Shown: positions 1 through 64,000 of the stretch, piece after piece | How the letters are laid out: every line of letters begins with the position of its first letter | How positions within the stretch are numbered: the first letter of the stretch is position 1 | NCBI GenBank assembly: GCA_033722075.1 | Contig: JAWVZU010000001.1 | Location: 129 to 64,128, forward strand | Direction: 5' to 3' | DNA from: Lysobacterales bacterium | Lineage (GTDB): Bacteria; Pseudomonadota; Gammaproteobacteria; Xanthomonadales; SZUA-38 | Length of the DNA stretch: 64,000 nucleotides | Notes under the pieces: generated by a model | Told to the model about the DNA's origin: nothing | The model's input: the letters and a program-made list of their open reading frames with translations, nothing else | The model's database searches: none | Translations under genes and position numbers: made by a program

Positions 1-15
1 CGATCCCCCTCACGA

Positions 16-287
16 AGGAGCCCCGATGGACCCCCAAGACCCTCGCGGCGGTGTCTCTGCGTGGTCTGGGCAAGGCGCGAGGAGCGCCCTTGGCTTTCTG
101 CCAATAAGCGACGAGCAACACAGATCCAGGCCGCGCAGAGGCCCGTCCCTGCGGGTTGCGTCCCAGAAGCCCAGCTGCGGTGTTGAACGGTTTGGCCATA
201 GAGCGGGCTATGGCGCGGCGCCGTTCGCCTTGCATCTGGACTTCTGGAAAAGCAACGCGAGGGCCTTGGGGGTCCATCGGGGCTCCT
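16..287. repeat. Unclassified structured element. Long-range inverted repeat (16-47 pairs with 256-287, 31/32 complementary) around a hairpin-rich ~208-nt core.
   Basis: ggagccccgatggacccccaagaccctcgc (17-46) is the reverse complement of gcgagggccttgggggtccatcggggctcc (257-286) except at position 39/264. Flanking pairs a16:t287 and g47:c256 extend the helix. Internal hairpins include gccatag-agcggg-ctatggc (195-214) and caaggcgc...gcgcccttg (71-92). No credible CDS covers it. Confidence 0.6.
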
Positions 288-404
288 GTAAACCACGCTT
301 TTTCGGACGTTCAGCCAATCTGACGGCGCGAGCTGAACCGACAATTCCGGAAATCGGTGCAACATCCGGGTTAGACTTGCGCCCTTTCCAGACGAACGAG
401 AGCC

Positions 405-1715
405 ATGAGATTCGGACTGCTTCTAGCAACGGCACTACTCCTGAGCGCCTGCGGAAAGAGCGATACCGGCGGCGGGGAAGCCTCGACCATCGATACGATC
501 GCCGAGCGCTACGTCAAGCTCGCGCTGGCGATGACTCCGCATGATCCGGCCTATGTCGACGCTTATTTCGGACCCGACGCCTGGATCGACGAGGTCCGCG
601 AGTCGCCGCAGTCGCTGGAAGCCATCATCGCTTCGGCCGAGGCAATGATGCGGGAAGTCAATGCCCTTTCCCCGGAAGAGGCGGACCCGATCCGCGCCAA
701 GGGGCTCGCCAAGCGTCTCACCGCGCTGGTCGGACGGGCCCGCCTGGTATCCGGCCTTGCACTGGACTTCGATACGGAAGCACGGCTGCTCTATGACACC
801 GTACCGCCACAGGTCCCGATCGATCACTTCAGGACCATCCACGAAGAAATCGACGCCTTGCTGCCCGGCGAGGGCCCCCTGGCCGAACGGGTAGAGACCT
901 TCCGCAGCCGCTTCGTGATTCCCCGGGACAAGCTGGCGGAGGTGTTCGATGCGGCCATCGCGGAATGCCGCAGCCGGACCCTGGCCCACATGGACCTGCC
1001 GGACGATGAGCGTTTCACCCTGGAGTACGTCAACGACAAGCCCTGGTCCGGCTACAACTGGTACCAGGGGGACGCGGAAAGCCTCATCCAGATGAATACC
1101 GATCTGCCGATCTTCATCCATCGGGCCGTGGATCTCGGGTGCCACGAGGGCTATCCGGGTCACCACACCTACAACAGTCTGCTCGAGGCCAACCTGGTGG
1201 AAAAACGGAACTGGATCGAGTTCGCCCTTTACCCGCTGTTCAGCCCCCAGTCGCTGATCGCCGAGGGCACTGCCAACTACGGGATCAAGCTCGCGTTTCC
1301 GGCCGAAGAGCGAATCGCATTCGAGAAGGGGACCTTGTTCCCCCTTGCCGGCCTGGATCCGTCACAGGCCGACCGTTACTACGAACTCCTGGCGTTGCTC
1401 GAGGGCCTCGACTACGTCGACAACGAGGTGGCCAGACTCTACCTGGGCGAGGACATGGACCGTGAAACCGCTGCGGACTGGCTGGTGGAATACAAGCTGA
1501 TGTCGCCGGAGCGAGCAGCCCAGCGCGTGGATTTCATCGACACCTATCGCAGCTACGTAATCAACTACAACCACGGGCGGGACATGGTTGTGGCCTATAT
1601 CAACGCCGTGGCCGGAGACGACCCGGACGCGCGGTGGGAGGCGTTCACGTACCTGCTTTCCAATCCGCTCACGCCCTCGGACCTGACCCGAGCCACGGCC
1701 GGCGCAACGGACTGA
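405..1715 (+). CDS. Lipoprotein with a metallopeptidase-like HExxPGHH motif (DUF885-like)
   Basis: 436-aa ORF. The N-terminus MRFGLLLATALLLSAC has a signal peptide and lipobox Cys. CHEGYPGHH resembles the DUF885 HExxPGHH signature. The family assignment is from memory of that motif only. Confidence 0.6.
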   Translation: MRFGLLLATALLLSACGKSDTGGGEASTIDTIAERYVKLALAMTPHDPAYVDAYFGPDAWIDEVRESPQSLEAIIASAEAMMREVNALSPEEADPIRAKGLAKRLTALVGRARLVSGLALDFDTEARLLYDTVPPQVPIDHFRTIHEEIDALLPGEGPLAERVETFRSRFVIPRDKLAEVFDAAIAECRSRTLAHMDLPDDERFTLEYVNDKPWSGYNWYQGDAESLIQMNTDLPIFIHRAVDLGCHEGYPGHHTYNSLLEANLVEKRNWIEFALYPLFSPQSLIAEGTANYGIKLAFPAEERIAFEKGTLFPLAGLDPSQADRYYELLALLEGLDYVDNEVARLYLGEDMDRETAADWLVEYKLMSPERAAQRVDFIDTYRSYVINYNHGRDMVVAYINAVAGDDPDARWEAFTYLLSNPLTPSDLTRATAGATD

Positions 1716-1719
1716 AGCG

Positions 1720-2223
1720 ATGCTCGCCGGCAAGCGGATTGCCCTGATCGTCGCCATGGATCGGAACCGCGCCATCGGCCGGGACGGCGACATGCCGTGG
1801 CATCTGCCGGCCGACCTGCGGCATTTCAAGGCAACCACAATGGATCACGCGGTGATCATGGGGCGCAAGACCTTCGATTCGATCGGCAGGCCCCTGCCGC
1901 GACGCCAGAACATCGTCTTGACCCGGGACCACGGTTGGCGCGGCGACGGCGTCCAGGTCGTTCATGATCTCGATGCGGCCATCCGCCTGGCGATGACCGA
2001 TCCGGTGTTCGTCATCGGCGGCGGAGAACTCTATCGCGCCGTGCTTCCTGCGGCGGATCTGCTCTTCGTCACGGAGATCGATACGCAGGTCCGGGGCGCG
2101 GACACGTTCTTTCCCGAGATCGACCCGTCCCGCTGGACCGAGGAAAGCCGAAGTGAGCATTTCGCAGATGAAAGAAACCCGTTTTCCCTCTGCTTCGTCA
2201 AGTACACCCGCAAGGTCGCTTGA
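1720..2223 (+). CDS. folA: Dihydrofolate reductase
   Basis: 167 aa. IALIVAMDRNRAIGRDGDMPWHLPADLRHFKATT and GRKTFDSIGRPLPRRQNIVLT are classic DHFR N-terminal motifs. Confidence 0.93.
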   Translation: MLAGKRIALIVAMDRNRAIGRDGDMPWHLPADLRHFKATTMDHAVIMGRKTFDSIGRPLPRRQNIVLTRDHGWRGDGVQVVHDLDAAIRLAMTDPVFVIGGGELYRAVLPAADLLFVTEIDTQVRGADTFFPEIDPSRWTEESRSEHFADERNPFSLCFVKYTRKVA

Positions 2224-2259
2224 AGAGCGACGTCAGCCCAAACCGATGGAATAAGGAAG

Positions 2260-2733
2260 ATGTCCTACCGGAATTCAACCGCACGCATCCTGCAGAACTT
2301 CCAGAAGCTGCCCGCAGGGCTGTGGCTCTTCTCCCGCATGGTGTGCCTGAAGGCGCCGTATTTCCGTACCATCCGCCCGACTTTCCTCGATCTGCGCCCG
2401 GGCTATGGTCGGGCCCGCATCCGCAAGCGCTGGGGCGTGACGAATCATATCGGCACGGTTCACGCCATCGCCCTGGCCAATCTCTGCGAATTCCTGGCCG
2501 GAACACTGATGGAAATCAGCATCGCATCCGGCATGCGCTGGATTCCGAAAGGCATGGACATTCGCTATCTCGCCAAGGCCACCACGGATGTGACGGCGGT
2601 CTGTGAACTGGAGCGCTACGACTGGTCGGAAACACAGGATGTCCCGCTCATCGTGCGGGTCTACGATGATCGGGAGGAACAGGTCGCCGAGGCCACCATT
2701 CCCATGTACGTTTCCCCGCGAAGAGACGGTTAG
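2260..2733 (+). CDS. Hotdog-fold thioesterase-like protein (DUF4442/YiiD C-terminal-like)
   Basis: 157 aa. NHIGTVHAIALANLCEFLAG and the overall layout recall DUF4442 hotdog proteins. Assigned by pattern recognition only. Confidence 0.55.
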   Translation: MSYRNSTARILQNFQKLPAGLWLFSRMVCLKAPYFRTIRPTFLDLRPGYGRARIRKRWGVTNHIGTVHAIALANLCEFLAGTLMEISIASGMRWIPKGMDIRYLAKATTDVTAVCELERYDWSETQDVPLIVRVYDDREEQVAEATIPMYVSPRRDG

Positions 2734-2792
2734 CCTGGGAGCCCGATTGCCATTAGAGTGTCGCCAATGATGCGAATACGGCCACCCAATAC

Positions 2793-4928
2793 ATGACCGA
2801 GTCATCCACCCTGGACCGGATCGTCGACTGGGCCTTGCTGCGCCTGGGGAAGCAGCTCGTGATCGGAACGCCGCTGGGCCTGGGCAAGCCGAACGAGGTG
2901 CTGAATGCGTTCTATCGCCGGGCCTGTGCGGACCCCTCGATCGACCTGCAGATCGTCACCGCGCTTTCCCTGGACGTTCCCCAGGGAGACAACGAATTCG
3001 AGCAACGTTTCGTCGCGCCCTTTGCCGAACGCCATTTCGGACCGGACTATCCGCGCCTGGGTTTCGCCGTCGACCAGGCTGCGCAGACGCTGCCGGAGAA
3101 CGTGCGGGTCATCGAGTTCTACTTCCAGTCCGGCAGTCGGCTCGGCAACAGTGATGCCCAGCGCAATTACATCAGCAGCAACTATACCCATGTTGCCCGC
3201 GATTTCGTCTCACGCGGCGCGAACCTGATCCTGCAGATGGTCGCTGCGGGCGAGCACCACGGCGAACAGAAGCTCTCCCTGAGCTGCAACGCCGATGTCA
3301 CCCTTGAGCTCAAGGCTCGGCTCGAGCGTCAGCCGGACCATCGCTGCCTGTTCATTGCGCAGATCCATCAGGAGCTGCCTTTCATGCACGGCGACGCCAT
3401 CGTCGACCGGGACTTTTTCGACTGTATCGTCGAACCGAAGGCCAGCCACCGGCTGTTCGCGGTGCCGCGGGGCCCGGTCACCACGCGCGATCATTGGATC
3501 GGACTGCACGCCAGCGCGCTGATCCCGGACTCAAGCACCTTGCAGATCGGAATCGGCAGCCTCAGCGACGCACTGGTCTACGCCCTGCAACTGCGCAACG
3601 AACACAACGATCTCTATCGACCCCTGCTGGAAGCGGGCGGTACGGAACAGGCGGGCACGCTCATCGACCAGTTCGGAGGTCGGGGCGTCTTCGAGGACGG
3701 GATCTTCGGCGCCAGCGAGATGTTCATGGACGGCTTCATGCATCTCTACAAGGCGGGCATCCTGAAGCGACAGGCTTACAACGACGAGGTTCTCCAGGAA
3801 CTGGCGGACCGACACGAGCTGCCCGACGCGCCAACCCGGATGCTGCTCGAGAAGATGTGGGAAGGCCGCACGCTGCCCCGACATATCGACCGCGAGTCGC
3901 TGGCACACCTCAAGCGACTGGGAATTCTTTCGACAGACGTTCGCCTCGAGGACGACACCCTGGTGCGGGGCGAAGCGCGTGTTCCAAACGACCTGGCGGC
4001 AGTGGAGCATCGGGACCAGCTGAGCGCCCACTTCCTGGCCAGCGAGCTCGCACCCGGCATGCTCCTGGAAGCCGCCTTCTTTCTCGGCAGCGCACCGTTC
4101 TACCGATGGCTGCTGGAGCTCGAAGACGACGAGCGGCCCCATTTCTTGATGTCCGGCGTGAAGCGGATCAACCAGCTCTACGGCGGTCGTGAAGAGCTGG
4201 AAATCGCCCAGCGCCGACGCGCCCGCTTCGTCAATACCTGCATGATGATGACCCTGACCGGATCCGCCGTCTCCGACGGCCTGAAGGACGTCCAGATGGT
4301 CAGCGGAGTCGGCGGCCAGTACAACTTCGTCGCCATGGGGCATGCCCTGCCGGAAGGCCGTTCGATCCTGATGCTTCGGAGCGTCCGGGGCGAGGGCGCG
4401 GACGCGAAATCCAATATCGTCTGGGAATATCCCTACACGACGATTCCCCGCCACCTGCGCGACATCGTCATCACCGAGTACGGCATTGCCGACCTGCGTG
4501 GCCGCACGGACGAGGAGTGCATCGAGGCCATGCTGGCCATCACCGACAGCGCGTTCCAGGCTGAGCTGGCGGAGCAGGCCAAGCAGGCGGGCAAGCTGCG
4601 TGGCGATTACCAGGTCTCCGCTCACGCGCAGAACAACAACCTCGAGCGGCTCGACCGGATGTTGGCAGCTCATCGCACCGAGGATCGTTTTCAGCTGTTT
4701 CCCTTCGGTTCCGACTTCGATGACCTTGAGCTGCAGCTCATTGGCGGCCTGAAGAAACTGAAGGCGGCCTCGGCGAGCAAACTCACCCTGCTCAAGGCCG
4801 TGCTCACTGGAAGTCCGGCCCGCTATCCTGCACCGCTCGGTCGCATGGGGCTGGATGCGCCCCGCAGCGTCAAGGAACGCATCCTTGCAAGGCTTCTTGC
4901 GTGGGGTCTGCGCGAGAGCGAAACATGA
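2793..4928 (+). CDS. Acetyl-CoA hydrolase/transferase family protein (long form)
   Basis: 711 aa. N-terminal GTPLGLGKPNEVLNA and C-terminal SGVGGQYNFVAMGHALPEGRSILMLRS ... ITEYGIADLRGRTDEE match the acetyl-CoA hydrolase/transferase N- and C-domains. Confidence 0.8.
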   Translation: MTESSTLDRIVDWALLRLGKQLVIGTPLGLGKPNEVLNAFYRRACADPSIDLQIVTALSLDVPQGDNEFEQRFVAPFAERHFGPDYPRLGFAVDQAAQTLPENVRVIEFYFQSGSRLGNSDAQRNYISSNYTHVARDFVSRGANLILQMVAAGEHHGEQKLSLSCNADVTLELKARLERQPDHRCLFIAQIHQELPFMHGDAIVDRDFFDCIVEPKASHRLFAVPRGPVTTRDHWIGLHASALIPDSSTLQIGIGSLSDALVYALQLRNEHNDLYRPLLEAGGTEQAGTLIDQFGGRGVFEDGIFGASEMFMDGFMHLYKAGILKRQAYNDEVLQELADRHELPDAPTRMLLEKMWEGRTLPRHIDRESLAHLKRLGILSTDVRLEDDTLVRGEARVPNDLAAVEHRDQLSAHFLASELAPGMLLEAAFFLGSAPFYRWLLELEDDERPHFLMSGVKRINQLYGGREELEIAQRRRARFVNTCMMMTLTGSAVSDGLKDVQMVSGVGGQYNFVAMGHALPEGRSILMLRSVRGEGADAKSNIVWEYPYTTIPRHLRDIVITEYGIADLRGRTDEECIEAMLAITDSAFQAELAEQAKQAGKLRGDYQVSAHAQNNNLERLDRMLAAHRTEDRFQLFPFGSDFDDLELQLIGGLKKLKAASASKLTLLKAVLTGSPARYPAPLGRMGLDAPRSVKERILARLLAWGLRESET

Positions 4929-5161
4929 ACCCGATGAACGCATCGGGACAGAGCGCGCTCCAGGTGACCGGCTACCTGCTCTGGCGGGGTGGCTTGCTGC
5001 TGGCCGGGATCGGCGGATTGTATTCCCTGTTCAAGCTCGTTCTCGCCTATTGGCTGCTGCCGACCACGGTCACGACCGGCCTGGCATTCATTGCAACGGG
5101 GTTCGGTCTGGTGATGGCCTCACTGATTGCTGAACGCATCCGCGACGAGCGCAACGGATGA
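4925..5161 (+). CDS. Small two-TM membrane protein (78 aa), first of a tandem pair
   Basis: The ATG at 4925 overlaps the upstream TGA (ATGA). Two hydrophobic spans are followed by SLIAERIRDE. Its stop overlaps the start of the next small ORF (ATGA at 5158). Confidence 0.55.
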   Translation: MNPMNASGQSALQVTGYLLWRGGLLLAGIGGLYSLFKLVLAYWLLPTTVTTGLAFIATGFGLVMASLIAERIRDERNG

Positions 5162-5397
5162 TCCGGCTGCTGAGAATCATCGGGTTCCTCTTCATCGGCC
5201 TCGGCGCGCTGATTCTCCTCAGCTGGGCCTTCGAGCCGGCCCGTCAGCTGTGGCCGCTGGTGCTGGCGCTGCCTCTGCCGGTCAAGTTGGGTCTGGTCAT
5301 TGCCGTGATCGGTTTCATGGTGCTGATGGGCTCCCTGATCTGGGAGCGCACCGAAAGCAGCAGGACCGAGGGCAACCTGCTGGACGACGAGTATTAG
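5158..5397 (+). CDS. Small two-TM membrane protein (79 aa), second of a tandem pair
   Basis: Same architecture as the preceding ORF: two TM spans, then SLIWERTESS and an acidic tail. Translationally coupled to it. Confidence 0.55.
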   Translation: MIRLLRIIGFLFIGLGALILLSWAFEPARQLWPLVLALPLPVKLGLVIAVIGFMVLMGSLIWERTESSRTEGNLLDDEY

Positions 5398-5417
5398 CCT
5401 CGCAATTCGAAAACGTA

Positions 5418-5503
5418 ACCATGAAGGCATCAAGACGTGAAGGAACTGAGCGATACTAGGTTTTCCAACTTCACGCTTTCAGGCCTTCATGGTGGCGCTT
5501 TTC
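5418..5503 (+). terminator. Compound hairpin, possible terminator of the acetyl-CoA hydrolase/small-membrane-protein unit
   Basis: Outer stem accatgaaggc (5418-5428) pairs with gccttcatggt (5483-5493). Inner stem cgtgaag (5436-5442) pairs with cttcacg (5469-5475). It is followed by ggcgcttttcc, a short U run that is not immediately adjacent. Confidence 0.35.
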
Positions 5504-5528
5504 CAGTGCAACGATATGGGGAAAGCAA

Positions 5529-5864
5529 ATGATCTGTGTAACGACTGATTTTGTCGCGGGGCGGGAGATCGCCGAGACGATCGGCGTGGTGCGCGGCAGC
5601 ACCATTCGCGCCAAGCACGTGGGGAAGGACATCATGGCGGGCCTGCGGACCATCGTCGGCGGCGAGTTGAAGGAATACAGCGAGATGCTGATCGAAACCC
5701 GCAACGAAAGCATGAAGCGGATGATCGAAGCGGCGGAAAAACTGGACGCGGATGCAGTGGTCTCGGTTCGTTTCGTCACCTCCCAGGTCATGGCCGGGGC
5801 GGCCGAACTGCTAGCCTACGGGACCGCGGTGAAGCTCTCGACCCCGGACAGCGGGGCTGATTGA
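5529..5864 (+). CDS. ybjQ: YbjQ family (UPF0145) protein
   Basis: 111 aa. GVVRGSTIRAKHVGKDIMAGLRTIVGGELKEYSEML and AVVSVRFVTSQV are typical of YbjQ. Confidence 0.85.
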   Translation: MICVTTDFVAGREIAETIGVVRGSTIRAKHVGKDIMAGLRTIVGGELKEYSEMLIETRNESMKRMIEAAEKLDADAVVSVRFVTSQVMAGAAELLAYGTAVKLSTPDSGAD

Positions 5865-6718
5865 TGCGCTGGCGTGGAAGACGGCAAAGCACCAACGTCG
5901 ATGACCGGCGAGGAAAGCGCACCGGCGGCCCGGGGCTGAAGATCGGGGGCATTGGCGGGCTGGTGCTGATCGTGGTGGCGCTTTATTTCGGTGTCGATCC
6001 GCGCATCCTCCTTCAGGGGCAAGGTGTATCCTCGACTTCCTCACCCAGCGAGCCCTATCAGCCGACGGCCGCAGAGCAGGAACGTGCCGCCTTTGTCCGA
6101 GTAGTGCTGGCCTACACGGAAGACGTCTGGAGTACCTTGTTCAGAAACGCCAACCGTACCTATGAAGAGCCGACACTGGTGCTCTTCACGGACGCCGTGA
6201 GCTCGGCCTGCGGCTTCGCCCAGGCAGCAATCGGACCCTTCTACTGTCCGGCGGACAAGCAGGTGTATATCGACCTGAGCTTCTTCGACGCCCTCGCCAG
6301 GCGCTTCGGTGCACCGGGCGACTTCGCCCAGGCCTACGTCGTCGCCCATGAGGTCGGCCACCACCTGCAGACCTTGCTCGGCATATCGCAGCAGGTGCAT
6401 GCGCAGCGGCGGCAGCTGAGCCAGGCAGAAGGAAACCAGCTTTCGGTCCGCCAGGAGCTGCAGGCGGACTGTTTTGCGGGCGTCTGGGCACACCATGCGG
6501 ACAAGATGCAGGACATCATCGAATCCGGCGACGTGGAAGAAGCGCTTAATGCGGCCACCGCCATCGGCGACGACACGCTGCAGCGAAAGTCCGGCAATCA
6601 GATCAGTCCCGAGTCCTTCACTCACGGAACTTCGGAACAGCGGGTACGCTGGTTTCGACGGGGCCTGGAGACCGGCGACCTCGATCAGTGCGATACCTTC
6701 GCGGCCGACCGGCTCTGA
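5864..6718 (+). CDS. ypfJ: YpfJ-like neutral zinc metallopeptidase
   Basis: MRWRGRRQSTNVDDRRG matches the YpfJ N-terminus, and there is a HEVGHH zinc motif. I chose the ATG at 5864 (1-nt overlap with the ybjQ stop) over the track TTG at 5861. Confidence 0.85.
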   Translation: MRWRGRRQSTNVDDRRGKRTGGPGLKIGGIGGLVLIVVALYFGVDPRILLQGQGVSSTSSPSEPYQPTAAEQERAAFVRVVLAYTEDVWSTLFRNANRTYEEPTLVLFTDAVSSACGFAQAAIGPFYCPADKQVYIDLSFFDALARRFGAPGDFAQAYVVAHEVGHHLQTLLGISQQVHAQRRQLSQAEGNQLSVRQELQADCFAGVWAHHADKMQDIIESGDVEEALNAATAIGDDTLQRKSGNQISPESFTHGTSEQRVRWFRRGLETGDLDQCDTFAADRL

Positions 6719-6895
6719 CGCCTTGTCCCGACAAAAGCGAATGAACCGGAAGTCCGGGAAGAGCCGGAAGCTAAGACAGTTGGATTAGCAGGCTACGCTC
6801 CGATTCCTTGTCATTGCGTCAATTCGTTGATTGCGTAGGGACTTCTCGCCCTTCTGCCCCTTCCGGTGCAATGTCTTTGGTGCGACAGGTAGAGC

Positions 6896-8317
6896 CTATT
6901 CGGCGGTTTCTTCCCTGGCCTGCCGGAGTGTCTTGCGGCCTTTCTTGGGGCCTTCGACCGCCTGCTGCAGTTCCTTCAGCGATTCCCCGACGAGGTCGGC
7001 CAGATAGGCCACGTCCGGCACCGCGTCGCGGCACGCCATCAAGCCGAAATCGACGCTGTCCCGGTAGCTCATCACCGTGATGTTCAGCGCCTGACCGTCC
7101 ACCAGCACCGACAAGGGATAATTGGCCTTCAATTCGGCACCGCCGAAATAGAGCTTCACCCGTGGGCCCGGGACGTTCGAGATCGTGACGTTCGCCGGCG
7201 GCGGAACCAGTCCGCTCACCTTGAAACGGTTCAGGACGGCAACGAGCCCCTGGGCAAATACGGCAAAACTCGTGGCTGCGGCGGGCGAGACCGCCGCAAC
7301 TTCGCGCTTCGCCTGAATCGTCGACTGGCCGATGGCATCGAGGCGATCCAGCGGATCCTCGAGGTTCGTGCCCAGTTTCGCCGCAACGTAGGTGATCTGG
7401 TTGCCGGCCCGGTTGATCTGACGGACGGAGACGGGCACCGTCGCCACCAGGGATCGTTCCGGCAGCGCATCCTTCTCGAGCAGATAACGTCGCAGGGCGC
7501 CGGCACAGATCGCCAGCACCACGTCATTCACTGTTGCACCCGTTTCCTTGCGAAGCTTCTTGATCTCCCGCAGGGACAGCGTCTTGGCCGCAAAGCGCCG
7601 CGCGCCGGAGATCGGGCAGTTGAAGCGTGACTTGGGCGCGGTGAACGGAACAGGCGAGTAGTCGGGTTTGAGGCCGACCGTCTTCAATCCCTGGCCGAGC
7701 AGCAGTCGTCCCAGTTCGGCGCTCATCTGCGCCTGGCTGATCACCCCCTTCGCGGTGCCGGTGATGCGCGAGATGAGCCCCCTGTCCGGCCGGGAAAGCT
7801 TGCGTTTCTTCAGGCCGGCCCAGGGTGCGCGAACCGGCGCCTCGGGATCCGGCGTGAAGCAGGATTCCAGGATCTCGATACCGCCCATGCCGTCGATCGC
7901 CGCGTGGTGCATCTTCATGTAGATCGCGAACTGGCGGCCGCGCAGGCCCTCGATGATGTGGAATTCCCAGAGCGGACGCTCCCGGTCCATGACCCGGCTG
8001 TGCAATCGGGAAACCAGGGACAGCAGGTCCTCCATGGATCCCGGCTTGGGCAAGGCCGAATGCCGGACGTGATAGTCGAGATCGAAATGCGGATCGACGA
8101 TCCATTCCGGCGTGCCCACGAGGGTTGCCGATTTCAGACGAACATTGAAGGGCTGGCCGGCGGATTGTTCGCGCAGCTGGGCCAGCAGGTCCCGGACGAA
8201 ATTGCCCTTGTACCCGCTGGGAATCTCGAACACGCCGAGACTGGCCACGTTGACCGGCGTCTTCTGGGTCTCGAGCGCCAGAAAGGCCAGATCCAGTGCA
8301 TTCAGCCGTTGTCCCAC
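6896..8317 (-). CDS. Wax ester synthase/diacylglycerol acyltransferase (WS/DGAT)
   Basis: 473 aa. HHAAIDGMGG is the HHxxxDG acyltransferase active site, and the length and layout fit WS/DGAT. Confidence 0.88.
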   Translation of the reverse strand: MGQRLNALDLAFLALETQKTPVNVASLGVFEIPSGYKGNFVRDLLAQLREQSAGQPFNVRLKSATLVGTPEWIVDPHFDLDYHVRHSALPKPGSMEDLLSLVSRLHSRVMDRERPLWEFHIIEGLRGRQFAIYMKMHHAAIDGMGGIEILESCFTPDPEAPVRAPWAGLKKRKLSRPDRGLISRITGTAKGVISQAQMSAELGRLLLGQGLKTVGLKPDYSPVPFTAPKSRFNCPISGARRFAAKTLSLREIKKLRKETGATVNDVVLAICAGALRRYLLEKDALPERSLVATVPVSVRQINRAGNQITYVAAKLGTNLEDPLDRLDAIGQSTIQAKREVAAVSPAAATSFAVFAQGLVAVLNRFKVSGLVPPPANVTISNVPGPRVKLYFGGAELKANYPLSVLVDGQALNITVMSYRDSVDFGLMACRDAVPDVAYLADLVGESLKELQQAVEGPKKGRKTLRQAREETAE

Positions 8318-8409
8318 ACCCTGCTCCTGCGATTTCGAACCGGCGGTTAGCCCGCCATGTCCGCGAAATCATCGCCGCGCCGGTCCGTGCGTGTCAAACG
8401 GGATCCGAC

Positions 8410-9225
8410 TCAATCACTCGCTTCGACCTGGAAGACGCGCCGCGTATCCTGGACATCGACTGCGGTGAGGGCGCCGCCCCAGACATAGCCCGTGTCCAGC
8501 CCCACTACACCCGAATCGCGGTACAGACCCAGCGCCGACCAATGGCCGAAGAAGATGGTGTGCGGCCAGGCTGTCCGGTCGGGCACCTCGTACCAGGGAT
8601 AGAATCCGTCCGGTTGTGTGCCCGGTGGGCCCTTGGCCCCGAACGCGATGTGCCCGTCGCGGTCACAGCAGCGCATCCGGGTCAGCACCGCCAATATCGT
8701 TCGCCACCGAACCGGGCCGGTGAAACCCGGATCGAACCGGTCCGGCTGCTTGCCGTACATCTGTTCCAGCAGTTCGTCGAAGCGGTCGCCCCGCAATGCC
8801 GACTCGACCTCGCCGGCCAGCTGGCGTGCCTTTGCCGGGGTCCAATCGGGTGCAATGCCGGCGTGAACCAGGGCAGCCTGCTTCTGGTCGTCGACGTGCA
8901 GCAGCGGACGCCGCCTCAACCAATCGAGCAATTCATCGCCGTCCGGCGCTTCGAAGATCGTCTTGAATTCGGGATTCGACTTGCGCTTTGCCGGCGGCTT
9001 TCGCCACTGGGCGAGAAGATGCAGATCGTGATTGCCGAGCACGACCAGGGCACTCGATCCAAGATCGCGGACCAGGCGGAGCACCTCGAGCGAGGCACCG
9101 CCGCGGTTCACCAGATCCCCGCAGAACCACAGGCGGTCCCCCGCCGGATCAAAGCGAAGCTTGTCCAGCAGGCGCTGGAGCGGTTCGAGAAAACCCTGGA
9201 TGTCCCCGATGGCGTAGATGCTCAC
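8410..9225 (-). CDS. apaH: Bis(5'-nucleosyl)-tetraphosphatase, symmetrical
   Basis: 271 aa with the metallophosphoesterase motifs IGDIQG, CGDLVNRG and GNHDLHLL. Confidence 0.92.
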   Translation of the reverse strand: MSIYAIGDIQGFLEPLQRLLDKLRFDPAGDRLWFCGDLVNRGGASLEVLRLVRDLGSSALVVLGNHDLHLLAQWRKPPAKRKSNPEFKTIFEAPDGDELLDWLRRRPLLHVDDQKQAALVHAGIAPDWTPAKARQLAGEVESALRGDRFDELLEQMYGKQPDRFDPGFTGPVRWRTILAVLTRMRCCDRDGHIAFGAKGPPGTQPDGFYPWYEVPDRTAWPHTIFFGHWSALGLYRDSGVVGLDTGYVWGGALTAVDVQDTRRVFQVEASD

Positions 9226-9245
9226 CGGGGCAGATTATAAGCGCT

Positions 9246-11102
9246 TCAGGGCGACGTGGCTTCCTGGGCCATCAGCGACGTGGGCGATTCCGAGCGGCAG
9301 ATTCGCGTTCCCGTCAGCGGCTGGCACTCCCGGACGCCGGAAAAACTTCCTTCGCCGGCGCTCAGGTTGAAATCGAAGCGCTGGGAGATGCGATCGACAT
9401 CCGCGGCGGCCACACTCGCGGTGTCAAAGCGCCATTGCTTGATCGCCCGCAGCGCGGCCCGGTCGAAAACGCGTCGCGGCCGACTGTCCACGATCTCGAT
9501 TTCCGTCGGCCTGCCCTCGGCGTTGATCGCGAACGCGACCTCGACGTAACCCTTCTGCCCGGACAGCCGCGCGCGCACCGGATACTCCGGAGAAACGCGC
9601 ACCAGCACCTCGGGACCCGGATCGACGGGCCTGGCTTCAGGTTGTCGAATCCGTTCGCCCGTCACGAGCAGATTTGCCGGGCGCGGGATGTCGAGCTCCG
9701 GCTGCGTGGAAAGAAACGGCTTGCTCCGTGCGCTTTCGACCACCTGCGGGTCGGCGATGGCCCGCTCGCTGGCCTGGCGACCGGATTGCGGTTCGGCGGA
9801 AGCCGCCGCCCCACTCACATCGGCAGGCGGCGCCGGCGCCTCACGGGTTTCGGTCACCACGGATTGCGCCACGGGCTCCTCGGCAGGCTCGGCCACGACC
9901 TTCACCCTATCGACCGGAGCCGGCTCCGGCTCGTCCTCGACTACCGACACACGGGCGTTCTCGAGCGGCGCAAGCAGAGCCTCCGAGTGCTGAGGCACCG
10001 TGGCAAGCAGCAATTCGTTGACCAGCGCATCACCGATCCGGGCTCGCTGCGCTTCGAAAGCGCCCAGCGGGTCCGCAAAGCGACCGGTCACCACAACGGT
10101 CAGACCCACGATGACCAGGAACAAGGTGTTGCCGGCAACGGCGTCGCGCGGTTCGGCCGCATGGTTGCAGACGATGCGCTCGATGCGTTCGAACAGTTGA
10201 CCGTCGGTAGCGGCCAGCGCGGGCACGACGTCCCCGGAACGGATCGATTCGAGATTGGTCAGGGCCTTGGCATACTCCAGCCGGTTTCCGCAGGTCTCCA
10301 CGACCAGATCGTCACAGCACTTCTCCCGCTCCTCGCGCACCCGGCGCGAAATCCACCCGACCACCGGGTGATAGAACAGCGCCGTTTCCACACAGACCTG
10401 AACCAGGTTGACCAGGTAATCCCAGCGGCGGACATGGCTCAACTCGTGGGCGATGACGAGTTCCAGCTGACGGGGCGAGAGGCCGATCAGGCTGGCCGTC
10501 GGCAAGAGGATGACTGGCTTTAACCATCCCATCACCGTGGGCACTTCGACAAGCGTGGATTCGAGAATGGAGACGGCCCGTTGAATCCCGAACAGCTCGC
10601 GCAAGGCAGCGGCCTTGTCCAGGAGAAGCTGGCTGGGCTGGCGGACACCGATGCGGGTCAGCTGACGCATGCGACGCCACTTTACGAACACCCGGGTCGA
10701 ATGAAGCGAAACGCCCAGGGCCCAGGCGGCCACGACCCAGGGAAGAAACCGCTCGATCATCCCGGCCCAGGAGAATGCGGATTCCGGATCGGCGGAGCCG
10801 AGCATCGAGCCGACGCCCATGGCGCCGAGCGCGTAGGACTCGGCGACGCCCGACTGTTCGATCCCGGGAAATACGATGAAGAAAGTGACGACGGGCGCGG
10901 CTGCCAGCGCGCCCATGGAGGCCAGACCTATCCAGTAACGCGGCGCCGGTGCGCCGTTTCGCAACAGACGCATGCTCAGCGCGAAAAATGCGCCAATGGC
11001 GGCTCCCTGCCACAGGAAATGGATCAGGGCCCATCCGAGGGCCTGAACAAAGACGTTCAGTGCATCCCAGTCGAGGAACATGGCTCCTCCGTCAAAATTC
11101 AA
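9246..11102 (-). CDS. BlaR1/M56-family membrane sensor-peptidase with a TonB C-terminal domain
   Basis: 618 aa. N-terminal TM segments, HELSHVRRWD (M56 HExxH), an Ala/Pro/Glu-rich linker, and a C-terminal PEYPVRARLSGQKGYVEVAFAINAEGRPTEIEIV TonB-C fold signature. Confidence 0.85.
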   Translation of the reverse strand: MNFDGGAMFLDWDALNVFVQALGWALIHFLWQGAAIGAFFALSMRLLRNGAPAPRYWIGLASMGALAAAPVVTFFIVFPGIEQSGVAESYALGAMGVGSMLGSADPESAFSWAGMIERFLPWVVAAWALGVSLHSTRVFVKWRRMRQLTRIGVRQPSQLLLDKAAALRELFGIQRAVSILESTLVEVPTVMGWLKPVILLPTASLIGLSPRQLELVIAHELSHVRRWDYLVNLVQVCVETALFYHPVVGWISRRVREEREKCCDDLVVETCGNRLEYAKALTNLESIRSGDVVPALAATDGQLFERIERIVCNHAAEPRDAVAGNTLFLVIVGLTVVVTGRFADPLGAFEAQRARIGDALVNELLLATVPQHSEALLAPLENARVSVVEDEPEPAPVDRVKVVAEPAEEPVAQSVVTETREAPAPPADVSGAAASAEPQSGRQASERAIADPQVVESARSKPFLSTQPELDIPRPANLLVTGERIRQPEARPVDPGPEVLVRVSPEYPVRARLSGQKGYVEVAFAINAEGRPTEIEIVDSRPRRVFDRAALRAIKQWRFDTASVAAADVDRISQRFDFNLSAGEGSFSGVRECQPLTGTRICRSESPTSLMAQEATSP

Positions 11103-11105
11103 CCG

Positions 11106-11507
11106 TTACCTGGACTCCTTCTCGAGCTCCTCGATCAACTGGCGGATCTTGGCCAGTTCGCCTTTCGAGGTGCCCTTGGTATTGCCCAGGGCGTGCAGCA
11201 CGAGTTCCGAGGGGGACCCGTCGAACACGCGAGTAACCAGATCAGTCACGAACTGATGCTGGGTGTAATCCTTGCTCATGGAGGGCTGATAAATGTGCGC
11301 CCGCTGGGAATCGTCCCGCTCCACCAGGCCCTTCGCATGCATGACCTGCAACAGCTTCAGAGCGGTCGTGTAACCGGTCGGCTCCTCAGCGTTCATCACT
11401 TCATGCACTTCCCGCACGGTACTCGGCCCCTTGTCCCAGAGGATCCGGAGGATTCCGAGTTCCGCTTCGGTCGGGCGTGGCAGTCCCTTCATCGTCGCTT
11501 TTCTCAT
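11106..11507 (-). CDS. BlaI/MecI/CopY-family transcriptional repressor
   Basis: LPRPTEAELGILRILWDKGPSTVREVHEVM is a winged-helix BlaI-type N-terminus. I moved the start to MRKATMKG (11507). It lies 3 nt upstream of the M56 sensor gene. Confidence 0.85.
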   Translation of the reverse strand: MRKATMKGLPRPTEAELGILRILWDKGPSTVREVHEVMNAEEPTGYTTALKLLQVMHAKGLVERDDSQRAHIYQPSMSKDYTQHQFVTDLVTRVFDGSPSELVLHALGNTKGTSKGELAKIRQLIEELEKESR

Positions 11508-11642
11508 CTGCGCATTCTCCGCGCCAACAGTGTTGTCGCGAGAGTATAAACCATCCACGATCCGTATCGTACGTGCCCGCTCGTTTTGATGCCTATCCCG
11601 AAAGTAAGGCAACAAATTACGGCCCGGCCCTTCACTTTAGAC

Positions 11643-13643
11643 TCAGAAAGGCGCGGAAGCGTTGCAATGCTGTTCGTTCAGGAATTGGGCCACGGCCTCG
11701 AGATCCGACACCAGCGGGAGGTCCGGGAGGCTGCGCAGAAACACGCGCCCGTAGCCCCGGCTGGTCAGCCGCGGGTCGCCGATCACGACGATGCCATAGT
11801 CGCTCTCGCTGCGGATCAACCGACCGAAACCCTGCTTGAGCGTGAGCACGGCCTGGGGCAGCTGTTCCTCCCGAAACGGGTCGCCGCCGGCTTCCCGGAT
11901 CCGCCGGATGCGTCCCTGCAGGATCGGATCGTCGGGGGAAGAGAAAGGCAGCTTGTCGATAACGACGCAGCGCAGCGAATCGCCGACCACGTCCACCCCT
12001 TCCCAGAAGCTGGCCGCCCCCAGCAACAGGGCACCGGGAGTCTGTTTGAATCTCTCCAGCAGGCGGTGGCGCGAATCTTCCCCCTGCACCAGCAGGGGCC
12101 AGCGACCCATGTTCTTCAGGCGCACGGCCGCATAGCGCAGGTTGCGGTGACTGGTGAACAGCAGGAATGCTCCTCCGTCGGTCAAAGACAGCACCGGCAC
12201 CACGGCCGCCAGGAGCCGATCGACGAAGTCGCTTGCGGACGGATCGGGCATGCCGGAAGGCTGGAACAGCAGGGCGCGCCGAGCATAATCGAAGGGGCTG
12301 TCCGCCTTGAGGCACTGGGGGTCGTCCAGTCCGAGCCGCCGATTGAACAGGTCGAAGCGACCGTCCGCAGCCAGGGTGGCTGAGGTGAAGACCCACGCCG
12401 CCTCCGTGCGCGACCGGTAGCCCCGCATCTCTTCGGCGATCTCGACCGGCGAAAGGTGCAGCGAGAAACCGCGACCCGCGGCCTCGTACCAGGCGATGAA
12501 ATCCGGATCTCCCGCTTCGATGGCGGCCAGACGGTCGAGGTGGGCACGGGTACGCCGCCAGCACGATTCGGTTCCCGGCGAGGCCTCGGCGAGGCCACTC
12601 AGCGCAGATGCCACCACGTCCAGGGCGTCGCGAACCTGGTTCAGCGCCTCCGCTGCCGGCCCCTCGTTGACCCAGGACCCCCGAGGCGGCAGGCGCTCCA
12701 GGGCCAGCCGGAATACCTTGGCAGACTGGCGCAGTTGATCCACCGGAGCCTGGACTACCCCCAGACCGCCCGGCACTTCGCCGGATTCCCTGAGGACGTC
12801 ATCCGCCAGGTCCCGAAGCATGCGCGACGAGAGACTCTGGCCGAAGAACAGGGTCGCCGTCTCCGGCACCCGATGGGCCTCGTCGATCACCACCACGTCA
12901 GCCTCGGGCAGGAGCTCACCAAAGCCGTCACGCTTGAGCGCCATGTCGGCAAACAGCAGGTGATGATTGACCACCACCACGTCCGCCGCCATCGCCCGGT
13001 GACGCGCCTGCACGAGGAAACAGTCCTCGAAGAAGGGGCATTCCTGCCCGAGGCAGTTCTCGGATGTCGAGGTGACCAGGGCCTGCCAGCCGCCGGTCTC
13101 CGCATCGCCGAACTCCGACAGGTCACCGGAACGGGTTTCTGCCGACCACCGGTCCAACCGGTCGAACAGGCGGAGCATGGCGGGGGACGGCTTCCCGCTT
13201 TCCCGACGGGCGCGGTCCAGGCGGTACAGGCAAAGGTAGTTTGCCCGCCCCTTCAGCAGGGCGGTTCGTGGGCGAATGCCGAGCACTTCGCTGATCGCCG
13301 GAAGATCCCGCTCGAACAGCTGATCCTGCAGTGTCTTCGTCCCGGTGGAAATCAGCGCTTTGGCGCCGCTGGTCAGGACGGGCGTGAGGTAGGCGAAGGT
13401 CTTGCCGATGCCGGTCCCGGCTTCGGCGACCAGGGTGGCGCGTTCGGCGATCGCCGTCTCGATGGCTTCGGCCAGGTTCTGCTGCCCCTGGCGAATCCGG
13501 AAACCGGAAAGGTGCGTAGCAAAAGGACCCGACTCACCCAGCAGCCGGCGCGCGTCGCCGCTCTCTTCAGAGCCGCTCACGGGCGCGCACGGGACAGGCT
13601 TCCGCCCGCTCACTGGCCGCAGATGCGAGATGGGCGTTTTCAA
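11643..13643 (-). CDS. DinG/YoaA-family ATP-dependent DNA helicase
   Basis: Walker A AEAGTGIGKTFAY, DEAH box VVIDEAHRV, and Cys cluster CLGQECPFFEDC (Fe-S type). The start is uncertain: TTG at 13643 or GTG at 13580. Either choice overlaps the upstream gene's stop. Confidence 0.85.
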   Translation of the reverse strand: MKTPISHLRPVSGRKPVPCAPVSGSEESGDARRLLGESGPFATHLSGFRIRQGQQNLAEAIETAIAERATLVAEAGTGIGKTFAYLTPVLTSGAKALISTGTKTLQDQLFERDLPAISEVLGIRPRTALLKGRANYLCLYRLDRARRESGKPSPAMLRLFDRLDRWSAETRSGDLSEFGDAETGGWQALVTSTSENCLGQECPFFEDCFLVQARHRAMAADVVVVNHHLLFADMALKRDGFGELLPEADVVVIDEAHRVPETATLFFGQSLSSRMLRDLADDVLRESGEVPGGLGVVQAPVDQLRQSAKVFRLALERLPPRGSWVNEGPAAEALNQVRDALDVVASALSGLAEASPGTESCWRRTRAHLDRLAAIEAGDPDFIAWYEAAGRGFSLHLSPVEIAEEMRGYRSRTEAAWVFTSATLAADGRFDLFNRRLGLDDPQCLKADSPFDYARRALLFQPSGMPDPSASDFVDRLLAAVVPVLSLTDGGAFLLFTSHRNLRYAAVRLKNMGRWPLLVQGEDSRHRLLERFKQTPGALLLGAASFWEGVDVVGDSLRCVVIDKLPFSSPDDPILQGRIRRIREAGGDPFREEQLPQAVLTLKQGFGRLIRSESDYGIVVIGDPRLTSRGYGRVFLRSLPDLPLVSDLEAVAQFLNEQHCNASAPF

Positions 13644-14061
13644 GGGCGGATTGGGCTTCGGCCACGGTGAGCCAGTTTCGGGAACACAGGGGACCCACCT
13701 GCGGGCCGAGGTGGAAGGACTTCAGGGCGTGCTCGATGGCGGCTTGAAAAGCCCCGGTCTCGAGTTCGATCTCTGCCAGGTGCTGCCAGATCCGCGGATC
13801 TCGCGGCGCCAGGTCGGCCGCCTGGATGAGCAGCCGCCGGGCCTCTTCGAGTTCGCCCCGGGCTTCGGCGGCATTGGCGCGTTCCAGCAGGATCTGCACA
13901 TCGCCGTCCGCAAGAGGCACCACCTCGATCACGCCGTCATCCTGGCGCGCCTGCGCGCGGATTTCTTCTGCCGCCTCTTCGTTGATCACGGGGGGCGGCT
14001 CGGTGGTGGCACAGGCGATCAGCGTCAGCGCCGCGAGGAAAATGGTCAGGTTCTTCCACAT
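13567..14061 (-). CDS. TPR-like lipoprotein (164 aa)
   Basis: I re-picked the start at MWKNLTIFLAALTLIACATT (signal peptide plus lipobox). Helical repeats with AEARGELEEARRLL and WQHLAEIELETGAFQAA look TPR-like. Confidence 0.6.
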   Translation of the reverse strand: MWKNLTIFLAALTLIACATTEPPPVINEEAAEEIRAQARQDDGVIEVVPLADGDVQILLERANAAEARGELEEARRLLIQAADLAPRDPRIWQHLAEIELETGAFQAAIEHALKSFHLGPQVGPLCSRNWLTVAEAQSALENAHLASAASERAEACPVRARERL

Positions 14062-14186
14062 GGGCGCGTAATGTACCAGATGCTGCCCGCGCTCCGACAC
14101 AACGACAACGGGCTTCGGGATGACAGCGCGGGGACAAAACGGCGATAATTCGCGGCCCGATTCCCAACTGGACGACATTCCCGACC

Positions 14187-17100
14187 TTGAGCGGTATTGC
14201 GCGCGAAGCCCCCCTGCTGTGCGTGTGGGGCGGAGAACCCCCACCGTCGCTGGCTGAATCCGGCAAGCTGGAAGTGCTGCAAGCGCCAGCGGAGCTGGGC
14301 CCGCTGGACGCGCTGCGCTGGGCATTCGAGCAATCCGGTGCTCGCGGCGTCGTGCTGGCCGGGGCCAGGGCGACAATCCCTTCCCACTGGTGGGATAGGT
14401 TGTCCGGCGCCGAACGACTCGATACGACGGCCGATGCGGTCACTGCGCTGGATCCTTCGGTTCCCGAGCTGAACCCGGCCCGGGAGAGGACCAGTGACGC
14501 GGCGATCTACCTCCTGTCCGACCGTTCCTTCTTCCCGCAGCGAGCCGCCAGCCCGAACCTCAGCTGGTGGTTGCGCCGGCCGGAGCGTCTCGACGAGGCT
14601 AAGAACTGGGCGGAGCTCGTCAGCGGCCGCGCGCGCATCCTGACCTGCGATCACTGTCTGGTCGATGTCGCGGAGATCGCCGGGACCGGGGGAACGGCGC
14701 TGGACCCACTGCGGCGCCGAATCCAATCGCTGCCGGCAGGAACCGCCGCCGGCATCTCGGGCTATCCCGGAGTCGACGGCCTGCCGGTCTGCCTGCACAT
14801 ACTCCATTCCTGGGGTGGCGGCGTGGCGCGCTGGGTGGCGGACTACGCCGCGGCAACAGGCGATCGCCACCACCTGGCGTTGATCGCCGTCGGGGACGAA
14901 ATGGGCGAGGACTGCGGGCGACAACTGGCCTTGTGCGCGGGCGGCGCGACGGAGGACCGCGCCATCGTGCGCTGGCCCCTGACCCAGTCGCTCCGGGCGA
15001 CCGAGGTCCATCACCCCGAGTACGAGGCGGTCCTCACCCAGCTCATCCGGGACTTCTCGGTCGGCCAGCTGATCATCTCCTCGCTGATCGGCCACAGCCT
15101 CGACGCGCTGGACGCGGGTCTCCCGACGCTGGTCGTCATGCACGACTATTACCCCGCATGGCCCCGGCTGGACATCAACTTCGAGGCGGACGAAGGCCCG
15201 TTCACGACGGACCGGCTGGCCGAGGAGCCGCCGACACAGCGCCTGAAGGACCTTACGCCAGAGCACTGGGAGAACGTCGCCGACGCCTATCGGCAGGCGC
15301 TCCACAAACCTCGCGTGAAGCTCGTCGCGCCGGATGAATCCATCGCTGCCAACCTGAAACGACTTGATCCGGCGTACGGCGAATTAAACGTCCGGGTGAT
15401 TCCCCACGGGCATCGGTCCCTCGACGCAACGTATCGCTATCAGCCTCGCGACATGATCGATCGCCTGAGGATCGTGGTGCCCGGTCGGATCAGCCCCAAC
15501 AAGGGCAAGCAACTGCTTCTCGACGCGCTCCCCAGGCTGCGGGACCACGCGGATCTCTATCTGCTCGGCAGTGGCTCGGACGGGGAGGATTTCTTCGGCT
15601 TGAGCGGCGTTCATGTCCTCCTCGACTATGACCGGAATGATCTGCCTGAGCTTTTGCAGGCAATCCAGCCCGACCTGGCTTTGCTGCCGTCGCTCACCTC
15701 CGAGACCTTCAGCTACACGCTGAGCGAGTTCTGGTCCCTGGGCGTACCGGTCCTGGCCGCCCGCGTCGGCGCCCTGGCCAATCGCATCGAACCGGACGAG
15801 ACCGGCTGGCTGTTCGAGCCGCAACCGGACCCGATGGTCGCGGCCATCGAGGCCCTGGGACCCGAAGAACTGGCCCATGTCGCCGAGAAGGTCCGGACCA
15901 TCACGCTCCCGGACCTCGGCGACATGGGCGCGGCCTACGACCGGCTCCAGGCGCCCCTCGATCCTGCGCCGTATTCACCGAAACTCTTCGACCCGGACCG
16001 GCTGCGCAACATCGAAGCCGCAACGGAACTGCTGCGCCTGAGCGACGAGGCCCAACGCCAGCGGGCTGCGATTCGCGATCTGCGCAAGGAGCTGCAAACG
16101 CGGGGCGAATGGGGTTTCGAGCTGGATCGTCGCCTGGCGCGGAGAACGGCATGGGCGAAGTCCCTCGAGGCCGACCTGGAAAAGGCACGGGCTCGCGTGG
16201 AAGCGCAGGACAGCGAACTGGCAGAGCGCACCGAGTGGGCCCTGAAGCTCGATGCCGAACTGAACGATCTTCGCCGTGAAGCGCAGGAGAAGCTGGACGA
16301 GGCCTGGGAGGAGATCGGTCGCCTGCGCGCCGTCGAGGAACACTACGAACAGATCATCGCCAGCCGGAGCTGGAAGCTGACCAAACCGCTGCGGTTTGCG
16401 GCGCGGCTCACCCGTCGGGCGCTGGGCATCGCAACCGGCCGGGGCGGCAAGGTCGTCCACCTCGGCCGGCGCACCCGGCAGAGCCTGCGGGTCCGCGGCG
16501 TCCGCGGTACGGCCCGACGCATCGGCCAGGAATTCCGCGGCAAATCGGCCCCGGTGCTGAAACCGCCGTCGGCGCGCCTGACGGAACAGTTCGATCCGCT
16601 GGAATTTCCGACCGTCGAGCAACCCCAGGTGTCGGTGATCATCCCGGTCCACAACCATTTCGAACATACCTACGCCTGCCTCCAGTCGCTGCTCGAGACG
16701 AGCAACGAGGCCTCCTTCGAGGTGGTGATCGTCGACGATGCCTCGACCGACCGAACCGGCGAGTTGCTGCCGCGCATCAGCGGTATTCAAACGCTGGTCA
16801 ACGAGGAAAATCTCGGCTTCATCGGTACCTGTAACCGGGGCGCAGCCCATGCCCGCGGCGACCACCTCGTTTTTCTCAACAACGACACGGCGGTTTCCGA
16901 CGGCTGGCTGGACGCGTTGCTCGGGACTTTCGAAAGCCATCCGGATGCGGGCCTCGTCGGTGCGCGCCTGGTCTACCCCGACGGCCGCCTGCAGGAAGCC
17001 GGGGGCATCGTCTTCTCGGACGGATCCGGCTGGAACTACGGGCGTTTCGAAGATCCCAGCCATCCGGCCTACAACTTCGTCCGGGAAGCCGATTACTGCT

Positions 17101-18503
17101 CAGGTGCCGCGATCGCCATTGCCCGGGAACTGTTCGAGACCCTGGGCGGATTCGACACCCGCTACGCGCCGGCCTACTACGAAGATACGGATCTCGCGTT
17201 TGCGGTGAGAAAGCACGGCCTCCGCGTCTACTACCAGCCGGCCGCCGTGGTCACCCACTTCGAGGGGATCACCTCGGGGACGGACACGAGCAGCGGAATC
17301 AAGCGCTACCAGGTCGTCAACCAGGAGAAGTTCCAGGAAAAATGGGCGGCCGAACTCAAACGTCAACCCACCTCCGGCACGCCCATCGGCCGCGCCCGCG
17401 AGCACGGGCGACCGCGGCGCGCTCTGATCATCGATGCCTACACGCCGGAACCGGACCAGGATTCCGGCTCGGTCCGCCTGACCAACCTGATGCAGCTGTT
17501 CCGCGAGCTCGGTTATCAGGTGACCTTCTGTCCGGACAACCGGGCCTACGTGGCGGGCTACACCGACGCGCTGACCCAGGCGGGCGTCGAGGTCTACCAC
17601 CATCCCTGGACGGATGGCGGCACCCGGATGTTCGAGGAGATCGGCGCGGAGCTGGACGTGGTGCTCATCTGCCGCCATTACATCGCGGCCAACTACATCA
17701 GGCGGGTGCGAGCCCATTGCCCCAGGGCCCGGCTGATCTTCGATACCGTCGATCTCCACTACCTGCGAGAACAGCGGCTGGCCGACCTGGAGGGCGACGA
17801 GAAACTGCGGGAAACGGCCGAGGAGACCCGTCGCGCGGAACTTGCCGTCGCCCGGCAGTCTGACCTGACGCTGGTGGTGAGCCCAGCCGAAGTCGAAGTG
17901 TTGGCCCAGGACGCCCCGGATGTCCGGGTCGGCGTCCTTTCCAATATTCACCCGGTGCATGGGCGACGCGCCGACTTCGAAGCACGGAAAGACCTCATGT
18001 TCGTCGGCGGCTATCAGCATCCGCCCAACATCGACGCAGTGCAGTGGTTCGTGGAGAAAATCTTCCCGGCCATCCGCGCGGAACTGCCGGAGATCCGTTT
18101 TCACATCATCGGCAGCAAGGCGCCGCCGGAGGTGCGCCGGTTGGGCCGGGCGGAAGGGGTCGAGTTCCACGGCTTCGTCAAGGACATCGAGCCCTTCTTC
18201 GACGGTTGCCGCTTGGCCGTTGCGCCGCTGCGCTACGGGGCCGGGGTCAAGGGCAAGGTCAACAGTTCCATGAGCTATGGCCAGCCCGTCATCGCTACCC
18301 CGACGGCGGTCGAGGGCATGGGGGTGACCAGCGGCGACGAGGTGCTCGTGGCGGAGACCGCGGAAGCATTCGCCGCGGCCGTCCTCCGGGCCTACAACGA
18401 TCCGGAACTCTGGCTCAGGCTCTCCGAAGGCGGATTGCAGAACGTGGAGGCGAACTTCTCCTTCGCCGCAGCCCGCGGCGCGCTGGAAAGACTGCTGCGT
18501 TGA
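14187..18503 (+). CDS. Giant multidomain glycosyltransferase. Order: unknown N-terminal region, GT-B (group 1), coiled coil, GT-A (family 2), GT-B (group 1).
   Basis: 1438-aa ORF with a TTG start. GT-B #1 spans about aa 200-560 (ETFSYTLSEFWSLGVPVLAARVGAL). A heptad-rich coiled coil spans about aa 610-725 and ends in SRSWKLTKPLR. GT2 spans about aa 814-1035 (VSVIIPVHNH..., VVIVDDASTD, YYEDTDLAF). GT-B #2 spans about aa 1078-1438 (APLRYGAGVKGKVNSSMSYGQPVIATP). Confidence 0.85.
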   Translation: MSGIAREAPLLCVWGGEPPPSLAESGKLEVLQAPAELGPLDALRWAFEQSGARGVVLAGARATIPSHWWDRLSGAERLDTTADAVTALDPSVPELNPARERTSDAAIYLLSDRSFFPQRAASPNLSWWLRRPERLDEAKNWAELVSGRARILTCDHCLVDVAEIAGTGGTALDPLRRRIQSLPAGTAAGISGYPGVDGLPVCLHILHSWGGGVARWVADYAAATGDRHHLALIAVGDEMGEDCGRQLALCAGGATEDRAIVRWPLTQSLRATEVHHPEYEAVLTQLIRDFSVGQLIISSLIGHSLDALDAGLPTLVVMHDYYPAWPRLDINFEADEGPFTTDRLAEEPPTQRLKDLTPEHWENVADAYRQALHKPRVKLVAPDESIAANLKRLDPAYGELNVRVIPHGHRSLDATYRYQPRDMIDRLRIVVPGRISPNKGKQLLLDALPRLRDHADLYLLGSGSDGEDFFGLSGVHVLLDYDRNDLPELLQAIQPDLALLPSLTSETFSYTLSEFWSLGVPVLAARVGALANRIEPDETGWLFEPQPDPMVAAIEALGPEELAHVAEKVRTITLPDLGDMGAAYDRLQAPLDPAPYSPKLFDPDRLRNIEAATELLRLSDEAQRQRAAIRDLRKELQTRGEWGFELDRRLARRTAWAKSLEADLEKARARVEAQDSELAERTEWALKLDAELNDLRREAQEKLDEAWEEIGRLRAVEEHYEQIIASRSWKLTKPLRFAARLTRRALGIATGRGGKVVHLGRRTRQSLRVRGVRGTARRIGQEFRGKSAPVLKPPSARLTEQFDPLEFPTVEQPQVSVIIPVHNHFEHTYACLQSLLETSNEASFEVVIVDDASTDRTGELLPRISGIQTLVNEENLGFIGTCNRGAAHARGDHLVFLNNDTAVSDGWLDALLGTFESHPDAGLVGARLVYPDGRLQEAGGIVFSDGSGWNYGRFEDPSHPAYNFVREADYCSGAAIAIARELFETLGGFDTRYAPAYYEDTDLAFAVRKHGLRVYYQPAAVVTHFEGITSGTDTSSGIKRYQVVNQEKFQEKWAAELKRQPTSGTPIGRAREHGRPRRALIIDAYTPEPDQDSGSVRLTNLMQLFRELGYQVTFCPDNRAYVAGYTDALTQAGVEVYHHPWTDGGTRMFEEIGAELDVVLICRHYIAANYIRRVRAHCPRARLIFDTVDLHYLREQRLADLEGDEKLRETAEETRRAELAVARQSDLTLVVSPAEVEVLAQDAPDVRVGVLSNIHPVHGRRADFEARKDLMFVGGYQHPPNIDAVQWFVEKIFPAIRAELPEIRFHIIGSKAPPEVRRLGRAEGVEFHGFVKDIEPFFDGCRLAVAPLRYGAGVKGKVNSSMSYGQPVIATPTAVEGMGVTSGDEVLVAETAEAFAAAVLRAYNDPELWLRLSEGGLQNVEANFSFAAARGALERLLR

Positions 18504-19238
18504 TCAGTCGCTCAGCACCGCCAGGATCTCAAGGGCCTCGCCGGTACCCTGCTCCACCGTGCTGACGACCATTTCCATGGTGATCTCTTCTTCGGGCTGC
18601 TCGCCGAATCCTGCCGCCCAGTTCGCGATCACGCACAGGCTCGCGTAGCGCAGCCCCAGTTCCCGGGCCAGAACCGCCTCCGGCATGCCGGTCATGCCGA
18701 CCAGGTGGCAGCCGTCCTGACCCATGCGCCGGACTTCTGCAGCGGTTTCGAGGCGAGGCCCCTGGGTAATGCCCAGGACGACCGAGGCCGCCTCGAATCC
18801 ACCGGCGGCCAGCAATGACGCGTGCAACGCCGGGTCATAAGGCTCGGTGAAGTCGACGTGCATGGGAATGTCCGGCAGTTCGCCGAAGTAGGTCCCCTCG
18901 CGCCCCCAGGTATAGTCGATCAGCTGATCCGGCACCGCCAGCGACCCCGGAGGAAACCGTTCGTCCAGGCTCCCGACCGCATTGATCGCGACCAGCTGCC
19001 GGGGAGCCAGCTGGGCCAGCGCCCAGACATTGGCCCGATAGTTGATCTGGTGCGGGTAGAGACCATGCCCGGCCCCATGCCGGGCCAGGAACGCGACATC
19101 GCGGCCGCGCCATCGGCCCCGCACGATCGGCGAGGACAGTTCACCAAAAGGGGTCTCGGGCCGCTCTTCCCATGCCTGTTGGAGCTCGCCGAAGCGATAC
19201 AGCCCGGTGCCGCCGATGACCGCCAGGTCGATACTCAT
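18504..19238 (-). CDS. mtnP: 5'-methylthioadenosine/S-methyl-5'-thioinosine phosphorylase
   Basis: 244 aa. AVIGGTGLY, the PNP/MTAP family layout, and VGMTGMPEAVLARELG. It is adjacent to hpt and near nagZ, an arrangement I recall from Pseudomonas-type genomes. Confidence 0.85.
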   Translation of the reverse strand: MSIDLAVIGGTGLYRFGELQQAWEERPETPFGELSSPIVRGRWRGRDVAFLARHGAGHGLYPHQINYRANVWALAQLAPRQLVAINAVGSLDERFPPGSLAVPDQLIDYTWGREGTYFGELPDIPMHVDFTEPYDPALHASLLAAGGFEAASVVLGITQGPRLETAAEVRRMGQDGCHLVGMTGMPEAVLARELGLRYASLCVIANWAAGFGEQPEEEITMEMVVSTVEQGTGEALEILAVLSD

Positions 19239-19771
19239 GGATCGATGGCGTAGATGGCCGGCAGGTGGCGGAAGTCGTCCTTGTAGTCCATCCCGCAGCC
19301 GAACAGGTACCGGTCCTCCACCTCCAGGCCGACGAAATCCGCATGGATGCCCGGAACCCGGCGATCATGCCGCTTGGCCACCAGCACCGCCGAGCGGACC
19401 GACGCCGCGCCATGCTCCTCGCAGTAGCGGATGATCGCTCCCAGGGTCGGGCCCTCGTCCAGGATGTCGTCCACGATGAGCAGGTTGCGATCCGCCAGCT
19501 CATGTTGCGGACGGTGAATCCAGTGCAGTTCGTCGCCACCCCGGGTGGCCCCGCGATAACGACTGACATGCAGGTAGTCCAGCTGGACCGGCATGTTCAG
19601 CCGCACCGCAAGGTGGGCGGCGGCGATCATTCCGCCGTTCATTACCGTCAGCAGGAGCAGCGGCTCCTCTCCATACTGGCCATTGATCTCCGCGGCCATG
19701 CGGTCATAGGCAGCCTCGACCTCGGCGGCCGAAACGACCAGTTCGGCCGAATCAGGAAGTTGCAGGGGCAT
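19235..19771 (-). CDS. Hypoxanthine-guanine phosphoribosyltransferase-like protein
   Basis: Start re-picked at MPLQLPDSAELV. LLIVDDILDEGPTL is the PRPP-binding motif. 4-nt overlap with the downstream phosphorylase gene. Confidence 0.85.
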   Translation of the reverse strand: MPLQLPDSAELVVSAAEVEAAYDRMAAEINGQYGEEPLLLLTVMNGGMIAAAHLAVRLNMPVQLDYLHVSRYRGATRGGDELHWIHRPQHELADRNLLIVDDILDEGPTLGAIIRYCEEHGAASVRSAVLVAKRHDRRVPGIHADFVGLEVEDRYLFGCGMDYKDDFRHLPAIYAIDP

Positions 19772-20918
19772 CGGCGCTGCTCCGGTTGGTTTCTGCTTCC
19801 TCGCTGTCGTCGACCAGTCCCGCGAACTGGGGTGGAACGGACTCGACGTGCAGGCTGGAGGTGGGGAAGGCGATCTCGGCTCCGTGCTCACGGATGATCT
19901 GCTCGATCCGGAGCAGCACATCCTGTTTCACTTCGTGATACTTCACCCAGTTGGTCGTCCGGGTAAAGGTATAGACGAAGAAGTCCATAGAAGATGGCGC
20001 AAAGGCGTCGAAGTTGACGATCATGGTCTGGGTCTGGTCGATCTCTTCGTGATTCTGCAACATGTCCTTTACGCTCTCCACGATCTTGCCGACCCGAGTG
20101 GCGTCCTCGTAGCGGACACCGATGGTCTCGTAGATTCGCCGGTGAGTCATGCGCGACGGGTTTTCCACGGCAATCGTGGTGAAGGTCGCGTTCGGAACAT
20201 AGATCGGGCGCTTGTCGAACTTGCGAATCGTGGTCTGACGCCAGCCGATGTTCTCAACCGTACCCTCTATGGTCCGGTCCGGCGAGCGAATCCAGTCGCC
20301 CACCTTGAAGGGCCGATCCAGGTACACGGTCAGACCGCCGAAAAAGTTCGCCAGCAGGTCCTTGGCCGCCAGGCCGACCGCCAGGCCCCCGATGCCACCG
20401 AAGGCGAGCACACCGGAAATACTGACCCCCAGCTCCTGCAGGATCACCAGGGCGGAGGTGATGAGCAGCGAGATGCGCACCAGCTTGGACAGGGCATCCA
20501 CGGTGGTCTCGTCCGGAACGTCCTCGCGCCGGCGGCTCATCTCGAGAAAATTGGCCTCGACGCCGCGGGCGAGCCGAAGCAGGAACCATGTCGCCGAGAC
20601 GATGAGCCCGATCTGCCACGCCTTGGTCACGTACTCGAGCATGGACCGGTCCTGCGTTCCCTGCCGGAACACCACCTCCGCGGCGAGCGTGATGCCGAAC
20701 ACCCAGATCAACAGGCTGATCGGTTTCACCAGGGCGTGATACACGGCATCGTCCCAGAGGTTTTCCGTTTCCGAGACCCGGCGTTCCAGGCGCGCGAGGA
20801 TCTTGCGCTGCACGAAGTCGATGATCAGGCTGCCGAGAACGATGGAAAACGCCAGCAGCAGCCAGTTGTTGGAACCCAGGAAATCGGCCAGGGTCTCGAT
20901 CAGGTTGCCGGTATTCAT
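19752..20918 (-). CDS. MscS-family mechanosensitive channel
   Basis: Start re-picked at MNTGNLIETLADFL. TM helices are followed by FKVGDWIRSPDRTIEGTVENIGWRQTTIRKFDKRPIYVPN, the MscS beta-domain signature. Confidence 0.88.
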   Translation of the reverse strand: MNTGNLIETLADFLGSNNWLLLAFSIVLGSLIIDFVQRKILARLERRVSETENLWDDAVYHALVKPISLLIWVFGITLAAEVVFRQGTQDRSMLEYVTKAWQIGLIVSATWFLLRLARGVEANFLEMSRRREDVPDETTVDALSKLVRISLLITSALVILQELGVSISGVLAFGGIGGLAVGLAAKDLLANFFGGLTVYLDRPFKVGDWIRSPDRTIEGTVENIGWRQTTIRKFDKRPIYVPNATFTTIAVENPSRMTHRRIYETIGVRYEDATRVGKIVESVKDMLQNHEEIDQTQTMIVNFDAFAPSSMDFFVYTFTRTTNWVKYHEVKQDVLLRIEQIIREHGAEIAFPTSSLHVESVPPQFAGLVDDSEEAETNRSSADAPATS

Positions 20919-20988
20919 GGAATCAGAAGTGAATTCGGTCAATGCGTCGGGCCGGGCATTGTCGCGGATACGTGGACCAACGGCAACG

Positions 20989-21990
20989 TCAGACCAGGGC
21001 GGCCAGGCGTTCCCGCAATTCCTGGTGCGCATCGTCGATGGAAACCGAGCCCCAGTCCGGGTGCTCGCCTGCCCGGATCAGGGCCCGCCGGTCCTCACCG
21101 GGCTGCGGCCACTGACGCACTTCGCCGAACACCCGGGCCACGTCGTCGGGCCGACAGACCAGGACGAGATCGCATCCGGCCTCGAGGGCACAGGTCAGGC
21201 GATCTTCGAAGCCGCCGACGTCACACGCCGCGGCCATGCCAAGATCGTCGCTGATGACCACCCCCTCGAACCCGATCCGCTTGCGCAGGATGTCCTGGAT
21301 CCATACCCGGGAATAGCCCGCCGGGCGCTCGTCGATCTCCGGATAGACGACATGGGCCATCATCACCGCATCCAGGCCTTCCTGGATCGCCACCGTAAAC
21401 GGCCGCAGGTCGGTGATCGCCAGTTCGTCGAACGGTCGCGGGTCGACGGCATGCTCGAGGTGGGTATCCTGTTCCACCGATCCGTGACCGGGGAAGTGCT
21501 TGGCGCAGGCGGCCATCCCGGCATCGTGCATGCCCTTGATGTAGGTCCGGCCCAGCGCCTTCACGACCAGCGGGTCGGCATGGAATGCCCGGTCGGCGAT
21601 GATGCTCCCCTTTCGGCGCAGGTCCAGGACCGGCGCCAGGCTGAGATCCGCGCCGATGGCCAGCACTTCCATGGCCATCAACTTGCCGTGGACGAAGGCG
21701 ACATCCATGGCCAGGTCCTCGTCATCGTCGTAAACGGCGCCGATGGCACCGAGCGGCGGCAACACCGTGAGCGGCTCGCCGATTCGCTGCACGCGCCCGC
21801 CCTCCTGGTCAATCAGGATGACCGCATCGCGATCGACTTCACGTATGGCATCGCACAACCGGCGGACCTGGTCCACCGAATGAAAATTCCGGGAAAACAG
21901 GATGGCGCCACCGACCTCATCCCGGGCCAGCCAGCGGCGCTCTTCATCGGTCAGTTCCGGACCCGCCAGCCCGATGACCAGGTAGCTCAC
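20989..21990 (-). CDS. nagZ: Beta-N-acetylhexosaminidase (GH3)
   Basis: 333 aa. IDQEGGRVQR, KHFPGHG and ISDDLGM are GH3/NagZ motifs. Confidence 0.92.
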   Translation of the reverse strand: MSYLVIGLAGPELTDEERRWLARDEVGGAILFSRNFHSVDQVRRLCDAIREVDRDAVILIDQEGGRVQRIGEPLTVLPPLGAIGAVYDDDEDLAMDVAFVHGKLMAMEVLAIGADLSLAPVLDLRRKGSIIADRAFHADPLVVKALGRTYIKGMHDAGMAACAKHFPGHGSVEQDTHLEHAVDPRPFDELAITDLRPFTVAIQEGLDAVMMAHVVYPEIDERPAGYSRVWIQDILRKRIGFEGVVISDDLGMAAACDVGGFEDRLTCALEAGCDLVLVCRPDDVARVFGEVRQWPQPGEDRRALIRAGEHPDWGSVSIDDAHQELRERLAALV

Positions 21991-22460
21991 CGATCGCTCC
22001 AGTCGCGGTACGGTTCGCGGGCCAACCGAGCGTTGTAATAGCGCTCGTCGTCGGTGACCTCCGTCCCGGCCCAGGCAGGCTTGTCGAATTGCTGGTCGTC
22101 GGCTTCCAGTTCGACCTCGGCCACCATCAGGCCCGCATTGTTTCCTTCGAACTCGTCCACCTCCCAGACCAGTCCATCGTGCTCGACAAGGTGCCGCGTC
22201 TTCTCGATCAGCGACCCGGTCGTCAGGCGTTCCAGGATTTCCTCCGCTTCGTCCAGCGGGATCGGGTATTCATATTCCAGGCGAGTCGTCCCCAGCTCCC
22301 GGCTCTTGATGTTGAGCCTGGCCTCATCGCCCTTGATGCGGACGCGGATCGAGCAATTCTCTCCACCGAGATAGCCCTGTCGCAGGCGTTTGCTTTCGTG
22401 AGCCAGCTCCCGCCAGGAATCTCCACTGACCAGGTACTTTCGTTCGATTTCAATGGGCAT
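21987..22460 (-). CDS. CYTH-domain protein (triphosphate tunnel metalloenzyme)
   Basis: 157 aa. The N-terminal EIERKYLV is the CYTH ExExK signature. ATGA overlap with nagZ. Confidence 0.85.
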   Translation of the reverse strand: MPIEIERKYLVSGDSWRELAHESKRLRQGYLGGENCSIRVRIKGDEARLNIKSRELGTTRLEYEYPIPLDEAEEILERLTTGSLIEKTRHLVEHDGLVWEVDEFEGNNAGLMVAEVELEADDQQFDKPAWAGTEVTDDERYYNARLAREPYRDWSDR

Positions 22461-22512
22461 GGTGCTTCGGTGGTGATCGGCAAACTGCCGATTCTAACCA
22501 ATCTATTCCCGG

Positions 22513-23817
22513 CTAGCGGGTAAAGACGGCGATCGACTCGACATGCCCGGTGTGGGGGAACATGTCCATGACACCGGCTTCCAGGAGCGTGAAACCATGG
22601 GTACGGACCAGTTCGCCGGCGTCCCGCGCGAGGGTGCCGGGGTGGCAGGAAACATAGACCACGCGTTCCGCGCCGGTGTCGGCAATCGCCTGCAGCGCCG
22701 CCGCCGCCCCGCTCCTGGGCGGATCCAGCAGGACCCGGTCGAAGTCGCCGAAGGCATGGTCCTCGGTCAGGTCGGCCACCTGGAACCGGGCGTTCTCGAT
22801 GCCATTGCGGGCCGCGTTGTCGCGGGCCAGCCCGACGAGTTCATCGTCCCCCTCGATCCCGAGCACGCGAGCCGCATGCTTCGCGACCGGCAGAGTGAAA
22901 TTGCCCAGCCCGCAGAACAGGTCGAGGACCGCTGACTCGTCAGACAAGGCGAGCTTGTCTATCGCCAGGTCGACCATCGCCGAGTTGAGCGACGCGTTCA
23001 CCTGAACGAAGTTGGTTGCCGTGAAGCGCAGATCGATTCCCGGCGGAACCTGCGTCGTCAACTCGGGCAGGGTGCCGGTCAGGGGCTCCAGGGAATCGGG
23101 TCCGCCGGGCTGCAGCACGAAGCGAAGACCGGTCCGCTCTTCGAAGCACCGCAAGCGCTCACGGTCCGCCTCACCCAGCGGTTGGAGATGACGCAGGACC
23201 AGGACCGTCTCCCGGTCGCCGGCGGCAATCTCGATCTGGGGAATCTCCCGTTTCGCGTCCAGCTTGTCCAACATCGCACCCAGTTCGGCGATGCGCAGCC
23301 CGACTTGCGGAACCAGCACATGGCACTCCTGGCTGTCGGCCACGAAGCGGCCCTGCTTTTCACGGAACCCGACCAGGACCCGGCCCTTCTTTTCGACGAA
23401 CTTGACGGAAAGCCGGGCGCGGCGCCGGTAGCCCCACGAGCCGGCGGTCAGGTCCGGCAGTACGTGCTCGGGTTCGACGTCGCCGATGCGCCGCAGATTC
23501 TCGAGCAACGTGTTGCGCTTGTGCCGGATCTGGGCAACCGGATCGGCATGCTGCAGCGAGCAGCCTCCGCAGACCCCGGCATGCGGGCAGCGTGGGACGA
23601 CGCGGTACGGTGACGGCTCGAGTACTTCCTCCACCGTGCCCCAGTCGAAGTCCCGGCGACGTCCGCGATATACAAAACGGACACGCTCGCCCGGCAACGC
23701 GCCATCGATGAATACCGCTTTGCCGTCGACCCGGGCCACGCCGCGACCGTCGTGACTCAGATCGTCGACGACGGCCTCGACTGGATCGGCCGGAAGCCGC
23801 TTCTTCCTGCGCCCCAC
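22513..23817 (-). CDS. rlmD: 23S rRNA (uracil1939-C5)-methyltransferase
   Basis: 434 aa. TRAM-like N-terminus, Cys cluster CPHAGVCGGCSLQH, a SAM fold (LDLFCGLGNFTLP), and C-terminal MFPHTGHVE. Confidence 0.9.
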   Translation of the reverse strand: MGRRKKRLPADPVEAVVDDLSHDGRGVARVDGKAVFIDGALPGERVRFVYRGRRRDFDWGTVEEVLEPSPYRVVPRCPHAGVCGGCSLQHADPVAQIRHKRNTLLENLRRIGDVEPEHVLPDLTAGSWGYRRRARLSVKFVEKKGRVLVGFREKQGRFVADSQECHVLVPQVGLRIAELGAMLDKLDAKREIPQIEIAAGDRETVLVLRHLQPLGEADRERLRCFEERTGLRFVLQPGGPDSLEPLTGTLPELTTQVPPGIDLRFTATNFVQVNASLNSAMVDLAIDKLALSDESAVLDLFCGLGNFTLPVAKHAARVLGIEGDDELVGLARDNAARNGIENARFQVADLTEDHAFGDFDRVLLDPPRSGAAAALQAIADTGAERVVYVSCHPGTLARDAGELVRTHGFTLLEAGVMDMFPHTGHVESIAVFTR

Positions 23818-23839
23818 GCGCGTACGACCGAATCAGTCC

Positions 23840-24430
23840 CTATTTCTGGACCCAGGCACCACTGCTGTTCTGGTAATACCAGCCGGAACGGGCATTGGCG
23901 ATCCAGCGGCTGGCGAAGGTGCTGCGGATCTGGTCTTCCCACTCCGGATGGCCGTTGGCCACCGCGATCTCGCGATAGACGGCACGACGATCGCTATTCT
24001 CTTCCGTAACCGCCGCCTTGAGCTGGTTTCGTTCCGCCAGGGGCACCGCACTCAGATCTCGGATCTCCACCATCGCATCATTGGTGAGGCCGACGGCACC
24101 GCTGTTGAAATAGGTGCGCAGGGTGTTCTGGAAACGTTGCTCCATGCGCTGCTGGATCGAACGGATCTGTGGCGTATTGATATCGATGTTCACGTTTTGC
24201 GCATGAGCCGCCGGGAACAACAGGTCCAGCGGATTGAGGCGCTGAATCCAGTGGCTTGCCTGGGGCCGTGCGGCATTGTCCTCGGCCGCAGCTGCATCTT
24301 CAGGGCCAATCACGTTCTCGATGAAGCGGTCGGCGGCCTCCTCGGCTGCGGCTTCCGGGAAATACACGTTGATGGTCACACAGGCGACCAGCGCGGTCAG
24401 TACGGAAAAGGTCAATACGGTTCGGAGCAT
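23840..24430 (-). CDS. YdbL-like (DUF1318) protein with a lipobox and an ~85-aa N-terminal extension
   Basis: Start re-picked at MLRTVLTFSVLTALVAC. The C-terminal half (GAVGLTNDAMVEIRD ... NSDRRAVYREIAVANG ... GWYYQNSSGAWVQK) looks like DUF1318/YdbL. The N-terminal half begins CVTINVYFPEAAAEEAAD. Confidence 0.7.
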   Translation of the reverse strand: MLRTVLTFSVLTALVACVTINVYFPEAAAEEAADRFIENVIGPEDAAAAEDNAARPQASHWIQRLNPLDLLFPAAHAQNVNIDINTPQIRSIQQRMEQRFQNTLRTYFNSGAVGLTNDAMVEIRDLSAVPLAERNQLKAAVTEENSDRRAVYREIAVANGHPEWEDQIRSTFASRWIANARSGWYYQNSSGAWVQK

Positions 24431-24552
24431 CTTCACGGCAGAATCTCCACAAAATAGGCTGGATAGATCATAGCTTGGGGAGGTGACTGTAACCTGAACG
24501 GCGGCGCAGCGCGACCATTGCCAACCCGCCCCCGCAGGCCGCAACATCCAGG

Positions 24553-26583
24553 CTAGTTGAAGGTCGGCGATCCGGCTTCCGTCGCCGCTTTCACGCGCCG
24601 GATCAGCTGCTGAAAATCCACCTCGCGGGAATACCCGATCACGTCGATCCGCGGGATACCCGAGCCTTCGACGATGTAATAGCCCCCATCGGGCGCCGGG
24701 CGAACACCGGCCATGGAGCACACATTGTTGCGCAACCGGCAGGCGATCCCCAGCCGCTCGTAGCCGAAATCCTCGAAAAAGCGCAGAAAGGTGGAGGACA
24801 GCACCGCCGTCGGACCGCCACCGATCGACGTCAGGTTGTCGACTGCGCGCTGGCTGATGCGGTGGGTGGAGCGGTCGTTTTCGGGCGTCTTGAGCGTCAT
24901 GTCGAAGGCCACCGGCTGCCAGTCCAGCAGACGCAGGTTGCGCAGACCGCCCTCGACCCGCCCACGGATTTCACCGAAGGAAAATGCACCGGTCATCTGC
25001 CGCAGATCCAGGTTGGTCAGGATCAGGTCGCCGGCCAGCGTGGGCAGCACGCCGAAGAGTCGTTCCAGGCGGAGTTTTTCGAAGCGTACGGTGCCGTCGA
25101 AGACAGCAAGCTCAATCGCACCGCCGACCTCGACGATCTCGTCGCGCAGGCGGACCCGGGGAATCTCACCGGACAGGGTCCCGTTCAACGGCGGCCATTC
25201 CAGCGCCTCGGTCACCGGGCGCAGAGAGATCGGCTCGATGTCGGCCTCGAAGTCCAGGGTCATTTCGGCGCTGCCGTAGTCACTGAAAGCCAACGTTCGG
25301 ATCGTCGCAGCGCCATCGAAGATTCCCAGACGCAGCGGTTGCAGCAGCTGGAACTCGTTGGCGGCCAGGAAGAAGCGCGCTTCGCCCGGCGCGATTTCCA
25401 CCTGATAGATACCGGCGCGATCCCAGGCGAGGGCCGAGTCCGCGGAATCGCCTTCGGCACTGTAGTCCACCAGGCCATCGAGTGCTTCGAAAGCAAAACG
25501 CCCAGCACTGTCACGCACGTCGACCGAGCGAATATCGAGTGTCGCGTGCGCCAGTTCGGCGTCGGCCAACTCCATGCGTCCCCGCACCTTGCCGGCCAGG
25601 TCGAACCGACCGAGGCCGAGGGCCTGCACCAGATTGGCCAGATAGCGATCGTACACCTCCGGGAAAAGCAGGTGATCGAGTTCGACGGTCCAACGACCGG
25701 CAGCCAGGGACGACAGGTTGCCTTCGCCGGATAGGGAAAGGGAGAGCAACTCGCCATCGGTCAGCTCGGCCGACTCCACGGCCAGCACCTCCCCGGCCAG
25801 GTTGCCGGCCAGCTGGAGCCGGGGTCGGGCCTGGGCGAAATTCAGGTACAGGCTCCCGAAGAGTGCTTCCCCGCCGCTCGGCGCCAGGTCCACTTCGAAG
25901 GTGACAGCCTTGTCACCGATTTCACCGCTCGCCGAGAGGGTCAACCCCAGTTCGGCGCCGGCAACCGTCCCATCCGCGTTGTCGAAGCCAAGACCGGTCA
26001 GGGTCATTTCTGCAGTTGCGCTCGTGGTTTCAGATGATTCGGGCCGACGGATCGTGCCGTGTCCGCTGAGAGTTCCGCCATGGAGCGAATAGCCGTCAAG
26101 CAGGGGCGCAGCGAGCGACTCTACGGCCAGGTCGGAAAGCGTGTAGTCACCGGACAGCCCATCCTCGTCCAGGCTCGCACTGAAACTGACCTCCCCGCCG
26201 AAGAGCCCGCTCTGTCCCGACAGGCTGAGACGCTCTTCCTCAAACTCGTAGGTCCATCGGACCGTACCCTCCGTAGCGCCCCACGAAGCGTTGAACCGCA
26301 GCGTTCCCTCGCATCCCACCCGTTCTTCATCGAGGCGAAAGCGGGTGCACGCAAGAACCGGCTCACCAAAAACCCTTTCGCCTACTACGAGTTCCGCGGC
26401 GGTGGCCCGCGCACTGGTCGTTTCCGGGTTGAGGGACAGGTTGACTTCGACAGCCTTGCCGACGCCGGGCAGCTTCACCTCGGCTGCCGTGATCTCCAGA
26501 ACACCACCGGCATGGACCGGTTGCAGTATAGTCGTCAGACCCAGCAACCAGGCGGCACCCGCCGACGGCAATCGACATTTCAT
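24553..26583 (-). CDS. ydbH: YdbH-like AsmA-family intermembrane lipid-transport protein
   Basis: 676 aa with a signal/anchor MKCRLPSAGAAWLLGLTTIL. A long beta-rich repetitive body is followed by C-terminal STHRISQRAVDNLTSIGGG ... FGYERLGIACRLRNNVCSMAG, typical of the YdbH C-terminus. Confidence 0.8.
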   Translation of the reverse strand: MKCRLPSAGAAWLLGLTTILQPVHAGGVLEITAAEVKLPGVGKAVEVNLSLNPETTSARATAAELVVGERVFGEPVLACTRFRLDEERVGCEGTLRFNASWGATEGTVRWTYEFEEERLSLSGQSGLFGGEVSFSASLDEDGLSGDYTLSDLAVESLAAPLLDGYSLHGGTLSGHGTIRRPESSETTSATAEMTLTGLGFDNADGTVAGAELGLTLSASGEIGDKAVTFEVDLAPSGGEALFGSLYLNFAQARPRLQLAGNLAGEVLAVESAELTDGELLSLSLSGEGNLSSLAAGRWTVELDHLLFPEVYDRYLANLVQALGLGRFDLAGKVRGRMELADAELAHATLDIRSVDVRDSAGRFAFEALDGLVDYSAEGDSADSALAWDRAGIYQVEIAPGEARFFLAANEFQLLQPLRLGIFDGAATIRTLAFSDYGSAEMTLDFEADIEPISLRPVTEALEWPPLNGTLSGEIPRVRLRDEIVEVGGAIELAVFDGTVRFEKLRLERLFGVLPTLAGDLILTNLDLRQMTGAFSFGEIRGRVEGGLRNLRLLDWQPVAFDMTLKTPENDRSTHRISQRAVDNLTSIGGGPTAVLSSTFLRFFEDFGYERLGIACRLRNNVCSMAGVRPAPDGGYYIVEGSGIPRIDVIGYSREVDFQQLIRRVKAATEAGSPTFN

Positions 26584-27304
26584 GGCCTACCGCATCCTCA
26601 TTGCCGACGACAACCGGATCAACCGCGAATTCCTTGTTGGAGTACTGGCCGGCGAAGAGTATCAGATCGAGCAGGCGATGGAGGGCAGCGCGGCGATCGA
26701 GCTCTGCCGCAGGAACCGCTTCGACCTGGTGCTCATGGACATCCGGATGCCCGGTGTCGATGGCATCGAGGCCACCCGGGCGATCCGCAGCCTGCCCGGA
26801 CTGCAGGATCTGCCGATCGTCGCCTTGACTGCCGACGTCGCGCTTCAGCGGGATGCCATCAAAGACGAAGCCTTCGCAGCCACGCTGGTAAAACCCGTCT
26901 CCCGTCGCGAACTCCTCGAGACGCTCAACCGGCTCCTCGGCGCCACGCCTGCCGGAATCGAACTCCAGGAGAACCCGATCGCCATGGACGCCGCCCTGGC
27001 CGCCGCCGGCGGAAACAGGGAACTGGTGGGCCGACTGACCGCCATGCTGAGAAAAGAGTTGGACGATTTCGAACCTAAAATCTCCGCTGCGATCGATCGC
27101 GCGGATTGGCCGGCCGCCCGCGAACTGGTGCACAAATTGCGTGCGTCCGCGGGCTATTGCGGCGCCCGACCTCTCGCCACCGCCGCCGGGACGCTGGAGG
27201 AAGCTCTCGACAAGGGCGAAGGGGGGACGATCCGCGACCTCCAGGCACGATTGAAACGCGAGATGGCAATCCTGCGCACCCATCTCGACGAATCCACGGG
27301 CTGA
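26582..27304 (+). CDS. Response-regulator receiver fused to an Hpt phosphotransfer domain
   Basis: Start re-picked at MAYRILIADDN. It has the receiver motif DLVLMDIRMPGVDG and the Hpt motif HKLRASAGYCGA. No kinase gene is in the window. Confidence 0.85.
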   Translation: MAYRILIADDNRINREFLVGVLAGEEYQIEQAMEGSAAIELCRRNRFDLVLMDIRMPGVDGIEATRAIRSLPGLQDLPIVALTADVALQRDAIKDEAFAATLVKPVSRRELLETLNRLLGATPAGIELQENPIAMDAALAAAGGNRELVGRLTAMLRKELDDFEPKISAAIDRADWPAARELVHKLRASAGYCGARPLATAAGTLEEALDKGEGGTIRDLQARLKREMAILRTHLDESTG

Positions 27305-27310
27305 TCCAGC

Positions 27311-28192
27311 ATGGGCTTGGGTGAGTGGCTGTCGCTGGGCAGCGCCGTGGTCTGGGCGATCGCCGTGGTCATGTTCAAGCGCAGCGGCGAGACCTTCTCT
27401 CCGACCGCGCTGAACCTGCTGAAGAACATCATCGCGGCCGTCTTGCTGGCTGCGACCCTGCCCATCGTCTACGGCCTGACGTTTCCGACATTTTCGGCAA
27501 CCGAATGGTGGATCATGGTGGCCAGCGGCCTGCTCGGCATCGCCGCAGCCGACAATCTGTATTTTGCCGCCCTGCGGAGATTGGGTGCGAGCCGGACCGG
27601 CATCGCGAGCAGCCTGTTCAGCCCGTCGGTCATCGTCCTGTCCTACTTTCTTCTCGGCGAGCGTCTCGTGGCCCAGCAGATCGCCGGTTTTCTGCTGGTG
27701 GTCGCCGCGGTGATCCTGGTGAGCTACCGCAAGGATCGAAAGGACATCGCTGCCGAGGAACTGCGCCAGGGTACGCTGCTGGCGGTCACCGCCGTATTCC
27801 TGATGGCGCTCGGGATCGTGATCGTCAAACCGGTCCTGGAGTTGCATCCCTTCCTCTGGATCGTCGAGATCCGGGTCGTGGTCGGGATCATCGGCATCGT
27901 CCTGGTCGGCTATGCGCGGGATCGACTGCACGGTCTCCGCCTGCAGCTGCGACTGAAGCACAACTGGTGGCTTGCCGGCGGCGCCAGCTTCTTCGGCAGC
28001 TACCTGGCCATGATCCTGTGGCTTGGCGGCTACAAGTACACCCAGGCATCGGTCGCTTCCGTACTCAACGAAACCGCCGCGATCTTCATCGTTGTCCTGG
28101 CCTGGATCTTCCTCGGCGAGTCGCTGAACGCACGCAAGACCTGCGGCGTCCTGCTGAGCTTTGCCGGCGTCCTGCTGATGGTCAGCGCCTGA
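27311..28192 (+). CDS. EamA/DMT-superfamily transporter
   Basis: 293 aa with about 10 TM segments in two EamA-like halves. Confidence 0.8.
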   Translation: MGLGEWLSLGSAVVWAIAVVMFKRSGETFSPTALNLLKNIIAAVLLAATLPIVYGLTFPTFSATEWWIMVASGLLGIAAADNLYFAALRRLGASRTGIASSLFSPSVIVLSYFLLGERLVAQQIAGFLLVVAAVILVSYRKDRKDIAAEELRQGTLLAVTAVFLMALGIVIVKPVLELHPFLWIVEIRVVVGIIGIVLVGYARDRLHGLRLQLRLKHNWWLAGGASFFGSYLAMILWLGGYKYTQASVASVLNETAAIFIVVLAWIFLGESLNARKTCGVLLSFAGVLLMVSA

Positions 28193-29174
28193 TGTAGCCG
28201 CTTTTCACAAACCACTCGAAGGTCCGAGCAAGTATTTGCTCGAGGCCGAGCGCCGCTTCGAAACCCAACTCGTCCCTGGCCTTGGCCCCGGAAAGGTGCT
28301 GCCCCCCGGCCATGACCGCGAGGGCCGTGTCGTCGAGCTTGGGCGGCCTGCCCCCGAGCTTGTGGCGAAGGGCCTGGAAACGAGCCAGCCAGCGAGCGAC
28401 CGGCAAGGGGACTTTCCGCGGCGGCGGGATTTCCGCAAGCCGTGCGACGGCGGCAACGACCCGGCTCATGGTGGTGTTCTCGCCGGTCAGAAGATAGCGC
28501 TCACCCACGCGGCCCCGCGCCAGCACGGCTAGCAGACCGCGCCCCGCATCACCCGCGTAAATCACGTTGCGGCTGCCGTCCACATAGGCGGGAATCGTCC
28601 GGTTGGCCACTTCCGTGATGATCCGCCCCGTTGTCGGGCCGAAGTCGTATTCGCCGAAGGTCATCGCCGGGATCCCGATCATGACCGGCAGGCCGTCCGC
28701 CGCTGCTTCCCGCGCCAGGCGGTCCATGATCCACTTGGCCTGGATGTAACCATTGCGCTGTGGCGGCGGACCGTCGCCCCAATCACTGTCTTCGCGGCCT
28801 AGGGACCCATCGGCTGGCCGGCGCAGGACGATCGAGCCGCCGACATACACGATGCGCCCGACCCGGGCCTTTGCACAGGCTTCGAGAAAGCCCGTCATCT
28901 CCTTTCTGGCCCGATCACGATGCGTCGACCAGGGCGCGGCATCGCGTGGATAGTAGGCGGCGGCGTGAACCACCGCATCGGCACCGGACAACGCTTCGAC
29001 CAGCGAAGCCGGATCATCCAGATCACCGACAGCCGCTTCGAATTCGAGATCGGCGATCCGGTCCAGCTTCGAACCGGCCCGATGGACGACCCGCAAATCA
29101 TGCCCTTCACCGAGCGCAGCCAGGACGACGTGGTGTCCCAACATGCCCGTTGCGCCAATAACCGCGAGTCTCAT
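28182..29174 (-). CDS. NAD-dependent epimerase/dehydratase (extended SDR) family protein
   Basis: Start re-picked at MRLAVIGATGMLGHHV (Rossmann GxxGxxG). The length of 330 aa fits. Confidence 0.8.
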   Translation of the reverse strand: MRLAVIGATGMLGHHVVLAALGEGHDLRVVHRAGSKLDRIADLEFEAAVGDLDDPASLVEALSGADAVVHAAAYYPRDAAPWSTHRDRARKEMTGFLEACAKARVGRIVYVGGSIVLRRPADGSLGREDSDWGDGPPPQRNGYIQAKWIMDRLAREAAADGLPVMIGIPAMTFGEYDFGPTTGRIITEVANRTIPAYVDGSRNVIYAGDAGRGLLAVLARGRVGERYLLTGENTTMSRVVAAVARLAEIPPPRKVPLPVARWLARFQALRHKLGGRPPKLDDTALAVMAGGQHLSGAKARDELGFEAALGLEQILARTFEWFVKSGYIRR

Positions 29175-29182
29175 GCGTCTCC

Positions 29183-30310
29183 CTATTTCTTGCTGACCAC
29201 GACCTTGTTCCGCCCACCCCGCTTGGCACTGTAGAGCGCCTTGTCGGCCGCTTCGATCACCGCATCCGGCGGCTGCCCACTGCTGTTGTCGGCCAGACCG
29301 ATGCTGACGGTCACGTTGAGGCTGGGGACTTTTTCCCGGTACCGGTCCTTCTTGAGGGGTTTGTGATCGGGCCGGATCGGGGCGCGGAAGGCCATGGGCG
29401 GCACTTCCACGGCCGCCCGGACCTCCTCGCACACATCAGCCGCGTTGCGGGTTCTTTCAGCGCCGAGAAACAACAGGCAGAACTCCTCGCCGCCATAGCG
29501 GAATGCCTTGAACCGTCCGACTCGCCTGACGCGCGATGCCACCATGCGCAGCACCTGGTCTCCGAAATCGTGTCCGAAGCGATCGTTGATCCGCTTGAAA
29601 TGGTCGATGTCCAGCATCGCAATGGCGAATTGGCGCGGCATGGAAGACAGGGTCAGATCCAGGGAGCGTCGATTTGGCAGTCCCGTCAGGGCATCGACGA
29701 ACGCCATCCGGTGAGTGGTATAGATCACGCCCAGAAAGAGCACCCCGGCGGCCCCCGCGACGACTACGGTCAGCATGCTCGGCCGCATGACGCCGACCAG
29801 CAGCACGGTGGCCATCAGGGACATCGCCAGCTCGGTCGACCGATCCGACATCTGCCAGCGCAGGAAGAAGGAGATCGATGCCAGAACCGTCACCAGGGGT
29901 TCGACCGGAATGATCCAGCTCGCGAACCGCTCCGGGACCCAGCGCTGGAGAAGGGTATTGATGCCGGCTGCCCCGTCCCAGACGCCGGGTTCGAACCACA
30001 GGGGCAAAACCAGCTCCAGGGTCAGCAGAAAAACGACCGCCGCCGTCACCAGCGAAGGCAGACGGGCCATCGGCAACCAGGAGAGCAGCAACAGGTTCCA
30101 GGGCAACCAGGCCAACGCGGTTGCGCCGAGATCGTGGCTGAGCGGCCAACCAGCGGCCTTCGCCACCTCCCGCGCCGCCAGGCCGGCCACCAGGAAGATC
30201 AGCCAGATGAAGCCGTAGGCTGCCCGGAACCGCTTGAACCACGCAGCGTAAATCAGGCCGAAGGCAAGAAAGAACAGGAGTCCCAAGCCATTTTCCAGCC
30301 CGATACTCAC
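29183..30310 (-). CDS. Membrane-anchored diguanylate cyclase (GGDEF)
   Basis: 375 aa. An N-terminal half of about six TM segments is followed by DIDHFKRINDRFGHDFGD and RYGGEEF (GGEEF active site). Confidence 0.9.
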   Translation of the reverse strand: MSIGLENGLGLLFFLAFGLIYAAWFKRFRAAYGFIWLIFLVAGLAAREVAKAAGWPLSHDLGATALAWLPWNLLLLSWLPMARLPSLVTAAVVFLLTLELVLPLWFEPGVWDGAAGINTLLQRWVPERFASWIIPVEPLVTVLASISFFLRWQMSDRSTELAMSLMATVLLVGVMRPSMLTVVVAGAAGVLFLGVIYTTHRMAFVDALTGLPNRRSLDLTLSSMPRQFAIAMLDIDHFKRINDRFGHDFGDQVLRMVASRVRRVGRFKAFRYGGEEFCLLFLGAERTRNAADVCEEVRAAVEVPPMAFRAPIRPDHKPLKKDRYREKVPSLNVTVSIGLADNSSGQPPDAVIEAADKALYSAKRGGRNKVVVSKK

Positions 30311-30349
30311 GCTGTCGCACTCTCCCCAGCTGGCCCCAGGTCGCTATTG

Positions 30350-30364
30350 TGGCAATTTTCCTGC
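30350..30364 (+). promoter_or_regulatory. Sigma-54-type -24/-12 promoter-like box
   Basis: TGGCAAttttcCTGCT. GG is at 30351-30352 and GC at 30363-30364, which is exactly the GG-N10-GC spacing of the TGGCAC-N5-TTGCW consensus. It points away from the GGDEF gene, into a region with no credible CDS. Confidence 0.4.
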
Positions 30365-30463
30365 TGAAATTCCCGCCGGTTCCGGGCCCCGGACTGCCAA
30401 ACGCATCACAGTTGCCGTATTCATTCCCGGGTAGTCTGACAGGTGCATGTGGGGAGCAGAGCT

Positions 30464-30492
30464 GCCGGGTCGTTCGCGGCCCGGCCTTTTTT
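30464..30492 (+). terminator. Intrinsic terminator oriented on the + strand (orphan)
   Basis: gccgggtcg-ttcg-cggcccggc gives a 9-bp GC-rich stem (one G-U pair) with a UUCG tetraloop. It is followed by c + tttttt (30487-30492). On the minus strand there is no U tract after the hairpin. Confidence 0.7.
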
Positions 30493-30520
30493 ATCTTTCC
30501 CTTGACGCGTCAGTCGAAAG

Positions 30521-31921
30521 TCAACGAGCAATCTGATAGCAGGGCTCGTAGACGCTACCGGGCAGCTTCATGCGCTGCTGCTGCACGAACGAAGCCAGTA
30601 GCTGGTCGAGTTTGGAGAGCAACTCCGGATCGCCGTGGATGCGGTACTTCCCATGCTTGGCGATCGCTTCCATCCCCTCGTCTTTCACGTTTCCCGCCAC
30701 GATCCCCGAAAACGCGCGCCGCAGGTCCGCGGCCAGATCGTGGGCATCCGCCTCATGGGTGAGATCGAGCGCCGCCATGTTCTCATGGGTTGGCCGAAAC
30801 GGGATCTGGAAAGCATGTCTGACATGGAGACCCCAGTTGAAGAAGAACGCGTCTTTCGTCTCGATACGGTAGCGCTTGACCTCCTCGACTCCGCTCGCCA
30901 GGGACTGGGCAACGGCCTCCGGATCACCGACGATGATCTGATAGCGAGACTGGGCCTCCTCCCCGAGAGTCGCGCCGATGAATTCATCGATCCGGGAAAA
31001 GTAATCGGCGCTTTCCTTCGGTGCGGTGAAGATCAGCGGCACCGGCACATCCCGATTGGCGGGATCGAGCAGGATGCCGAGCAGGTACAGGATTTCCTCC
31101 GCCGTCCCCACACCGCCGGGAAAGACGATGACTCCGTGGGCAATCCGGACGAACGCCTCGAGACGTTTTTCGATGTCCGGCATGATGACCAGCTGGTTGA
31201 CGATCGGATTGGGCGACTCGGCAGCAATGATGCCGGGCTCTGAAACGCCGATATAGCGGCCTTGCCAGCGACGCTGCTTGTAGTGGGCAATCGTCGCACC
31301 TTTCATCGGTCCCTTCATCGCGCCGGGCCCGCACCCGGTGCAGATATCGAGACCGCGCAGGCCAAGCTGGTAGCCCACGTCCTTGGTGTAGTCGTACTCG
31401 CTGCGGGCAATCGAATGGCCACCCCAGCAGACGATCAGATTGGGGTCTATCCCGGTCTGGAGGATTCCCGCGTGGCGCAGAATCGAGAAGACCGCATCGG
31501 TGATCCCGGCGGGATCGTCGAGTGCGAACTTGCCTTCCCGAATCTGGGTACTGACATAGACGACATCCCGCAGTACGGCGAAGAGCAGTTCGCGGATTCC
31601 CTCGATCAGTTTGCCGTCGACGAACGCCGATGCCGGCGCATTGACCAGCTCCAGCTTGATGCCGCGGTCCTGCTGAACCACGCGAACGTCGAAATCCGAA
31701 TGCTGTGCGAGCATGGCATGCGGGTCATCCTGCAGGGCGCCGGAGTTGACGACCGCAAGACAGCAACGGCGAAACAGGTCGTACAGGCCGCCGTGACCGG
31801 ATTCCTTCAGCCGCGCGACCTCCTGCTGCGACAGGACGTCCATGCCTTCCGTGGGGACGATGCGTGCCACCTTGGGCGCCGACGTATTCTTACCGACCTT
31901 GTTCAACATTCCATTGCTCAT
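30521..31921 (-). CDS. ppnN: Pyrimidine/purine nucleotide 5'-monophosphate nucleosidase (LOG-family, PpnN/YgdH-like)
   Basis: 466 aa. VCWGGHS, GCGPGAMKGP and FPGGVGTAEEILY are LOG/PpnN core motifs. The length matches PpnN. Confidence 0.85.
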   Translation of the reverse strand: MSNGMLNKVGKNTSAPKVARIVPTEGMDVLSQQEVARLKESGHGGLYDLFRRCCLAVVNSGALQDDPHAMLAQHSDFDVRVVQQDRGIKLELVNAPASAFVDGKLIEGIRELLFAVLRDVVYVSTQIREGKFALDDPAGITDAVFSILRHAGILQTGIDPNLIVCWGGHSIARSEYDYTKDVGYQLGLRGLDICTGCGPGAMKGPMKGATIAHYKQRRWQGRYIGVSEPGIIAAESPNPIVNQLVIMPDIEKRLEAFVRIAHGVIVFPGGVGTAEEILYLLGILLDPANRDVPVPLIFTAPKESADYFSRIDEFIGATLGEEAQSRYQIIVGDPEAVAQSLASGVEEVKRYRIETKDAFFFNWGLHVRHAFQIPFRPTHENMAALDLTHEADAHDLAADLRRAFSGIVAGNVKDEGMEAIAKHGKYRIHGDPELLSKLDQLLASFVQQQRMKLPGSVYEPCYQIAR

Positions 31922-33289
31922 TCACAGTCCATCTGGCAGAAACGTGTCCTGCCGTCTTCCCGCCGCCCGCCTGCGCGCCCGGGCAAGGCGCCGATTTCTG
32001 GCGCGCACGAAAAACGTGACCGCGACGGCGATGAGGGCAATCGCCCCCAGCAGATAGGGCAGCCATGCCCGGTCCTGCGACTCTGCCTGCGGTGGCTGAT
32101 CGACCGGCGCATCCAGCCCCGGCCTCAGATCCGGCTCCGCCTGCGAGGCGGTGTCCGCCGGGGTGATTCCCGGCTCGGCGGCGGCCCGGGCCTGATCCGC
32201 CGCCTCTGCCTCGCGCAGTTCCATCAAGCGCTGCAGGTCGCCGATGCGCTGCTCCAGCGTCGCTATGCGCTCTCTGAGATTTTCGTTTTGCTGCCGATAG
32301 GTTTCAATCTCGGTCCGCGCATAGGCGAGGTCCCGGTCGACCGTCTCCTGCTGCGCCGCGAGGGTCAGCGCATCGGCATCCAGCCAGTCCGCAAGGGATT
32401 GGGCGATCTCTTCCGGCCCCGGGGGCGCCCGGAGCCTCACCCTGTCAGCTTCGCTCGCCCGCCCTGGAGCGGTGATCGGTTTTTCCACCGGCGGTGGAAT
32501 CTCCGGCAACCTGGCCAGGTCGTTCTCGTTCCGCGCAAGCTGCTGCGGCACGGTCATCGTGACGCCTGCGAGCAGCCGATTCCGGTTGCCGTTCACAAAT
32601 GCATCCGGGTTGGCATTGAACAGAAGGTCAGCCACCTCATCGAGGGACCGCTCACCGGTATAACGCCGGGAAATCCCGTACAGCGTGTCACCGCGACGGA
32701 CCCGATAGCTGGTTCCCGTCGGCTCCTCGGCCGCGGGTGCGGGCGTCTCTTCGACGGGGGCCGGAAGGGTCGGCATTACATCCGTGCGGGCGGGACGCCG
32801 CGCAACCGGGGGTTCAGGCTCGACCTGGGGCTCCTGTTCGGGCATCTCGATCGCGCTCGGGAAATCCAGCAGGACCGGATAGTGCCGGCTCTGAACACCG
32901 CCCGGCTCTGCCATCACGACCACCAGATCGAGCACCAGGTCCTCGATCGGCAAGCGGCTGCTCATCGCCACCCGCCAGACGCCCTGCTCCAAACGCGGCT
33001 CCGCAAGAATGATCCAGTCGGCGGCCGCCGGTCGCGGCAACTGCAGCCGTCCATAGTCCGTCGCATCGCCGATGCCGAAGGTGTGATCCCGCAGATCCTC
33101 GCCGGGTTCACGACTGACGACCAGGTCAGCAGCAAAAGTTTCACCAAGATAGGAGCGGACATCCAGATCTCCCAGCCGGGCGGCGCTGCCCAAGGCTGGA
33201 AGCAGGAGGACGAGGCTGAGGAAAATGCTACGCAAGATAATGGAAATCGGGGTATTGAGGACTCGCGAAGTGTACCTTAACCCGGACAT
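31922..33289 (-). CDS. Short FimV/HubP-like LysM protein, C-terminally membrane anchored (paralog A)
   Basis: Signal peptide, then LGDLDVRSYLGETFAADLVV (FimV N-terminal motif), HYPVLLDF, LysM YRVRRGDTLYGISRRY, LFNANPDAFVNGNRNRLLAGVTMTVP, a coiled coil, a TM segment and a basic tail ending TFLPDGL. The start is uncertain (33289 or 33328). Confidence 0.8.
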   Translation of the reverse strand: MSGLRYTSRVLNTPISIILRSIFLSLVLLLPALGSAARLGDLDVRSYLGETFAADLVVSREPGEDLRDHTFGIGDATDYGRLQLPRPAAADWIILAEPRLEQGVWRVAMSSRLPIEDLVLDLVVVMAEPGGVQSRHYPVLLDFPSAIEMPEQEPQVEPEPPVARRPARTDVMPTLPAPVEETPAPAAEEPTGTSYRVRRGDTLYGISRRYTGERSLDEVADLLFNANPDAFVNGNRNRLLAGVTMTVPQQLARNENDLARLPEIPPPVEKPITAPGRASEADRVRLRAPPGPEEIAQSLADWLDADALTLAAQQETVDRDLAYARTEIETYRQQNENLRERIATLEQRIGDLQRLMELREAEAADQARAAAEPGITPADTASQAEPDLRPGLDAPVDQPPQAESQDRAWLPYLLGAIALIAVAVTFFVRARNRRLARARRRAAGRRQDTFLPDGL

Positions 33290-33387
33290 TGCACAAGTTG
33301 CGCTTGCCCATCGGCGCAATGCCTGCATGCAGGTCCAAAACAGAATAGAATTAGCTATAAAATACCTGGAACGGGGGACGGTTCAGG

Positions 33388-34662
33388 ATGAATCGGATCA
33401 AAAGCTGCGCGCTGTTGCTGTGCTGCGTCCTGGGGACGGCCAAGGCTACCGGCCTGGGCGAGTTGGAAGTCACCTCCAGCTACGGCGCACCATTCTCGGC
33501 GACCTTGCGAGTCAATATCGACGGTCTGAACCTCGCCCCGCAGGTTCGTGTAGCGGGCTCGGAGGCGTACGATCGGCTGACGCTCGATCGACCACGCATC
33601 GTCGATTCCATCTCTGTTGGCGAACTTCAGCGGGACGGTGCCGGTTGGTATGCCACGCTGGAAGGCGATGCGCCGGTCAAGGAACTGGTCCTCGATCTGG
33701 TGCTGCTTATCGAAGAACCTGGCTCTCGCCAGGCCAGGCACTACCCGGTGCTGCTTGATTTCGGGCCCTCGCCAGCCACCAGCACCGCCGAATCCACCGG
33801 CCGTCAGGCACCGCGCTCGATCGCCGCCTCTCCACGCAGCTCGCGTCCCCCGTCCCGGGACGGAGACGGTACTTACCGCGTTCGCCGCGGCGATACGCTG
33901 TTCGGTATTGCCCGAAGTCTCGGCGGGCAAGGCAGCATGGCTGAATTGGCCGAAGCGATCTTTCAGGCCAACCCGGAAGCCTTCATCCGCGGCGACCGCA
34001 ATCGCCTGAGAGCAGATGTCGACCTGCGCATTCCGGGCTCGGCGGACGTCGCCAGGCCCGGGGAGACGGCACCGGCGCGAGTGGATCCTACCCCCTCGGA
34101 AATTACCGTGGAACGAGTCGAACTGACCGTACCTCCGGAGGTTGCCCAGCTGGAACGATCGCTCGACCAGCTCGCTGCCAGCGAAGACTCGGAACTGGAA
34201 GCCCGGGCCGAGGAAGCTCGCCTTCAGCTCGCTTTCAGCCGTGCGGAACTCGAGACCTATCGCCAGGAAAACGTGGCTCTGAACGAGCAGATCGACATCC
34301 TCGAGCAGCGCCTCGACGACATGCAGGAGCTGCTCGATCTCCGCGATGAGGATGTAGCGGCCGCACTTGAACGCGAGAGCCGGAGTTCGGCGCCGGCAGA
34401 AATGGAACCGCAGCCCGGCCTGGTGACCCCGGAGGCGGCCACCGTACCACCCAGGGATCCGCTCCCGGAGCCCCCGGCCCCCTCGAACGAGTTCGATTCG
34501 AAAAGCGTCATCCTCTATTTCGGTGGCGGCGTCGTGGCGATCATCGGCATGGTGATCCTGTTCTTCTACCTGCGCGAGGACAAGGCGCGAGCCGAGCAAA
34601 GGCGGCGGCTTGCTCGACAGATCGAAGAGGAATCCCGGCTGACGCTTCCCGAGGATCTTTAG
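33388..34662 (+). CDS. Short FimV/HubP-like LysM protein, C-terminally membrane anchored (paralog B)
   Basis: Same architecture as paralog A: LGELEVTSSYGAPFSATLRV, HYPVLLDF, LysM YRVRRGDTLFGIARSLG, IFQANPEAFIRGDRNRLRADVDLRIP, a coiled coil, a TM segment and a tail ending LTLPEDL. Confidence 0.8.
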   Translation: MNRIKSCALLLCCVLGTAKATGLGELEVTSSYGAPFSATLRVNIDGLNLAPQVRVAGSEAYDRLTLDRPRIVDSISVGELQRDGAGWYATLEGDAPVKELVLDLVLLIEEPGSRQARHYPVLLDFGPSPATSTAESTGRQAPRSIAASPRSSRPPSRDGDGTYRVRRGDTLFGIARSLGGQGSMAELAEAIFQANPEAFIRGDRNRLRADVDLRIPGSADVARPGETAPARVDPTPSEITVERVELTVPPEVAQLERSLDQLAASEDSELEARAEEARLQLAFSRAELETYRQENVALNEQIDILEQRLDDMQELLDLRDEDVAAALERESRSSAPAEMEPQPGLVTPEAATVPPRDPLPEPPAPSNEFDSKSVILYFGGGVVAIIGMVILFFYLREDKARAEQRRRLARQIEEESRLTLPEDL

Positions 34663-34780
34663 CCCGACCCTCCCTGTCGACCGCTTGACCGGGCAAACTA
34701 CAAGCCTGCCGCCGGGCATTGGATCGGCGACGGATTTCGGCATAATGCAAGGCCGTCAGCCTGTCCGGAGCCACCGTTTC

Positions 34781-36367
34781 ATGCGCCTACTCGTCTCGTT
34801 TTGCCTGGTCGTAGCTGTTTTCTCCGCCATGGCCGAAATCCCGGAAGCACCTGATCGCGAGCGCGGGGTCGGCCCCTTCGAGCGCATGATCCTGCGCGGT
34901 GGCACCCTGGTCGACGGCACTGGCGCCCCACCCCTGGGCCCGGTCGACATCGTCATCGAAGGTGACACCATCCGGTCGATCCAGTCCGTCGGTTATCCCG
35001 GCGTTCCGATTGCCGAGGACAAGCGGCCCAAGGCGGACGGGAACACGCGGGAGATCGACATCGAGGGCATGTACGTGTTGCCGGGCTTCGTGGACATGCA
35101 CGGACACATGGGCGGAAAGGCCCAGGGCGTCAGCGCCGAATACGTGTTCAAGCTATGGATGGGACACGGCATTACCGCCGTCCGGGACCCGTCCTGCGGG
35201 AACGGGCTGGACTGGTGCCTGAAACATCGCGAGCGGTCCGAGCGCAACGAGATCACGGCGCCGCGGATCTTTGCCTATCCCGCGTTCGGCAGTGGGCGAG
35301 ACGAACCGATCACCAGCGTCGACCAGGCCCGGGACTGGGTTCGCTCGGTGGCCCGCCGCGGCGCGCAGGGCGTGAAGTTTTTCGGTGCGCCGCCGGAGAT
35401 CATGGCTGCCGCGCTGGAAGAGATCCAGCGGCAGGGGCTGCGCTCGGCGATGCACCATGCCCAGCTGGCCGTCACCCGGGTCAACGTGCGGGACACCGCG
35501 CGGATGGGTTTGACCACGATGGAACACTGGTACGGCCTGCCCGAGGCACTGTTCGAGGATCGCACCATCCAGGACTACCCGCCGGACTACAACTACAGCA
35601 ACGAGCAGCATCGGTTTGGCGAGGCGGGCCGGCTGTGGGCCCAGGCCGCCGCGCCCGGTAGCGAGACCTGGAACACGCTGCGCGACGAACTGGTCGAGCT
35701 GGATTTCACGCTCGACCCCACGTTCACCATCTATGAAGCCAGCCGGGACCTGATGCGCGAGCGCACGGCCGACTGGCATCGGGAGTACACGCTGCCGGCC
35801 CTCTGGCAGTTCTTCCAGCCATCGCGCAAGGCGCACGGCTCCTACTGGTTCGACTGGACGACGGCAAACGAGATCGCCTGGCGCGGCAACTTCGAGCGCT
35901 GGATGCGCTTCGTCAATGACTTCAAGAACCATGGCGGGCGAGTCACAACCGGATCGGACTCGGGCTATATCTTCAAGGTCTACGGGTTCGGCTACGTCCG
36001 CGAACTGGAACTGCTCCAGGAGGCCGGCTTCCATCCCCTGGAGGTGATTCGCTCCGCGACGCTCAATGGCGCAGAAGCGCTAGGCGCCTCGGATCACCTC
36101 GGCTCCGTCGAGCCGGGCAAGCATGCGGACCTGGTGGTGGTCGAGGAGAATCCCCTGGCCAATTTCAAGGTCCTCTACGGCAACGGGCATTTTCGACTGA
36201 ACGAGAACAACGAGCCCGTCCGAGCCGGTGGCGTCCGCTATACGATCAAGGACGGCATCGTATTCGATGCCCGTCGCCTGCTCGGTGATGTGCGCGAAAT
36301 GGTGAAGAAGGCCCGCGAGGATTCGGAGTATTGCCTGCCCGTCTCCGACTGCATCGAGGGGCCGTGA
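34781..36367 (+). CDS. Secreted amidohydrolase-family metallohydrolase
   Basis: Start re-picked at MRLLVSFCLVVAVFSAMA (signal peptide). VLPGFVDMHGHMGG is the HxH metal motif, and the C-terminal region GSVEPGKHADLVVV is typical of the amidohydrolase superfamily. Confidence 0.8.
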   Translation: MRLLVSFCLVVAVFSAMAEIPEAPDRERGVGPFERMILRGGTLVDGTGAPPLGPVDIVIEGDTIRSIQSVGYPGVPIAEDKRPKADGNTREIDIEGMYVLPGFVDMHGHMGGKAQGVSAEYVFKLWMGHGITAVRDPSCGNGLDWCLKHRERSERNEITAPRIFAYPAFGSGRDEPITSVDQARDWVRSVARRGAQGVKFFGAPPEIMAAALEEIQRQGLRSAMHHAQLAVTRVNVRDTARMGLTTMEHWYGLPEALFEDRTIQDYPPDYNYSNEQHRFGEAGRLWAQAAAPGSETWNTLRDELVELDFTLDPTFTIYEASRDLMRERTADWHREYTLPALWQFFQPSRKAHGSYWFDWTTANEIAWRGNFERWMRFVNDFKNHGGRVTTGSDSGYIFKVYGFGYVRELELLQEAGFHPLEVIRSATLNGAEALGASDHLGSVEPGKHADLVVVEENPLANFKVLYGNGHFRLNENNEPVRAGGVRYTIKDGIVFDARRLLGDVREMVKKAREDSEYCLPVSDCIEGP

Positions 36368-36488
36368 TTCCGACGGCTATTGCCATTCTTGCTCGATCGG
36401 GCGGCGATGGGGGTTCTGAATCGACGAAGTATTTCGTTTTTGCCGCCGATAGGGGTAGAGTCGGGCGGGAGCCACACGGTCATGCACC

Positions 36489-36842
36489 ATGAGATCAATC
36501 GCATTCGCTTTCGTTGCAACCTTTCTCGTCGGCGCCTGCGCATCCTCGCCTCGCCAGGATGCCGCCACACCCAGCACCGCCCAGCTCACCCCCGCTTCCT
36601 ATTCGACATCGACTGCGACGCCGCAACCGGAAAGCTCTGTCGCCGTTCCGGTCTCCGATGATGATGTCTGCAAGCCCAGAATCATCGATCGGCGCGCTGC
36701 CCTGAAGGACGACTGCCTAAATCGCATCGAACGTTCGCCAACGGCGGGGAAGGGTTATAACGCCATCGGCCGTGAACCGAAGCACCAGCTCAAGAGCATG
36801 TGTGACTACTCGGTCCTGCCCAAGTGTCGACGCAAGTACTGA
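36489..36842 (+). CDS. Small Cys-containing lipoprotein, unknown function
   Basis: MRSIAFAFVATFLVGAC lipobox, a Ser/Thr/Pro-rich linker, then four Cys (CKPR...DDCLNR...SMCDYSVLPKC). Confidence 0.55.
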   Translation: MRSIAFAFVATFLVGACASSPRQDAATPSTAQLTPASYSTSTATPQPESSVAVPVSDDDVCKPRIIDRRAALKDDCLNRIERSPTAGKGYNAIGREPKHQLKSMCDYSVLPKCRRKY

Positions 36843-36910
36843 ACCGGGTGGACGGCAGGGCTTCGCTTCGGCACACTCTCGGCAACAGGCGAGAACACAC
36901 AAGTCTCAAT

Positions 36911-37156
36911 ATGTCGAAAAAGCTGCTCAGTCTTGCGCTGCTTGGCGCATTGCTTGCCGGCTCGGGATGCGCCAGCAAGCAGAACCGGATCTACATTGGC
37001 CAGTGCGCCGTGCCGGGCCACTGGTTCTGCGGCAAGATCTACGACAGCCGCGCCCAATGCAACAACGACCGCAAGAAGCACGATTTCGAGACATCCCTCC
37101 CGGGAACCTGTTACAGCGGCGATCCCCGCGGCCGACCCGACACGCGTACGATGTGA
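36911..37156 (+). CDS. Small Cys-rich lipoprotein, unknown function
   Basis: Start re-picked at MSKKLLSLALLGALLAGSGC (lipobox). The 60-aa mature part contains four further Cys. Confidence 0.55.
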   Translation: MSKKLLSLALLGALLAGSGCASKQNRIYIGQCAVPGHWFCGKIYDSRAQCNNDRKKHDFETSLPGTCYSGDPRGRPDTRTM

Positions 37157-37209
37157 CCTCCCCTGTCCGTCCGGAAAGGCGGACGGTGTAACTACGAAGA
37201 AAAACGTAT

Positions 37210-39669
37210 ATGATTCGGCCGGTTGCCTTGCTGGATTGTGTCATGACTCACCGTTTCGCCTGCCTGTTTGCCGCACTGGTGTCCATGTCTGCGGTCGCCA
37301 CCGATATTCCCCTGGGAAATCTGCCTGCCGACCAGGGCCTGCGAATCGAAGGCCTCGCGCGCAACGACCAGGCGGGTTCGGCTGCTCTCGCCACGGGCGA
37401 CTTCAACGGCGACGGCATCAAGGACCTGGCTTTCAGTGCGACCGGCGTGGACGCGGCAGTCAACGGCAGCACGGCCGCCAACGTCGGCGAGGTGTATGTC
37501 CTGTTCGGCCATCCGACCGCCTTTGAAGATCCGATCGATCTGAACGAGATCATCAACGGAGACGGCAGCCGCGGCTTCGCCGTCCGCGGCGAGTTTCCCG
37601 GCAACGCGATCGGCGCGAACCTCATGGGGGTGGACCTGACCGCCGACGGGATCGACGAGCTCGTGATCAGTTCTCCCCGATCGGGTACGACCGCCGGAAA
37701 CCAGGGCATCGTCTACATCCTCTTCGGCAAGCGCGGGAGTTTCGATCCGGTGTTCCCGCTAGGTCGCCTCCGGACCCAGGACAACAGCGGCACCGGCGAG
37801 GGATTCATCGTGTCCGGCACCCAGCTCAACGGGCAGATCGGCGCATCGCTGGCCGCCCTGGAAGACTTCAACGGCGATGGCATCAGCGACCTGTTGATCG
37901 GCGGATCCCTCATCTCGAATACGAGTTCTACCAACGGCCGCCTGGGCCAGAGCGTGATACTTTTCGGGCGTGACGGCACCGAGAGCTGGCCGGCGACGCT
38001 GCGTACGGTGGACTTCCGCGAGGACCTGCTGGGTGAACTGCTCGGAACCCTGATTACCTCGGCCGGTTCCGAGGAGCAGGGGGGCGACGCCTCGCTGAGT
38101 GCCGGCGATGTCAACGGCGATGGCCTCAGTGACTTCTTTTTCGCGGGTCCGAACGGCGATGGACCCAACGGCGAAGCGGGCGCCGGTTTCGTCGACCTGC
38201 TGGCAGGCCGCTCGGCCTACGGCGGTGACATCGAACTGCGCGTCCGCTCCCAGGCCGGCATTCTGACCCGCTTCTTCGGTGAAGCCGGTGATGGTGCCGG
38301 CACCGATCTCGCCCGACTGGGCGATTTCAACGGCGACGGGCACGAGGATTTTGCGATCAGCGCGCCCTTCGGCGGCGCCGACGAGCGGGGGCGCGTGTAC
38401 ATCCTGTTTGGACGCCCGGTCGGTCAGCCCTGGGGAAGCGACGTAAGACTCATGCAGCTGGTTGACTCGAATGGCGCCGCAGTGATCAGCGGCGGTCCGG
38501 AAGAGCGCATCGGGCAGTCCGTCTCCGCCACCGGCGACGTGGACGGAGACGGTTTCGACGATGTGCTCATAGGCGCCGCCGAAGGCGGCATCGCGGGTCG
38601 CGCCTACCTCGTTTTCGGACGGGCCAGCGAGCGACGGATCGACCTGACCCAGGACTCGGGAGTCACGCGGTTCGAGGGGGCCATGGCGGAAGACTTCGCG
38701 GGCCGCTCGGTGGCTGGACGAGGTGATTTCAATGCCGACGGAAGCCACGACTTCACGATCGGCTCGACGCTGGCGGATGGCGCTGTCGAGAACGCCGGCA
38801 GCCTGCATGTCCTGTTCGGCGCCGGGGAAGATGCGGCACCCCCCATGCAGGGCGAACTGAGCCACGCCCTTTACGACCCGGCTCTTCCCGGCCAGGGCGT
38901 ACTGCTCGAATACGGCCAGCGCAATGGTCAGGGTGGACTCTTCGCCGCCTGGTACACCTTCGAGGCCGGACAACCGATCTGGCTCGTGACCGACCTGCCC
39001 GCGTTCGCCCGCGGTCAACGTTCGCTGGTCGCACCGCTGTTTGTCACCGAAGGCGCTTTCTTCGGAGAAGACTTCAACTCGAACCAGGTCAGCACCGAAG
39101 CCTGGGGCAGCGTCCGGGTAACCCAGACTCGATGCGGCCGGATCCTCTGGGAGTATGAGCGGGCGTCCGACGGCCAGGCCGGCCGTCTTCTCCTTCGACC
39201 GGTACTGGCGGACCTGCTGGGTCTCGATCTTTGCGCCTTGAACCGCGACGAAGACACGGCGACCAACCCTAGACGCCAGGTGGCCGGGACCTTCTGGAAC
39301 CCCGATCGATCCGGCGAAGGCATTCTCCTCGACCTCGAGGACCGGGCGGGTCCACCACAGCTATTCTTCTCCTGGTTCACCTATAATCAGGGACGGCAGG
39401 TCTGGCTCGTCGGCAGCGGTCCGATGGATGTCGTCTCCGGGCGCGCCTCGGCGATCGAACTCTTCGAAGCCGGCGGGGCAGATTTCGGGAACCGGTTCGA
39501 TCCGGGCGAGGTGGCGCTGCGTCGCTGGGGCAGCGTCGACCTGGAGTTCGCCGGCTGCGGCACGGCGGAGCTGAACTATGCGGGCAGTTTTGCCGGGCAG
39601 AACGAGCAGATCGGACGCATAGCCCTCGAGCGGTTCACCGACGGCCTGGCAGATTTCGACTGCAATTGA
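37210..39669 (+). CDS. Secreted FG-GAP (integrin-alpha-like) seven-blade repeat protein with two copies of an unknown C-terminal module
   Basis: 819 aa. There are seven GD(F/V)(N/D)(G/A)DGxxD Ca-binding FG-GAP repeats (aa 62-520). Two ~125-aa repeats follow (aa ~548-676 and ~690-819) with the motifs NP/DPxxxG(Q/E)G, F(A/S)W(Y/F)T(F/Y), WLV, WGSV and paired Cys. The start may be at 37243 (MTHRF). Confidence 0.85.
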   Translation: MIRPVALLDCVMTHRFACLFAALVSMSAVATDIPLGNLPADQGLRIEGLARNDQAGSAALATGDFNGDGIKDLAFSATGVDAAVNGSTAANVGEVYVLFGHPTAFEDPIDLNEIINGDGSRGFAVRGEFPGNAIGANLMGVDLTADGIDELVISSPRSGTTAGNQGIVYILFGKRGSFDPVFPLGRLRTQDNSGTGEGFIVSGTQLNGQIGASLAALEDFNGDGISDLLIGGSLISNTSSTNGRLGQSVILFGRDGTESWPATLRTVDFREDLLGELLGTLITSAGSEEQGGDASLSAGDVNGDGLSDFFFAGPNGDGPNGEAGAGFVDLLAGRSAYGGDIELRVRSQAGILTRFFGEAGDGAGTDLARLGDFNGDGHEDFAISAPFGGADERGRVYILFGRPVGQPWGSDVRLMQLVDSNGAAVISGGPEERIGQSVSATGDVDGDGFDDVLIGAAEGGIAGRAYLVFGRASERRIDLTQDSGVTRFEGAMAEDFAGRSVAGRGDFNADGSHDFTIGSTLADGAVENAGSLHVLFGAGEDAAPPMQGELSHALYDPALPGQGVLLEYGQRNGQGGLFAAWYTFEAGQPIWLVTDLPAFARGQRSLVAPLFVTEGAFFGEDFNSNQVSTEAWGSVRVTQTRCGRILWEYERASDGQAGRLLLRPVLADLLGLDLCALNRDEDTATNPRRQVAGTFWNPDRSGEGILLDLEDRAGPPQLFFSWFTYNQGRQVWLVGSGPMDVVSGRASAIELFEAGGADFGNRFDPGEVALRRWGSVDLEFAGCGTAELNYAGSFAGQNEQIGRIALERFTDGLADFDCN

Positions 39670-39687
39670 TCGACGAGCGAGACGACC

Positions 39688-40050
39688 TTGAGCAAGAAAA
39701 GCGGACTGGTTCTCTATGGGCTGGAGAAATGCTCGACCTGCAGGAAGGCGCGTGCCTGGCTGGATGAGCATGGCATCGAGCATGAGTTCGTCGACTATCG
39801 CGACCACCCCCTGAATGGACGGCAGTTGCAGAGCTGGGCCGATTTGCTTGGCGGCTGGGCGAAACTGGTCAACCGGGCCTCCATGACCTGGCGCCGACTG
39901 CCCGACGATCTCAAGTCTCCGCAACGCGATCACGACTGGCTCGAGCTGGTTGCCAATCATCCGGCGCTGGTCCGCAGACCCGTCGCCTGGGACGGAGAAT
40001 CGGTGCAGGTCGGCTTCAATCCGAAACGCTATCGGGAAAGTTTCCTTTAA
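39688..40050 (+). CDS. ArsC/Spx/YffB-family thioredoxin-fold protein
   Basis: 120 aa. LYGLEKCSTCRKARAWLDEHGIEHEFVDY is the ArsC-family N-terminal CxxC/K motif region. TTG start. Confidence 0.8.
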   Translation: MSKKSGLVLYGLEKCSTCRKARAWLDEHGIEHEFVDYRDHPLNGRQLQSWADLLGGWAKLVNRASMTWRRLPDDLKSPQRDHDWLELVANHPALVRRPVAWDGESVQVGFNPKRYRESFL

Positions 40051-40109
40051 ACCATCCGCCGGCGCCTCTCGTCCAATCTTCCGGACATTCATTTTTTGGG
40101 GGCATTCCC

Positions 40110-40775
40110 ATGCGCAAGACTGCAGTTGTCATTTCGGCTCTGGTCGGAGCCATCTTCACCGCATCCGCTTCGGCCGACGTGCGAGTCGAATACAGCACCG
40201 TCAACAAATCGATCACGGTCCAGGAAAACGAAACCGCTGGAGACCTGGATTCGGTCAACGGATCCATCCGCATCGGTGACTTCGCGACCGTCGGCAGCGT
40301 CGAGTCCGTAAACGGCAGCATTCGGGTCGGACAAGGGGTCCGCGCCGAGTCCATCGATTCCGTCAACGGCGGGATCAGCCTCGAAGGCGATGTCACGGTC
40401 GAGGGCACCATCGAGACGGTCAATGGGGGCATCGAAGCCGACCCGGGCGTTCGCATTGTCGGCGGGGTCAGCACGGTCAACGGTACGCTGGACCTGGACA
40501 ACGCGCTGGTGGAAGGGGATATCACCACCTACAACGGCGCCATAATGCTGCGCAACGGAACCTCCGTGGCTGGTGACATTCACGTCAAGAAGTCCCGCAG
40601 TTCCGGCTGGTCCCTGTTCGGCGGCAAGAAGAAGCCCGTGATCATCGAGATCGGGGACGACAGCATCATCCAGGGCGACCTCTATTTCGAACGGCCCGTG
40701 GAACTGCGGGTTGGCCGCAATGCCCAATACGGTCGCATTCACGGCGACGAAGTGCAGATGCACGAACGCAAGTAG
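40110..40775 (+). CDS. Secreted repeat protein, predicted beta-helix (DUF4097/bactofilin-like VNG repeats)
   Basis: Signal peptide MRKTAVVISALVGAIFTASASA, then about six repeats of ~17 aa centred on (S/T)VNG(S/G/T)I. The fold assignment is inference. Confidence 0.6.
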   Translation: MRKTAVVISALVGAIFTASASADVRVEYSTVNKSITVQENETAGDLDSVNGSIRIGDFATVGSVESVNGSIRVGQGVRAESIDSVNGGISLEGDVTVEGTIETVNGGIEADPGVRIVGGVSTVNGTLDLDNALVEGDITTYNGAIMLRNGTSVAGDIHVKKSRSSGWSLFGGKKKPVIIEIGDDSIIQGDLYFERPVELRVGRNAQYGRIHGDEVQMHERK

Positions 40776-40835
40776 CGTATCGCCCTCTTGGTCCGGCCAA
40801 TGCTTGCATGGCCGGACCGGCCTCTGACAAGATAG

Positions 40836-40866
40836 CGCGCTGCTAAGGCAGCGCGTTTTCTGTTTC
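40836..40866 (+). terminator. Intrinsic terminator after the VNG-repeat gene
   Basis: cgcgctgc-taag-gcagcgcg is a perfect 8-bp stem followed by ttttctgtttc. A second perfect 10-bp hairpin, ggtccggcca...tggccggacc, lies at 40790-40818. Confidence 0.7.
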
Positions 40867-40916
40867 TATGCCGACTCCATCCCATTGATTTTCGAATCCC
40901 TCACTATTGGGGGCCT

Positions 40917-41420
40917 TTGCCGATGGCGAGCCTGAGAGCAGCAGCCGGACTTTGGGCGGTGGCCGGATTCAGCCTGTTGCTGATCGCCGCCATCGAGCGA
41001 CTGCTGCCCCATGCGCTCGACGCGCTGTCCATGCCGTTGGGCCTGCATCATCTGGCCCTGCTGGCAGCCAATCTCCTGTTCATGCTCTACAGCGAGGGCT
41101 ACCGCGGCTTCCAGCGCAGTTTCTCTCCGCGCTTCGCCGCGCGCGTCGCGGACCTGCGCCGCAACGGCGATCTCCTGCGCGGCGTGCTCGCCCCGTTCTA
41201 TTGCATGGGATACTTCGGCGCCGGCCGTCGCCAGACCATCGTGACCTGGAGCCTGACGACCCTGATCGTTCTGCTGGTCATCACTTTCCGTCTCATTCCG
41301 CAACCATGGCGCGGCGTCCTGGACGCCGGAGTGGTCGCCGGCCTGATCTACGGGCTGCTTGCGACCTGGTACTGGACCGCCCTGCTGTGGAATACCCGCG
41401 AGGAGCCCGTGGCATCATGA
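40917..41420 (+). CDS. Four-TM membrane protein, unknown function
   Basis: 167-aa hydrophobic ORF. Its stop overlaps the start of the M1 aminopeptidase (ATGA at 41417-41420). Confidence 0.6.
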   Translation: MPMASLRAAAGLWAVAGFSLLLIAAIERLLPHALDALSMPLGLHHLALLAANLLFMLYSEGYRGFQRSFSPRFAARVADLRRNGDLLRGVLAPFYCMGYFGAGRRQTIVTWSLTTLIVLLVITFRLIPQPWRGVLDAGVVAGLIYGLLATWYWTALLWNTREEPVAS

Positions 41421-43327
41421 ACCGAAACCTGATCGTCCCGCTGTGGATCTTCCTGCTCATCGTCCTGACCGGCTGCCAGCCGGAATCACCCGAGGCCTCG
41501 CCGAACGAGATGGCAAAGCCTGCGCCTTCGACATCGCAACAGGAATCGCCTGCGAAAGCGGTCGCCGACCCCCACAGTTTCTCCAATGCAAACCAGATCG
41601 CCGTCCGCCACCTTGATCTCGAGCTCGACGTCGATTTCCAGGCGCGCGCCATCGATGGCGTGGTTCGGCTGAGCCTGGAGCGACTGGCCCCGGACGTGGA
41701 CCGGCTGGTGCTGGACACCCGGCAATTGGACATCCGTGAAGTTGCCGGAGATGACGGCCAGCCGCTTGCATGGGAACTCGGCCCTAAAGACCCGGAGCTC
41801 GGCCAGGCCCTGGAAATCCCCCTCCGACCGGAAACCGACGAGGTCACGATTCGCTACCGAACCGCGCCTGGCGCCACGGGACTGCAATGGCTGGAGCCGG
41901 TGCAGACTGCCGGGAAGGCGCATCCCTTTCTTTTCACCCAGGCGCAGGCCATTCACGCCCGCAGCTTCGTGCCCCTTCAGGACACACCTCAGGTGCGCTT
42001 CACCTACGACGCCCTGATCCGCACTCCCACCGAACTCCGAGCGGTCATGAGCGCCGCAAACGATCCCGAAGCCGAGCTGGATGGCGCCTTCGAGTTCTCG
42101 ATGCCACAGGCCATTCCCAGCTATCTCCTGGCCTTCGCTGTCGGCAACCTCGATTTCCAGGCAATGAGCGACCGGACCGGGGTCTACGCAGAGCCGACGC
42201 TACTCCGACCTGCTGCCGAGGAATTTGCCGACACGGAGGCCATGATGCAGGCCACCGAGGCGCGCTATGGACCTTATCTATGGGGCCGCTACGATCTGCT
42301 GATCCTGCCGCCGAGCTTCCCCTATGGCGGCATGGAGAACCCGCGGCTCTCCTTCATCACCCCCACGGTCATTGCCGGAGACCGCAGCCTGGTCTCCCTG
42401 ATCGCCCATGAACTGGCCCATTCCTGGTCCGGCAACCTGGTGACCAACGCGAACTGGAACCACCTGTGGCTGAACGAAGGATTCACCACCTACCTCGAGG
42501 CCCGCATCATGGAACTGGTTTACGGTCCGGAGCGCCGGCGCATGGAAGACGTTCTCGGCTACCAGGCGCTGCTGGAGGATCTCGAGCGCCTGCCCCCGGC
42601 CGACCAGCGACTGGTCCCGGACTACGGCGAGCGGAATCCCGACGATGCGTTCAGCTGGGTCCCCTATGAAAAAGGCCGCCTGTTCCTCGTGTTTCTCGAG
42701 GACCGCTTTGGGCGAGAACGCTTCGACGACTTTCTGCGAGGCTATTTCGAGCATTTCAAGTTCCGCAGCCTGACTACGGACACGTTCGTCCAGTACCTGA
42801 ACCAGCACCTCCTGGCCTCCGATCCTGGTCGGGTGACTCTCGAGGAGGTGGAAACCTGGCTGTACGCGCCGGGCCTGCCGGACAATGCGGTTCTGCCCGA
42901 GTCCGACGCATTCGCCAGGGTGGACGACTGGCGCAGCCGCTGGGTGGACGGCGAGATCGACGCATCGCAGCTGCCCGCAGAGACCTGGACGGTCCACGAG
43001 TGGCTGTATTTCCTGAACAACCTGCCGGACGCGCTTGCCAATGATCGGATGGCGGAACTCGACGCCGCCTACGGATTGACCAGAACGCGTAACAACGAGA
43101 TTGCTCACAGCTGGTTGCGCCAGGCGATCGCCCATCGCTATGAACCGGCCCTGGAGCGCCTCCGTGATTACCTGGCGAGTATCGGCCGCCTCAAACTCAT
43201 CCGTCCGCTCTACAGCGATCTCATGCAGTCCGATTGGGGCGCAGAGCTTGCGCGAACCGTGTATGCGGACGCACGCGCAGGGTATCATCCACAAGCTCAG
43301 GCCACGCTGGATGCCATTGTGCAGTGA
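41417..43327 (+). CDS. M1-family aminopeptidase lipoprotein (leukotriene A4 hydrolase-like)
   Basis: Start re-picked at MNRNLIVPLWIFLLIVLTGC (lipobox). HELAHSWSGN plus WLNEGFTTYLE form the HExxH-18-E zincin signature, and GGMENP is the exopeptidase GxMEN motif. Confidence 0.9.
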   Translation: MNRNLIVPLWIFLLIVLTGCQPESPEASPNEMAKPAPSTSQQESPAKAVADPHSFSNANQIAVRHLDLELDVDFQARAIDGVVRLSLERLAPDVDRLVLDTRQLDIREVAGDDGQPLAWELGPKDPELGQALEIPLRPETDEVTIRYRTAPGATGLQWLEPVQTAGKAHPFLFTQAQAIHARSFVPLQDTPQVRFTYDALIRTPTELRAVMSAANDPEAELDGAFEFSMPQAIPSYLLAFAVGNLDFQAMSDRTGVYAEPTLLRPAAEEFADTEAMMQATEARYGPYLWGRYDLLILPPSFPYGGMENPRLSFITPTVIAGDRSLVSLIAHELAHSWSGNLVTNANWNHLWLNEGFTTYLEARIMELVYGPERRRMEDVLGYQALLEDLERLPPADQRLVPDYGERNPDDAFSWVPYEKGRLFLVFLEDRFGRERFDDFLRGYFEHFKFRSLTTDTFVQYLNQHLLASDPGRVTLEEVETWLYAPGLPDNAVLPESDAFARVDDWRSRWVDGEIDASQLPAETWTVHEWLYFLNNLPDALANDRMAELDAAYGLTRTRNNEIAHSWLRQAIAHRYEPALERLRDYLASIGRLKLIRPLYSDLMQSDWGAELARTVYADARAGYHPQAQATLDAIVQ

Positions 43328-44511
43328 ACCCCGCGCTCAGACAGCGCTTTGACGCCGCCGATCAGCTGCTCACCGAATGGGTGAAGGCCTGGTCCGGGGC
43401 GCCGTTCAAGTCCCCACGGCTGGAGTGGGAAGATGACTTGCCGGAAGTATCCCGGGCGCTGAGGGCCTTGAGCGAACCCGAACTGCGGGAATTGGAGGCC
43501 CATCCCGCCCGTGCCCGCCGCTTTCTGGCGCGCTATCTGCCAACCGTGGCGGACCGATCCGCCCGCCTGGAGCCCGATGTGCTGAAGACCGACGCAGTCG
43601 TTGAAGTGCCGGACGAAGGCATTCCGGGTCGGAAGCGCGAACAGATCCAGGCCTTCGTCGCCCGTATACCGTGGAAGGACCTGCCGATCCTCGAATGGTG
43701 CTCAGGCAAGGGACATCTCTCGCGGGCCCTGAGTCAGGCGACGGGCCAACCGGCACGCTGCATCGAACGGGACGAGCGGCTTGCCCACCTGGGAAGAACC
43801 ATCGCCGAAGAGCACGAGCTACCGGTCGCCTTCGAGGTACTCGATGCCTTGAGCGAGGCGGCCGGCCAAGCACTGGAGCCCAATCAGCTGGCCTGCGCCC
43901 TGCACGCCTGCGGGGAGTTGCACGTCCGCCTCCTCCAGCTTGCCGCCGAAAAGGACGTGCGAGCCCTGGCCGTGTCGCCCTGTTGCTATCACCTGTTCCG
44001 CGGAGACCGCTACGCACCCCTCTCCGGGCCTGCGAAGGCCAGCGCCTTGGACCTGGACCGGGACCAGGTTCGTCTGGCATTGCAGGAGACGGTCACCGCG
44101 TCCCCGGGGGTGCAGGCCAAGCGCATGAAGCTGGCCCAGTGGCGGCTCGGTTTCGATCTCCTGCAACGCGAGATTCGTGGCGTGGATGAGTACCTCCCGG
44201 TGCCCTCCGTGTCGGATCGCATGCTTTCGGCGGGGTTCTCGGCCTTCGTCGGCTGGGCCTCGCGAAAAAAGGGACTGGAGGTTCCCGGCCAGATCGACCT
44301 CGACCATTACGAGGATGCCGGCTGGCAACGCCTCGGAGAGTCGCGCCGCCTCAGCGTCTTCCGCCACCTGTTCCGGCGACCGATGGAAATGTGGCTGGTC
44401 TATGACCGGGCGTTGTTCCTGGCGGAGAACGGCTATGCGGTCGAAGTCGGCGTGTTCTGCGATCGCAAGATCACCCCACGCAACATCCTCATCCGCGCTG
44501 CCGCGAGCTAA
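43324..44511 (+). CDS. SAM-dependent methyltransferase-like protein
   Basis: The GTG at 43324 overlaps the aminopeptidase stop (GTGA). ILEWCSGKGHLSRAL resembles SAM-binding motif I. The family assignment is tentative. Confidence 0.55.
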   Translation: MNPALRQRFDAADQLLTEWVKAWSGAPFKSPRLEWEDDLPEVSRALRALSEPELRELEAHPARARRFLARYLPTVADRSARLEPDVLKTDAVVEVPDEGIPGRKREQIQAFVARIPWKDLPILEWCSGKGHLSRALSQATGQPARCIERDERLAHLGRTIAEEHELPVAFEVLDALSEAAGQALEPNQLACALHACGELHVRLLQLAAEKDVRALAVSPCCYHLFRGDRYAPLSGPAKASALDLDRDQVRLALQETVTASPGVQAKRMKLAQWRLGFDLLQREIRGVDEYLPVPSVSDRMLSAGFSAFVGWASRKKGLEVPGQIDLDHYEDAGWQRLGESRRLSVFRHLFRRPMEMWLVYDRALFLAENGYAVEVGVFCDRKITPRNILIRAAAS

Positions 44512-45629
44512 TCTTCCTTCAGTGCCTCTTCCGCAGGCACGTAATCGTAGTCGAGGTCGTGCGCGACTTCCTTGCAGGTGACCTTGCCCCGGTAGACGTT
44601 CAGCCCGTCGCGCAGGTGCGGATCATCCAGCAGGGCCTGCTTGCCACCCTTGCCGGCCAGCGCCATCACGAACGGCTGGGTGACGTTGTTCAGCGCAAAA
44701 GTGGAAGTATGCGGCACGGCGCCCGGCATGTTGGCCACGCAGTAATGCACAACGTCGTCGACCAGGTAGGTCGGCTCCGCGTGAGTGGTTGGCCGGGATG
44801 TCTCGAAACATCCGCCCTGGTCGATCGCAACGTCGACTGCTACCGAGCCCGGCCGCATCTGGCGGATATGTTCCCGGGTCACGAGCTTGGGTGCCGCGGC
44901 TCCCGGAATCAGCACGCCGCCGACCACCAGGTCAGCGCCGATCACGTGTTTCTCGATGTTGTGAACGTTGCTGAACACGGTCTGCACGAGGCTGTTGAAA
45001 TGGGCGTCGAATTGCCGCAAAACGTCGAGCGACCGGTCCAGGACCACGACCTGCGCCCCGAGGCCCACCGCCATCTGGGCGGCGTTGAAACCGACGTGAC
45101 CGCCCCCGATGATGACCACCTTGGCCGGTGAGACGCCCGGCACTCCGCCGAGCAGCACGCCACGCCCGCCTCGCGCTCGCTCCAGACAATGGGCGCCGGC
45201 CTGAATGGACAATCGACCGGCAACCTCCGACATGGGTGCGAGCAGCGGCAGGCGTCCGCGCGAATCGGTCACTGTCTCGTAGGCAATGCACATGGCGCCA
45301 CTGTCGACGAGATCCCGGGTCTGCTCGGGATCCGGCGCCAGGTGGAGATAGGTAAACAGCACGTGCTCGGGCTTCAGCATCGCCCGCTCGACGGCCTGCG
45401 GCTCCTTGACCTTGACGATCATCTCAGCCTGGTCGAATACGGCCTCGGCCTCCGACACGATGGTGCCGCCCGCCGCCTCGTAGGCCTCGTCTTCCAGTCC
45501 GATGCCGGCCCCCGCCGAGGTCTCGACCAACACCGTGTGTCCCCGTTCGGTCAATTCACGAACCGATGCCGGCACCAGGCCAACCCGGTACTCGTGGTTC
45601 TTGATTTCTTTTGGAACCCCGACGCGCAT
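44508..45629 (-). CDS. ald: Alanine dehydrogenase
   Basis: 373 aa. MRVGVPKEIKNHEYRVGL, VVIIGGGHVGFNAA (NAD fold), and the family length. Confidence 0.93.
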   Translation of the reverse strand: MRVGVPKEIKNHEYRVGLVPASVRELTERGHTVLVETSAGAGIGLEDEAYEAAGGTIVSEAEAVFDQAEMIVKVKEPQAVERAMLKPEHVLFTYLHLAPDPEQTRDLVDSGAMCIAYETVTDSRGRLPLLAPMSEVAGRLSIQAGAHCLERARGGRGVLLGGVPGVSPAKVVIIGGGHVGFNAAQMAVGLGAQVVVLDRSLDVLRQFDAHFNSLVQTVFSNVHNIEKHVIGADLVVGGVLIPGAAAPKLVTREHIRQMRPGSVAVDVAIDQGGCFETSRPTTHAEPTYLVDDVVHYCVANMPGAVPHTSTFALNNVTQPFVMALAGKGGKQALLDDPHLRDGLNVYRGKVTCKEVAHDLDYDYVPAEEALKED

Positions 45630-45733
45630 GTCCAGTCCTCCAACCGCTGTCTGACCGGCATTTTAACCCGATCGGCAGACAAACCTCGCCCCCTTGGATC
45701 AAGAGATTTGCGTCGGAACGGGGCGACTCAGGC

Positions 45734-46054
45734 CTAACGCCAGAGACGGTCGAAAGACCGGATCAACTCGACCAGCCGGTCGCCGGGCAGATCATGCTCC
45801 TCACAGAACCACTCGGCCATCGGCGAGATATCGCTCTTCCCGGGCAGATCACGACCCGCATCGAGCACCGCGTGGGTGCGCGGAAGAAAGACCCACTGCA
45901 ACCACTGGTTGAACTGCAAGCGGTCGAAGCCGAAGGGAACGTCGCTGTCCAGCGCATCGCCCGCCGGCGGCTGGGACTCCCACAGGCCGAGTCCTCGCAA
46001 CTCTCCGCGAATCTCGAACAGCAGGGCACGGGCAACCTCGTGCCGATCGCTCAT
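45734..46054 (-). CDS. yqcC: YqcC-family (DUF446) protein
   Basis: Start re-picked at MSDRHEVARALL. LQFNQWLQWVFLPR is characteristic of YqcC. ATGA overlap with ogt. Confidence 0.75.
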   Translation of the reverse strand: MSDRHEVARALLFEIRGELRGLGLWESQPPAGDALDSDVPFGFDRLQFNQWLQWVFLPRTHAVLDAGRDLPGKSDISPMAEWFCEEHDLPGDRLVELIRSFDRLWR

Positions 46055-46530
46055 GCACCCGCCTCCTCCGACCGGCGGACGTTGTCCTGCTCCAGGTCGA
46101 GGAGAAAGCGCTTTGTCTCTGCACCGCCCACATAGCCTCCCAGCTGACCGTCGGCACGCACGACTCGGTGGCATGGAACCACGATCGGCAGCGGATTCTT
46201 GCCCAGTGCGCCGCCGACGGCCCGATAGCCGCGCCGGCGACCGGCCGCCGTGGCCAGTTCCGCATAACTGCAGGTCCGGCCATAGGGCACACGATCCAGT
46301 GCGGCCCAGACAGCGCGCTGGAAATTGCTGCCCTCGGGACGCAGGGCCAGAAGAAAACTCTGCCGCCGGCCCAGGAAATACTCGGCCAGCTGGCGGATTG
46401 CCTCATCCAGCACCGCGGCATAGCCCCCGGGCTGTTCGGTCTGACCAAACGCAATCTCGAGGAGGTGACCGCGATCGGCGATCAGGGTCAGTGGTCCCAC
46501 CGGCGACTGAACGACCTTCACGGCTCTCAT
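46051..46530 (-). CDS. ogt: Methylated-DNA--protein-cysteine methyltransferase
   Basis: Start re-picked at MRAVKVVQSPVGPL. It has the active-site motif VPCHRVV and YGRTCSYAELA. Confidence 0.9.
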   Translation of the reverse strand: MRAVKVVQSPVGPLTLIADRGHLLEIAFGQTEQPGGYAAVLDEAIRQLAEYFLGRRQSFLLALRPEGSNFQRAVWAALDRVPYGRTCSYAELATAAGRRRGYRAVGGALGKNPLPIVVPCHRVVRADGQLGGYVGGAETKRFLLDLEQDNVRRSEEAGA

Positions 46531-47054
46531 GGGCGCTGCGATTCCTCGAGCCGGTCCAGAAAGGCCTCGAACAGGCGTTCCAGATCGACCGTATCCGTCA
46601 GCCGGTGACCCGCATCGAGGATGTGCAGCGTGGCCCGGTGTTCGCGGGCAAACCGGATCACCTGATCCGGCGGCACGACGTCGTCGCGCCAGCCGTGCAC
46701 GATATGAATCAGCCCGGTCTTGACCTGGTGGTCGAGGTCGTCGTAGCCCGGCCAGTAGACTGCCGGGGCCATCAGGAACAGCCCGTCGACCGCATGTTCC
46801 CTGGCGACGAATACGGAGACCACGCCGCCCATGCTCGATCCCACCAGGACAACGGATTCGGTGCAGTCGGCGATCACCGAAGACAGCGTCCTGATGCGTT
46901 CGGCGGCATCCATACCGGAGTAATCGGGAGCTTTCGTCATCCAGCCCCGCTCGGCGGCCATGGGGCGCAGCAGTTCGATCTTTCGCGATCGTGGACTGCT
47001 GTCCTTTCCATGCGAAAACACCATCAGGCCCTGGCGTGGCGTTCCCCCGGTCAT
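46527..47054 (-). CDS. Alpha/beta hydrolase (YqiA-like esterase fold)
   Basis: Start re-picked at MTGGTPRQGLMVFSHG. It has the nucleophile elbow GSSMGG and C-terminal HGWRDDVVP ... GHRL. ATGA overlaps at both ends. Confidence 0.65.
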   Translation of the reverse strand: MTGGTPRQGLMVFSHGKDSSPRSRKIELLRPMAAERGWMTKAPDYSGMDAAERIRTLSSVIADCTESVVLVGSSMGGVVSVFVAREHAVDGLFLMAPAVYWPGYDDLDHQVKTGLIHIVHGWRDDVVPPDQVIRFAREHRATLHILDAGHRLTDTVDLERLFEAFLDRLEESQRP

Positions 47055-47974
47055 TCCATGCCCTCCCTGGCCCGAACGGCCGCGAGTTCCTTCTGGCGGT
47101 GGCGCTCCATGAGCGCGGCGCGGCGCTCCTCGTCGACGCTCCCATGGCAATGGACGCAGCACACGTGGGGAATGAATTCCGGCAGGTCCCGCTCACCTGG
47201 ACCGATGGGCATCCTGCAGTTGGGACAAACCTCGTGATCGCCGGCGCGCAGATCGTGATCAACCGTCACCCGGTCGTCGAAGACGAAGCACTCCCCGGAC
47301 CAGAGACTCTCACTCGCATCAACCTCCTCGAGATAGGAGAGGATGCCACCGTCAAGCTGATAGACCGCCTCGAAACCGCGATCCAGGAGATAGGAAGACG
47401 CCTTTTCACAGCGGATGCCCCCGGTGCAGAACATGGCGATGCGACGATCCCGCTCGGGATCCAGGTGTTCGCTCACGAACTGCGGAAAATCGCGGAACGA
47501 CTCGGTCGCCGGGTTCAACGCGCCTTCGAAGGTTCCGAGATACACCTCGTAGTTGTTTCGGGTGTCGATGACCGTTACCCCGGGATCCGCGATCAGCTCG
47601 TTCCACTGGCCCGGCGGAACGTGCGTTCCGGTGCGTCGATCGGGCCGCACGTCCGGCACGCCCATGCTGACGATCTCGTCCTTGAGGCGCACCTTCATGC
47701 GGCCGAAGGGATGCTCCGGATGGCGCGATTCCTTCCAGGTCAGATCGCGCATCGGAGGGTGTTCCCGAAGCCAGGCGAACATCCTGTCCAGACCGGACCG
47801 GTTTCCCGAAACGGTGCCGTTGATGCCCTCCGCGGCGAGAAGAATCGTGCCGCGCAGGCCTTCGGCCCGGCACAGCGCTGCCAGCGGATCACGCAACGAT
47901 TTATACTCCGGCAGTGCGACAAACCGATAGAATGCCGCGACGACCAGTTGCTCTTGTTCAGGCTTTCCATGCAT
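47051..47974 (-). CDS. trhO: Rhodanese-domain tRNA uridine(34) hydroxylase (TrhO/YceA, UPF0176)
   Basis: 307 aa. AAFYRFV, LLAAEGINGTVSG, the rhodanese loop CTGGIRCEKAS, and a C-terminal Cys-rich tail. Confidence 0.88.
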   Translation of the reverse strand: MHGKPEQEQLVVAAFYRFVALPEYKSLRDPLAALCRAEGLRGTILLAAEGINGTVSGNRSGLDRMFAWLREHPPMRDLTWKESRHPEHPFGRMKVRLKDEIVSMGVPDVRPDRRTGTHVPPGQWNELIADPGVTVIDTRNNYEVYLGTFEGALNPATESFRDFPQFVSEHLDPERDRRIAMFCTGGIRCEKASSYLLDRGFEAVYQLDGGILSYLEEVDASESLWSGECFVFDDRVTVDHDLRAGDHEVCPNCRMPIGPGERDLPEFIPHVCCVHCHGSVDEERRAALMERHRQKELAAVRAREGME

Positions 47975-48826
47975 CCAACGCAGTTTAACAAAGGCGTGGG
48001 CATCCTCGCCCTCCTCGTTGCGCTCGCGAGTGACGCGCAGGAAGTTCGCTGGTTCGTCGTTTCCGAGATCGAACCGAACCGAAACCAGTCCTACCTGCTG
48101 CCCTTGGCCGATCCGGAAGCCATAGAACAGGCTCGGGTCCTGGTCGACCAGGGGCCCGGCAACGGCGTCGGGAGCATTGCCAGCGTTCGCATCAGTGCCG
48201 GACCGAACGGGTTCAATCGCGACGTCCTCGCGGAAGGATCACCGTTATGGAGCTGGCACGTGACCGAGTTCCTGGGATTTGCGGACCTTGCAATCGAACT
48301 GTGCGACGGCTGGCCGGGGTTCATCGAACAGGACGTCGGCGCCTTCATCCGCAACACCCAGGGACAGGTCTGCTTCTGGGGCTATACGGTCACCGCGGAA
48401 CTGGATGAAGCGCCGCTTTTCCGGATCAACAGCAGCCTGAACGGCGGCTGGTTCAACCCGGCAACGCCGGGCCAGGGGCTGATGATCGACGTTCTCGACG
48501 ACGACCAGATGTTCGTCGCGTGGTTCACCTTCGAGGAAATGGCGGCGAAGATCGGCGCGCCGGAGCACCGCTGGCTGACCGCCCAGGGCGGCTGGGACGA
48601 GAACCGGGCGGACCTGGGTCTGACCCTGACGACCGGAGGCGTATTCGATGCTCCGGAACCGGTCGAAAATGCGCCGGTGGGCACGCTGGAGCTCATCTTC
48701 GAACACTGCAACCGCGGTGAGGCGGTCTATCGATTTTCCGACGGCAACCCGCCCGACGGGACCTTCCCGATCCAGCGTCTGGTGCCGGACCCATCCTGCC
48801 AGCCCGGCGGCGGCGAGGCGATGTGA
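47969..48826 (+). CDS. Secreted two-domain protein: an unknown N-terminal domain plus one copy of the recurrent C-terminal module
   Basis: Only the last 285 aa of the 611-aa track ORF are credible, because the rest is antisense to trhO. Signal-like MHPTQFNKGVGILALLVALASDA. The module spans aa ~155-277 (GGWFNPATPGQGLMIDV, FVAWFTF, WLTAQGG, GTLELIFEHC ... PSC). Confidence 0.65.
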   Translation: MHPTQFNKGVGILALLVALASDAQEVRWFVVSEIEPNRNQSYLLPLADPEAIEQARVLVDQGPGNGVGSIASVRISAGPNGFNRDVLAEGSPLWSWHVTEFLGFADLAIELCDGWPGFIEQDVGAFIRNTQGQVCFWGYTVTAELDEAPLFRINSSLNGGWFNPATPGQGLMIDVLDDDQMFVAWFTFEEMAAKIGAPEHRWLTAQGGWDENRADLGLTLTTGGVFDAPEPVENAPVGTLELIFEHCNRGEAVYRFSDGNPPDGTFPIQRLVPDPSCQPGGGEAM

Positions 48827-49395
48827 CCCGCTACGCCCACCCCGACTGGGTCAGCTACCAGGACAAGCTGGACCAGCGTGACCCCCACCTGGTCGATCTG
48901 GTCGTCATCCACTGCACCGAACTACCGGATATGGCGACGGCCCGGGAGTACGCGGAACGCATTCTGTACGAGTCGGGGACCGGCGCTTGCGGACATTTCT
49001 ACATCGACCGCTCCGGAAAGCGATTGCAATACGTGCGGATCGATCGGATCGCCCACCACGTCCGCAACCATAACGAGCGCTCGATCGGCGTCGAACTGGT
49101 CAACCTCGGTCGTTATCCGGACTGGCTGCACAGCGACCATCAGGCGATGACGGAAAGCTACCCACCCGAACAGATCGAGAGCCTGATCGAGTTGCTGGAG
49201 CGCCTCGTCGAGGATCTTCCGGAGTTGCGATACATCGCCGGCCACGAGGACCTGGATACGGCCCTGGTTCCGTCCGAGAACGAACCATCGATCCAGGTCC
49301 GTCGAAAGGTCGATCCCGGGCCCCTGTTTCCCTGGGAAACGGTGCTCGGGCACGTGCCCCTGCAACGCCTCGACTCCAGCGATAAACTACGTTAA
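48823..49395 (+). CDS. N-acetylmuramoyl-L-alanine amidase (Amidase_2/AmpD-like)
   Basis: 190 aa. VVIHCTE, GHFYIDRSG, HVRNHNERSIGVELVN and IAGHEDLD are PGRP/AmpD zinc-amidase motifs. ATGA overlap with the upstream secreted-protein gene. Confidence 0.85.
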   Translation: MTRYAHPDWVSYQDKLDQRDPHLVDLVVIHCTELPDMATAREYAERILYESGTGACGHFYIDRSGKRLQYVRIDRIAHHVRNHNERSIGVELVNLGRYPDWLHSDHQAMTESYPPEQIESLIELLERLVEDLPELRYIAGHEDLDTALVPSENEPSIQVRRKVDPGPLFPWETVLGHVPLQRLDSSDKLR

Positions 49396-49425
49396 TCTTC
49401 GTAGACTGACACCCAGGGGGATTCC

Positions 49426-50955
49426 ATGCGCTTGATCGTTCTTGTTCTGGTCCTGTTTTCCGGGCCTCTGCTGGCCCAGATCGATCTCCGCCTCACCCAG
49501 GTGACTGACGTCACCAGCGTGGTCGACATCAAACATGCCGGCGACGGCAGCGATCGACTGTTCCTGGTCAGGCAGTTCGGGGACATCCGTATCCTCAAGG
49601 CCGGGACCCTGCTCGAAACGCCCTTCATGGACATCCGACCGCAGATCACGATCGGCCAGGAACAGGGGCTGCTGAGCATCGCCTTCCCGCCCGATCATGC
49701 TGCAAGCGGACGCTTCTACGTCTATTACACGGATGATTTCGGGCGGGGAACGATCAGCCGCTTCCAGGTCCAGGCGAACAACCGGGACCTGGCCGACCTG
49801 ACCAGCGAGGAAGTCCTCCTGACCGTCAATCAGCCGTTCCCGAATCACAACGGGGGGCGGCTCGAATTCGGTCCTGACGGCATGCTTTACTTCGGGTTCG
49901 GTGACGGCGGATCGGCCAACGATCCCGAGGGCAACGCCCAGAATCCTCGCACGCTGCTGGGCAAGCTGATCCGCATCGACGTGTCCACGGACGTCGACTA
50001 CGCGATCCCGCCGGACAATCCGTTCGTCGGCGACCCGGACGTGCGCGATGAGATCTGGGCGCTCGGACTGCGCAACCCGTGGCGCATTGCCTTCGACCGG
50101 ATGACCGGAGAGTTGTATATCGCCGACGTCGGGCAGCAGGAGATCGAGGAGGTCAATCGCCAGCCGGCGGGCACCGGCGGCCAGAATTACGGCTGGGACC
50201 GCTTCGAGGGCAACCGCTGCTTCGAGGGCGACTGCAATCAGAGCGGCCTGACTTTCCCGATCCTCGAGTACCCCCACTCGGAGGGCTGCTCGATCACCGG
50301 TGGCCAGGTCTATCGCGGCCTGGACTATCCGGCCCTGCAGGGCATCTATCTCTTCGGCGACTTCTGCTCGGGAACGATCTGGGGCGTTCGCTCCAACGAG
50401 ACCCAGCACATGGTCCTGCTCAGCACCGACCTGATGATCACGACCTTCGGAGAAGACGAGGTCGGCAATGTCTATGTCGCCCACGGGGGCGGCGGAACCG
50501 GTGCCAAGGGGACCGGCCCGCGCGGCGTCTACCTGATCAGCGACGGTGCGCCGGTCGAGGACTCCCGGCCCATCGTCGGCCAGCACACCGGAACCTACGT
50601 CGTCGACGGCCTCCCGGACCAGGGATTCTTTCTGACGGTCGATGAGAACGCGAGCGGACCGTTTATGTTCTTCGCCTGGTTTACTTTCCTCGATGGCGAG
50701 CCGTTCTGGCTGGTCGGGGTCGAATTCTTCAGCGAGGGCGACGCAAGCGTCGTCGTGCCCGTCGGCACCCGGCGGGGCCCCGGTTTCCTCGATTTCTCCG
50801 GCGATTCGGCCCAGGCCGAGGACTTCGGCACCATGTCCTTCACGGCCGTGAGTTGCACCCAGTTCCGGGTGGACTACGAGTTCGACGACTTCGGGGCCGG
50901 CAGCCTGGTGCTCGACAAACTTACCGGGGTCAAGGACTTCGCCTGCGAGGACTGA
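49426..50955 (+). CDS. Secreted PQQ-dependent sugar dehydrogenase (YliI/sorbosone dehydrogenase-like) with the recurrent C-terminal module
   Basis: Signal peptide MRLIVLVLVLFSGPLLAQ. The beta-propeller motifs are HNGGRLEFGPDGMLYFGFGDGG, GLRNPWRIAFD and YIADVGQQEIEE. The extra C-terminal ~125 aa (aa 385-508) carry GLPDQGFFLTV, FFAWFTF, FWLVG and FGTMSFTAVSC ... FAC. Confidence 0.85.
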   Translation: MRLIVLVLVLFSGPLLAQIDLRLTQVTDVTSVVDIKHAGDGSDRLFLVRQFGDIRILKAGTLLETPFMDIRPQITIGQEQGLLSIAFPPDHAASGRFYVYYTDDFGRGTISRFQVQANNRDLADLTSEEVLLTVNQPFPNHNGGRLEFGPDGMLYFGFGDGGSANDPEGNAQNPRTLLGKLIRIDVSTDVDYAIPPDNPFVGDPDVRDEIWALGLRNPWRIAFDRMTGELYIADVGQQEIEEVNRQPAGTGGQNYGWDRFEGNRCFEGDCNQSGLTFPILEYPHSEGCSITGGQVYRGLDYPALQGIYLFGDFCSGTIWGVRSNETQHMVLLSTDLMITTFGEDEVGNVYVAHGGGGTGAKGTGPRGVYLISDGAPVEDSRPIVGQHTGTYVVDGLPDQGFFLTVDENASGPFMFFAWFTFLDGEPFWLVGVEFFSEGDASVVVPVGTRRGPGFLDFSGDSAQAEDFGTMSFTAVSCTQFRVDYEFDDFGAGSLVLDKLTGVKDFACED

Positions 50956-50974
50956 CCGGGTCCGGGAGGGAGAA

Positions 50975-51760
50975 TCAGATCTCGATCGTGCCTCGCAGGT
51001 AGGTTGCGCATCCGGCTTCCAGGATTACGCGCGCTCCGGCCACCTCGGCGACAAGCCGCCCACCGCGCCGGGAGAGCTGGGCGGCGGTGAGCCGGCTCTT
51101 GCCAAGACGCTCTGCCCAGAAAGGTGCCAGGGCACAATGGGCCGAGCCCGTGACCGGGTCTTCCGGCACCCCGACCGCCGGCCCGAAGAAACGCGAACAG
51201 AAGTCGGTCTCTTCTCCGGGCGCCGTCACGATGATCCCGCGGGCCGCAACGGATGCCAGGGCGTCCATCGCCGGGCGCAAGCCGACGACCTCGGACGCGG
51301 AATCCAGCTCACACAGGTAGTCTTCTCCGGCCCGCCAGACCGCCTTCGGCTCCATGCCCAGGGCTGCAGCGAGGCCTTCGGGCGCATCAGCCGGGCTGGA
51401 GGCTTGCGCGGGAAGGTCCATCCGGTAGCCCTGTGCGTCCCCGCGACTGACGACCAGCTGACCGCTGCGGGTCGAGAATCGGACCGATGAAGCCGCGGCG
51501 TCGAACTCGGTCATGATGACGTGTCCACTGGCCAGGGTCGCATGGCCGCACAGTTTCACCTCCGTCGTCGGAGTGAACCAGCGCAGCTCGTTGACATCGC
51601 CGGCAGCGACGAAGAACGCGGTTTCCGAAAGGTTGTTTTCGGCCGCGATCGATTGCATCACCGAGTCCGGCGGCCAAGCGGTCAGGGGGCATACGGCAGC
51701 CGGATTGCCGGCAAACACAACATCGGTGAACGCATCCACCTGGAACAAGGGCACTTTCAT
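50975..51760 (-). CDS. PhzF-family isomerase
   Basis: 261 aa. [24 protein letters not shown] and LCGHATLA are PhzF family motifs. Confidence 0.88.
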
Positions 51761-53571
51761 TGGGTTGCCTCCGCCAGCGCTTCTTGCAGGGCACCAAGGA
51801 AGATTTCACCGTAGCGCTCGAGCTTCTTGGCCCCCACGCCGGGAATTTCGGCCAGTTCTGCGAGAGTCTCCGGATGCTCGACGACCATGGCCTGCAGGGT
51901 CGCGTCATGGAAGATGACATAGGGCGGCACACCCTGCTCGTGAGCCAGGTCCAGGCGAGTTTCCCGCAGGCTTTCGAAGACCCGTCGCTGCTCTGCGTCC
52001 AGTCCGACCGGGGCCGCCGTCTTTCTCGCCGCCTTGCGCGTCTTCTTGACCGGGCGGCGCAATTCCAGGTTCGTCTCCCCCCGCAGCAGCGGTCGGCAGC
52101 TGTCGTTCAGATGCAGGGTTCCATAGCCGTCGACGTCGACATCGACCAGTCCCCGCGCAACCAGTTGCCGGAGGAGCGTGCGCCATTCGGCTTCGGAATG
52201 ATCCCGGCCCACGCCGAAGACCGACAATCGATCATGCCCCCAGCGCTCGACCTTTTCCTGGGTCTTGCCTCGCAGGACGTCGACGACCTGGCCAACCCCG
52301 AAGCGCTGCCCGGTCCGATAGATGGCCGACAAGGCCATCCGCGCCGCCTCCGTCGCATCCCAGGTGTCCGGAGGATCCAGGCAGTTGTCGCAGTTGCCGC
52401 AGGGCGCCGCCAGTTCCTCACCGAAGTAGCCCAGGAGAGCCACCCGCCGACAGCTGGACAGCTCGCAATAGCCCAGCAGGGCATCCAGCTTGGCCCGCTC
52501 GACGCGCTTGCGCTGCTCCCCGCTCTCCGACTCCTCCAGCATGGAACGGCGGCGGATCAGGTCCGAGAGGCCGTAGACCATCCAGGCCGTCGCCGGCAGC
52601 CCATCCCGACCGGCGCGCCCGGTTTCCTGGTAATAGGCCTCCACGCTGCCGGGCAGGTCCAGGTGGGCCACGAACCGGACATTGGGCTTGTCGATCCCCA
52701 TGCCGAAGGCGATCGTGGCAACGATGACCTGTCCCTCCTCGTTGAGAAAGCGCGTCTGGTGCCGCTGCCGAAGCTCGGAATCGAGACCCGCATGATAGGG
52801 ATACGCGGGGATCCCCCTGGCCGTGAGCCACTCGGCGGTTTCCTCCACCGACCGCCGGCTGAGGCAGTAGACGATGCCTGCATCGCCCCGGTGCTGCTCT
52901 TCGAGAAAGCGCAGCAGCTGCTGCTTGCCGCCCTGCCGTTCGGCCACCCGGTAGGTGATGTTGGGCCGGTCGAAGCTCGCGATGAACTCGCCCGGATCGC
53001 GCAGGCCGAGGCGAGTCACGATCTCGCGGCGGGTCGGGCCGTCGGCGGTCGCGGTCAGGGCCATCCGCGGCGCATCGGGAATCCGGTCCGCCAGTGCCGC
53101 AAGCTGCATGTACTCGGGACGAAAGTCATGGCCCCATTGAGACACGCAGTGGGCTTCGTCGATGGCGATCAGGGCCACCGGCAATTCGCCGAGCAACTCT
53201 GCCGTCCGGGGCTGCAGAGCCCGCTCGGGCGCCAGGTAGAGGAGATCGATTTCACCGGACCGAAGGCGGCGTTCGATGTCCGCCTGGTCGGTGCTCGAAA
53301 GCGTCGAGTTGAGCGCCTCGGCCCGCACCCCCAGCTGCCGCAGCGTGGCGACCTGGTCCGCCATCAGGGCAATCAGGGGTGAGATCACGACGGCCACACC
53401 AGGCCGGACCAGCGCGGGAATCTGGAAACATAGCGACTTGCCGCCACCGGTCGGCATGAGGACGAGCGCGTCGCGGCCCTCGCAGGCAGATTCGATGATC
53501 TCCTTCTGCAGCCCTCGAAAGGCCCGATACCCGAAGACTTCGCTGAGGATCTGGGTCGCTTCCCTGCCCAT
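51757..53571 (-). CDS. recQ: ATP-dependent DNA helicase RecQ
   Basis: 604 aa. [48 protein letters not shown], a Zn-binding CGNCDNC, and a C-terminal HRDC ([15 protein letters not shown]). Confidence 0.95.
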
Positions 53572-53576
53572 CGACC

Positions 53577-54917
53577 TCAGAGATCCAGGTCTTCGACCGT
53601 CAATTCCCGGTTGGCATGGAACCAGGCATCACCGCGTTCGATGATCGCGCGCAGGGCAGCTCGTTCGAGCTCCGACAGGTCGGGGTTCCAGGTTTCGAAG
53701 ATCAGCACGACCCGGGTCTGGTCGCTGCGATTCCAGGCCTCGTGCAGGAAACTGTCGTCGAACACCAGGCAACGCCCTTCTTCCCAGGTCTGCGTCTCGC
53801 CGCCAACGGTGATCGCACAATCGGGCGGGATGATGAGCGGCAGGTGGATCGCCAGCTTTGCGTTCGAGACCCCGTAGTGCGGCGGAATGTGCGTCCCCGG
53901 TTCCAGCACCGAGAAAAACGCCTCCGGCGCATGCCCGTCGACTTCGACCAGCGGAAGGCCGCGAAGGGCTTCGTAGGCCGTGGGACAGCGACGACAGTTC
54001 TCTTCCACCGGTCGATTGCCGCGAATCAGGTGCACCGAGGCCCAGTTGAGCTTGCCGGCCATCTTCTTCCAGCCCTCGTGCGCGTTTGGCGCCTCCGGCA
54101 CGTAGGGCTCGAAGCCGGACCGATCGGCCATCACCGCCAGGAATTCCTTGCGGATCGCTTCGGTCCTGTCCTCAAGCTCAGACAGCCACTCGAAGGACTC
54201 CCGGGGCCAGAATGGCCGGGCCGTGATACGCGGGTAGTAGATGAAATCGGGCTGCTGCCGCGGCTCCTCATAGTCGACCGGCTTACGACCCTGAAACCCG
54301 TCCAGGAACCGGGACCAGCGTGCCGGCAGCGAGGCTCCGGTCGTCTCTTCCAGTTCCTTGACGAGTGCCTGGTTCGCCCGGTAGTGGTAGGACCGCAGCA
54401 GGTCGTCACCCTGCTGAGAAAGCTCCCGCAGGCTCAGTTCAGCCCGCCGGTTCCGGCGCGCGTTGGCGAGTTCGGGATCCAGGGCGAAAGCCCTGGTCAT
54501 GGCCCGGGCCGCTTGCTCCTCGCGTCCTGCCGCCTGGAGCGCCAATGCCAGCTCAGCGAACAGGGCCCCCTCCTCGGGAGCAGCCACAAGGGCCTGGCCG
54601 AAAGACTGCACCGCCTGCGATCGGTGACCATTTTTCTGTTGTATACGACCGAGTTCGCGCCAGGCCTGGGGATCCGCCGGTCGTGCTTTGCAGAGCCGCT
54701 CGAGCAGGGCGCTGGCCTCGTTCAGATCGTTACGTTTCTGCGCCTGGGCACTGAGGAAGGTCAGAGCGTAGGGATTCGCTTCGCCGCTTTCCAGGATCTG
54801 CCGGCACACCTGTTCGGCCGCTTCCATCCGGTGCTGCGCAACATAGCGCTGGGCGAGGACAAGCCGACGCTGATTCTGGGGCGAATCGGACTGGGGTGCA
54901 GTGTCCGCGCCGGACAC
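53577..54917 (-). CDS. TPR-repeat protein fused to an aspartyl/asparaginyl beta-hydroxylase (2OG-oxygenase) domain
   Basis: N-terminal TPR-like repeats ([26 protein letters not shown]). The C-terminus has [24 protein letters not shown] and [11 protein letters not shown] (AspH family). I prefer the GTG at 54917, 2 nt after the FHA gene stop, over the track start at 54989. Confidence 0.8.
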
Positions 54918-54919
54918 GC

Positions 54920-55771
54920 TCAGATGATGCCGCCGAACTTGAGTCCGGCGATGGCCGCGGCAATCAGTACGGTGATGATGATGGCCCACTTGGTCGTCGA
55001 CGACCCGGAAGCCTCCGTTTCCAATTCCTCATCTCCGACAGCGCCCTGCCGGACGGTCGGTTGATCGTCCTTGGCGGCGGATTTCTTGGGCGTGTCCTGG
55101 CCCGGCGCCTGGATCAGGAACCGGACCGTGTCCAGCTTGAGCTCGTCACCCGGTTCGATTTTCTCCCGGCGAACCTGTTGTCCGTTGACGAAAGTGCCGT
55201 TCGCTGAGCCGAGGTCCTCGACGTACAAGCCGTCCGGGGTAATCACCAGCTTGGCGTGTTTGCGGGAAATTTCCTCACTTGCCAGGCAGACATCGCATTC
55301 GCTGTGCCGGCCGATGATGGTCGTGCCCCGGATCGGAAAGTGCTTGCCGAAGGTCCCGCCGGACACGCCACGCAGGACGTATTGGGGAACGGCCATGCGA
55401 ACCTTGGTTGCTCCGTCGTCGCCATCGTCCTCAACCGGCGGAGGCGGGGTCCACCCACCCGATGCCTTGGGCGGTGCAGGCGCCGAATCGCCGCCGGCAA
55501 CCTGGCACTGGACCGTACCGAACAGCAGCGCATCGCCGGCCTTGACGGGTGTCCTTGCGACGACCAGGGAACCGTTCACGCGAGTAATGTTTGCGGCGTT
55601 GTCGACCTTGATATGGGCGGTGCCGTCGGGCTCGACGGTAATTCGCGCATGCCCCGCCGCGATGCCCTTGACGTCGAGCTGCACATCCGATTCCGGATCG
55701 CTGCCGACCACGGTCTCGCCCTGGGGCAATTCGACCTGCTTATGCTCTCCGTTGGGAAACACCAGTTTCAT
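54920..55771 (-). CDS. Double-FHA-domain protein with a C-terminal TM anchor
   Basis: The ATG at 55771 is preceded by a ggggga SD. FHA-1 is degenerate (VVGSDPESDVQLDVKGIAAGHARI). FHA-2 is canonical (IIGRHSECDVCLASEEISRKHAKL ... GSANGTFVNG). A low-complexity linker is followed by WAIIITVLIAAAIAGL. Confidence 0.85.
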   Translation of the reverse strand: MKLVFPNGEHKQVELPQGETVVGSDPESDVQLDVKGIAAGHARITVEPDGTAHIKVDNAANITRVNGSLVVARTPVKAGDALLFGTVQCQVAGGDSAPAPPKASGGWTPPPPVEDDGDDGATKVRMAVPQYVLRGVSGGTFGKHFPIRGTTIIGRHSECDVCLASEEISRKHAKLVITPDGLYVEDLGSANGTFVNGQQVRREKIEPGDELKLDTVRFLIQAPGQDTPKKSAAKDDQPTVRQGAVGDEELETEASGSSTTKWAIIITVLIAAAIAGLKFGGII

Positions 55772-55887
55772 TGATTCCCCCGTCAACCATTTCTCGGTTG
55801 AAACCTACCGTCGATAGCAGAAGAGTGTGGCTTCTTCACGCTGCTCAATCAACCCCGTCCAGTGTACCGCTTCGGGAAGAGCGTTTC

Positions 55888-56292
55888 CTACTTGATGACC
55901 CTGAGGTGACTCTTGCTGAGACGCTTCTCGTCCGTTTCCGGGTCGTCCGCCTCCGAAGGCGTCTCGGCGCTCTCCGTCTGATCATCTTCCGGCGGAAACA
56001 TCATCCCCTGACCGTTCTCGCGCGCATAGATCGCCAACACTGCTGTCGGCGGTATCTGAACATGACGGGCAACCCCCGAGAAGCGCGCATTGAATTCGAT
56101 CAATTCATTGTCCAGGCTCAAATCCTTGACCGCCTGCATGCCGATATTCAGGTTGACCTTTCCATCCTGTGCGACACCCGGCGGAATCTCGACTCCCGCG
56201 GCACTCGCATCCACCAGAAGGTGGGGCGTCATGCCGTTGTCGCTGATCCATTCGTAGAGGGCCCGCAACAGGTAGGGTCGACTGGAAGTCAT
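55888..56292 (-). CDS. sspB: ClpXP adaptor, stringent starvation protein B
   Basis: MTSSRPYLLRALYEWISDNGMTPHLLVDA is the SspB N-terminus. The acidic linker ends in a C-terminal LRVIK ClpX-binding-like tail. Confidence 0.92.
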   Translation of the reverse strand: MTSSRPYLLRALYEWISDNGMTPHLLVDASAAGVEIPPGVAQDGKVNLNIGMQAVKDLSLDNELIEFNARFSGVARHVQIPPTAVLAIYARENGQGMMFPPEDDQTESAETPSEADDPETDEKRLSKSHLRVIK

Positions 56293-56912
56293 CAGCGCAG
56301 TTCCCGCTCCGGTTCGGTAAGGCTATCCTGGAAGGATTCCAGCTGGAACACCCGATCTCCGTAGGCACGAACTTCCGCGGCCGACTTCGGCAGCTTGACG
56401 CCGAAATGCTCGAGACGCCAGATCAGAGGCGCCACCGCGGCGTCCACCAGCGTCAATTCTTCGCTCAGGAAGAATTCTCCGAGATTAAACAACTCGTTCG
56501 AGGCGGCAAGACTCTCGCCCAGTTCCTTGCGTGCGGCGTCCGCATCCTTCTTGGTGCCGGTCTCCATACGGTCGACCAGCGTGTACCAGTCCTTCATCAG
56601 CCGATACTGGGTCAGTCGCAGGCGCGCCCGCGACACTGGATCGACCGGCATCAACGGAGGATGCGGATAGCGTTCGTCCAGGTAATCGTTGATGACACCC
56701 GCGTCATAAAGGACCAGGTCTCGGTCGATCAACGTCGGAACAGACTGGTAGGGATTGAGATCGATGAGGTCTTCCGGCGGGTGGTCCGGATCGACATCAA
56801 TGATCTCTACGTTGATTCCCTTCTCCGCCAGGACGAAGCGCACCCGATGACTGTGGATCGAGGTCGGCGAAGAGAACAGGGCCATCACAGATCTGCCTTT
56901 GGCTAGGGCCAC
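56292..56912 (-). CDS. sspA: Stringent starvation protein A
   Basis: GRSVMALFSSPTSIHSHRVRFVLAEKG and LIDLNPYQSVPTLIDRDL align with E. coli SspA as I remember it. GTG start. Confidence 0.93.
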   Translation of the reverse strand: MALAKGRSVMALFSSPTSIHSHRVRFVLAEKGINVEIIDVDPDHPPEDLIDLNPYQSVPTLIDRDLVLYDAGVINDYLDERYPHPPLMPVDPVSRARLRLTQYRLMKDWYTLVDRMETGTKKDADAARKELGESLAASNELFNLGEFFLSEELTLVDAAVAPLIWRLEHFGVKLPKSAAEVRAYGDRVFQLESFQDSLTEPERELR

Positions 56913-56956
56913 ATTGCACTCCTTGAATTGTAATTATGTCCCTGAATCGGGCCCAT

Positions 56957-57706
56957 CTAATGGACGTCGCGCCAGAATTCCTTCTTGAGCAGCCAGGCCA
57001 GGAACGTGAATACTACCAGATAGAGCATCACCCAGATCCCGAGCGACTCGCGCTTCAGCTTTGCCGGCTCACCGACATACTCGAGAAAATTGACCAGATC
57101 GGTAACTAACCGGTCGTATTCTTCCGCGCTCATCGTACCGGCCTGAACGACGTCGAACGACGGCCCGGCCGCGTGCCCTCCATGATCGCCTTCGGCAGCC
57201 TCGTCATCGGCGTGCGAGACGACCTGGATTCCCTGTTGCTGCCACAGAACATGCGGCATGGCTGTGTTCTGGAATACCGTATTGTTCCAGCCGGTCGGGC
57301 GACTAGCGTCGGCGTGGAAGGACTTGAGAAATGTGTAAACCCAGTCTGGCCCCCGCGAGCGCGCCACCAGCGAGAGATCGGGCGGGGCGGCACCGAACCA
57401 GCCCTGAGCGGCCTCCTTCTCCATCGCAATGGTCATGACGTCGCCGATCTTCTTGTCGTCGTCGAAGATCAGAAACTCATTCACCTGTTCCTCGGTCAAC
57501 TCGAGGTCCTCTGCGAGGCGGCTGTAGCGCATGTACTGCGCCGAATGGCAACCCATGCAGTTGTTGACAAAGATCGCGGCGCCGCGCTGCAGAGAGGCGG
57601 TGTTGCCCAGATCGATCGAGGCACGTTGCAGGGGAACTTCCGGCCCGGCCGCCGGGGCGCCGCCACTGAACAGGAGCGCCAGGAATGCAACTGTCATGCT
57701 TTTCAT
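56957..57706 (-). CDS. petC: Cytochrome c1
   Basis: Start re-picked at MKSMTVAFLALL (ATGA overlap with the petB stop). It has the heme motif CMGCHS and a C-terminal TM anchor. Confidence 0.9.
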   Translation of the reverse strand: MKSMTVAFLALLFSGGAPAAGPEVPLQRASIDLGNTASLQRGAAIFVNNCMGCHSAQYMRYSRLAEDLELTEEQVNEFLIFDDDKKIGDVMTIAMEKEAAQGWFGAAPPDLSLVARSRGPDWVYTFLKSFHADASRPTGWNNTVFQNTAMPHVLWQQQGIQVVSHADDEAAEGDHGGHAAGPSFDVVQAGTMSAEEYDRLVTDLVNFLEYVGEPAKLKRESLGIWVMLYLVVFTFLAWLLKKEFWRDVH

Positions 57707-58959
57707 TCGGTCACCCTCTCCGGTACGGGCTTCGGTTTGTCCCACTTGCTCCACAACGGCATCAGCAGGAAAAACGCAAAGTAGAAAATGGTGAAGATCC
57801 GAGCCAGCAGGGTCTGCGTCGCGCTACCGGACTGGGCACCCAGATAACCGAGAACGAGGAAAGAGATCGCAAACAGGGTCAGCATGATCTTCCAGAGCCA
57901 CCCCTTGTAGCGGATCGACTTCACCGGGCTGCGATCCAGCCAGGGCAGCAAAAACAGAATGAACACCGCTGCGCCCATGACGATCACGCCCCCGAGCTTG
58001 TCGGGCACCGCACGCAACATCGCGTAGAACGGCGTGAAATACCAGACCGGTTTGATGTGCTCCGGAGTGACCAGGGGATCAGCCGGCACGAAATTATCGT
58101 GCTCCAGGAACCAGCCACCCATCTCCGGCGCATAGAAGATGATGAACGCGAAGATCAGCAGGAACATGCCCACGCCGAACAGGTCCTTGACCGTGTAGTA
58201 GGGATGGAACGCAATGCCGTCCACCGGAACACCGTCCTCGTCCTTGTTCTCCTTGATTTCGATCCCGTCCGGATTGTTTGATCCAACCTCGTGCAGCGCG
58301 GTGAGGTGAAGGACCACCAGGGCCAGCAGGGCCAGCGGAACGGCAATGACATGCAGCGCCACGAAGCGATTCAGGGTCGCATCGGAGACCAGGTAGTCAC
58401 CCCGGATCCACTGCGCGATTTCCGGCCCGCTGATGAAGCCCAGATCCGGGATCGCCCCGAACAGGGAGATGATCACCTGCGCCCCCCAGTAGGACATCTG
58501 GCCCCAGGGCAGCACATAGCCGAGGAACGCCTCGGCCATCAAGGCCAGGTAGATGAACATCCCGATGATCCACAGCAGCTCCCGCGGCTTGCGGTACGAG
58601 CCGTACATCAGTGCGCGAAACATGTGCAGGTAGACCACGATGAAGAACATGGAAGCGCCGATGGCGTGCATGTACCGCACCAGCCAGCCGAAGGGCACGT
58701 CCCGCATGATGTACTCGACCGAGGCGAAGGCCTCGGCGGCGCTGGTCTTGTAGTGCATGGTCAACCAGATCCCGGTGATGATCTGGTTGGCCAGCACCAG
58801 GATCGCGAGAGAGCCGAAGTAGTACCAAACGTTGAAGTTTTTCGCGGCGTAGTAATTGGCGAGGTGCTTGTCCCAGAACTCCTTGACCGGCAGCCGGGCA
58901 TCCAGCCACTCCAGCGTATTGGTCGCGCCCCGGGCGATTGCTCCTTGAGGTTTCATCAT
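57703..58959 (-). CDS. petB: Cytochrome b
   Basis: Start re-picked at MMKPQG, 1 nt after the petA stop. WYYFGSLA, RYMHAIGASMFF and PEWYF-like VWYFTPFYAMLR are cytochrome b signatures. Confidence 0.93.
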   Translation of the reverse strand: MMKPQGAIARGATNTLEWLDARLPVKEFWDKHLANYYAAKNFNVWYYFGSLAILVLANQIITGIWLTMHYKTSAAEAFASVEYIMRDVPFGWLVRYMHAIGASMFFIVVYLHMFRALMYGSYRKPRELLWIIGMFIYLALMAEAFLGYVLPWGQMSYWGAQVIISLFGAIPDLGFISGPEIAQWIRGDYLVSDATLNRFVALHVIAVPLALLALVVLHLTALHEVGSNNPDGIEIKENKDEDGVPVDGIAFHPYYTVKDLFGVGMFLLIFAFIIFYAPEMGGWFLEHDNFVPADPLVTPEHIKPVWYFTPFYAMLRAVPDKLGGVIVMGAAVFILFLLPWLDRSPVKSIRYKGWLWKIMLTLFAISFLVLGYLGAQSGSATQTLLARIFTIFYFAFFLLMPLWSKWDKPKPVPERVTE

Positions 58960-58960
58960 G

Positions 58961-59560
58961 TCAAGCGGCTCCTTCCGGTCCAATGCCGATCAGCAGGCGG
59001 TTGTCATCCAGAAAGCTGTACGGGGGAACTTCCAGGTTCAGCGGCGCCGGAACGCCCTGATAGACCCGCCCCGCAAGATCAAAGCGGCTGTTGTGGCAGG
59101 GGCAGAAGAAGCCGCCCTTCCAATCCGGGTCGAACGGCTGCGGTTCGACCTCCGGCACGAACTTGGGTGAACAGCCGAGATGGGTACAGATTCCCAGCAG
59201 CACCAGGTACTCGGGATTCAGCGATCGGTATTGATTCTCGGCAAAATCCGGCTGCTGGTCCTGCGCTTCCGAGTTCGGATCCCGGAGCTGGTCCTCGACC
59301 AGGTCGAGCGTCGCCAGCATCTCGTCGGTCCGGCGCAGAATCCAGACCGGTCGACCTCGCCACTCGGCCTTGAGCATCTGGCCGGGCTCGAGTTTGTCGA
59401 TGGTGACTTCCACCGGTGCCCCGGCGGCTCGAGCGCGCGCACTCGGCTGCCACATCTTCACGAAAGGAATAGCGACGCCGACAGCGCCGATCGCGCCGAC
59501 AACGCTCACCGTTCCGGTCAGGAATCGGCGGCGATTCTTGTTTACGCCTTCGCTAGACAT
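58961..59560 (-). CDS. petA: Ubiquinol-cytochrome c reductase Rieske iron-sulfur subunit
   Basis: Tat-like RRRFL N-terminus. The Rieske boxes are CTHLGC and CPCHNSRF. Confidence 0.93.
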   Translation of the reverse strand: MSSEGVNKNRRRFLTGTVSVVGAIGAVGVAIPFVKMWQPSARARAAGAPVEVTIDKLEPGQMLKAEWRGRPVWILRRTDEMLATLDLVEDQLRDPNSEAQDQQPDFAENQYRSLNPEYLVLLGICTHLGCSPKFVPEVEPQPFDPDWKGGFFCPCHNSRFDLAGRVYQGVPAPLNLEVPPYSFLDDNRLLIGIGPEGAA

Positions 59561-59761
59561 TCAATTCTCCAGGATTGCTTGTGAACGGGACACCGTGCCG
59601 AGCCCATCGACCTGCATGCGCCACCGTAGAAGATCTGTTCTCTGCCGTTGTAAAGGGATGCTGAGCGAATCGTCGCCGCAAAACCCCGCAATTGTACTAA
59701 AAACCCAAGTTGCGAGACAATCCGGGCGCCCGTCCCTTTGTCTGCCTGCTTCAGGATGCGC

Positions 59762-60910
59762 ATGAGCCGCTTGTTCGAAAACCTCGTCTACTTCGGCAAA
59801 TTTGTCCTTCTGGGGGTGATTATCGCCGGTGCAGGTCTATTCGTCGTGACATTGCAGCGAAACGAGCCTGAACGGTCCGTTGACACCCCAACCGGACTCG
59901 AGGCGGTCCGCACGTCCTTTGCCGACGCGGTCGACCGAGCCGCGCCCGCAGTGGTCAACGTCTACGTCGACAAGGTCATCGAACAGCGACCGGTGACCAT
60001 CCTGCGCGACCCGCAACTGAGGCGCTTCGCCGGACGGGCCATCTTCGGCAAGCCGCGCTACCTGCCCCGGAGCGAACTGGGGTCCGGCGTGGTCGTTCAC
60101 GGCGACGGTCTCATCCTGACCAACTACCACGTCGTGCGCGGCGCCGAGGACATCCATATCGCCTTGTGGGACGGCAGAATCGCCCGGGCGACGGTGGTCG
60201 GGTACGACGAAGAGACCGATCTGGCAATCCTCAGCACTGAGCTGGACGGGCTGGCCACGGCGCCTTTCGCGGAATATGGCCGTTTGCGGGTAGGCGACGT
60301 GGTGCTGGCCATCGGCAATCCCTTCGGACTGGGTCAGACCGTCACCATGGGCATCGTGAGCGCCACCGGCCGGGCCGACCTGCAGGTGAGCATGTATGAG
60401 GATTTCATCCAGACCGACGCCGCGATCAACCGCGGCAATTCGGGCGGCGCGTTGATCAACGCCCGGGGCGAGATCGTCGGCATCAATACGGCCATGCTCG
60501 AACACGAGGGGGGCGCCGAAGGAATCGGCTTTGCGATCCCCATTTCCCTGGCCATGGACGTCCTGACCCAGGTCATCGAGCACGGCCAGGTGATCCGCGG
60601 ATGGCTGGGTGTGGAGATGGAAGACCCACGGCTGGTGCCGGATATCGCCGCCCAGGTCGGCAACGTCTCCGGCCTGGTGATCACCGGAATCTATCCCCAG
60701 GGGCCCGCCGATCGGGTCGGGCTGCAGCCGGGCGACTTCCTGACCCATTTTGACGGCGAGCCGGTCGGCAGCCTGCGCGAACTGCTGAAGGAAATCGCTG
60801 CCGCGCCACCCGGGTCCGAGCATACGCTCCGGATCCTCCGTGAGGGCGAAGCGGTGGAGGAGACGGTCACCCTCATCCAGCGCCCCCCGCGACTTTCCGG
60901 CTCCGGCTAG
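59762..60910 (+). CDS. degS: DegS-like S1C serine endopeptidase (single PDZ)
   Basis: N-terminal TM anchor. The catalytic triad context is TNYHVV, DLAIL and GNSGGAL, with one PDZ domain. I chose the ATG at 59762, with AGGA 5 nt upstream, over the TTG at 59738. Confidence 0.88.
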   Translation: MSRLFENLVYFGKFVLLGVIIAGAGLFVVTLQRNEPERSVDTPTGLEAVRTSFADAVDRAAPAVVNVYVDKVIEQRPVTILRDPQLRRFAGRAIFGKPRYLPRSELGSGVVVHGDGLILTNYHVVRGAEDIHIALWDGRIARATVVGYDEETDLAILSTELDGLATAPFAEYGRLRVGDVVLAIGNPFGLGQTVTMGIVSATGRADLQVSMYEDFIQTDAAINRGNSGGALINARGEIVGINTAMLEHEGGAEGIGFAIPISLAMDVLTQVIEHGQVIRGWLGVEMEDPRLVPDIAAQVGNVSGLVITGIYPQGPADRVGLQPGDFLTHFDGEPVGSLRELLKEIAAAPPGSEHTLRILREGEAVEETVTLIQRPPRLSGSG

Positions 60911-60940
60911 TCCGCATTCGCGGGAGATCGAAAGCGACAA

Positions 60941-61037
60941 CCATGAAAGCCATGAAAACACATGAAAAAATCAGCAATTCATGTTCACGGCTACGCGGCT
61001 AACGAGTCCCTTTCAAGCATTTCATGGTTTTCATGGC
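60941..61037. repeat. AT-rich CCATGAAA repeat array in inverted arrangement (possible bidirectional terminator or binding-site array)
   Basis: Direct copies ccatgaaa (60941), ccatgaaa (60950) and acatgaaa (60960) lie on the left. Inverted copies tttcatgg (61020) and tttcatgg (61029) lie on the right. 60941-60957 can pair with 61020-61036 (16 Watson-Crick pairs plus 1 G-U) around a 62-nt loop. Confidence 0.6.
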
Positions 61038-61047
61038 CCTGCTGTAA

Positions 61048-62694
61048 TTACATGTTGCTGTAGTTCGGTCCGCCCCCGCCTTCGGGCGTCACCCAGTGGA
61101 TGTTCTGGGCCGGGTCCTTGATATCGCAGGTCTTGCAGTGGACGCAGTTGGTGAAGTTGATCTGGAACTTCTTGCGGCCGTCCTCTTCCACCACTTCGTA
61201 GACTGCCGCCGGGCAATAGCGCTGGGCGGGTTCGTCATACCTGGGCAGGTTCTGACCGATCGGAATCTCCGGATCCTTGAGCTGCAGGTGATTCGGCTGG
61301 TCCTCTTCGTGGATCGTCGAGGAGAGATAAACCGATGACAGCTTGTCGAAGCTGAGCTTGCCGTCCGGCGCCGGATAGTCGATCGGGCTGGCCTGGTCCG
61401 CGGGCACCAGCGTTGCATGGTCCGGCTTGGGCGCATTCCAGGTAAAGGGCATCTTGCCGCGGAAGATGTTCTGATCGATGAACGTGAACGCGGCCCCGAG
61501 CTTGGTGCCCATCTTCTTCAGGCCCGGCTCGAAGTTGCGCGCTCGGTGCAATTCTTCGAATACCCAGGAATCACGCAACCGGGTCTCGTAATCGGTCAGT
61601 TCCGCGGCGGGCTGGTCGGCACTCAAGGCCTCGAACACCGATTCCGCGGCCAGCACGCCGGATTTGAAGGCAGTATGGATCCCCTTGATCTTGGCACTGT
61701 TCAGCAATCCCGCATCGCAGCCGATGAGCATGCCGCCGGGAAAGGTCAGCTTGGGCACCGATTGCAGCCCGCCCTTGTTCAGCGCCCGGGCGCCATAGCC
61801 GATGCGTTCTCCGCCGGCCAGGGAGGCCGCCACCGCCGGATTGTGTTTCCAGCGCTGGAATTCGTGAAAAGGGCTGAGATAGGGGTTGCTGTAGGCCAGC
61901 GAAATCACGAAGCCCACGGCAACCAGACCGTCGCCGAAGTGGTAGACGAAGCCACCGCCCCCGGTTCGATTGTCAAGCGGCCAGCCGAGCGTATGGACCA
62001 CCAGCCCGGGACGATGCTGTTCCGGCCCCAGGCGCCAGATTTCCTTCAGGCCGATCCCGTAGTGCTGCGGGTCGACGCCCCGCCGCAAGGTGAAACGTTG
62101 CTCGAGTTCCTTGGCCAGATGACCGCGGCATCCCTCCGCAAATATCGTGTACCGGGCCCGGAGTTCGTAGCCCGGTTCATGACCGGGTTTCGGCTCGCCG
62201 TCGGCGCCTACCCCCATGTCCTGCGTGATCACGCCGGCCACCGCACCGTCTTCGTAGATGACCTCGGAAGCGGGAAAACCCGGGAAGATGTTCACCTCCA
62301 TTGCCTCGGCCTGCTCGCCCAGCCAGCGGCAGACATTGCCCAGACTGACGATGTAGTTGCCATCGTTGTGCATGGGGCTTGGTATCAGGAAGTTGGGGAT
62401 CCGGGTCGCCTTGCGCTCGTTCCAGAGAAAATGGAACTCGTCCTCGGTCACCGGCTGATCAATCGGCGCGCCGCGCTCCTTCCAGTCCGGCATCAACTCG
62501 TCGAGACCGATCGGATCCATGACGGCGCCGGAGAGGATGTGCGCTCCGATCTCCGAGCCCTTCTCGACCAGGCCGACCATGATGTCCTGGCCTTTTTCGG
62601 CCGCGAGCTGACGCAGGCGGATCGCCGCTGCCAGCCCTGCCGGGCCGCCGCCAACGATCATGACGTCGAATTCCATTGCTTCCCTTTCCATCAC
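61048..62694 (-). CDS. Electron-transfer flavoprotein:ubiquinone oxidoreductase
   Basis: 548 aa. The FAD motif is DVMIVGGGPAGLAAA, and the C-terminal 4Fe-4S motif is CPAAVYE ... NCVHCKTCDIKDP. Confidence 0.93.
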   Translation of the reverse strand: MMEREAMEFDVMIVGGGPAGLAAAIRLRQLAAEKGQDIMVGLVEKGSEIGAHILSGAVMDPIGLDELMPDWKERGAPIDQPVTEDEFHFLWNERKATRIPNFLIPSPMHNDGNYIVSLGNVCRWLGEQAEAMEVNIFPGFPASEVIYEDGAVAGVITQDMGVGADGEPKPGHEPGYELRARYTIFAEGCRGHLAKELEQRFTLRRGVDPQHYGIGLKEIWRLGPEQHRPGLVVHTLGWPLDNRTGGGGFVYHFGDGLVAVGFVISLAYSNPYLSPFHEFQRWKHNPAVAASLAGGERIGYGARALNKGGLQSVPKLTFPGGMLIGCDAGLLNSAKIKGIHTAFKSGVLAAESVFEALSADQPAAELTDYETRLRDSWVFEELHRARNFEPGLKKMGTKLGAAFTFIDQNIFRGKMPFTWNAPKPDHATLVPADQASPIDYPAPDGKLSFDKLSSVYLSSTIHEEDQPNHLQLKDPEIPIGQNLPRYDEPAQRYCPAAVYEVVEEDGRKKFQINFTNCVHCKTCDIKDPAQNIHWVTPEGGGGPNYSNM

Positions 62695-62736
62695 AGTCTC
62701 CTGACTTTTCCCAGACCGATTATAACGAACCGCGAC

Positions 62737-64000
62737 TCAGCTCCGTTGGCTCTGCAGGTCACTCGCAGTGGCGCACATCCGGCGCGCTCGCGCGGCCGCT
62801 GGCTGCTCCGGGCCAAACCAGGTCGCAATCTCTTCGAGGTCCCTGCAGACCGCGAGAATTCCATCGAAAGCCACCCGGGCGCCAAAGCGTTCGTGACCGA
62901 CGCGCATCAGTTCTTCGGCCGCGCCGAACATCTGATTGAGCAGCGCCTGGCGCAGCAGCTTCGACCACTCGGAGACCTGCAATCCAACCAGCTTCGGTGC
63001 GATGAGTTGGCGAAAACTGGTCTCCGCGAGACCGGCGACGTCCGGCAGCCTGTCGGCCGCCGGGCGATTCAGCCGTGCGCCGACGAGACGGATAAGCTCC
63101 GGCTGCGAAGCCCGCGCCGGCGAGGCCAGGATGGTCACCCGCGGCTGGTGCAGAATCGGCTGCCAACCGAGGAGCTTGAGCGCGTAATGGAGACGGAAGA
63201 AGCGGTCTTCGATGGGCAGGAGAAAATAATCGAAGCGATACTTCCGAACCAGTTCCGGCAGTTCTTCGGTCACGCGCCGGATGCTTGTCCAATCCGTATG
63301 GACCTCGCGCGGGTAGGCGTCGAACCGACCGTCCAGCATCGTCTTGAACCGAGGATGGCCGGCCCAGGCGAGGTACCCCCCCAGGCGGTAGGGATTGTAG
63401 ACATGCCCGCCCGGCAATTCGGTCAGCAGCCCTACGGCCCCGGGCAGGAACTTGTCGTCCACGTGGTGAAGAAGATAGACCCGCGCCGGCGATTCACGGG
63501 CCGGCGCATAGCGAAAGCCTTTCGTCGCTCCGGAAACGAAGTGGAATACCGCAACCACGCCGATGAGCGCTGGAACTGCCTGCCGAAACCTGGCGGGAAG
63601 GCGGTTCAGGCCGAGGGACTCCCCGGCCCGCAGGAGCGCCATGGAAGCAAGCGGCAGCATCCAGATGAACCGCACTGCATAGATGGTGGCTGCGATCGCC
63701 AGGGCGCCCGACAGCAACAGGAAGACGGTGATCCGGTCCATGGCCCTGCCCCGGTTCTCCTTCAGGTAGGTCAATCCGACGACCGGCACGAGGACCGCAT
63801 GGGCGATGACCGTCGACATCACCAAGGTTGAATTCCAGGGCAGCACCGGACGATCAACCCGGGTCCAGAGCCGCCCCCATTCGTCCACCACGGCCACCAA
63901 CGGGTTATTCGCGTCATGGGTGAAGTAGAAGTAGTAGATCTCGAAACCGTGGGGATTGAGCATGACCAATGCAGCCAGGCAGACCAGCAGTCCCGCAAGG
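62737..64000 (-). CDS. Polytopic membrane protein with a C-terminal soluble domain, unknown function (5' end outside the window)
   Basis: The ORF stays open and hydrophobic (…LAGLLVCLAALVMLNP…) up to the window edge, so the track start at 63969 is probably internal. Several TM spans are followed by a ~250-aa soluble region. Confidence 0.6.
   Translation of the reverse strand, partial: LAGLLVCLAALVMLNPHGFEIYYFYFTHDANNPLVAVVDEWGRLWTRVDRPVLPWNSTLVMSTVIAHAVLVPVVGLTYLKENRGRAMDRITVFLLLSGALAIAATIYAVRFIWMLPLASMALLRAGESLGLNRLPARFRQAVPALIGVVAVFHFVSGATKGFRYAPARESPARVYLLHHVDDKFLPGAVGLLTELPGGHVYNPYRLGGYLAWAGHPRFKTMLDGRFDAYPREVHTDWTSIRRVTEELPELVRKYRFDYFLLPIEDRFFRLHYALKLLGWQPILHQPRVTILASPARASQPELIRLVGARLNRPAADRLPDVAGLAETSFRQLIAPKLVGLQVSEWSKLLRQALLNQMFGAAEELMRVGHERFGARVAFDGILAVCRDLEEIATWFGPEQPAAARARRMCATASDLQSQRS

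Follow-up and report, generated by a model that had tools for sequence, protein, structure and literature searches.

The 64,000-nucleotide stretch of Lysobacterales DNA analysed here (the window) raises the question of what is made by an enzyme that joins three glycosyltransferase (GT) modules and a long helical spacer in the layout known from "measure-and-cap" polysaccharide polymerases, yet is encoded by an orphan among housekeeping genes order-wide. With somewhat better than even confidence, we propose that its product is a cytoplasmic enzyme, peripherally attached to the membrane, which both builds a glycan polymer and determines how long the chains become.

An intact gene with three glycosyltransferase modules

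The gene is the longest open reading frame (ORF) of the region (14187..18503, + strand; 1438 aa; TTG start, stop at 18501-18503) and is intact, with a GC3 of 0.82 vs. a GC2 of 0.47, as is typical of coding sequence here. Its start lines up with the N-termini of 39 homologs in alignment; the identical TTG was picked by the gene caller on an independent ENA scaffold; and homologs align to the protein over residues 1 to 1437. About 38 nt 5′ of the TTG, a consensus scan found a promoter-like site (ATGACA-18 nt-GATAAT; 14120..14149, + strand; 10/12 matches), the sole such match in 13500-19400 against a mean of 0.6 in shuffled sequence; it is suggestive only of a putative promoter.

Public records contain split gene calls that would fit an assembly artefact joining two adjacent genes (of ~800 aa and ~620-700 aa): a near-identical ENA scaffold carries 835-aa and 622-aa calls, NCBI proteins of 698-709 aa are recorded at two loci (L019 and L039), and genuine 700-aa short forms occur. 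The ENA split, however, is a scaffold-gap artefact, a single copy in a public assembly produced by a 10-N gap plus a 14-nt duplicated contig end (net +56 nt); proteins P0207 and P0129 are internal-start calls within ORFs that have no upstream stop; and the 78-aa linker of the window protein is the family norm. Assembly fusion is ruled out by ~55 independent loci, complete isolate chromosomes among them, that carry a single unbroken frame of 1400-1700 aa with the same motifs. The artefact reading is thus already largely refuted and scarcely credible, and the multi-GT ORF, uninterrupted and unfused, is the real single gene for which the preliminary description took it.

Pfam and two AlphaFold2 models (residues 1-640, pLDDT 92.4; residues 600-1438, pLDDT 88.1) bear out the previously described domain order: an α/β domain (1-190), a GT-B fold (197-590), a helix (603-724), a GT-A fold (~806-1060) and a second GT-B fold (1080-1438). 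The motifs quoted earlier lie at residues 850-855 (DDASTD), 998-1002 (YEDTD) and 726-736 (SRSWKLTKPLR), and catalytic-type residues are invariant in all three GT modules across 54 orthologs.

The N-terminal ~195 aa, earlier called unassignable, still find no match in a sequence search of the PDB, but residues 1-190 (14187..14756, + strand) form a folded α/β domain of alternating strands and helices (pLDDT mostly >90), weakly conserved, with L43 and P65 alone nearly invariant. In hhalign, residues 36-87 align onto the DxD strand region of the protein's own GT2 module (probability 40%, E 3e-4); the domain, from which the DxD motif is absent, may by this similarity be a degenerate GT-A.

GT-B module 1 (residues 197-590; 14775..15956, + strand) combines a GT-B fold, a PF00534-type C-terminal domain (428-556; 76 bits, cutoff 26.4) and an EX7E motif (E506, E514), and is GT4-like by Pfam, Foldseek and motif, as distinct from a formal CAZy (dbCAN) assignment. 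It carries an HxWGGG loop (204-212); its top Foldseek matches are the GT4 enzymes HepE, PglA, SdgB, PimA and MshA (E ~1e-11); and all of 54 sequences compared keep H204, W209, G210-212, H319, D320, K439, E506 and E514. The GT-A module (residues 806-1060; 16602..17366, + strand) is of family GT2: it has a GT-A fold, PF00535 (816-947; 92.7 bits, cutoff 23.3) and PF13641, Foldseek and PDB sequence matches to GT27/GT2 enzymes, and the motifs D850-D851, N898-N899-D900 and E999-D1000-T1001-D1002, in which D850/D851, D900 and E999-D1002 are invariant. GT-B module 2 (residues 1080-1438; 17424..18500, + strand) has a GT4-like fold of PF13692 type (1268-1405; 147.7 bits, cutoff 27), matches BshA, MshA and PglA in Foldseek, and contains the invariant motifs PDQDSGSxR, FDTVDLH and RYGAGVKGKVN; EX7E is absent from this module. 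The XrtA/PEP-CTERM-associated GT model TIGR03087 (stp1; NCBIfam) was rejected for it, at 146.6 bits against a cutoff of 316.65 and over profile positions 156-394 only.

No transmembrane segment was found in the protein (highest 19-residue Kyte-Doolittle value 1.23), and Pfam and NCBIfam detect GT1/GT4-type and GT2-type modules only, with neither an initiating polyprenyl-phosphate sugar-phosphate transferase nor an export domain. The enzyme must therefore depend on genes elsewhere, and its earlier portrayal as self-contained is not supported. We also rejected a synthase-type polymerase/exporter (BcsA, hyaluronan synthase, PgaC), given the lack of a hydrophobic segment and a PgaC model score of 44 bits vs. 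a cutoff of 422.

A variable coil beside a constant basic linker

Between GT-B module 1 and the GT2/GT-B module 2 pair lies an extended coiled coil (residues 603-724; 15993..16358, + strand): a net acidic helix of 122 residues, ~18 nm if straight, with R(T)xWAxxL repeats. The heptad register (single over ~80 residues), the composition of residues 605-725 (Pro/Gly nearly absent, 43-54% charged) and the single AlphaFold2 helix agree on this coil, which had been proposed from the start. The modelled helix is broken at the kink motif SRSWKLTKPLR (residues 726-736; 16362..16394, + strand), in which W729, T732 and R736 are invariant and which occurs in 46 homologs. A basic linker follows (residues 737-805; 16395..16601, + strand; net charge +12) and contains the conserved motif R..SLR.RG..GT..R; across 36 homologs it measures ~78 aa and is always basic (+5 to +14). 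AlphaFold2 draws residues 727-783 as a helix at low confidence, an amphipathic peak falls at 729-749, and the linker may be a membrane-proximal element.

Among full-length orthologs the coil varies in length (165-303 aa from EX7E to SxSW), whereas 168-185 aa, a nearly constant span, separate SxSW from the GT2 module's LNND motif; this variable coil beside a constant linker gives a ruler indirect support. The same measurements bear on an unlikely alternative, that the enzyme builds a defined, non-polymeric oligosaccharide, such as the head group of a membrane glycolipid or an extension of the LPS outer core. One sugar would come from each module, and the coil would serve only for dimerisation or as a scaffold and would measure nothing. 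Core and glycolipid synthesis often employs GT4 and GT2 modules (PimA and LPS GTs appear in Foldseek), and strict vertical conservation, a housekeeping locus and flank-like GC fit core or envelope structures rather than O antigens. An 18-nm spacer that varies by up to ~130 residues beside a constant linker is, however, hard to square with dimerisation alone; short forms without the entire N-terminal half would alter a fixed structure; and relatives occur in polymer-type clusters.

For the polymerising enzyme that we favour, we infer the acceptor, the polymerase and terminator roles, linker binding to the membrane, oligomerisation and the export route as follows: the C-terminal pair (the inverting GT2 and the GT4-like GT-B) would take turns to add sugars to a lipid-linked acceptor on the inner side of the membrane, where the conserved basic linker would keep the pair; the acidic coiled coil would oligomerise and hold the N-terminal GT4 module, together with the accessory domain, ~18 nm away; and only sufficiently long chains would reach that module, which would add a terminal, capping sugar. 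Genes elsewhere in the genome would supply the sugar nucleotides, the primer (through a WecA/WbpL-type step) and an exporter, which would most probably be Wzm/Wzt.

An orphan gene at a conserved housekeeping locus

As previously described, the gene stands alone between a TPR lipoprotein (13567-14061, − strand) and a purine-salvage-type, PNP/MTAP-family phosphorylase (18504-19238, − strand). Among ~50 ORFs scanned in the 64-kb window there is no ABC-2 transporter, flippase, Wzy, Wzz or recognisable sugar-nucleotide gene; the sole SDR (28185-29174, − strand) is a sub-threshold HpnA-like match. Across Lysobacterales (Xanthomonadales sensu lato), ~55 genomes, each representing a species and some of them complete isolate genomes, have this uninterrupted architecture at a site with the shared order DinG, TPR lipoprotein, usually PBP1B, the GT gene and RelA/SpoT, and the GC content of the gene is that of its flanks. 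More probably, the TPR lipoprotein works with PBP1B as its LpoP-type partner and not with the GT enzyme. Since the orthologs sit outside O-antigen clusters, at this one housekeeping site, we rejected a translocated O-antigen paralog.

Some observations on gene context count against a polymerase-ruler enzyme. O-antigen genes are normally hypervariable and clustered, whereas this gene is vertically conserved with flank-like GC. Moreover, no wzm/wzt, initiating transferase or precursor gene was found in the window or within 10 kb on either side at ~40 orthologous loci, and two of three N-terminal GT relatives have no adjoining transporter.

Those relatives (P0324, P0310 and P0348) are uncharacterised GT4 proteins of ~740 aa with 38-41% identity to GT-B module 1 over residues ~195-595. 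Unlike the window protein they are stand-alone, with an N-terminus of their own (~250 aa) and without a fused coil, GT2 or second GT4; they occur in GT2 / unknown / GT4 / GT modules. One of them (743 aa, 41% identity) is encoded immediately after wzt (ABC_tran + Wzt_C) and wzm, and more distant relatives cluster with WecA-type (PF00953), WbpM-type and WsaF-type genes. In betaproteobacteria, gmd (448 bits, cutoff 415), an SDR gene and a methyltransferase gene precede one homolog (locus L075), and the flanks of another (L077) carry genes for a polyprenyl-phosphate GT and a GtrA-domain protein as well as galU. These neighbourhoods tie the enzyme to glycans that are lipid-linked and exported, and the wzt-wzm neighbour and the gmd and methyltransferase neighbours support the ruler reading.

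The L075 unit (gmd-SDR-MTase-GT-MTase, between ppiD and hupB-lon-clpXP) is without a transporter, and thus also suits an intracellular glycan that is never exported, such as a methylated 6-deoxyhexose or hexose oligomer. This would account for the missing transporter, and the Foldseek matches of both GT-B modules include ManT, from the pathway to mycobacterial methylmannose polysaccharide. We nevertheless hold it to be very improbable: methyltransferases are not next to the Lysobacterales orthologs, the polyprenyl-phosphate GT and GtrA-domain protein at L077 point to periplasmic decoration of an exported glycan, one relative adjoins wzt-wzm, and the ManT matches reflect generic GT4 similarity.

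Protein glycosylation, also raised in the preliminary description, would have the enzyme put a short glycan on a cytoplasmic or pre-export protein recognised by the coil and N-terminal domain. The nearest solved structures of the GT-A module are polypeptide GalNAc-transferases, the protein-modifying GT4 enzyme SdgB is among the matches of GT-B module 1, and a Ser/Thr kinase gene is often downstream (28 loci). We found no specific support for this role, which we consider quite improbable: the structural matches are generic for GT2/GT4 folds (14-23% identity), no conserved candidate acceptor gene was found adjacent to orthologs, and relatives accompany lipid-linked glycan genes.

The long form is found in Wenzhouxiangella, Marinicella, Arenimonas, Dokdonella and the window organism, including the complete genomes of Wenzhouxiangella sp. 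AB-CW3 (CP061368) and Marinicella sp. W31 (CP171822); a natural short form of GT2 + GT-B only (~700 aa) occupies the syntenic site in Lysobacter, Rhodanobacter, Dyella and others, which supports modularity and the ruler reading. A bolder possibility, to which we give a low probability, is that the enzyme makes a Lysobacterales-wide "common antigen" from one orphan gene at the PBP1B/LpoP-RelA locus, the terminator and ruler half being a detachable cassette absent at the site in Lysobacter and Rhodanobacter. If so, nature would already have run the ruler-deletion and ruler-length experiments. In its most unusual version, there would be no dedicated Wzm/Wzt exporter, or synthesis would be coupled to that of the cell wall via a divergent promoter region shared with ponB.

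Comparison with known polymerase, terminator and ruler systems

The arrangement GT, coil, GT, GT upholds the proposed analogy with the coiled-coil rulers of ABC-transporter-dependent glycan assembly. WbdA/WbdD had been offered as the precedent; WbbB is closer: its single chain has a terminator GT at the N-terminus, then a coiled coil, then two polymerase GTs at the C-terminus, and an extended coiled coil is described as a hallmark of assembly by this route (PMC11231755; PMC9587256).

WbdD and WbdA (E. coli O9a, K. pneumoniae O3) share with the window enzyme a coil ruler whose basic or amphipathic end, close to the membrane, places the polymerase, and their splitting of functions between separate proteins resembles the long and short forms here. 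However, WbdD lacks a GT and has kinase and methyltransferase domains instead, polymerisation falls to a second protein, the GT4-GT4 enzyme WbdA, and both are encoded next to wzm/wzt. A WbdD-type terminator was rejected, as the protein has no kinase or methyltransferase Pfam match and carries a GT4 and an unassigned α/β domain as its distal modules. ORF6 of the K. pneumoniae O7 cluster joins a methyltransferase-kinase terminator, a coiled coil and two GT2 modules (PMC11231755). It likewise unites a distal terminating module, a coil and C-terminal polymerase GTs in a single protein, but its terminator is not a GT, its polymerase combines GT2 + GT2 with one further, separate GT, and its cluster holds wzm, wzt and rml.

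WbbB (Klebsiella pneumoniae O12 / Raoultella terrigena) resembles the window protein as one cytoplasmic polypeptide without a transmembrane segment, carrying an N-terminal GT, an extended coil and two C-terminal GTs. The module families differ: the WbbB terminator is a GT99 β-Kdo transferase and its polymerase modules reportedly belong to GT102/GT103 (as Clarke et al. are said to have described in 2020), whereas the window protein has an ordinary N-terminal GT4 followed by GT2 (PF00535) and GT4-like (PF13692) modules. It differs further in its extra N-terminal domain, its conserved basic linker and its position outside a wzm/wzt cluster. A GT99 identity of GT-B module 1 was rejected: EX7E is present, and in Foldseek GT4-type or other classical GT-B enzymes fill the best 50 places among PDB entries, which presumably include the WbbB GT99 structures; nor did WbbB chains give a significant sequence match in the PDB search. 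That the N-terminal GT is of no known terminator type (GT99, GT137 or kinase/methyltransferase) is a further observation against a polymerase-ruler enzyme. With modules of other GT families in the same layout, the window enzyme is an analogue, not a member, of the WbbB-type polymerase-terminator-ruler.

Continuity of the frame and its modules

The glycosyltransferase (GT) gene at 14187..18503 (+) is, as the preliminary description had it, one uninterrupted frame of 1438 aa; it opens with TTG 38 nt downstream of a promoter-like site and has the codon-position GC of genuine genes of the window (GC3 0.82, GC2 0.47). The idea that it is an assembly artefact fusing adjacent genes is very improbable. 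Our first homology search returned ~90 clusters of 1430–1600 aa with the same Pfam set (40–53% identity over 86–99% of the query), and a one-genome-per-species scan yielded >595 related stretches; in ~55 of the best 80, which we examined, a continuous frame of 1400–1700 aa carries the GT-B1 loop and the SxSW motif, including in the complete or isolate genomes of Wenzhouxiangella sp. AB-CW3, Marinicella sp. W31, Tahibacter soli, Arenimonas soli, A. metalli, Dokdonella immobilis and Pseudomarimonas salicorniae.

A split copy does exist: scaffold_161 of ENA ERZ28654005, an independent scaffold from a near-same organism (99.83–99.89% identity to window 6691–28503), carries the gene as two calls of 835 and 622 aa, because a scaffold join falls inside it (ten Ns, a stretch of 32 unplaced nt and a duplicated contig end of 14 nt; net +56 nt). 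The break lies at window 16582–16595 (9906–9961 of locus L090, which represents the ENA scaffold; codon ~799–803), where the window sequence runs on uninterrupted with a linker of family-typical length. The ~55 continuous frames and the scaffold-gap origin of the split copy thus argue against fusion. The 32 junction nucleotides, which match nothing in the window, could reflect strain heterogeneity. The break also falls at the border between the N-terminal half and the portion found alone as a short form.

Other public records are misleading in a different way. Two homologs, P0207 (698 aa; locus L019, 12220..) and P0129 (709 aa; locus L039, 12652..), are NCBI internal-start calls in frames that have no stop upstream, with starts placed just past the SWRxTxPLR motif. 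The records cover just the C-terminal ~700 aa of long ORFs, and the family is therefore systematically under-annotated: its public annotations are often faulty, some split at scaffold gaps and others given internal starts. It is conceivable that an internal translation start yields a free polymerase half.

The proposed order of GT-B, coiled coil, GT-A and GT-B is matched by Pfam and by AlphaFold2. Pfam places PF00534 at residues 428–556, PF00535/PF13641 at 813–1027 and PF13692 at 1268–1405, all above curated thresholds; the names offered by NCBIfam (stp1, MftF, EpsD) all scored below threshold. Two AlphaFold2 models built from family alignments (residues 1–640: pLDDT 92.4, pTM 0.91; residues 600–1438: pLDDT 88.1) predict a folded α/β domain (1–190), GT-B1 (197–590), a single unbroken helix (603–724), a helix break at SRSWKLTKPLR (726–736), a second helix of lower confidence (up to ~783), GT-A (~806–1060) and GT-B2 (1080–1438). 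The heptad-rich coil is likewise apparent in the sequence: residues 605–725 are almost devoid of Pro and Gly, are 43–54% charged and keep one heptad register.

Foldseek searches against the PDB placed GT-B1 among GT4-type GT-B enzymes (HepE, PglA, SdgB, PimA, MshA), GT-B2 among BshA, MshA and PglA, and the GT-A module among GT2/GT27 enzymes; the WbbB-type fold was not among the top matches in either search. Across 54 orthologs, invariant residues occupy the expected functional positions in every GT module: the HxWGGG loop, K439 and the EX7E pair E506/E514 in GT-B1; D850-D851, N898-N899-D900 and E999-D1000-T1001-D1002 in the GT2 module; and PDQDSGSxR, FDTVDLH and RYGAGVKGKVN in GT-B2, which is without an EX7E motif. 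The C-terminal half is better kept than the N-terminal half (45–59% vs. 29–43% identity).

Conservation is lowest in the N-terminal domain, where L43 and P65 alone are near-invariant. The preliminary description could not assign this ~195-aa region, and our profile search against PDB sequences indeed found no relative, but the region is modeled as a folded domain. Its predicted strand and helix order, together with a weak hhalign match (probability 40%) to the DxD-strand region of the GT2 module in the same chain, hints at a GT-A remnant without the DxD.

Coil, linker and short form

In full-length orthologs, EX7E and SxSW are 165 to 303 aa apart, whereas the distance between SxSW and the GT2 module's LNND motif is constant at 168–185 aa; the coil is net acidic, and the ~78-aa linker is basic in all (+5 to +14). 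These features fit a variable ruler joined to a constant, probably membrane-proximal hinge. That the enzyme instead makes a fixed oligosaccharide or glycolipid is unlikely in our judgment.

A short form of ~700 aa corresponds to residues ~755–1437 (linker end, GT2 and GT-B2). In Lysobacter and its close relatives (Xanthomonadaceae, Noviluteimonas) it occupies the same site, beside PBP1B, and the same ~700-aa form is also found in Rhodanobacter and Dyella, where PBP1B and DinG neighbors were not found; a second homology search returned many further short forms. As the short form stands alone, the C-terminal pair appears to be an autonomous core and the N-terminal half an accessory cassette.

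Genomic setting

The window is housekeeping throughout. Upstream lie genes for WS/DGAT, a metallophosphoesterase, a BlaR1-like M56/TonB_C protein, BlaI, the DinG helicase and a TPR lipoprotein, from which the GT gene diverges; downstream and convergent on it lie PNP/MTAP, HPRT, MscS, NagZ, CYTH and RlmD. The lipoprotein and purine-salvage phosphorylase were thus correctly named as neighbors, and the reported lack of transporter and precursor genes holds across the ORFs scanned: none of the remaining ~35 window ORFs encodes glycan export or precursor functions.

DinG and the TPR lipoprotein precede the gene in ~45 related loci, and clustering of all neighbors gave PBP1B in 43 loci, DinG and RelA/SpoT in 40 each, HrpA and a Ser/Thr kinase in 28 each and TsaB in 21, with no transporter in the clustered neighborhoods. 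The window differs in having no PBP1B between lipoprotein and GT and in its downstream block; otherwise it is alike. We infer from this conserved setting that the GT gene is a vertically inherited Lysobacterales core gene. Horizontal transfer was rejected on account of a GC content equal to that of the flanks and of order-wide synteny; a translocated O-antigen paralog, the other caveat of the preliminary description, does not agree with a conserved locus that has no transporter beside it. The TPR lipoprotein (13567–14061, −; signal peptide and lipobox MWKNLTIFLAALTLIAC) was set aside as a GT partner: along its whole domain it resembles LpoP (6w5q), the activator of PBP1B in P. aeruginosa (E 1e-3), and PBP1B adjoins it in 43 related loci.

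Several further features of the window were recorded. The GT and PNP/MTAP stops abut at 18501–18506 with zero intergenic bases, and there is no terminator-like hairpin between the two genes. The BlaR1-type M56 peptidase (9246–11636, −) carries a fused TonB C-terminal domain and has a BlaI-type repressor as its partner; several related loci (L003, L005) keep this pair beside DinG. The WS/DGAT (wax-ester synthase/diacylglycerol acyltransferase) gene (6896–8368, −) of the conserved upstream block suggests neutral-lipid storage. Two opposite ORFs (31922–33382, −; 33361–34662, +), whose upstream ends overlap by 22 nt in stop-to-stop coordinates, both carry a FimV N-terminal Ig-like domain. Large ORFs at 24553–26586 (−), 375–1715 (+) and 62737–63999 (−) have coding-like GC3 and no Pfam or NCBIfam match; the 641–677-aa one among them is a gene call on the ENA scaffold as well.

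Proposed function and known systems

We consider it slightly better than even that the protein is a cytoplasmic polymerase-terminator, associated with the membrane and carrying its own ruler. Its substrate would be a lipid-linked glycan, with the genes for initiation, precursors and export located elsewhere in the genome. The protein has no membrane span (highest 19-residue hydropathy window 1.23), which excludes the earlier notion of a self-contained enzyme that both polymerizes and exports. Protein glycosylation, also raised earlier, is rather improbable, and a glycan that stays inside the cell even more so. GT2 enzymes are inverting and GT4 enzymes retaining; by these CAZy family rules, the product of the proposed polymerase-terminator would be a repeat with two linkage types and an α-linked cap from GT-B1.

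Relatives do occur in glycan clusters. When 1.84 billion representatives were scanned by HMMER with residues 1–800, 400 proteins came out at E<=1e-30, including a ~740-aa class related to GT-B1; one such relative lies directly 3′ of wzt (ABC_tran + Wzt_C) and wzm, and two others share the same GT2/unknown/GT4/GT module with no transporter nearby. Distant whole-protein relatives sit in ordinary clusters with WecA-, WbpM- and WsaF-type genes. Among betaproteobacterial homologs (36–49% identity), a 1516-aa one lies in a metagenome-assembled genome (locus L075, 6721–15411) after gmd, which scores above its equivalog cutoff, and genes for an SDR and a methyltransferase, with a second methyltransferase on the opposite strand, ppiD and hupB-lon-clpX-clpP-tig as flanks, and no transporter in the island; the flanking genes of another comprise galU and those for a polyprenyl-phosphate GT, a GtrA-domain membrane protein and a methyltransferase. 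In those lineages, these clusters hint that donors are 6-deoxyhexoses, that caps are methyl groups and that decoration is periplasmic; none of this is confidently transferable to the window organism.

To our knowledge, coil rulers for polysaccharide length are confined to a handful of enterobacterial O-antigen systems, always in transporter-containing clusters. If the ruler reading is true, the principle reaches a new combination of GT families, and a single gene, inherited vertically, can provide such an enzyme as a core function. As a test bed for the ruler model, the family provides a natural series of coils (~80–210 residues long) along with ruler-less short forms; this series and the order-wide orphan location are unusual and open to direct testing.

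In WbbB a coiled coil separates the terminating GT at the N-terminus from two polymerizing GTs at the C-terminus, and coiled coils are regarded as marking chain-terminating, ABC-transporter-dependent assembly (PMC11231755; PMC9587256). The GT protein shares this layout exactly (GT, coiled coil, two GTs) and by analogy would work as WbbB or the O7 ORF6 protein does. However, it has neither the GT99 terminator, nor the GT102/103 modules to which the WbbB polymerases reportedly belong, nor a wzm/wzt neighborhood, and it therefore falls outside the WbbB type. A full-text literature search returned no paper with the SWRxTxPLR motif, and we found nothing relevant on this gene in the Lysobacter/Xanthomonas literature. 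The architectural principle, a coil ruler between GT modules, is already known; new here are the GT4-coil-GT2-GT4 make-up, the extra N-terminal domain, the conserved SxSWRxTxPLR kink, the basic linker, and fixation as one core gene that occurs naturally in a long and a short form.

Follow-up and report, generated by a model that had tools for sequence, protein, structure and literature searches.

The described sigma-54-dependent small RNAs include Qrr1-5 of Vibrio (LuxO), the enterobacterial GlmY (GlrR), and CrcZ/CrcY (CbrB) and NrsZ (NtrC) of Pseudomonas. The enhancer-binding-protein sites that accompany sigma-54 promoters are usually inverted repeats situated about 80-150 bp upstream, and the GC dinucleotide of the -12 element is indispensable to promoters of this type, with CTGC-type -12 elements known in genuine examples (e.g. 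nifH). Context for GlmY is given in PMC7073468, and the Xanthomonadales generally carry rpoN (PMC8657755). Bidirectional promoters provide a second point of reference. PMC10268837 describes them as having reciprocally paired -11A/-7T positions on the two strands, with divergent transcription starts about 18 bp apart, and bidirectional promoters in bacteria are also treated in PMC12825309.

The locus described here is the spacer between ppnN and a gene encoding a GGDEF-domain protein (a predicted diguanylate cyclase), located near the middle of a 64-kb stretch of DNA that was analysed as a whole (the window). An earlier note had read the + strand of this spacer as a candidate sigma-54-dependent small RNA gene, running from a -24/-12 box to an orphan intrinsic terminator. 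The orphan terminator stands, and a + strand non-coding transcript is a reasonable proposal, but sigma-54 dependence now appears unlikely, the -12 GC having been lost in L081, the relative that keeps the terminator.

Both flanking genes are on the minus strand and the spacer between them is 210 nt long (30311-30520; Table 1). The upstream neighbour is ppnN, the public counterpart of which (P0001, from a Xanthomonadales MAG) carries the name PpnN. The downstream neighbour encodes a 375-aa GGDEF protein with a membrane-type N-terminus, and its start is the same as that in the public annotation (P0121, 100% coverage, likewise from a Xanthomonadales MAG).

Table 1. Coordinates of the flanking genes and of the observed and putative features of the ppnN-GGDEF spacer, given as positions in the window.
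Feature	Coordinates	Strand	Description
GGDEF-domain protein gene	29183-30310	-	Pfam PF00990, E = 6e-31
Mirror-image -10-like hexamer TATTGT	30345-30350	+	Candidate start signal of the + strand transcript
Candidate extended -10 TGcCACAAT (sigma-70-type, GGDEF gene)	30346-30354	-	Shares positions with the -24 part of the sigma-54-like box
Sigma-54-like -24/-12 box TGGCAATTTTCCTGCT	30350-30365	+	GG 30351-52, GC 30363-64, 10 nt between
Putative non-coding transcript	30357-30492	+	5' end ~30357 if TATTGT is used, ~30376 if the sigma-54-like box is used; 3' end at the U tract
Conserved block AAATTCnCGCCGGnTCC	30368-30384		Common to the window, L081 and L082
Conserved block TGCCAAAnGCnTCAC	30395-30409		Common to the window and L081 only
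Conserved block CATTCCnGGGnAGnCT	about 30423-30438		Common to the window and L081 only
Intrinsic terminator	30464-30492	+	9-pair stem, UUCG loop, C, U6
ppnN (nucleotide 5'-monophosphate nucleosidase)	30521-31921	-	Pfam PpnN_C, DUF4478, Lysine_decarbox

Upstream of ppnN are two tandem genes of ~465 aa each (31922-33328 and 33355-34743, both on the minus strand), the first encoding a FimV N-terminal domain with a weak LysM match and the second without a Pfam match; the FimV_N pair also flanks ppnN in the relatives L082 (L082:211-3001), L084 and L086. An epimerase ORF (28182-29432) overlaps the 3' end of the GGDEF gene as listed. The 532-aa ORF at 26363-27961 (minus strand), the longest there, is without a Pfam match. 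It is overlapped by a + strand ORF of 293 aa (27311-28192) whose codon-position GC profile is better, and gene calls between 26.4 and 29.4 kb therefore need care. Two further segments, 45630-46990 (~1.36 kb) and 54990-55887 (~0.9 kb), contain no ORF that passes a crude codon-bias gene call and may be missed genes or non-coding features.

Searches against Pfam and a check of small ORFs reveal no + strand protein gene that would account for the terminator. Pfam gives no match for the 137-aa ORF at 30349-30762 (+), which reads through the terminator, and the other small ORFs in the spacer are just 20-36 aa long, none of them credible. A small protein was rejected as the product of the spacer, as these short ORFs either cross the terminator or sit on the opposite strand; this agrees with the earlier view that no credible protein is encoded between the box and the terminator. 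The two ATTCCCG(C/G) repeats noted at the same time are also present (ATTCCCGC at 30369-30376 and ATTCCCGG at 30423-30430).

Comparison with known RNA families does not identify the element. There are no matches to Rfam 15 (cmscan) at gathering thresholds anywhere in the window, Qrr, GlmY/GlmZ, CrcZ, NrsZ and the Xanthomonas sX RNAs included, and the region 30200-30650 yields only chance-level matches (E >= 2) at E <= 10, none of them on the + strand element; the element thus matches no family in that collection. ARAGORN finds no tRNA or tmRNA. The fold energy is not unusual relative to shuffled sequences (z = -0.95 for 30376-30493 and -1.5 for 30357-30493), and consensus folding of the window with L081 gives no usable covariation on either strand, with one compensatory pair seen between these two sequences, one of which has a gap.

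The terminator is the best-defined element of the spacer, and its coordinates, 9-bp stem, UUCG loop and U6 are exactly those claimed for it at the outset. The hairpin reads GCCGGGTCG-TTCG-CGGCCCGGC (30464-30485) and is followed by a C and by T6 at 30487-30492; its stem (GCCGGGUCG / CGGCCCGGC) has eight G-C pairs and one G.U pair. On the + strand it therefore has the GC-rich stem (at least 5-9 bp), the loop of 3-8 nt and the adjacent U tract of an intrinsic terminator. On the minus strand the sequence past the stem is AGCTCTGCTCC and contains no T/U run, which confirms that the U tract is confined to the + strand. The terminator is the top match in a scan of 20001-40000 and so the strongest in 20 kb, and a stricter scan of the whole 64 kb returns just two intergenic sites with a hairpin and a T tract, this one at 30464 (+) and another at 40835 (+), the latter correctly placed behind a + strand gene. 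Canonical terminators of the hairpin-plus-T-tract kind are thus very scarce in this genome; with just two intergenic examples in 64 kb, most genes end without one.

The orientation of the terminator can be set against what lies behind ppnN in more distant relatives. The 200 nt past the ppnN stop codon were scanned for canonical terminators at 78 distant ppnN loci among those listed. Fifty have no canonical terminator, 11 have one on the ppnN strand only, 14 have one that serves both strands, and at three the terminator is confined to the opposite strand, one of these three loci having a clear convergent ORF. The U tract is thus on the ppnN strand at 25 of the 28 listed loci that have a canonical terminator after ppnN. 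A hairpin with its T tract on the opposite strand only would usually point to a convergent transcription unit, and given this orientation and the lack of a protein gene, the locus is most simply interpreted as giving rise to a short non-coding RNA from the + strand.

The spacer has a narrow distribution. Neither blastn nor nhmmer detects anything resembling the spacer in the loci listed, which comprise at least 80 ppnN loci from GTDB species-representative genomes with ppnN at most 68% identical. Closer metagenomic relatives were found by protein search and their contigs compared. The order ppnN-spacer-GGDEF is kept in L081 (ppnN 90% identical at the amino acid level), in which the spacer is 225 nt long including a 55-N scaffold gap, and in L082 (ppnN 79%), in which it is just 137 nt. 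In L084 and L085 (ppnN 70%) a GGDEF homologue begins 28 nt past the ppnN stop codon (L084:4390-4423) in an operon-like arrangement, and L083 and L086 have different neighbours. Orthologues of the GGDEF gene (L087-L089, 50-58% identity) are located in other genomic contexts, and no homologue of the element is present there. As ppnN and the GGDEF gene are separated by 28 nt in L084 and L085, this arrangement looks like the ancestral operon, and the 137-nt spacer of L082 and the 210-225-nt spacers of the window and L081 look like later expansions of it.

The element is missing in L082 and in more distant relatives, and among the matches listed L081 is the single close relative with which it can be compared. 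A metagenome DNA pattern scan with the blocks conserved between the window and L081 gave no match, and the sole match of a second such scan (L090) is an AT-rich, coding, unrelated contig and was rejected as chance. There are no copies of the spacer elsewhere in the window, and an origin from a repeat or mobile element was discarded for want of a second copy there. In L081 the GGDEF gene appears as two separate calls (235 and 201 aa), and homology is interrupted at residue 173/174 (~3240-3373), which is probably an assembly artefact and not a sign of a pseudogene.

Conservation between the window and L081 was judged against the 4-fold degenerate sites of ppnN, which are 57% identical and serve as the neutral reference. 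The 3' arm of the terminator and T6 together are 17/18 identical in L081 (P about 6e-4); the comparison covers these parts of the terminator, with the 5' arm falling inside the 55-N gap (L081 2535-2589). The T6 is wholly kept, an outcome with a chance of ~3% for six sites at the neutral identity. With 17 of 18 positions identical as against 57% at neutral sites, the hairpin and its T tract are constrained in L081; no terminator is present at all in L082. As judged by these sequence comparisons, the terminator is a real, selected and oddly oriented element limited to a very narrow clade, and in the best explanation of the locus it would be a functional intrinsic terminator for + strand transcription. 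An imperfect 26-nt palindrome (CTTTCCCTTGACGC/GCGTCAGTCGAAAG, core GACGCGTC) occupies 30495-30520, between the terminator and the ppnN stop codon, and is not conserved in L081.

The remainder of the spacer is also conserved above the neutral level, with 71% identity from 30311 to the L081 gap (94/132, P about 5e-4) and the same identity within 30366-30442. Three conserved blocks stand out (Table 1), and the first of these is placed where a -35 or activator site of the GGDEF promoter would be. The blocks within 30368-30438 could be DNA sites upstream of the GGDEF gene or RNA sequence, and the conservation of the spacer could come wholly from DNA-level regulation of GGDEF. With 2 mismatches, the sequence TGCCAAACGCATCACA (30395-30410) looks like a CRP/Clp-type site (TGTGA-N6-TCACA). 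It precedes the putative GGDEF start site by ~60 nt and is conserved in L081, where it reads TGCCAAATGCGTCACG. Such a site was rejected as an explanation of the second block, the window containing four sites at 2 mismatches where 16 are expected.

A candidate promoter for the GGDEF gene is found close to the start codon. The minus strand from 30354 to 30346 reads TGCCACAAT, a TGn followed by CACAAT, and lies 35 nt upstream of the GGDEF start codon. The sequence and its distance from the gene are identical in L081, and ATTGT, which the minus strand reads as ACAAT, does not vary among the three syntenic loci (window, L081 and L082); upstream of the GGDEF orthologues there is a TACAAT (L082, L087) or TGGTAGAAT (L088). 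From this pattern we infer that TGcCACAAT is a promoter element of the GGDEF gene. The + strand carries the mirror-image hexamer TATTGT, whose -11A/-7T pair with the -7T/-11A of CACAAT (minus strand, 30351 to 30346), and this geometry is conserved in L081. TATTGT is a weak hexamer with no -35 partner, its predicted start is inside a T run, and a simple sigma-70 scan identifies no + strand promoter in the spacer. A bidirectional sigma-70-type start is favoured because the shared -10 is the only upstream signal that is conserved in L081.

Under the favoured interpretation, + strand transcription would set out from the promoter region of the GGDEF gene, where a sigma-70-type promoter would work in both directions (TATTGT on the + strand, CACAAT on the minus strand). 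A start at TATTGT would produce an RNA of ~135 nt from ~30357, and the overall length would be roughly 115-140 nt. The transcript would be convergent to ppnN and antisense to the ppnN-GGDEF spacer, and the hairpin and U6 would halt + strand transcription about 35 nt before it entered ppnN in the antisense direction. Read-through from ppnN to GGDEF would not be blocked, because the minus strand lacks a U tract. In addition, the RNA might work in cis, as an antisense RNA to the ppnN-GGDEF mRNA, or in trans as a small RNA. The locus is probably best read as specifying a lineage-specific, short, non-coding (antisense) + strand transcript, an ordinary small RNA candidate whose existence, start and function we infer from the anatomy, rarity, orientation and conservation observed for the terminator. 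That such a transcript exists, begins at a start other than sigma-54 and ends at the hairpin and U6 is a proposition to which we give about even chances.

The best-surviving alternative holds that there is no + strand RNA and that the hairpin belongs to the 3' end of the ppnN mRNA, where it would terminate transcription in a non-canonical way, stabilise the message or form a barrier to processing between ppnN and GGDEF. In that case the T run is simply a stretch of A residues that precedes the hairpin in this mRNA. The hairpin begins 35 nt past the ppnN stop codon, which is the usual place for a gene's own terminator, and no convincing + strand promoter is evident; moreover, as 50 of the 78 listed ppnN loci have no canonical terminator, the clade often does without U tracts. 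However, the ppnN strand past the stem (AGCUCUGCUCC) has no U run where the listed relatives with a canonical terminator mostly do (25/28), and T6 is completely retained in L081, with a chance of ~3% at the neutral identity. We regard this alternative as rather unlikely.

In the sigma-54-dependent reading, a small RNA would start at ~30376 from the TGGCAA-N5-CTGCT box, be activated by an enhancer-binding protein and be terminated at 30492. The box is present with the exact GG-N10-GC spacing described for it, although its span is one base longer than first given (30350-30365, not 30350-30364). It has a 5/5 match to TGGCA, is the sole TGGCA-N7-TGCW in the window, is intergenic and precedes by ~100 nt an orphan terminator that faces the right way, and its CTGC-type -12 has the precedent of nifH. 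Set against this, 0.75 such sites are expected in the window and 54 of 100 shuffles contain at least one; the box also has 3 mismatches at the 12 specified positions of the full consensus TGGCACG-N4-TTGCW, and there are 64 sites with up to 3 mismatches to that consensus in the window where 95 are expected. The two halves of the box differ in their conservation. TGGCAA is conserved at 6/6 positions in L081, whereas CTGCT is replaced by AGACC, with 1/5 bases kept and no GC, and this is the most diverged stretch of the spacer. The overlap of the -24 half with what may be the extended -10 of the GGDEF gene, on the opposite strand, would explain why this half is kept and the -12 half is not.

The position of the box reads TGGCAAGTTTCAGACC in L081, with no GC at -12, and ATTGTACCCC in L082, with no GG at -24, so that the -24/-12 dinucleotides are not conserved in either of these relatives that keep the locus; the expectation that the promoter would be conserved where both flanking genes are kept is not borne out. 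No alternative sigma-54 spacing or shifted box is seen in the sequenced part of the L081 spacer. Since the -12 GC is indispensable and is lost in L081, which keeps the terminator, the upkeep of the terminator is independent of the box. Any enhancer site would have to be within the coding sequence of the GGDEF gene; 30150-30345 shows no inverted repeat for an enhancer-binding protein, although the site of the cognate activator could be missed. No GAFTGA motif or RpoN-box peptide is encoded in any frame of the 64-kb window, and the element has no match to Qrr, GlmY/Z, CrcZ or another Rfam family. The box is probably not a functional promoter, and the sigma-54 label most likely reflects a chance match on the -10 region of the neighbouring gene; a sigma-54-dependent small RNA is accordingly improbable.

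A narrower form of this proposal is that the box is a recently gained sigma-54 promoter, specific to the window lineage, of a new ~115-nt Hfq-type small RNA beside the diguanylate cyclase operon, which we consider highly doubtful. Were it true, the new Hfq-type RNA would run divergently from the leader of the diguanylate cyclase operon and be in part antisense to it, and a signal received by an enhancer-binding protein would pass through the RNA to c-di-GMP synthesis (and to ppnN nucleotide metabolism). An isolated -24/-12 match arises about once per 64 kb by chance, and no sigma-54 call should therefore be made without a conserved -12 GC, especially where the match overlaps the -10 of a divergent gene. 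It is very improbable that the extra ~75-110 nt including the terminator are without present function and left over from an insertion or from a + strand gene that has since been lost. Neither L082, with its spacer of 137 nt, nor L084/L085, with 28 nt, has the segment, which is thus a recent arrival in the lineage of the window and L081; but it has no repeat elsewhere in the window and no recognisable coding remnant, and its identity between the window and L081 exceeds that of neutral sites.

If the favoured + strand transcript is real, it would be one more lineage-specific antisense or small RNA beside a diguanylate cyclase gene, in this case in an uncultured member of the Xanthomonadales. The locus would then also illustrate how a spacer that has a promoter of its own and a terminator in the opposite orientation can arise within a co-transcribed gene pair, which is a modest and local point.

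In its proposed plan the spacer resembles the loci of the sigma-54-dependent small RNAs (Qrr, GlmY, CrcZ/CrcY and NrsZ), in having a -24/-12 box, ~100 nt of non-coding sequence and a U-tailed intrinsic terminator in an intergenic location. It differs from them in that there is no match to Rfam in sequence or structure, the box is not conserved and no upstream activator sites were found; furthermore, CrcZ and NrsZ adjoin cbrB and ntrC, whereas there is no adjacent gene for an enhancer-binding protein here. Convergent and bidirectional intrinsic terminators (bioRxiv 10.1101/2022.10.23.513370; TransTermHP survey, PMC1852404) likewise have a GC-rich hairpin after a stop codon that ends opposing transcription. 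However, true bidirectional terminators are flanked by an A tract at one end and a T tract at the other, whereas here the T tract is on the + strand only, and unlike at convergent terminators the convergent partner is not a protein gene.

The bidirectional sigma-70 promoters of Warman et al. 2021, as summarised in PMC10268837 and PMC12825309, are similar in their near-symmetric -10 with paired -11A/-7T. The + strand hexamer here is weak by comparison and without a -35, and a dedicated strong terminator for the non-coding arm is not known as a class-defining feature. The class is also similar in that one direction gives an mRNA, which here would be that of the GGDEF gene, and the other a non-coding RNA, here the putative + strand transcript. 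Although not a member of any Rfam family, the putative RNA would work in the manner of other terminator-bounded intergenic small RNAs or antisense RNAs.

Follow-up and report, generated by a model that had tools for sequence, protein, structure and literature searches.

Two divergently transcribed genes, A and B, in the window (the whole 64-kb stretch of DNA that was analysed) encode proteins that are FimV-like and are not FimV or HubP. FimV and HubP have been studied as large multi-client polar hubs. On the preferred reading, which is given a probability of about 50%, A and B belong to the FimV lineage and sit in the inner membrane with type-I (N-out, C-in) topology, having the full periplasmic module without the cytoplasmic hub. 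The module would anchor the proteins to the wall, the stalk would probably dimerize and the tail would serve as a linear motif, with A paired with the nucleosidase gene ppnN and B an old extra paralog. A lineage having a wall-anchoring periplasmic module and a five-residue terminal motif alone would be a natural "minimal" version of the hub, and the short family could help to tell the periplasmic module's own role from that of the hub. The two genes are located as follows.

31922..33235, minus strand: gene A, encoding a short FimV-like protein of 437 aa, 100% identical to P0003; ancestral-type copy, linked to ppnN
33388..34662, plus strand: gene B, encoding the paralog, a short FimV-like protein of 424 aa, 100% identical to P0001

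The initial annotation described a divergent pair of short FimV/HubP-like proteins. Both ORFs were found at its coordinates and are real, full-length paralogs, which align over their entire length (34% identity, E 6e-56). The NCBI-annotated start of gene A is a TTG at 33235 (P0003); the ORF stays open upstream to an ATG at 33328, giving a longest form of 31922..33328 on the minus strand. The FimV N-terminal signatures were found as LGDLDVRS in A and LGELEVTS in B, with HYPVLLDF common to both, and the other quoted motif pairs are likewise present, YRVRRGDTLYGI in A with YRVRRGDTLFGI in B, and FNANPDAFVNGNRNRL in A with FQANPEAFIRGDRNRL in B. The hydropathy of both proteins showed an N-terminal signal-like segment and one transmembrane helix near the carboxyl end. 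Pfam, NCBIfam, AF2 models and comparison of the family profile with the PDB all showed the FimV-type periplasmic architecture in A and in B, with these parts.

32858..33178, minus strand: A, FimV_N Ig-like beta-sandwich domain (aa ~20-126); PF25800 46.3 bits, AF2 pLDDT ~95, Foldseek Ig domains
32534..32713, minus strand: A, LysM-like / FimV-core domain (aa ~175-234); TIGR03505 E 2e-9, AF2 pLDDT >90
32177..32416, minus strand: A, helical and coiled-coil periplasmic stretch (aa ~274-353); AF2 and family alignment, invariant Asn at heptad "a"
31997..32068, minus strand: A, single transmembrane helix (aa ~390-413); hydropathy and AF2
31925..31996, minus strand: A, Arg-rich cytoplasmic tail of 24 aa (8 K+R), ending LPDGL (31925-31939)
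33451..33759, plus strand: B, FimV_N Ig-like domain (aa 22-124); PF25800 51.1 bits, AF2 pLDDT >90
33865..34032, plus strand: B, LysM-like / FimV-core domain (aa ~160-215); Pfam, TIGR03505, AF2 pLDDT >90
34141..34386, plus strand: B, periplasmic coiled coil (aa ~252-333); AF2, heptad register and buried Asn as in A
34501..34575, plus strand: B, single transmembrane helix (aa ~372-396); hydropathy and AF2
34576..34659, plus strand: B, charged cytoplasmic tail of 28 aa (7 K+R), ending LPEDL (34645-34659)

The FimV_N Ig-like domain, a feature of the Pseudomonas-type FimV, is present in A and B, with both scores above the PF25800 cutoff of 27 bits. The second domain was modelled by AF2 as a compact alpha/beta domain in both proteins, and the family profile matches PDB LysM domains with an E value of 1.3e-6. 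TIGR03505 (FimV_core) gave E values of 2.2e-9 and 1.9e-8 (37 and 34 bits for A and B, the curated cutoff being 43.45 bits), and the Pfam LysM match is partial in both, 20.0 and 19.5 bits, just below the cutoff of 20.9. A LysM-like domain behind a signal peptide is present in A and B and is predicted to bind peptidoglycan. Together, the LysM-like and Ig-like domains would fix the proteins to peptidoglycan. Polar placement of P. putida FimV needs both the LysM and the Ig-like domains (PMC12918733). The stalk carries residues that are invariant across the short FimV-like family, and the predicted coiled coil and single transmembrane helix were recovered in each protein from hydropathy, AF2 and the heptad register. 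The stalk helix probably gives parallel dimers, and A/B heterodimers may also form.

The P. aeruginosa and P. putida FimV proteins (about 911-919 aa; architecture as given in PMC12918733) resemble A and B in having a signal peptide, a FimV_N/GLB Ig-like domain, a LysM-like domain, a periplasmic helical stretch and a single transmembrane helix, and match the same Pfam and NCBIfam models. However, FimV has a cytoplasmic acidic region of ~500 aa, an internal TPR and a C-terminal TPR "FimV domain", all three of which A and B are without; unlike FimV, A and B have a tail of 24-28 aa ending in LPxxL and are ppnN-linked. HubP of Vibrio and Shewanella shares with A and B a LysM-bearing periplasmic domain and a single transmembrane helix, the module to which its polar-landmark role has been attributed (PMC12918733). 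The Ig-like domain of A and B is absent from HubP (PMC12918733), whereas the very long acidic-repeat cytoplasmic region and FimV TPR domain of HubP are both absent from A and B. Other short-tailed FimV homologs (P0004 from Castellaniella, 567 aa, P0031, P0080 and P0105) also combine the FimV periplasmic module and a transmembrane helix with a tail of no more than 45 aa, but they fall outside the monophyletic family described below, do not have the LPxxL terminus and have no known ppnN linkage. Neither type IV pilus genes nor flagellar genes were seen within the 64-kb window, and no FimV-like ORF other than A and B was found there.

The absence of the large TPR-containing cytoplasmic domain was borne out: only 24 residues in A and 28 in B follow the transmembrane helix, so that the extensive acidic region is missing, and no TPR or FimV C-terminal match was obtained with Pfam or NCBIfam, the tail being too short for the C-terminal TPR "FimV domain". 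The tails do end in TFLPDGL (A) and LTLPEDL (B), as first described. Loss of this motif from orthologs had been set beforehand as a test; LPxxL was found to persist in orthologs and in more distant relatives. LP[DEK][DEG]L forms the exact C-terminus in 11 of about 16 family clusters, the remainder having another conserved tail (four clusters) or a degenerate one (one cluster), while LPxxL is at the C-terminus of 0 of ~145 other FimV homologs. The chance expectation of the C-terminal motif is ~2e-5 per position, and the 11 motif-bearing members are diverged, with tails that are otherwise unalignable; judged from the sequences, the C-terminal motif is not due to chance. A well-supported subclade (P0017, P0024 and P0025) has a different tail, ...TADLVNRIRQA..., as does P0026, which groups with P0019. 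The three of these whose context was checked, P0024, P0025 and P0026, are all ppnN-linked, and LPxxL is therefore not needed for the tie of the gene to ppnN.

The sole cytoplasmic output would then be a basic juxtamembrane segment and the terminal LP[DE][DEG]L peptide, which might most simply be a short linear motif recruiting one partner. The possibility that the motif is a sortase or exosortase-type sorting signal (LPXTG, PEP-CTERM) was considered and rejected. In sorting signals the signature motif is followed by a transmembrane helix and then by a basic cluster at the extreme C-terminus. The order in A and B is transmembrane helix, basic cluster and terminal LPxxL, which places the motif on the cytoplasmic side, after the anchor.

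A and B could have a purely periplasmic or envelope role, acting outside the cytoplasm as a stalk fixed to peptidoglycan. They might, for instance, support a secretin or an outer-membrane complex, as the periplasmic part of P. aeruginosa FimV does. The tail would then be a stop-transfer or topology element, and the end motif minor or structural. Every well-folded and strongly conserved part of A and B is periplasmic, the tail sequence differs between subclades, and in four loci the gene directly upstream, on the same strand, encodes a ~1040-aa CarboxypepD_reg/OMP beta-barrel protein. However, a strictly terminal five-residue motif in 11 diverged clusters, with the rest of the tail drifting, implies selection on the cytoplasmic end, and the second subclade keeps its own different tail, which also implies a cytoplasmic function. 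An exclusively envelope role is regarded as rather unlikely.

Relatives were sought among 1.84 billion representative proteins. The short family consists of about 16 clusters, all of which come from metagenomes or MAGs and score more than 210 bits over the full profile, whereas canonical FimV proteins score no more than 195 bits. Its monophyly has 100% bootstrap support, and a further protein search with the family profile added no members. The family is rare and is known only from uncultured Xanthomonadales-like gammaproteobacteria. A phylogeny of the paralogs agreed with the proposal of an old duplication, since A and B are not sisters (2% bootstrap for that grouping). A is the ancestral family copy; B, an additional paralog of old origin, occurs in a few lineages. 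Of the family members whose context is available, most have one copy. Conservation of the divergent arrangement was only partial, as it was seen in two genomes, the window and one relative, whereas a third genome has tandem copies. The A/B pair is not the basic unit; the conserved unit is the short-FimV gene followed by ppnN.

The first reading of the pair, that A and B are obligate partners in a heteromeric scaffold in which the coiled coils pair and two different tails are presented, is consistent with the heptad register and buried Asn common to A and B. Furthermore, three genomes keep the two-copy state, and their tail types are consistently distinct, [YFW]LP[DE][GE]L for A and L[TRS]LP[ED]DL for B, and in two genomes the genes are divergently transcribed from a shared spacer that holds a conserved block. 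The finding of a single copy next to ppnN in most members with context argues against it, because a homomeric form must then be functional. Moreover, one B-like paralog, P0023, is located elsewhere, and its tail is degenerate. The obligate heteromer is considered improbable.

Gene A is followed by these two genes.

30521..31921, minus strand: ppnN, (p)ppGpp-regulated nucleotide 5'-monophosphate nucleosidase; NF038390 735.9 bits, PDB PpnN E 1e-166
29183..30310, minus strand: diguanylate cyclase-like gene (GGDEF, multi-TM), located downstream of ppnN

The NF038390 score is well above the cutoff of 450 bits. The window PpnN has all three Pfam domains, PAG1 (DUF4478), the LOG-like nucleosidase and PAG2 (PpnN_C), matches the E. 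coli PpnN structures with an E value of 1e-166 and can be aligned to PDB 3bq9, a solved homolog, with no indels. The ppnN ATG abuts the TGA of A (TGAATG), and A and ppnN, a conserved pair, are for that reason probably co-transcribed. The initial annotation did not note that ppnN lies directly downstream of A. In all 10 A-type or single-copy members with context, counted over 12 loci carrying 10 family members, ppnN is immediately downstream on the same strand, with a gap ranging from a 4-nt overlap to 140 nt, while the other flanks differ. The short-FimV and ppnN genes abut or overlap in three loci. Distant FimV loci from a metagenome scan with a 6-sequence alignment served as a negative control for the linkage, and ppnN was nearby in 0 of 116 other FimV-like loci among the matches listed. 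The matches listed from a scan of a genome collection were likewise distant, canonical FimV loci. PpnN is 67-79% identical across the family loci, so that its position next to the short-FimV gene could reflect synteny inherited in a single order-level clade. No paper mentioning both PpnN and FimV was found in the literature searched and, to our knowledge, the strict linkage of ppnN to the short-FimV gene is an unreported genomic association. It offers a concrete, testable candidate for a connection of stringent-response nucleotide metabolism with the cell wall or pole.

Conservation of the GGDEF gene next to ppnN is limited to the window, L001 and L002, which leaves it an uncertain part of the short-FimV/ppnN system. 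In P. aeruginosa the "fimV-like" gene PA3340 is near hsbD, which encodes a six-TM GGDEF cyclase (PMC5085249). PA3340 is thus a second fimV homolog in its genome near a GGDEF gene, as the window GGDEF gene is two genes from A, a likeness of gene context; the other neighbour of PA3340 is plpD (PA3339), not ppnN as for A.

The short FimV-like protein might be a peptidoglycan-anchored membrane receptor whose client is (p)ppGpp-activated PpnN or some other protein of the stringent response or of c-di-GMP signalling, such as the adjacent 6TM-GGDEF protein. Its conserved C-terminal peptide would then restrict nucleotide salvage, or the turnover of a second messenger, to the pole or septum, and the protein would amount to a polar hub in minimal, "one-client" form. 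This proposal is speculative and has a low probability, and nothing in the analysis shows an unusual mechanism.

The proposal that the tail brings tetrameric PpnN to a membrane site, polar or septal, that is anchored to the wall, tethering or regulating the enzyme and coupling stringent-response nucleotide breakdown to the envelope, is also given a low probability. It draws on the retention of the gene pair in 10 of 10 members despite shuffled flanks, on the abutting or overlapping genes and on the control loci without ppnN. However, the enzyme is canonical, without indels relative to PDB 3bq9, and is highly conserved whereas the tails differ completely between subclades, and operon membership does not imply binding.

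Finally, the possibility that A and B are functionless, decayed remnants of full-length fimV genes, as the missing cytoplasmic two-thirds of canonical FimV could suggest, was effectively ruled out by family-wide conservation: the ORFs of ~16 clusters are intact and agree in architecture and in the position of the stop, which also makes it unlikely from the sequences that A and B are fragments of longer genes, 22 columns are invariant among family proteins that are 30-55% identical, the terminal motifs are conserved, and GC3 is raised in the coding frame.

The genes are separated by the following region.

33236..33387, no strand: intergenic region between the divergent genes, 50% G+C; includes a block that is conserved at the L001 ortholog locus

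The initial annotation described this spacer as AT-rich and ~100 nt long. The composition stood, with 50-51% G+C as compared to 63.9% in the window, but the length is 59, 98 or 152 nt depending on the start codon of A. Scans of the spacer with the sigma-70 consensus promoter and with Rfam found nothing. TAGAATT at 33346-33352, inside the block conserved with L001, is a candidate -10 element for B.

Two short FimV-like genes, A and its paralog B, were located in the window together with two overlapping antisense frames and a spacer element, as follows:
31922..33328 at its longest, minus strand: ORF A in the ORF list
33388..34662, plus strand: ORF B, 424 aa
33355-34743, minus strand: 462-aa ORF antisense to B, without homology support
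31262-33280, plus strand: 672-aa ORF antisense to A and ppnN, without homology support
33346-33352 (about 9925 in the related contig L001): TAGAATT, a candidate -10 element for B

Every FimV-type motif and tail quoted for these two frames in the initial annotation was confirmed in A and B, and their strands are backed by homology, Pfam matches and position-specific GC content. The long antisense ORFs were rejected as the usual high-GC artefacts. For A, NCBI annotates an identical protein, P0003 ('MAG: hypothetical protein R3200_00150 [Xanthomonadales bacterium]'), with 437 aa from a TTG start at 33235, while B is identical to P0001, a protein from an ENA metagenome scaffold. BLASTP aligned the two proteins end to end with 34% identity (E 6e-56), which upholds their description as paralogs. 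The genes are divergent, as proposed, and the intergenic DNA has 50-51% G+C vs 63.9% for the window; with the corrected starts, the spacer is about 140-150 nt in the window and L001. The divergent spacers of the window and L001 share a block consisting of TAGAATT and the flanking CCAAAA / ATGCAG; a consensus promoter scan of the spacer did not call TAGAATT as a promoter. The L001 gene call for the B ortholog looks mis-started, lacking a signal peptide unless the start is TTG at 9950, and that for the A ortholog (L001:~9810) has ~56 extra N-terminal residues that are probably spurious.

Both proteins matched Pfam FimV_N (PF25800) above the gathering score. The NCBIfam TIGR03505 'FimV core' match was significant in both with a score below the cutoff, and the Pfam LysM match was partial and just under its cutoff. 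A profile built from 16 family members matched the solved LysM domains of LytE (E 1.3e-6) and Kbp (2.8e-4). A and B, each modelled by AlphaFold2 from the 16-sequence alignment, gave concordant structures, and hydropathy agrees with their domain picture. The modelled order is a signal-peptide helix, a beta-sandwich (pLDDT ~95; Foldseek matches are Ig domains), a disordered Pro-rich linker, a small, confident alpha/beta LysM-like domain, a second linker, a stalk helix of roughly 60-80 residues, a disordered stretch and one TM helix; the final few residues are non-helical and of low confidence. The tail after the TM helix has 24 residues in A, 8 of them Arg/Lys, and 28 in B, 7 of them Arg/Lys. 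Because a cleavable signal peptide is combined with a positive-inside tail, standard topology rules would place the large N-terminal part in the periplasm and the tail in the cytoplasm. The best heptad register of the stalk is identical in A and B, with a family-invariant Asn at an 'a' position. Asn at this position favours parallel dimers in model coiled coils; by analogy, it may favour parallel dimerisation of A and B through the stalk.

A and B share the periplasmic and TM features of FimV/HubP and lack both of its cytoplasmic features; they are therefore FimV relatives whose periplasmic module is of the FimV type, but they are not hubs like FimV/HubP. No full-length FimV was found in the 64-kb window. 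Since other short-tailed FimV homologs exist outside this family, the short tail alone is not unique to it. The LysM and Ig-like domains of P. putida FimV bind peptidoglycan and are needed for its polar placement (PMC12918733). By analogy with FimV, A and B would be anchored to peptidoglycan and placed at the pole or septum.

Searched exhaustively with an HMM, 1.84 billion representative proteins yielded 16,527 that are FimV-like. About 16 short proteins (420-500 aa) formed a sharply separated top group, matching the whole family profile with >210 bits vs 195 bits or less for canonical FimV proteins (570-1170 aa), and the group was monophyletic in 100% of replicates of a bootstrapped NJ tree. 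Every member is of metagenome or MAG origin, in 90%-identity clusters of only 1-3 sequences each, and is labelled at source as 'hypothetical protein', 'FimV/HubP family polar landmark protein [Xanthomonadales bacterium]' or 'pilus assembly protein FimV'.

The similarity noted initially between the C-terminal motifs of A and B is real and kept in orthologs: LP[DEK][DEG]L is the exact C-terminus in 11 family clusters. A-clade copies adjoining ppnN terminate in [YFW]LP[DEK][GED]L and B-type copies in L[TRS]LP[ED]DL. The chance frequency of the terminal motif is ~2e-5 per position; among about 145 other FimV homologs, LPxxL had 0 C-terminal occurrences and was internal in only 5. A different conserved tail, ...EKTADLVNRIRQA..., is present in the P0017/P0024/P0025 subclade (96% bootstrap) and in P0026, yet the latter groups with P0019 in the tree. 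The P0023 tail is degenerate (LEPGDLKH). Terminal LPxxL is a clade feature, not common to the whole family. A sortase or exosortase-type signal was rejected because the order is wrong, the motif coming after the TM and the basic cluster. The terminal peptide might act as a docking motif for one client.

The ATG of the gene downstream of A, ppnN (30521..31921, minus strand), directly abuts the TGA of A (TGAATG). Its product scored 735.9 bits on NF038390, carries the full set of three Pfam domains and aligns to the solved homolog PDB 3bq9 without indels; on sequence it is an unambiguous PpnN. Contigs were examined for every family cluster where lookup was possible. The next gene downstream is ppnN, in the same orientation, for the A ortholog in L001, the 449-aa copy in L002, P0015 (L040), P0019 (L041, L042), P0018 (L043), P0025 (L044), P0022 (L045), P0024 (L127, L128) and P0026 (L129). 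The linkage was thus found in 10/10 family members, window included, with gaps from a 4-nt overlap to 140 nt, and it extends to the subclade with the different tail; the remaining flanks vary by locus. In control genome and metagenome scans, ppnN was present at 0/116 FimV-like loci among the matches listed, as was an ORF ending in the terminal motif (0/116). Across the linked loci PpnN is 67-79% identical, vs about 30-55% for the FimV-like family proteins. Inheritance within one order-level clade could also account for the adjacency. The overall pattern points to a short FimV-ppnN pair that is probably co-transcribed and held together by selection. PpnN and FimV were mentioned together in no paper of the literature searched, and the linkage is one new, testable genomic association. 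Overall, the family is genuine, rare and uncharacterised; it varies a protein kind already known and does not amount to a system of a new category, but is of note for workers on polar landmarks or PpnN.

Among the genomes examined, just three (window, L001 and L002) have a second short-FimV copy. The divergent arrangement holds in the window and L001 but not in L002, where the second copy stands in tandem, immediately before the one linked to ppnN. In the NJ tree, A and B grouped as sisters in only 2% of bootstrap replicates and the two L002 copies in 0%. Neither pair being sisters, the duplication(s) are older than the split of these lineages, in line with the old duplication first suggested. 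The B clade may share a single duplication event with the L002_up476/P0023 clade or stem from a separate one; P0023 no longer has the terminal motif and is located apart from ppnN. L129 carries one further frame:
L129:3962-4396: ORF of 144 aa, signal peptide and FimV_N Ig-like domain only
This ORF stops right after RHYPVLIDFP, directly upstream of the full short FimV gene and then ppnN, and may have arisen by partial tandem duplication or else encode a periplasmic Ig-like protein in its own right.

Further features were recorded around the pair and elsewhere in the window:
29183-30310, minus strand: multi-TM GGDEF gene downstream of ppnN, about six hydrophobic segments
30464-30485: strong GC-rich hairpin (9 bp, 8 G-C), after the stop of ppnN and before the start of the GGDEF gene
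26582-27304, plus strand: receiver + Hpt fusion protein, 240 aa, also conserved in L001
14187-18503, plus strand: three-glycosyltransferase protein (GT1, GT2, GT1), 1438 aa
9246-11102, minus strand: BlaR1-type M56 peptidase fused to a TonB C-terminal domain, 618 aa
L002:6754-9882, L041:4583-7855, L043:2382-5495 and L127:1741-4875: OMP barrel genes, ~1040-1090 aa

Conservation of the GGDEF gene behind ppnN is limited to the three genomes with two copies. In P. aeruginosa, a fimV-like gene that has been little studied, PA3340, is located near the six-TM cyclase gene hsbD (PMC5085249). Both loci have a GGDEF neighbour near a fimV-like gene, and the window GGDEF architecture resembles HsbD; however, the other neighbour of PA3340 is plpD. 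The hairpin may terminate the A-ppnN unit. Its T-run is on the plus strand, and on the minus strand an A-run precedes it. The remaining window genes are ordinary housekeeping genes. In the four relatives listed, the OMP barrel gene immediately precedes the short FimV gene in the same orientation, a position where it is absent in the window; its product is TonB-dependent-receptor-like (CarboxypepD_reg + OMP_b-brl_4).

Follow-up and report, generated by a model that had tools for sequence, protein, structure and literature searches.

An AmpD-like amidase gene and the gene of a putatively exported BP74_N protein form a compact, lineage-specific locus

A gene for a putatively exported protein (gene 1) and the AmpD-like amidase gene that overlaps its 3′ end (gene 2) probably belong to one compact, lineage-specific transcription unit without depending on each other in function. 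Both lie in a 64,000-nucleotide stretch of DNA from a Lysobacterales bacterium, called the window here. The two genes most likely lie side by side through dense gene packing, not as a dedicated sensing pair, because they neighbour each other in only one small lineage, and the locus is an ordinary lineage-specific operon arrangement. The gene pair itself matters little; the C-terminal module and the BP74_N fold of the gene 1 product are the more interesting by-products of the analysis.

Gene 1 (47969..48826, + strand; NCBI MDX1568881.1) is an open reading frame of 285 codons whose product begins MHPTQFNKGVGILALLVALASDAQE and is predicted to consist of a signal peptide, a BP74_N domain and a C-terminal barrel module. 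Full-length homologues fall into about 80 clusters, and the AF2 model of the protein has a pLDDT of 86 and a pTM of 0.80. The signal-peptide-like leader, MHPTQFNKGVGILALLVALASDA followed by QE (47969..48043, +), was recognized by inspection, hydropathy and homologue alignment: its n-region contains a Lys, its hydrophobic core spans 12 residues and the residues at −3 and −1 are small, and Kyte–Doolittle hydropathy over 10 residues peaks at 3.13 at residue 10. This leader architecture, which ends just before (E)T/V-W-F, recurs in nearly all of 24 aligned homologues. No RR motif was seen in the leader on inspection, and it appears to be Sec-type. Conserved leaders among the homologues, two Cys pairs conserved in the protein family and PEP-CTERM tails on relatives that have only the N-terminal domain together suggest that the gene 1 product is exported, and the description of a 285-aa protein with a signal-like N terminus in the initial annotation is borne out by the reading frame and by conservation of the leader. 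Annotations differ on the start codon, with NCBI choosing GTG 47996 (276 aa) and ENA giving 285 aa. We favour the ATG as the probable start because L035, a relative that is 85% identical, retains MHPAQFSKGAG without a start codon at the GTG position. The hydrophobic core and a cleavage-like site between SDA and QE are retained from either candidate start, and the ATG adjoins that of the divergent trhO-like gene (ATGCAT, 47969–47974).

Residues 27–146 of the gene 1 product (48047..48406, +) form a domain that is modelled by AF2 with an alpha/beta fold and a conserved Cys112/Cys135 pair. This region had been described as an unknown domain of about 130 aa; the motif quoted for it, WSWHVTEFLGFADLAIELCDGWPGFIEQDV, is indeed present at residues 94–123, but the domain is already catalogued as BP74_N (PF23621), which gene 1 matches with an E value of 5.3e-15 and 55.7 bits against a cutoff of 27, over profile positions 3–112 of 114. 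All 29 aligned relatives match BP74_N, and E110, D113, W94, W96, N83 and R84 are invariant in the alignment of homologues. BP74_N is a catalogued yet uncharacterised Pfam family. Modelled alone, the domain reaches a pLDDT of 94, a confident prediction without a counterpart among solved structures: Foldseek with this model gave no PDB match (best E 0.9), and a PDB sequence search with the BP74_N profile gave nothing meaningful. PDB sequence searches with the gene 1, N-terminal domain and module profiles returned only MORN-repeat and ribosomal-protein noise, and literature searches for BP74 or PF23621 yielded nothing relevant. Fusion of BP74_N to the barrel module was found only in Xanthomonadales-like gammaproteobacterial contigs. 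In other phyla, PEP-CTERM-like or hydrophobic tails take the place of the module, and BP74_N occurs alone with such tails in Planctomycetota and Myxococcota; neighbour clustering around 42 BP74_N-only loci revealed neither conserved neighbours nor cell-wall neighbours.

The C-terminal module of about 135 aa (48419..48823, +), which contains conserved Cys247/Cys277, is predicted to fold as an avidin/lipocalin-like eight-stranded beta-barrel. Its best Foldseek matches are avidin, streptavidin, nitrophorin and the PvdP barrel, all of them weak (E 4e-3 to 0.1, TM ~0.45), and the matches in the BFVD viral library are avidin-like barrels only. The module has no match in Pfam, NCBIfam or PDB sequences. 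When the module alone was used to query a word-indexed protein database, just 15 short stand-alone modules were returned; an exhaustive representative search revealed the family, with the module profile recovering 6,727 representative clusters (50% identity level). Three weaker copies in the window (38818–39240, 39265–39666 and 50569–50952), at 22–27% identity, confirm the earlier observation that the module recurs. The domains joined to it are lipases, cupredoxins, peroxidases, beta-propellers, a xylanase and adhesin-like repeats, not cell-wall enzymes, and this range of partners leaves the suggestion that the module recognises peptidoglycan-derived ligands unsupported. The module behaves like a generic C-terminal appendage of secreted gammaproteobacterial proteins, and finding its ligand would annotate thousands of proteins.

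Gene 2 (48823..49395, +; NCBI MDX1568882.1) encodes a 190-aa AmpD-like zinc amidase of the Amidase_2 family (PF01510; E 2.9e-21, 76.6 bits against a cutoff of 26, residues 24–167). Its product begins MTRYAHPDW and, as had been proposed, carries no export signal: an N-terminal hydrophobic leader, signal peptide, lipobox and twin-arginine motif are all absent from it and from 19 further family members, and its hydrophobicity peaks in the core strand VDLVVIHC. H30, H141, D164 and K162 are invariant in 20 members of the family, which hhalign aligns with E. coli AmpD end to end at a probability of 98.7%. Against the AmpD equivalog model NCBIfam NF008758, gene 2 scores 43.7 bits, below the cutoff of 143, and its product is a member of an AmpD-like subfamily, not an AmpD equivalog. 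The leader and extra domain of periplasmic AmpDh2/AmpDh3/AmiD-type enzymes are missing from this 190-aa chain, which appears to be a cytoplasmic-type, AmpD-like enzyme. We found 5,803 homologues of gene 2, with 60–65% identity to proteins of Lysobacter, Stenotrophomonas and Xanthomonas. The family of ~190-aa amidases is spread across Xanthomonadales without gene 1, and in Lysobacter capsici, Stenotrophomonas and Marinicella the amidase gene is the first after a divergent neighbour, with gene 1 absent.

Read directly from the sequence, the stop codon of gene 1 and the start codon of the amidase gene overlap as GTGA (48823..48826, +), preceded by a GAGG Shine–Dalgarno-like motif (48815–48818, +). 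The amidase starts at GTG 48823, and the ATG at 48821 is the final codon of gene 1. The four-nucleotide overlap is therefore real, although it had been read as ATGA, the form that occurs in L035; L040 has GTGA. As the initial annotation held, the overlap makes translational coupling of the two genes plausible in this window. The unrelated recQ and phzF-like genes of the same window also overlap by 4 nt (51757–51760), so an overlap of this length is not beyond chance here. In a high-GC genome, such an overlap is no functional signal by itself where it joins the gene of a cytoplasmic enzyme to that of an exported protein. Among the four relatives in which the genes are linked, the overlap is retained in two, and gaps of 35 nt (L034) and 59 nt (L038) separate the genes in the others. 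A consensus scan identified one sigma-70-like match, CTGCCA-18-TATACT (47878..47907, +), within the trhO coding region and ~60 nt before the ATG of gene 1, a weak indication given that 0.5 sites are expected by chance. Downstream, a GSDH gene (49426..50955, +) encodes a signal peptide, a PQQ-type glucose/sorbosone dehydrogenase (Pfam GSDH, E 8e-44) and the same C-terminal module as in gene 1, recognized by alignment. The gene follows the amidase after a 30-nt spacer in which no terminator-like site was found, so it may possibly be read in one transcript with the amidase; this arrangement is conserved in L035 only.

Upstream of gene 1 lie a divergent trhO-like gene (47051..47974, − strand; UPF0176_N and rhodanese domains by Pfam) and a gene for a UPF0227-like alpha/beta hydrolase (46527..47162, −; Pfam). 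The hydrolase is a widely conserved and recurrent divergent neighbour of the amidase across Xanthomonadales, adjacent to or near it in Stenotrophomonas (L043), in Lysobacter (L041) and in L004. The amidase lies directly downstream of gene 1 in just 4 of 29 informative distinct relatives, all four of which have the hydrolase–trhO block upstream of gene 1. In a crude neighbour-joining tree these four relatives fall within one clade, which also holds the unlinked L002 and L047. A pair conserved across relatives had been the expectation for a cell-wall recycling or sensing function, and this distribution largely speaks against it: adjacency is not conserved beyond one lineage, and the overlap is not conserved wherever the pair exists. 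In L004 the amidase and gene 1 are again close, 2.2 kb apart, but they are arranged differently. Neighbour clustering around full-length relatives of gene 1 found no conserved partner and only clade-specific synteny, to which high-GC shadow ORFs add noise. Two observations count against independence of the two genes. One is their proximity in L004. The other is that the block of hydrolase and trhO, divergent from gene 1 and the amidase, is retained at 54–61% protein identity while both outer flanks differ, a pattern seen more typically in operons under selection than in genes adjacent by chance.

The proposal of a recycling or sensing pair supposes a role for the exported BP74_N–barrel protein in binding, releasing or chaperoning fragments of peptidoglycan, whether periplasmic or at the cell surface; the amidase would process the imported products, and coupling would fix the stoichiometry of the pair. 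Co-directional adjacency kept in four divergent relatives despite reshuffled outer flanks is what such a pair would predict, as are the overlaps in the window, L035 and L040; L004 offers a second kind of proximity between gene 1 and the amidase, and the invariant acidic and aromatic residues of BP74_N are compatible with a glycan-binding or catalytic site. We nevertheless regard a genuine turnover or sensing pair as unlikely: 25 of the 29 informative relatives of gene 1 do without the pair, the amidase family occurs throughout Xanthomonadales in the absence of gene 1, and no cell-wall genes lie beside the BP74_N-only genes of other phyla. Both BP74_N and the module are unlike known peptidoglycan-binding or lytic folds, the partners of the module are not related to the cell wall, and the 35–59-nt spacers in two linked loci break the coupling. 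The proposal is weakly supported. In its most novel form, the BP74_N–barrel protein would be a hitherto unrecognised participant in peptidoglycan turnover, acting in the periplasm or at the surface in this Xanthomonadales sublineage, for example a muropeptide-binding or -releasing factor of new fold tied stoichiometrically to the amidase by translational coupling, and to this we give a low probability.

Two further readings concern the location of the products. A downstream true start would leave gene 1 without a signal peptide and its product in the cytoplasm; in its favour, no intergenic space separates the start codon of trhO from that of gene 1, and NCBI did select another start at GTG 47996. 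We rejected this reading on the conserved leader of the homologues and the comparison with L035, and give it almost no weight: both candidate products have a hydrophobic core and a cleavage-like site, no further start codon lies in frame between GTG 47996 and the conserved mature N terminus (E)VRWF, leaders of like design precede nearly all of the 24 aligned homologues, and an extracytoplasmic location is favoured both by the conserved Cys pairs and by the PEP-CTERM tails of BP74_N-only relatives. Equally improbable is export of the amidase without a signal of its own, for example as a hitch-hiker on the product of gene 1, to act on the sacculus like AmpDh2 or AmiD. In the PDB sequence search, periplasmic AmpDh2 does match the family profile slightly better (2.4e-9) than AmpD does (1.3e-6), but signal peptides, lipoboxes and twin-arginine motifs are lacking in all family members examined. 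Hitch-hiking by the Tat route was rejected on the missing RR motif, as the apparently Sec-type leader of gene 1 would be incompatible with carriage of a folded protein. The amidase is also a single domain of 190 aa like AmpD, lacks the extra peptidoglycan-binding domain of the AmpDh2 and AmiD chains (~255–260 aa) and aligns with E. coli AmpD end to end.

Returning to two independent genes in a shared transcription unit, we propose that gene 1 encodes a Sec-exported two-domain protein in which the PEP-CTERM-like or hydrophobic tail of BP74_N relatives would have been replaced by a promiscuous avidin-like barrel module. The module most likely has a generic role in envelope retention or ligand binding, because it decorates thousands of unrelated secreted proteins. 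Gene 2 would be the single-domain cytoplasmic zinc amidase carried by essentially all Xanthomonadales. By homology to AmpD, its most likely role in peptidoglycan recycling is to cleave the L-Ala stem peptide off anhydro-muropeptides that have been imported. Within one sublineage, trhO and gene 1 appear to have come to separate the amidase from the UPF0227-like hydrolase, its divergent neighbour in the ancestral arrangement, so that the amidase would now be read from the gene 1 transcript. In this genome the GTGA overlap probably couples translation of the two genes; such coupling would touch expression alone, and we see no sign of joint action by their products.

Comparison with known systems places gene 2 beside AmpD of E. 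coli and Citrobacter freundii, likewise a single-domain Amidase_2 protein of ~185–190 aa with no export signal. The zinc ligands and catalytic Lys of gene 2 (H30/H141/D164/K162) align with H34/H154/D164/K162 of E. coli AmpD, whereas identity over the core is just ~28% and the HCTELPD motif is specific to the gene 2 family. Linkage of a cytoplasmic-type amidase to an exported protein had been called unusual, yet the E. coli ampD gene also overlaps by 4 nt with that of its partner AmpE, an inner-membrane protein; ampE lies downstream and encodes a membrane protein, whereas the partner gene here lies upstream and its product is predicted to be soluble and exported. Yang et al. in 2009 reportedly placed S. 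maltophilia AmpDI outside any ampD–ampE operon. A 187-aa Stenotrophomonas protein shares 63% identity with the gene 2 amidase, and the Stenotrophomonas locus examined, unlike that of gene 1, has the amidase without a BP74_N neighbour. AmpDI (Smlt1562) of Stenotrophomonas maltophilia, which belongs to Xanthomonadales, is a cytoplasmic AmpD homologue that processes GlcNAc-anhMurNAc-tetrapeptide (PMC5574705, PMC13214185). Avidin, streptavidin and the lipocalins (calycins) share with the module an eight-stranded up-and-down barrel of ~130 aa, a fold that is predicted for the module, and avidin-family proteins dominate its best fold matches in both libraries. These matches are weak, at 12–17% identity and with no sequence similarity, and unlike avidins and lipocalins the module is appended, often in tandem, to the C terminus of large secreted proteins.

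The window carries a gene for a protein of 285 aa (gene 1; 47969–48826, forward strand; NCBI MDX1568881.1) followed directly by one for a 190-aa AmpD-like amidase (48823–49395, forward strand; MDX1568882.1). Both belong to already known kinds, and we conclude that they are probably independent genes held in a compact, lineage-specific operon. The 4-nt overlap between them is real; because the amidase starts at GTG 48823 it reads GTGA, and in the ATGA proposed by the initial annotation the ATG is the final codon of gene 1. The source is a Xanthomonadales metagenome-assembled genome (window GC 62–67%), and the long open reading frame listed from 46991 is a high-GC shadow frame opposite the divergent trhO-like gene (47051–47974, reverse strand). 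The earliest plausible start of gene 1 is ATG 47969, directly adjoining the start codon of trhO in ATGCAT (47969–47974); NCBI places the start at GTG 47996 (276 aa) and ENA gives the 285-aa product. We favour ATG 47969 because L035, a locus from an 85% identical relative, keeps the same ATGCAT layout (L035 941–946) and encodes Ala, with no start codon, at the GTG position. The palindromic ATGCAT leaves zero intergenic region between the two start codons, and the promoters of gene 1 and the trhO-like gene must each lie inside the other's coding sequence; the GTG 47996 start sidesteps this zero-gap layout.

The N-terminal part of the gene 1 protein, initially described as an unknown domain of about 130 aa, is catalogued as BP74_N (PF23621; residues 27–146, window 48047–48406; Pfam E 5e-15), and residues 147–285 have no match in Pfam or NCBIfam. 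The full architecture of leader, BP74_N and C-terminal module occurs in about 80 protein clusters at 42–85% identity; those with a taxon name belong to Xanthomonadales-like gammaproteobacteria, Aquimonas and Lysobacteraceae genomes among them. Nearly all 24 aligned homologues have a leader of 20–30 residues, with basic residues and a hydrophobic core, ending just before a conserved (E)T/V-W-F; in those without a standard leader the called start seems truncated or over-extended. The same alignment shows full or near-full conservation of two cysteine pairs, C112/C135 in BP74_N and C247/C277 in the module. Shorter BP74_N-only relatives from Planctomycetota, Myxococcota and other groups end in a hydrophobic or basic tail, matching a PEP-CTERM model in 4 of 18 aligned cases. 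Together, leaders, cysteine pairs and tails make predicted export of the gene 1 product well supported. AlphaFold2 models the whole protein at pLDDT 86 and the N-domain alone at pLDDT 94, and a Foldseek search of the PDB with the BP74_N model gave no match (best E 0.9, TM no higher than 0.2). No PDB sequence match and, in a literature search, no publication on BP74_N were found, and no neighbour is conserved across 42 loci of BP74_N-only genes.

The module (window 48419–48823) is predicted to fold as an eight-stranded up-and-down barrel, avidin/lipocalin-like; by sequence it matches nothing in Pfam, NCBIfam or the PDB. Its best fold matches, all weak (E 4e-3 to 0.1, TM about 0.45), are avidin/streptavidin, nitrophorin/lipocalin, the PvdP barrel and TbpB-type barrels. 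Weaker copies elsewhere in the window (22–27% identity to that of gene 1) lie in tandem at 38818–39240 and 39265–39666, at the end of an FG-GAP repeat protein of 819 aa whose N-terminus is signal-like (37210–39669), and at 50569–50952 on a PQQ-type glucose/sorbosone dehydrogenase just downstream of the amidase. Also in the window is a 221-aa protein (40110–40775) with a signal-like N-terminus, repeated VNGSI/VNGGI motifs and no Pfam match at E ≤ 1e-3. Searching a 1.84-billion-protein library with a module profile returned 6,727 representative clusters (50% identity), of which 4,135 reach E ≤ 1e-10. Most of the top 150 matches contain the module twice, as a rule at the C-terminus or close to it, in secreted multidomain proteins of 250–1,600 aa. 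The partner domains are GDSL lipase, CARDB, PPC, DUF285, di-haem cytochrome c peroxidase, cupredoxin, cyclophilin, GH10, NHL, Kelch, SGL, GSDH and FG-GAP, and stand-alone proteins of about 150–200 aa are hardly more than the module. This pattern of partners and positions across secreted proteins fits a generic envelope-retention or binding appendage, a mechanism we infer. Such a role also agrees with the module taking the place of the PEP-CTERM-type tail that BP74_N proteins have in other phyla. No cell-wall enzyme was found among the partner domains, and the proposal that the module recognises peptidoglycan-derived ligands draws no support from these data. Separate follow-up is warranted for the uncharacterised fold of BP74_N and, even more, for the barrel module, a very large family that is uncatalogued.

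To assess linkage of gene 1 and the amidase, we gathered 94 loci from species-representative genomes, metagenomes and exact-protein look-ups and merged them at gene 1 identity ≥ 95%, leaving 29 distinct informative relatives (full-length, with ≥ 600 nt downstream). The amidase lies directly downstream of gene 1 in only four (L034, L035, L038/L039 and L040), at 56–85% gene 1 identity to the window. All four have trhO immediately upstream and divergent, and three, every one with a long enough contig, have beyond it a small UPF0227-like alpha/beta hydrolase gene, as at 46527–47162 in the window. The linked gene 1 sequences fall in one clade of a crude neighbour-joining tree, which also holds the unlinked L002 and L047; in the Aquimonas clade and others gene 1 sits in quite different contexts. 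L035 (ATGA) and L040 (GTGA) retain the overlap; L034 and L038 have spacers of 35 and 59 nt, respectively, in its place. The L038 spacer (5832–5890) includes the sequence TTGGTC-17-TATCAT, whose end is 9 nt from the amidase ATG; it is a possible internal promoter, from which the amidase transcript of that relative would be nearly leaderless.

Amidase neighbourhoods in other genera identify a different partner. In Lysobacter capsici the amidase lies between tesB and a run of rlmL, hydrolase and MOSC genes; in Stenotrophomonas, rlmL and the hydrolase occupy the divergent side; in Marinicella, the divergent neighbour is yceD and the downstream one tesB. Gene 1 is absent in all three. The UPF0227-like hydrolase recurs as divergent neighbour in Stenotrophomonas, Lysobacter and a Lysobacteraceae genome (loci L041, L043 and L004). 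It is thus the widely conserved amidase partner, linked far more broadly than gene 1, and gene 1 with trhO intervenes between the two in one sublineage only.

No terminator-like site was found among gene 1, the amidase gene and the dehydrogenase–module gene, and one promoter-like match, the only one, is located some 60 nt before the ATG of gene 1, making co-transcription, with translational coupling in this genome, plausible. Both bear on expression, not on joint function. The dehydrogenase gene (49426–50955) encodes a signal peptide and begins 30 nt downstream of the amidase behind a GGGGGA ribosome-binding-site-like motif; the cytoplasmic amidase thus sits between two exported module-bearing proteins, a layout kept only in L035.

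The initial observation therefore stands with two corrections, GTGA and BP74_N, but its reading as a cell-wall recycling or sensing pair is supported only in part, because the pair is largely not conserved among relatives. In favour of a functional pair, the four-gene block persists at 54–61% protein identity while both outer flanks differ, L004 offers a second kind of proximity (a Lysobacter-type amidase context with gene 1 2.2 kb off on the opposite strand), and invariant acidic and aromatic BP74_N residues could form a binding or catalytic site; against the 4 of 29 linkage we consider such a pair unlikely. That gene 1 truly starts elsewhere and lacks a signal peptide is highly improbable: the hydrophobic core and an SDA/QE cleavage-like site are retained with either start. 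An exported amidase is just as hard to credit. No leader was found in any amidase family member, as the initial annotation held for this protein; all are about 185–200 aa long, and the top N-terminal hydrophobicity belongs to the core strand VDLVVIHC. Independent genes in a shared operon remain our preferred reading.

The amidase (Amidase_2; Pfam E 2.9e-21) belongs to a family of 5,803 matches distributed throughout Xanthomonadales, with 60–65% identity to Lysobacter, Stenotrophomonas, Xanthomonas, Luteimonas and Pseudoxanthomonas proteins and 55% to a Marinicella protein. Alignment with E. coli AmpD spans the family's full length (98.7% probability in hhalign), its invariant H30, H141, D164 and K162 matching AmpD H34, H154, D164 and K162. 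However, identity to AmpD is about 28%, the AmpD equivalog model scores 43.7 bits against a cutoff of 143, and a PDB sequence search places the enzyme about equally far from AmpDh2, AmiD, AmpD and T7 lysozyme; by sequence, it is thus a subfamily distinct from AmpD proper. Homology makes the removal of stem peptides from imported anhydro-muropeptides its most likely activity, the one described for S. maltophilia AmpDI (PMC5574705, PMC13214185). Its pairing with gene 1 is not unusual. In the window, the apparently unrelated recQ (51757–53571, reverse strand) and phzF-like (50975–51760, reverse strand) genes overlap by 4 nt (51757–51760), with an equivalent overlap in L035, and E. coli ampD shares 4 nt with ampE, the gene for an inner-membrane protein, just as gene 1 and the amidase gene do here.
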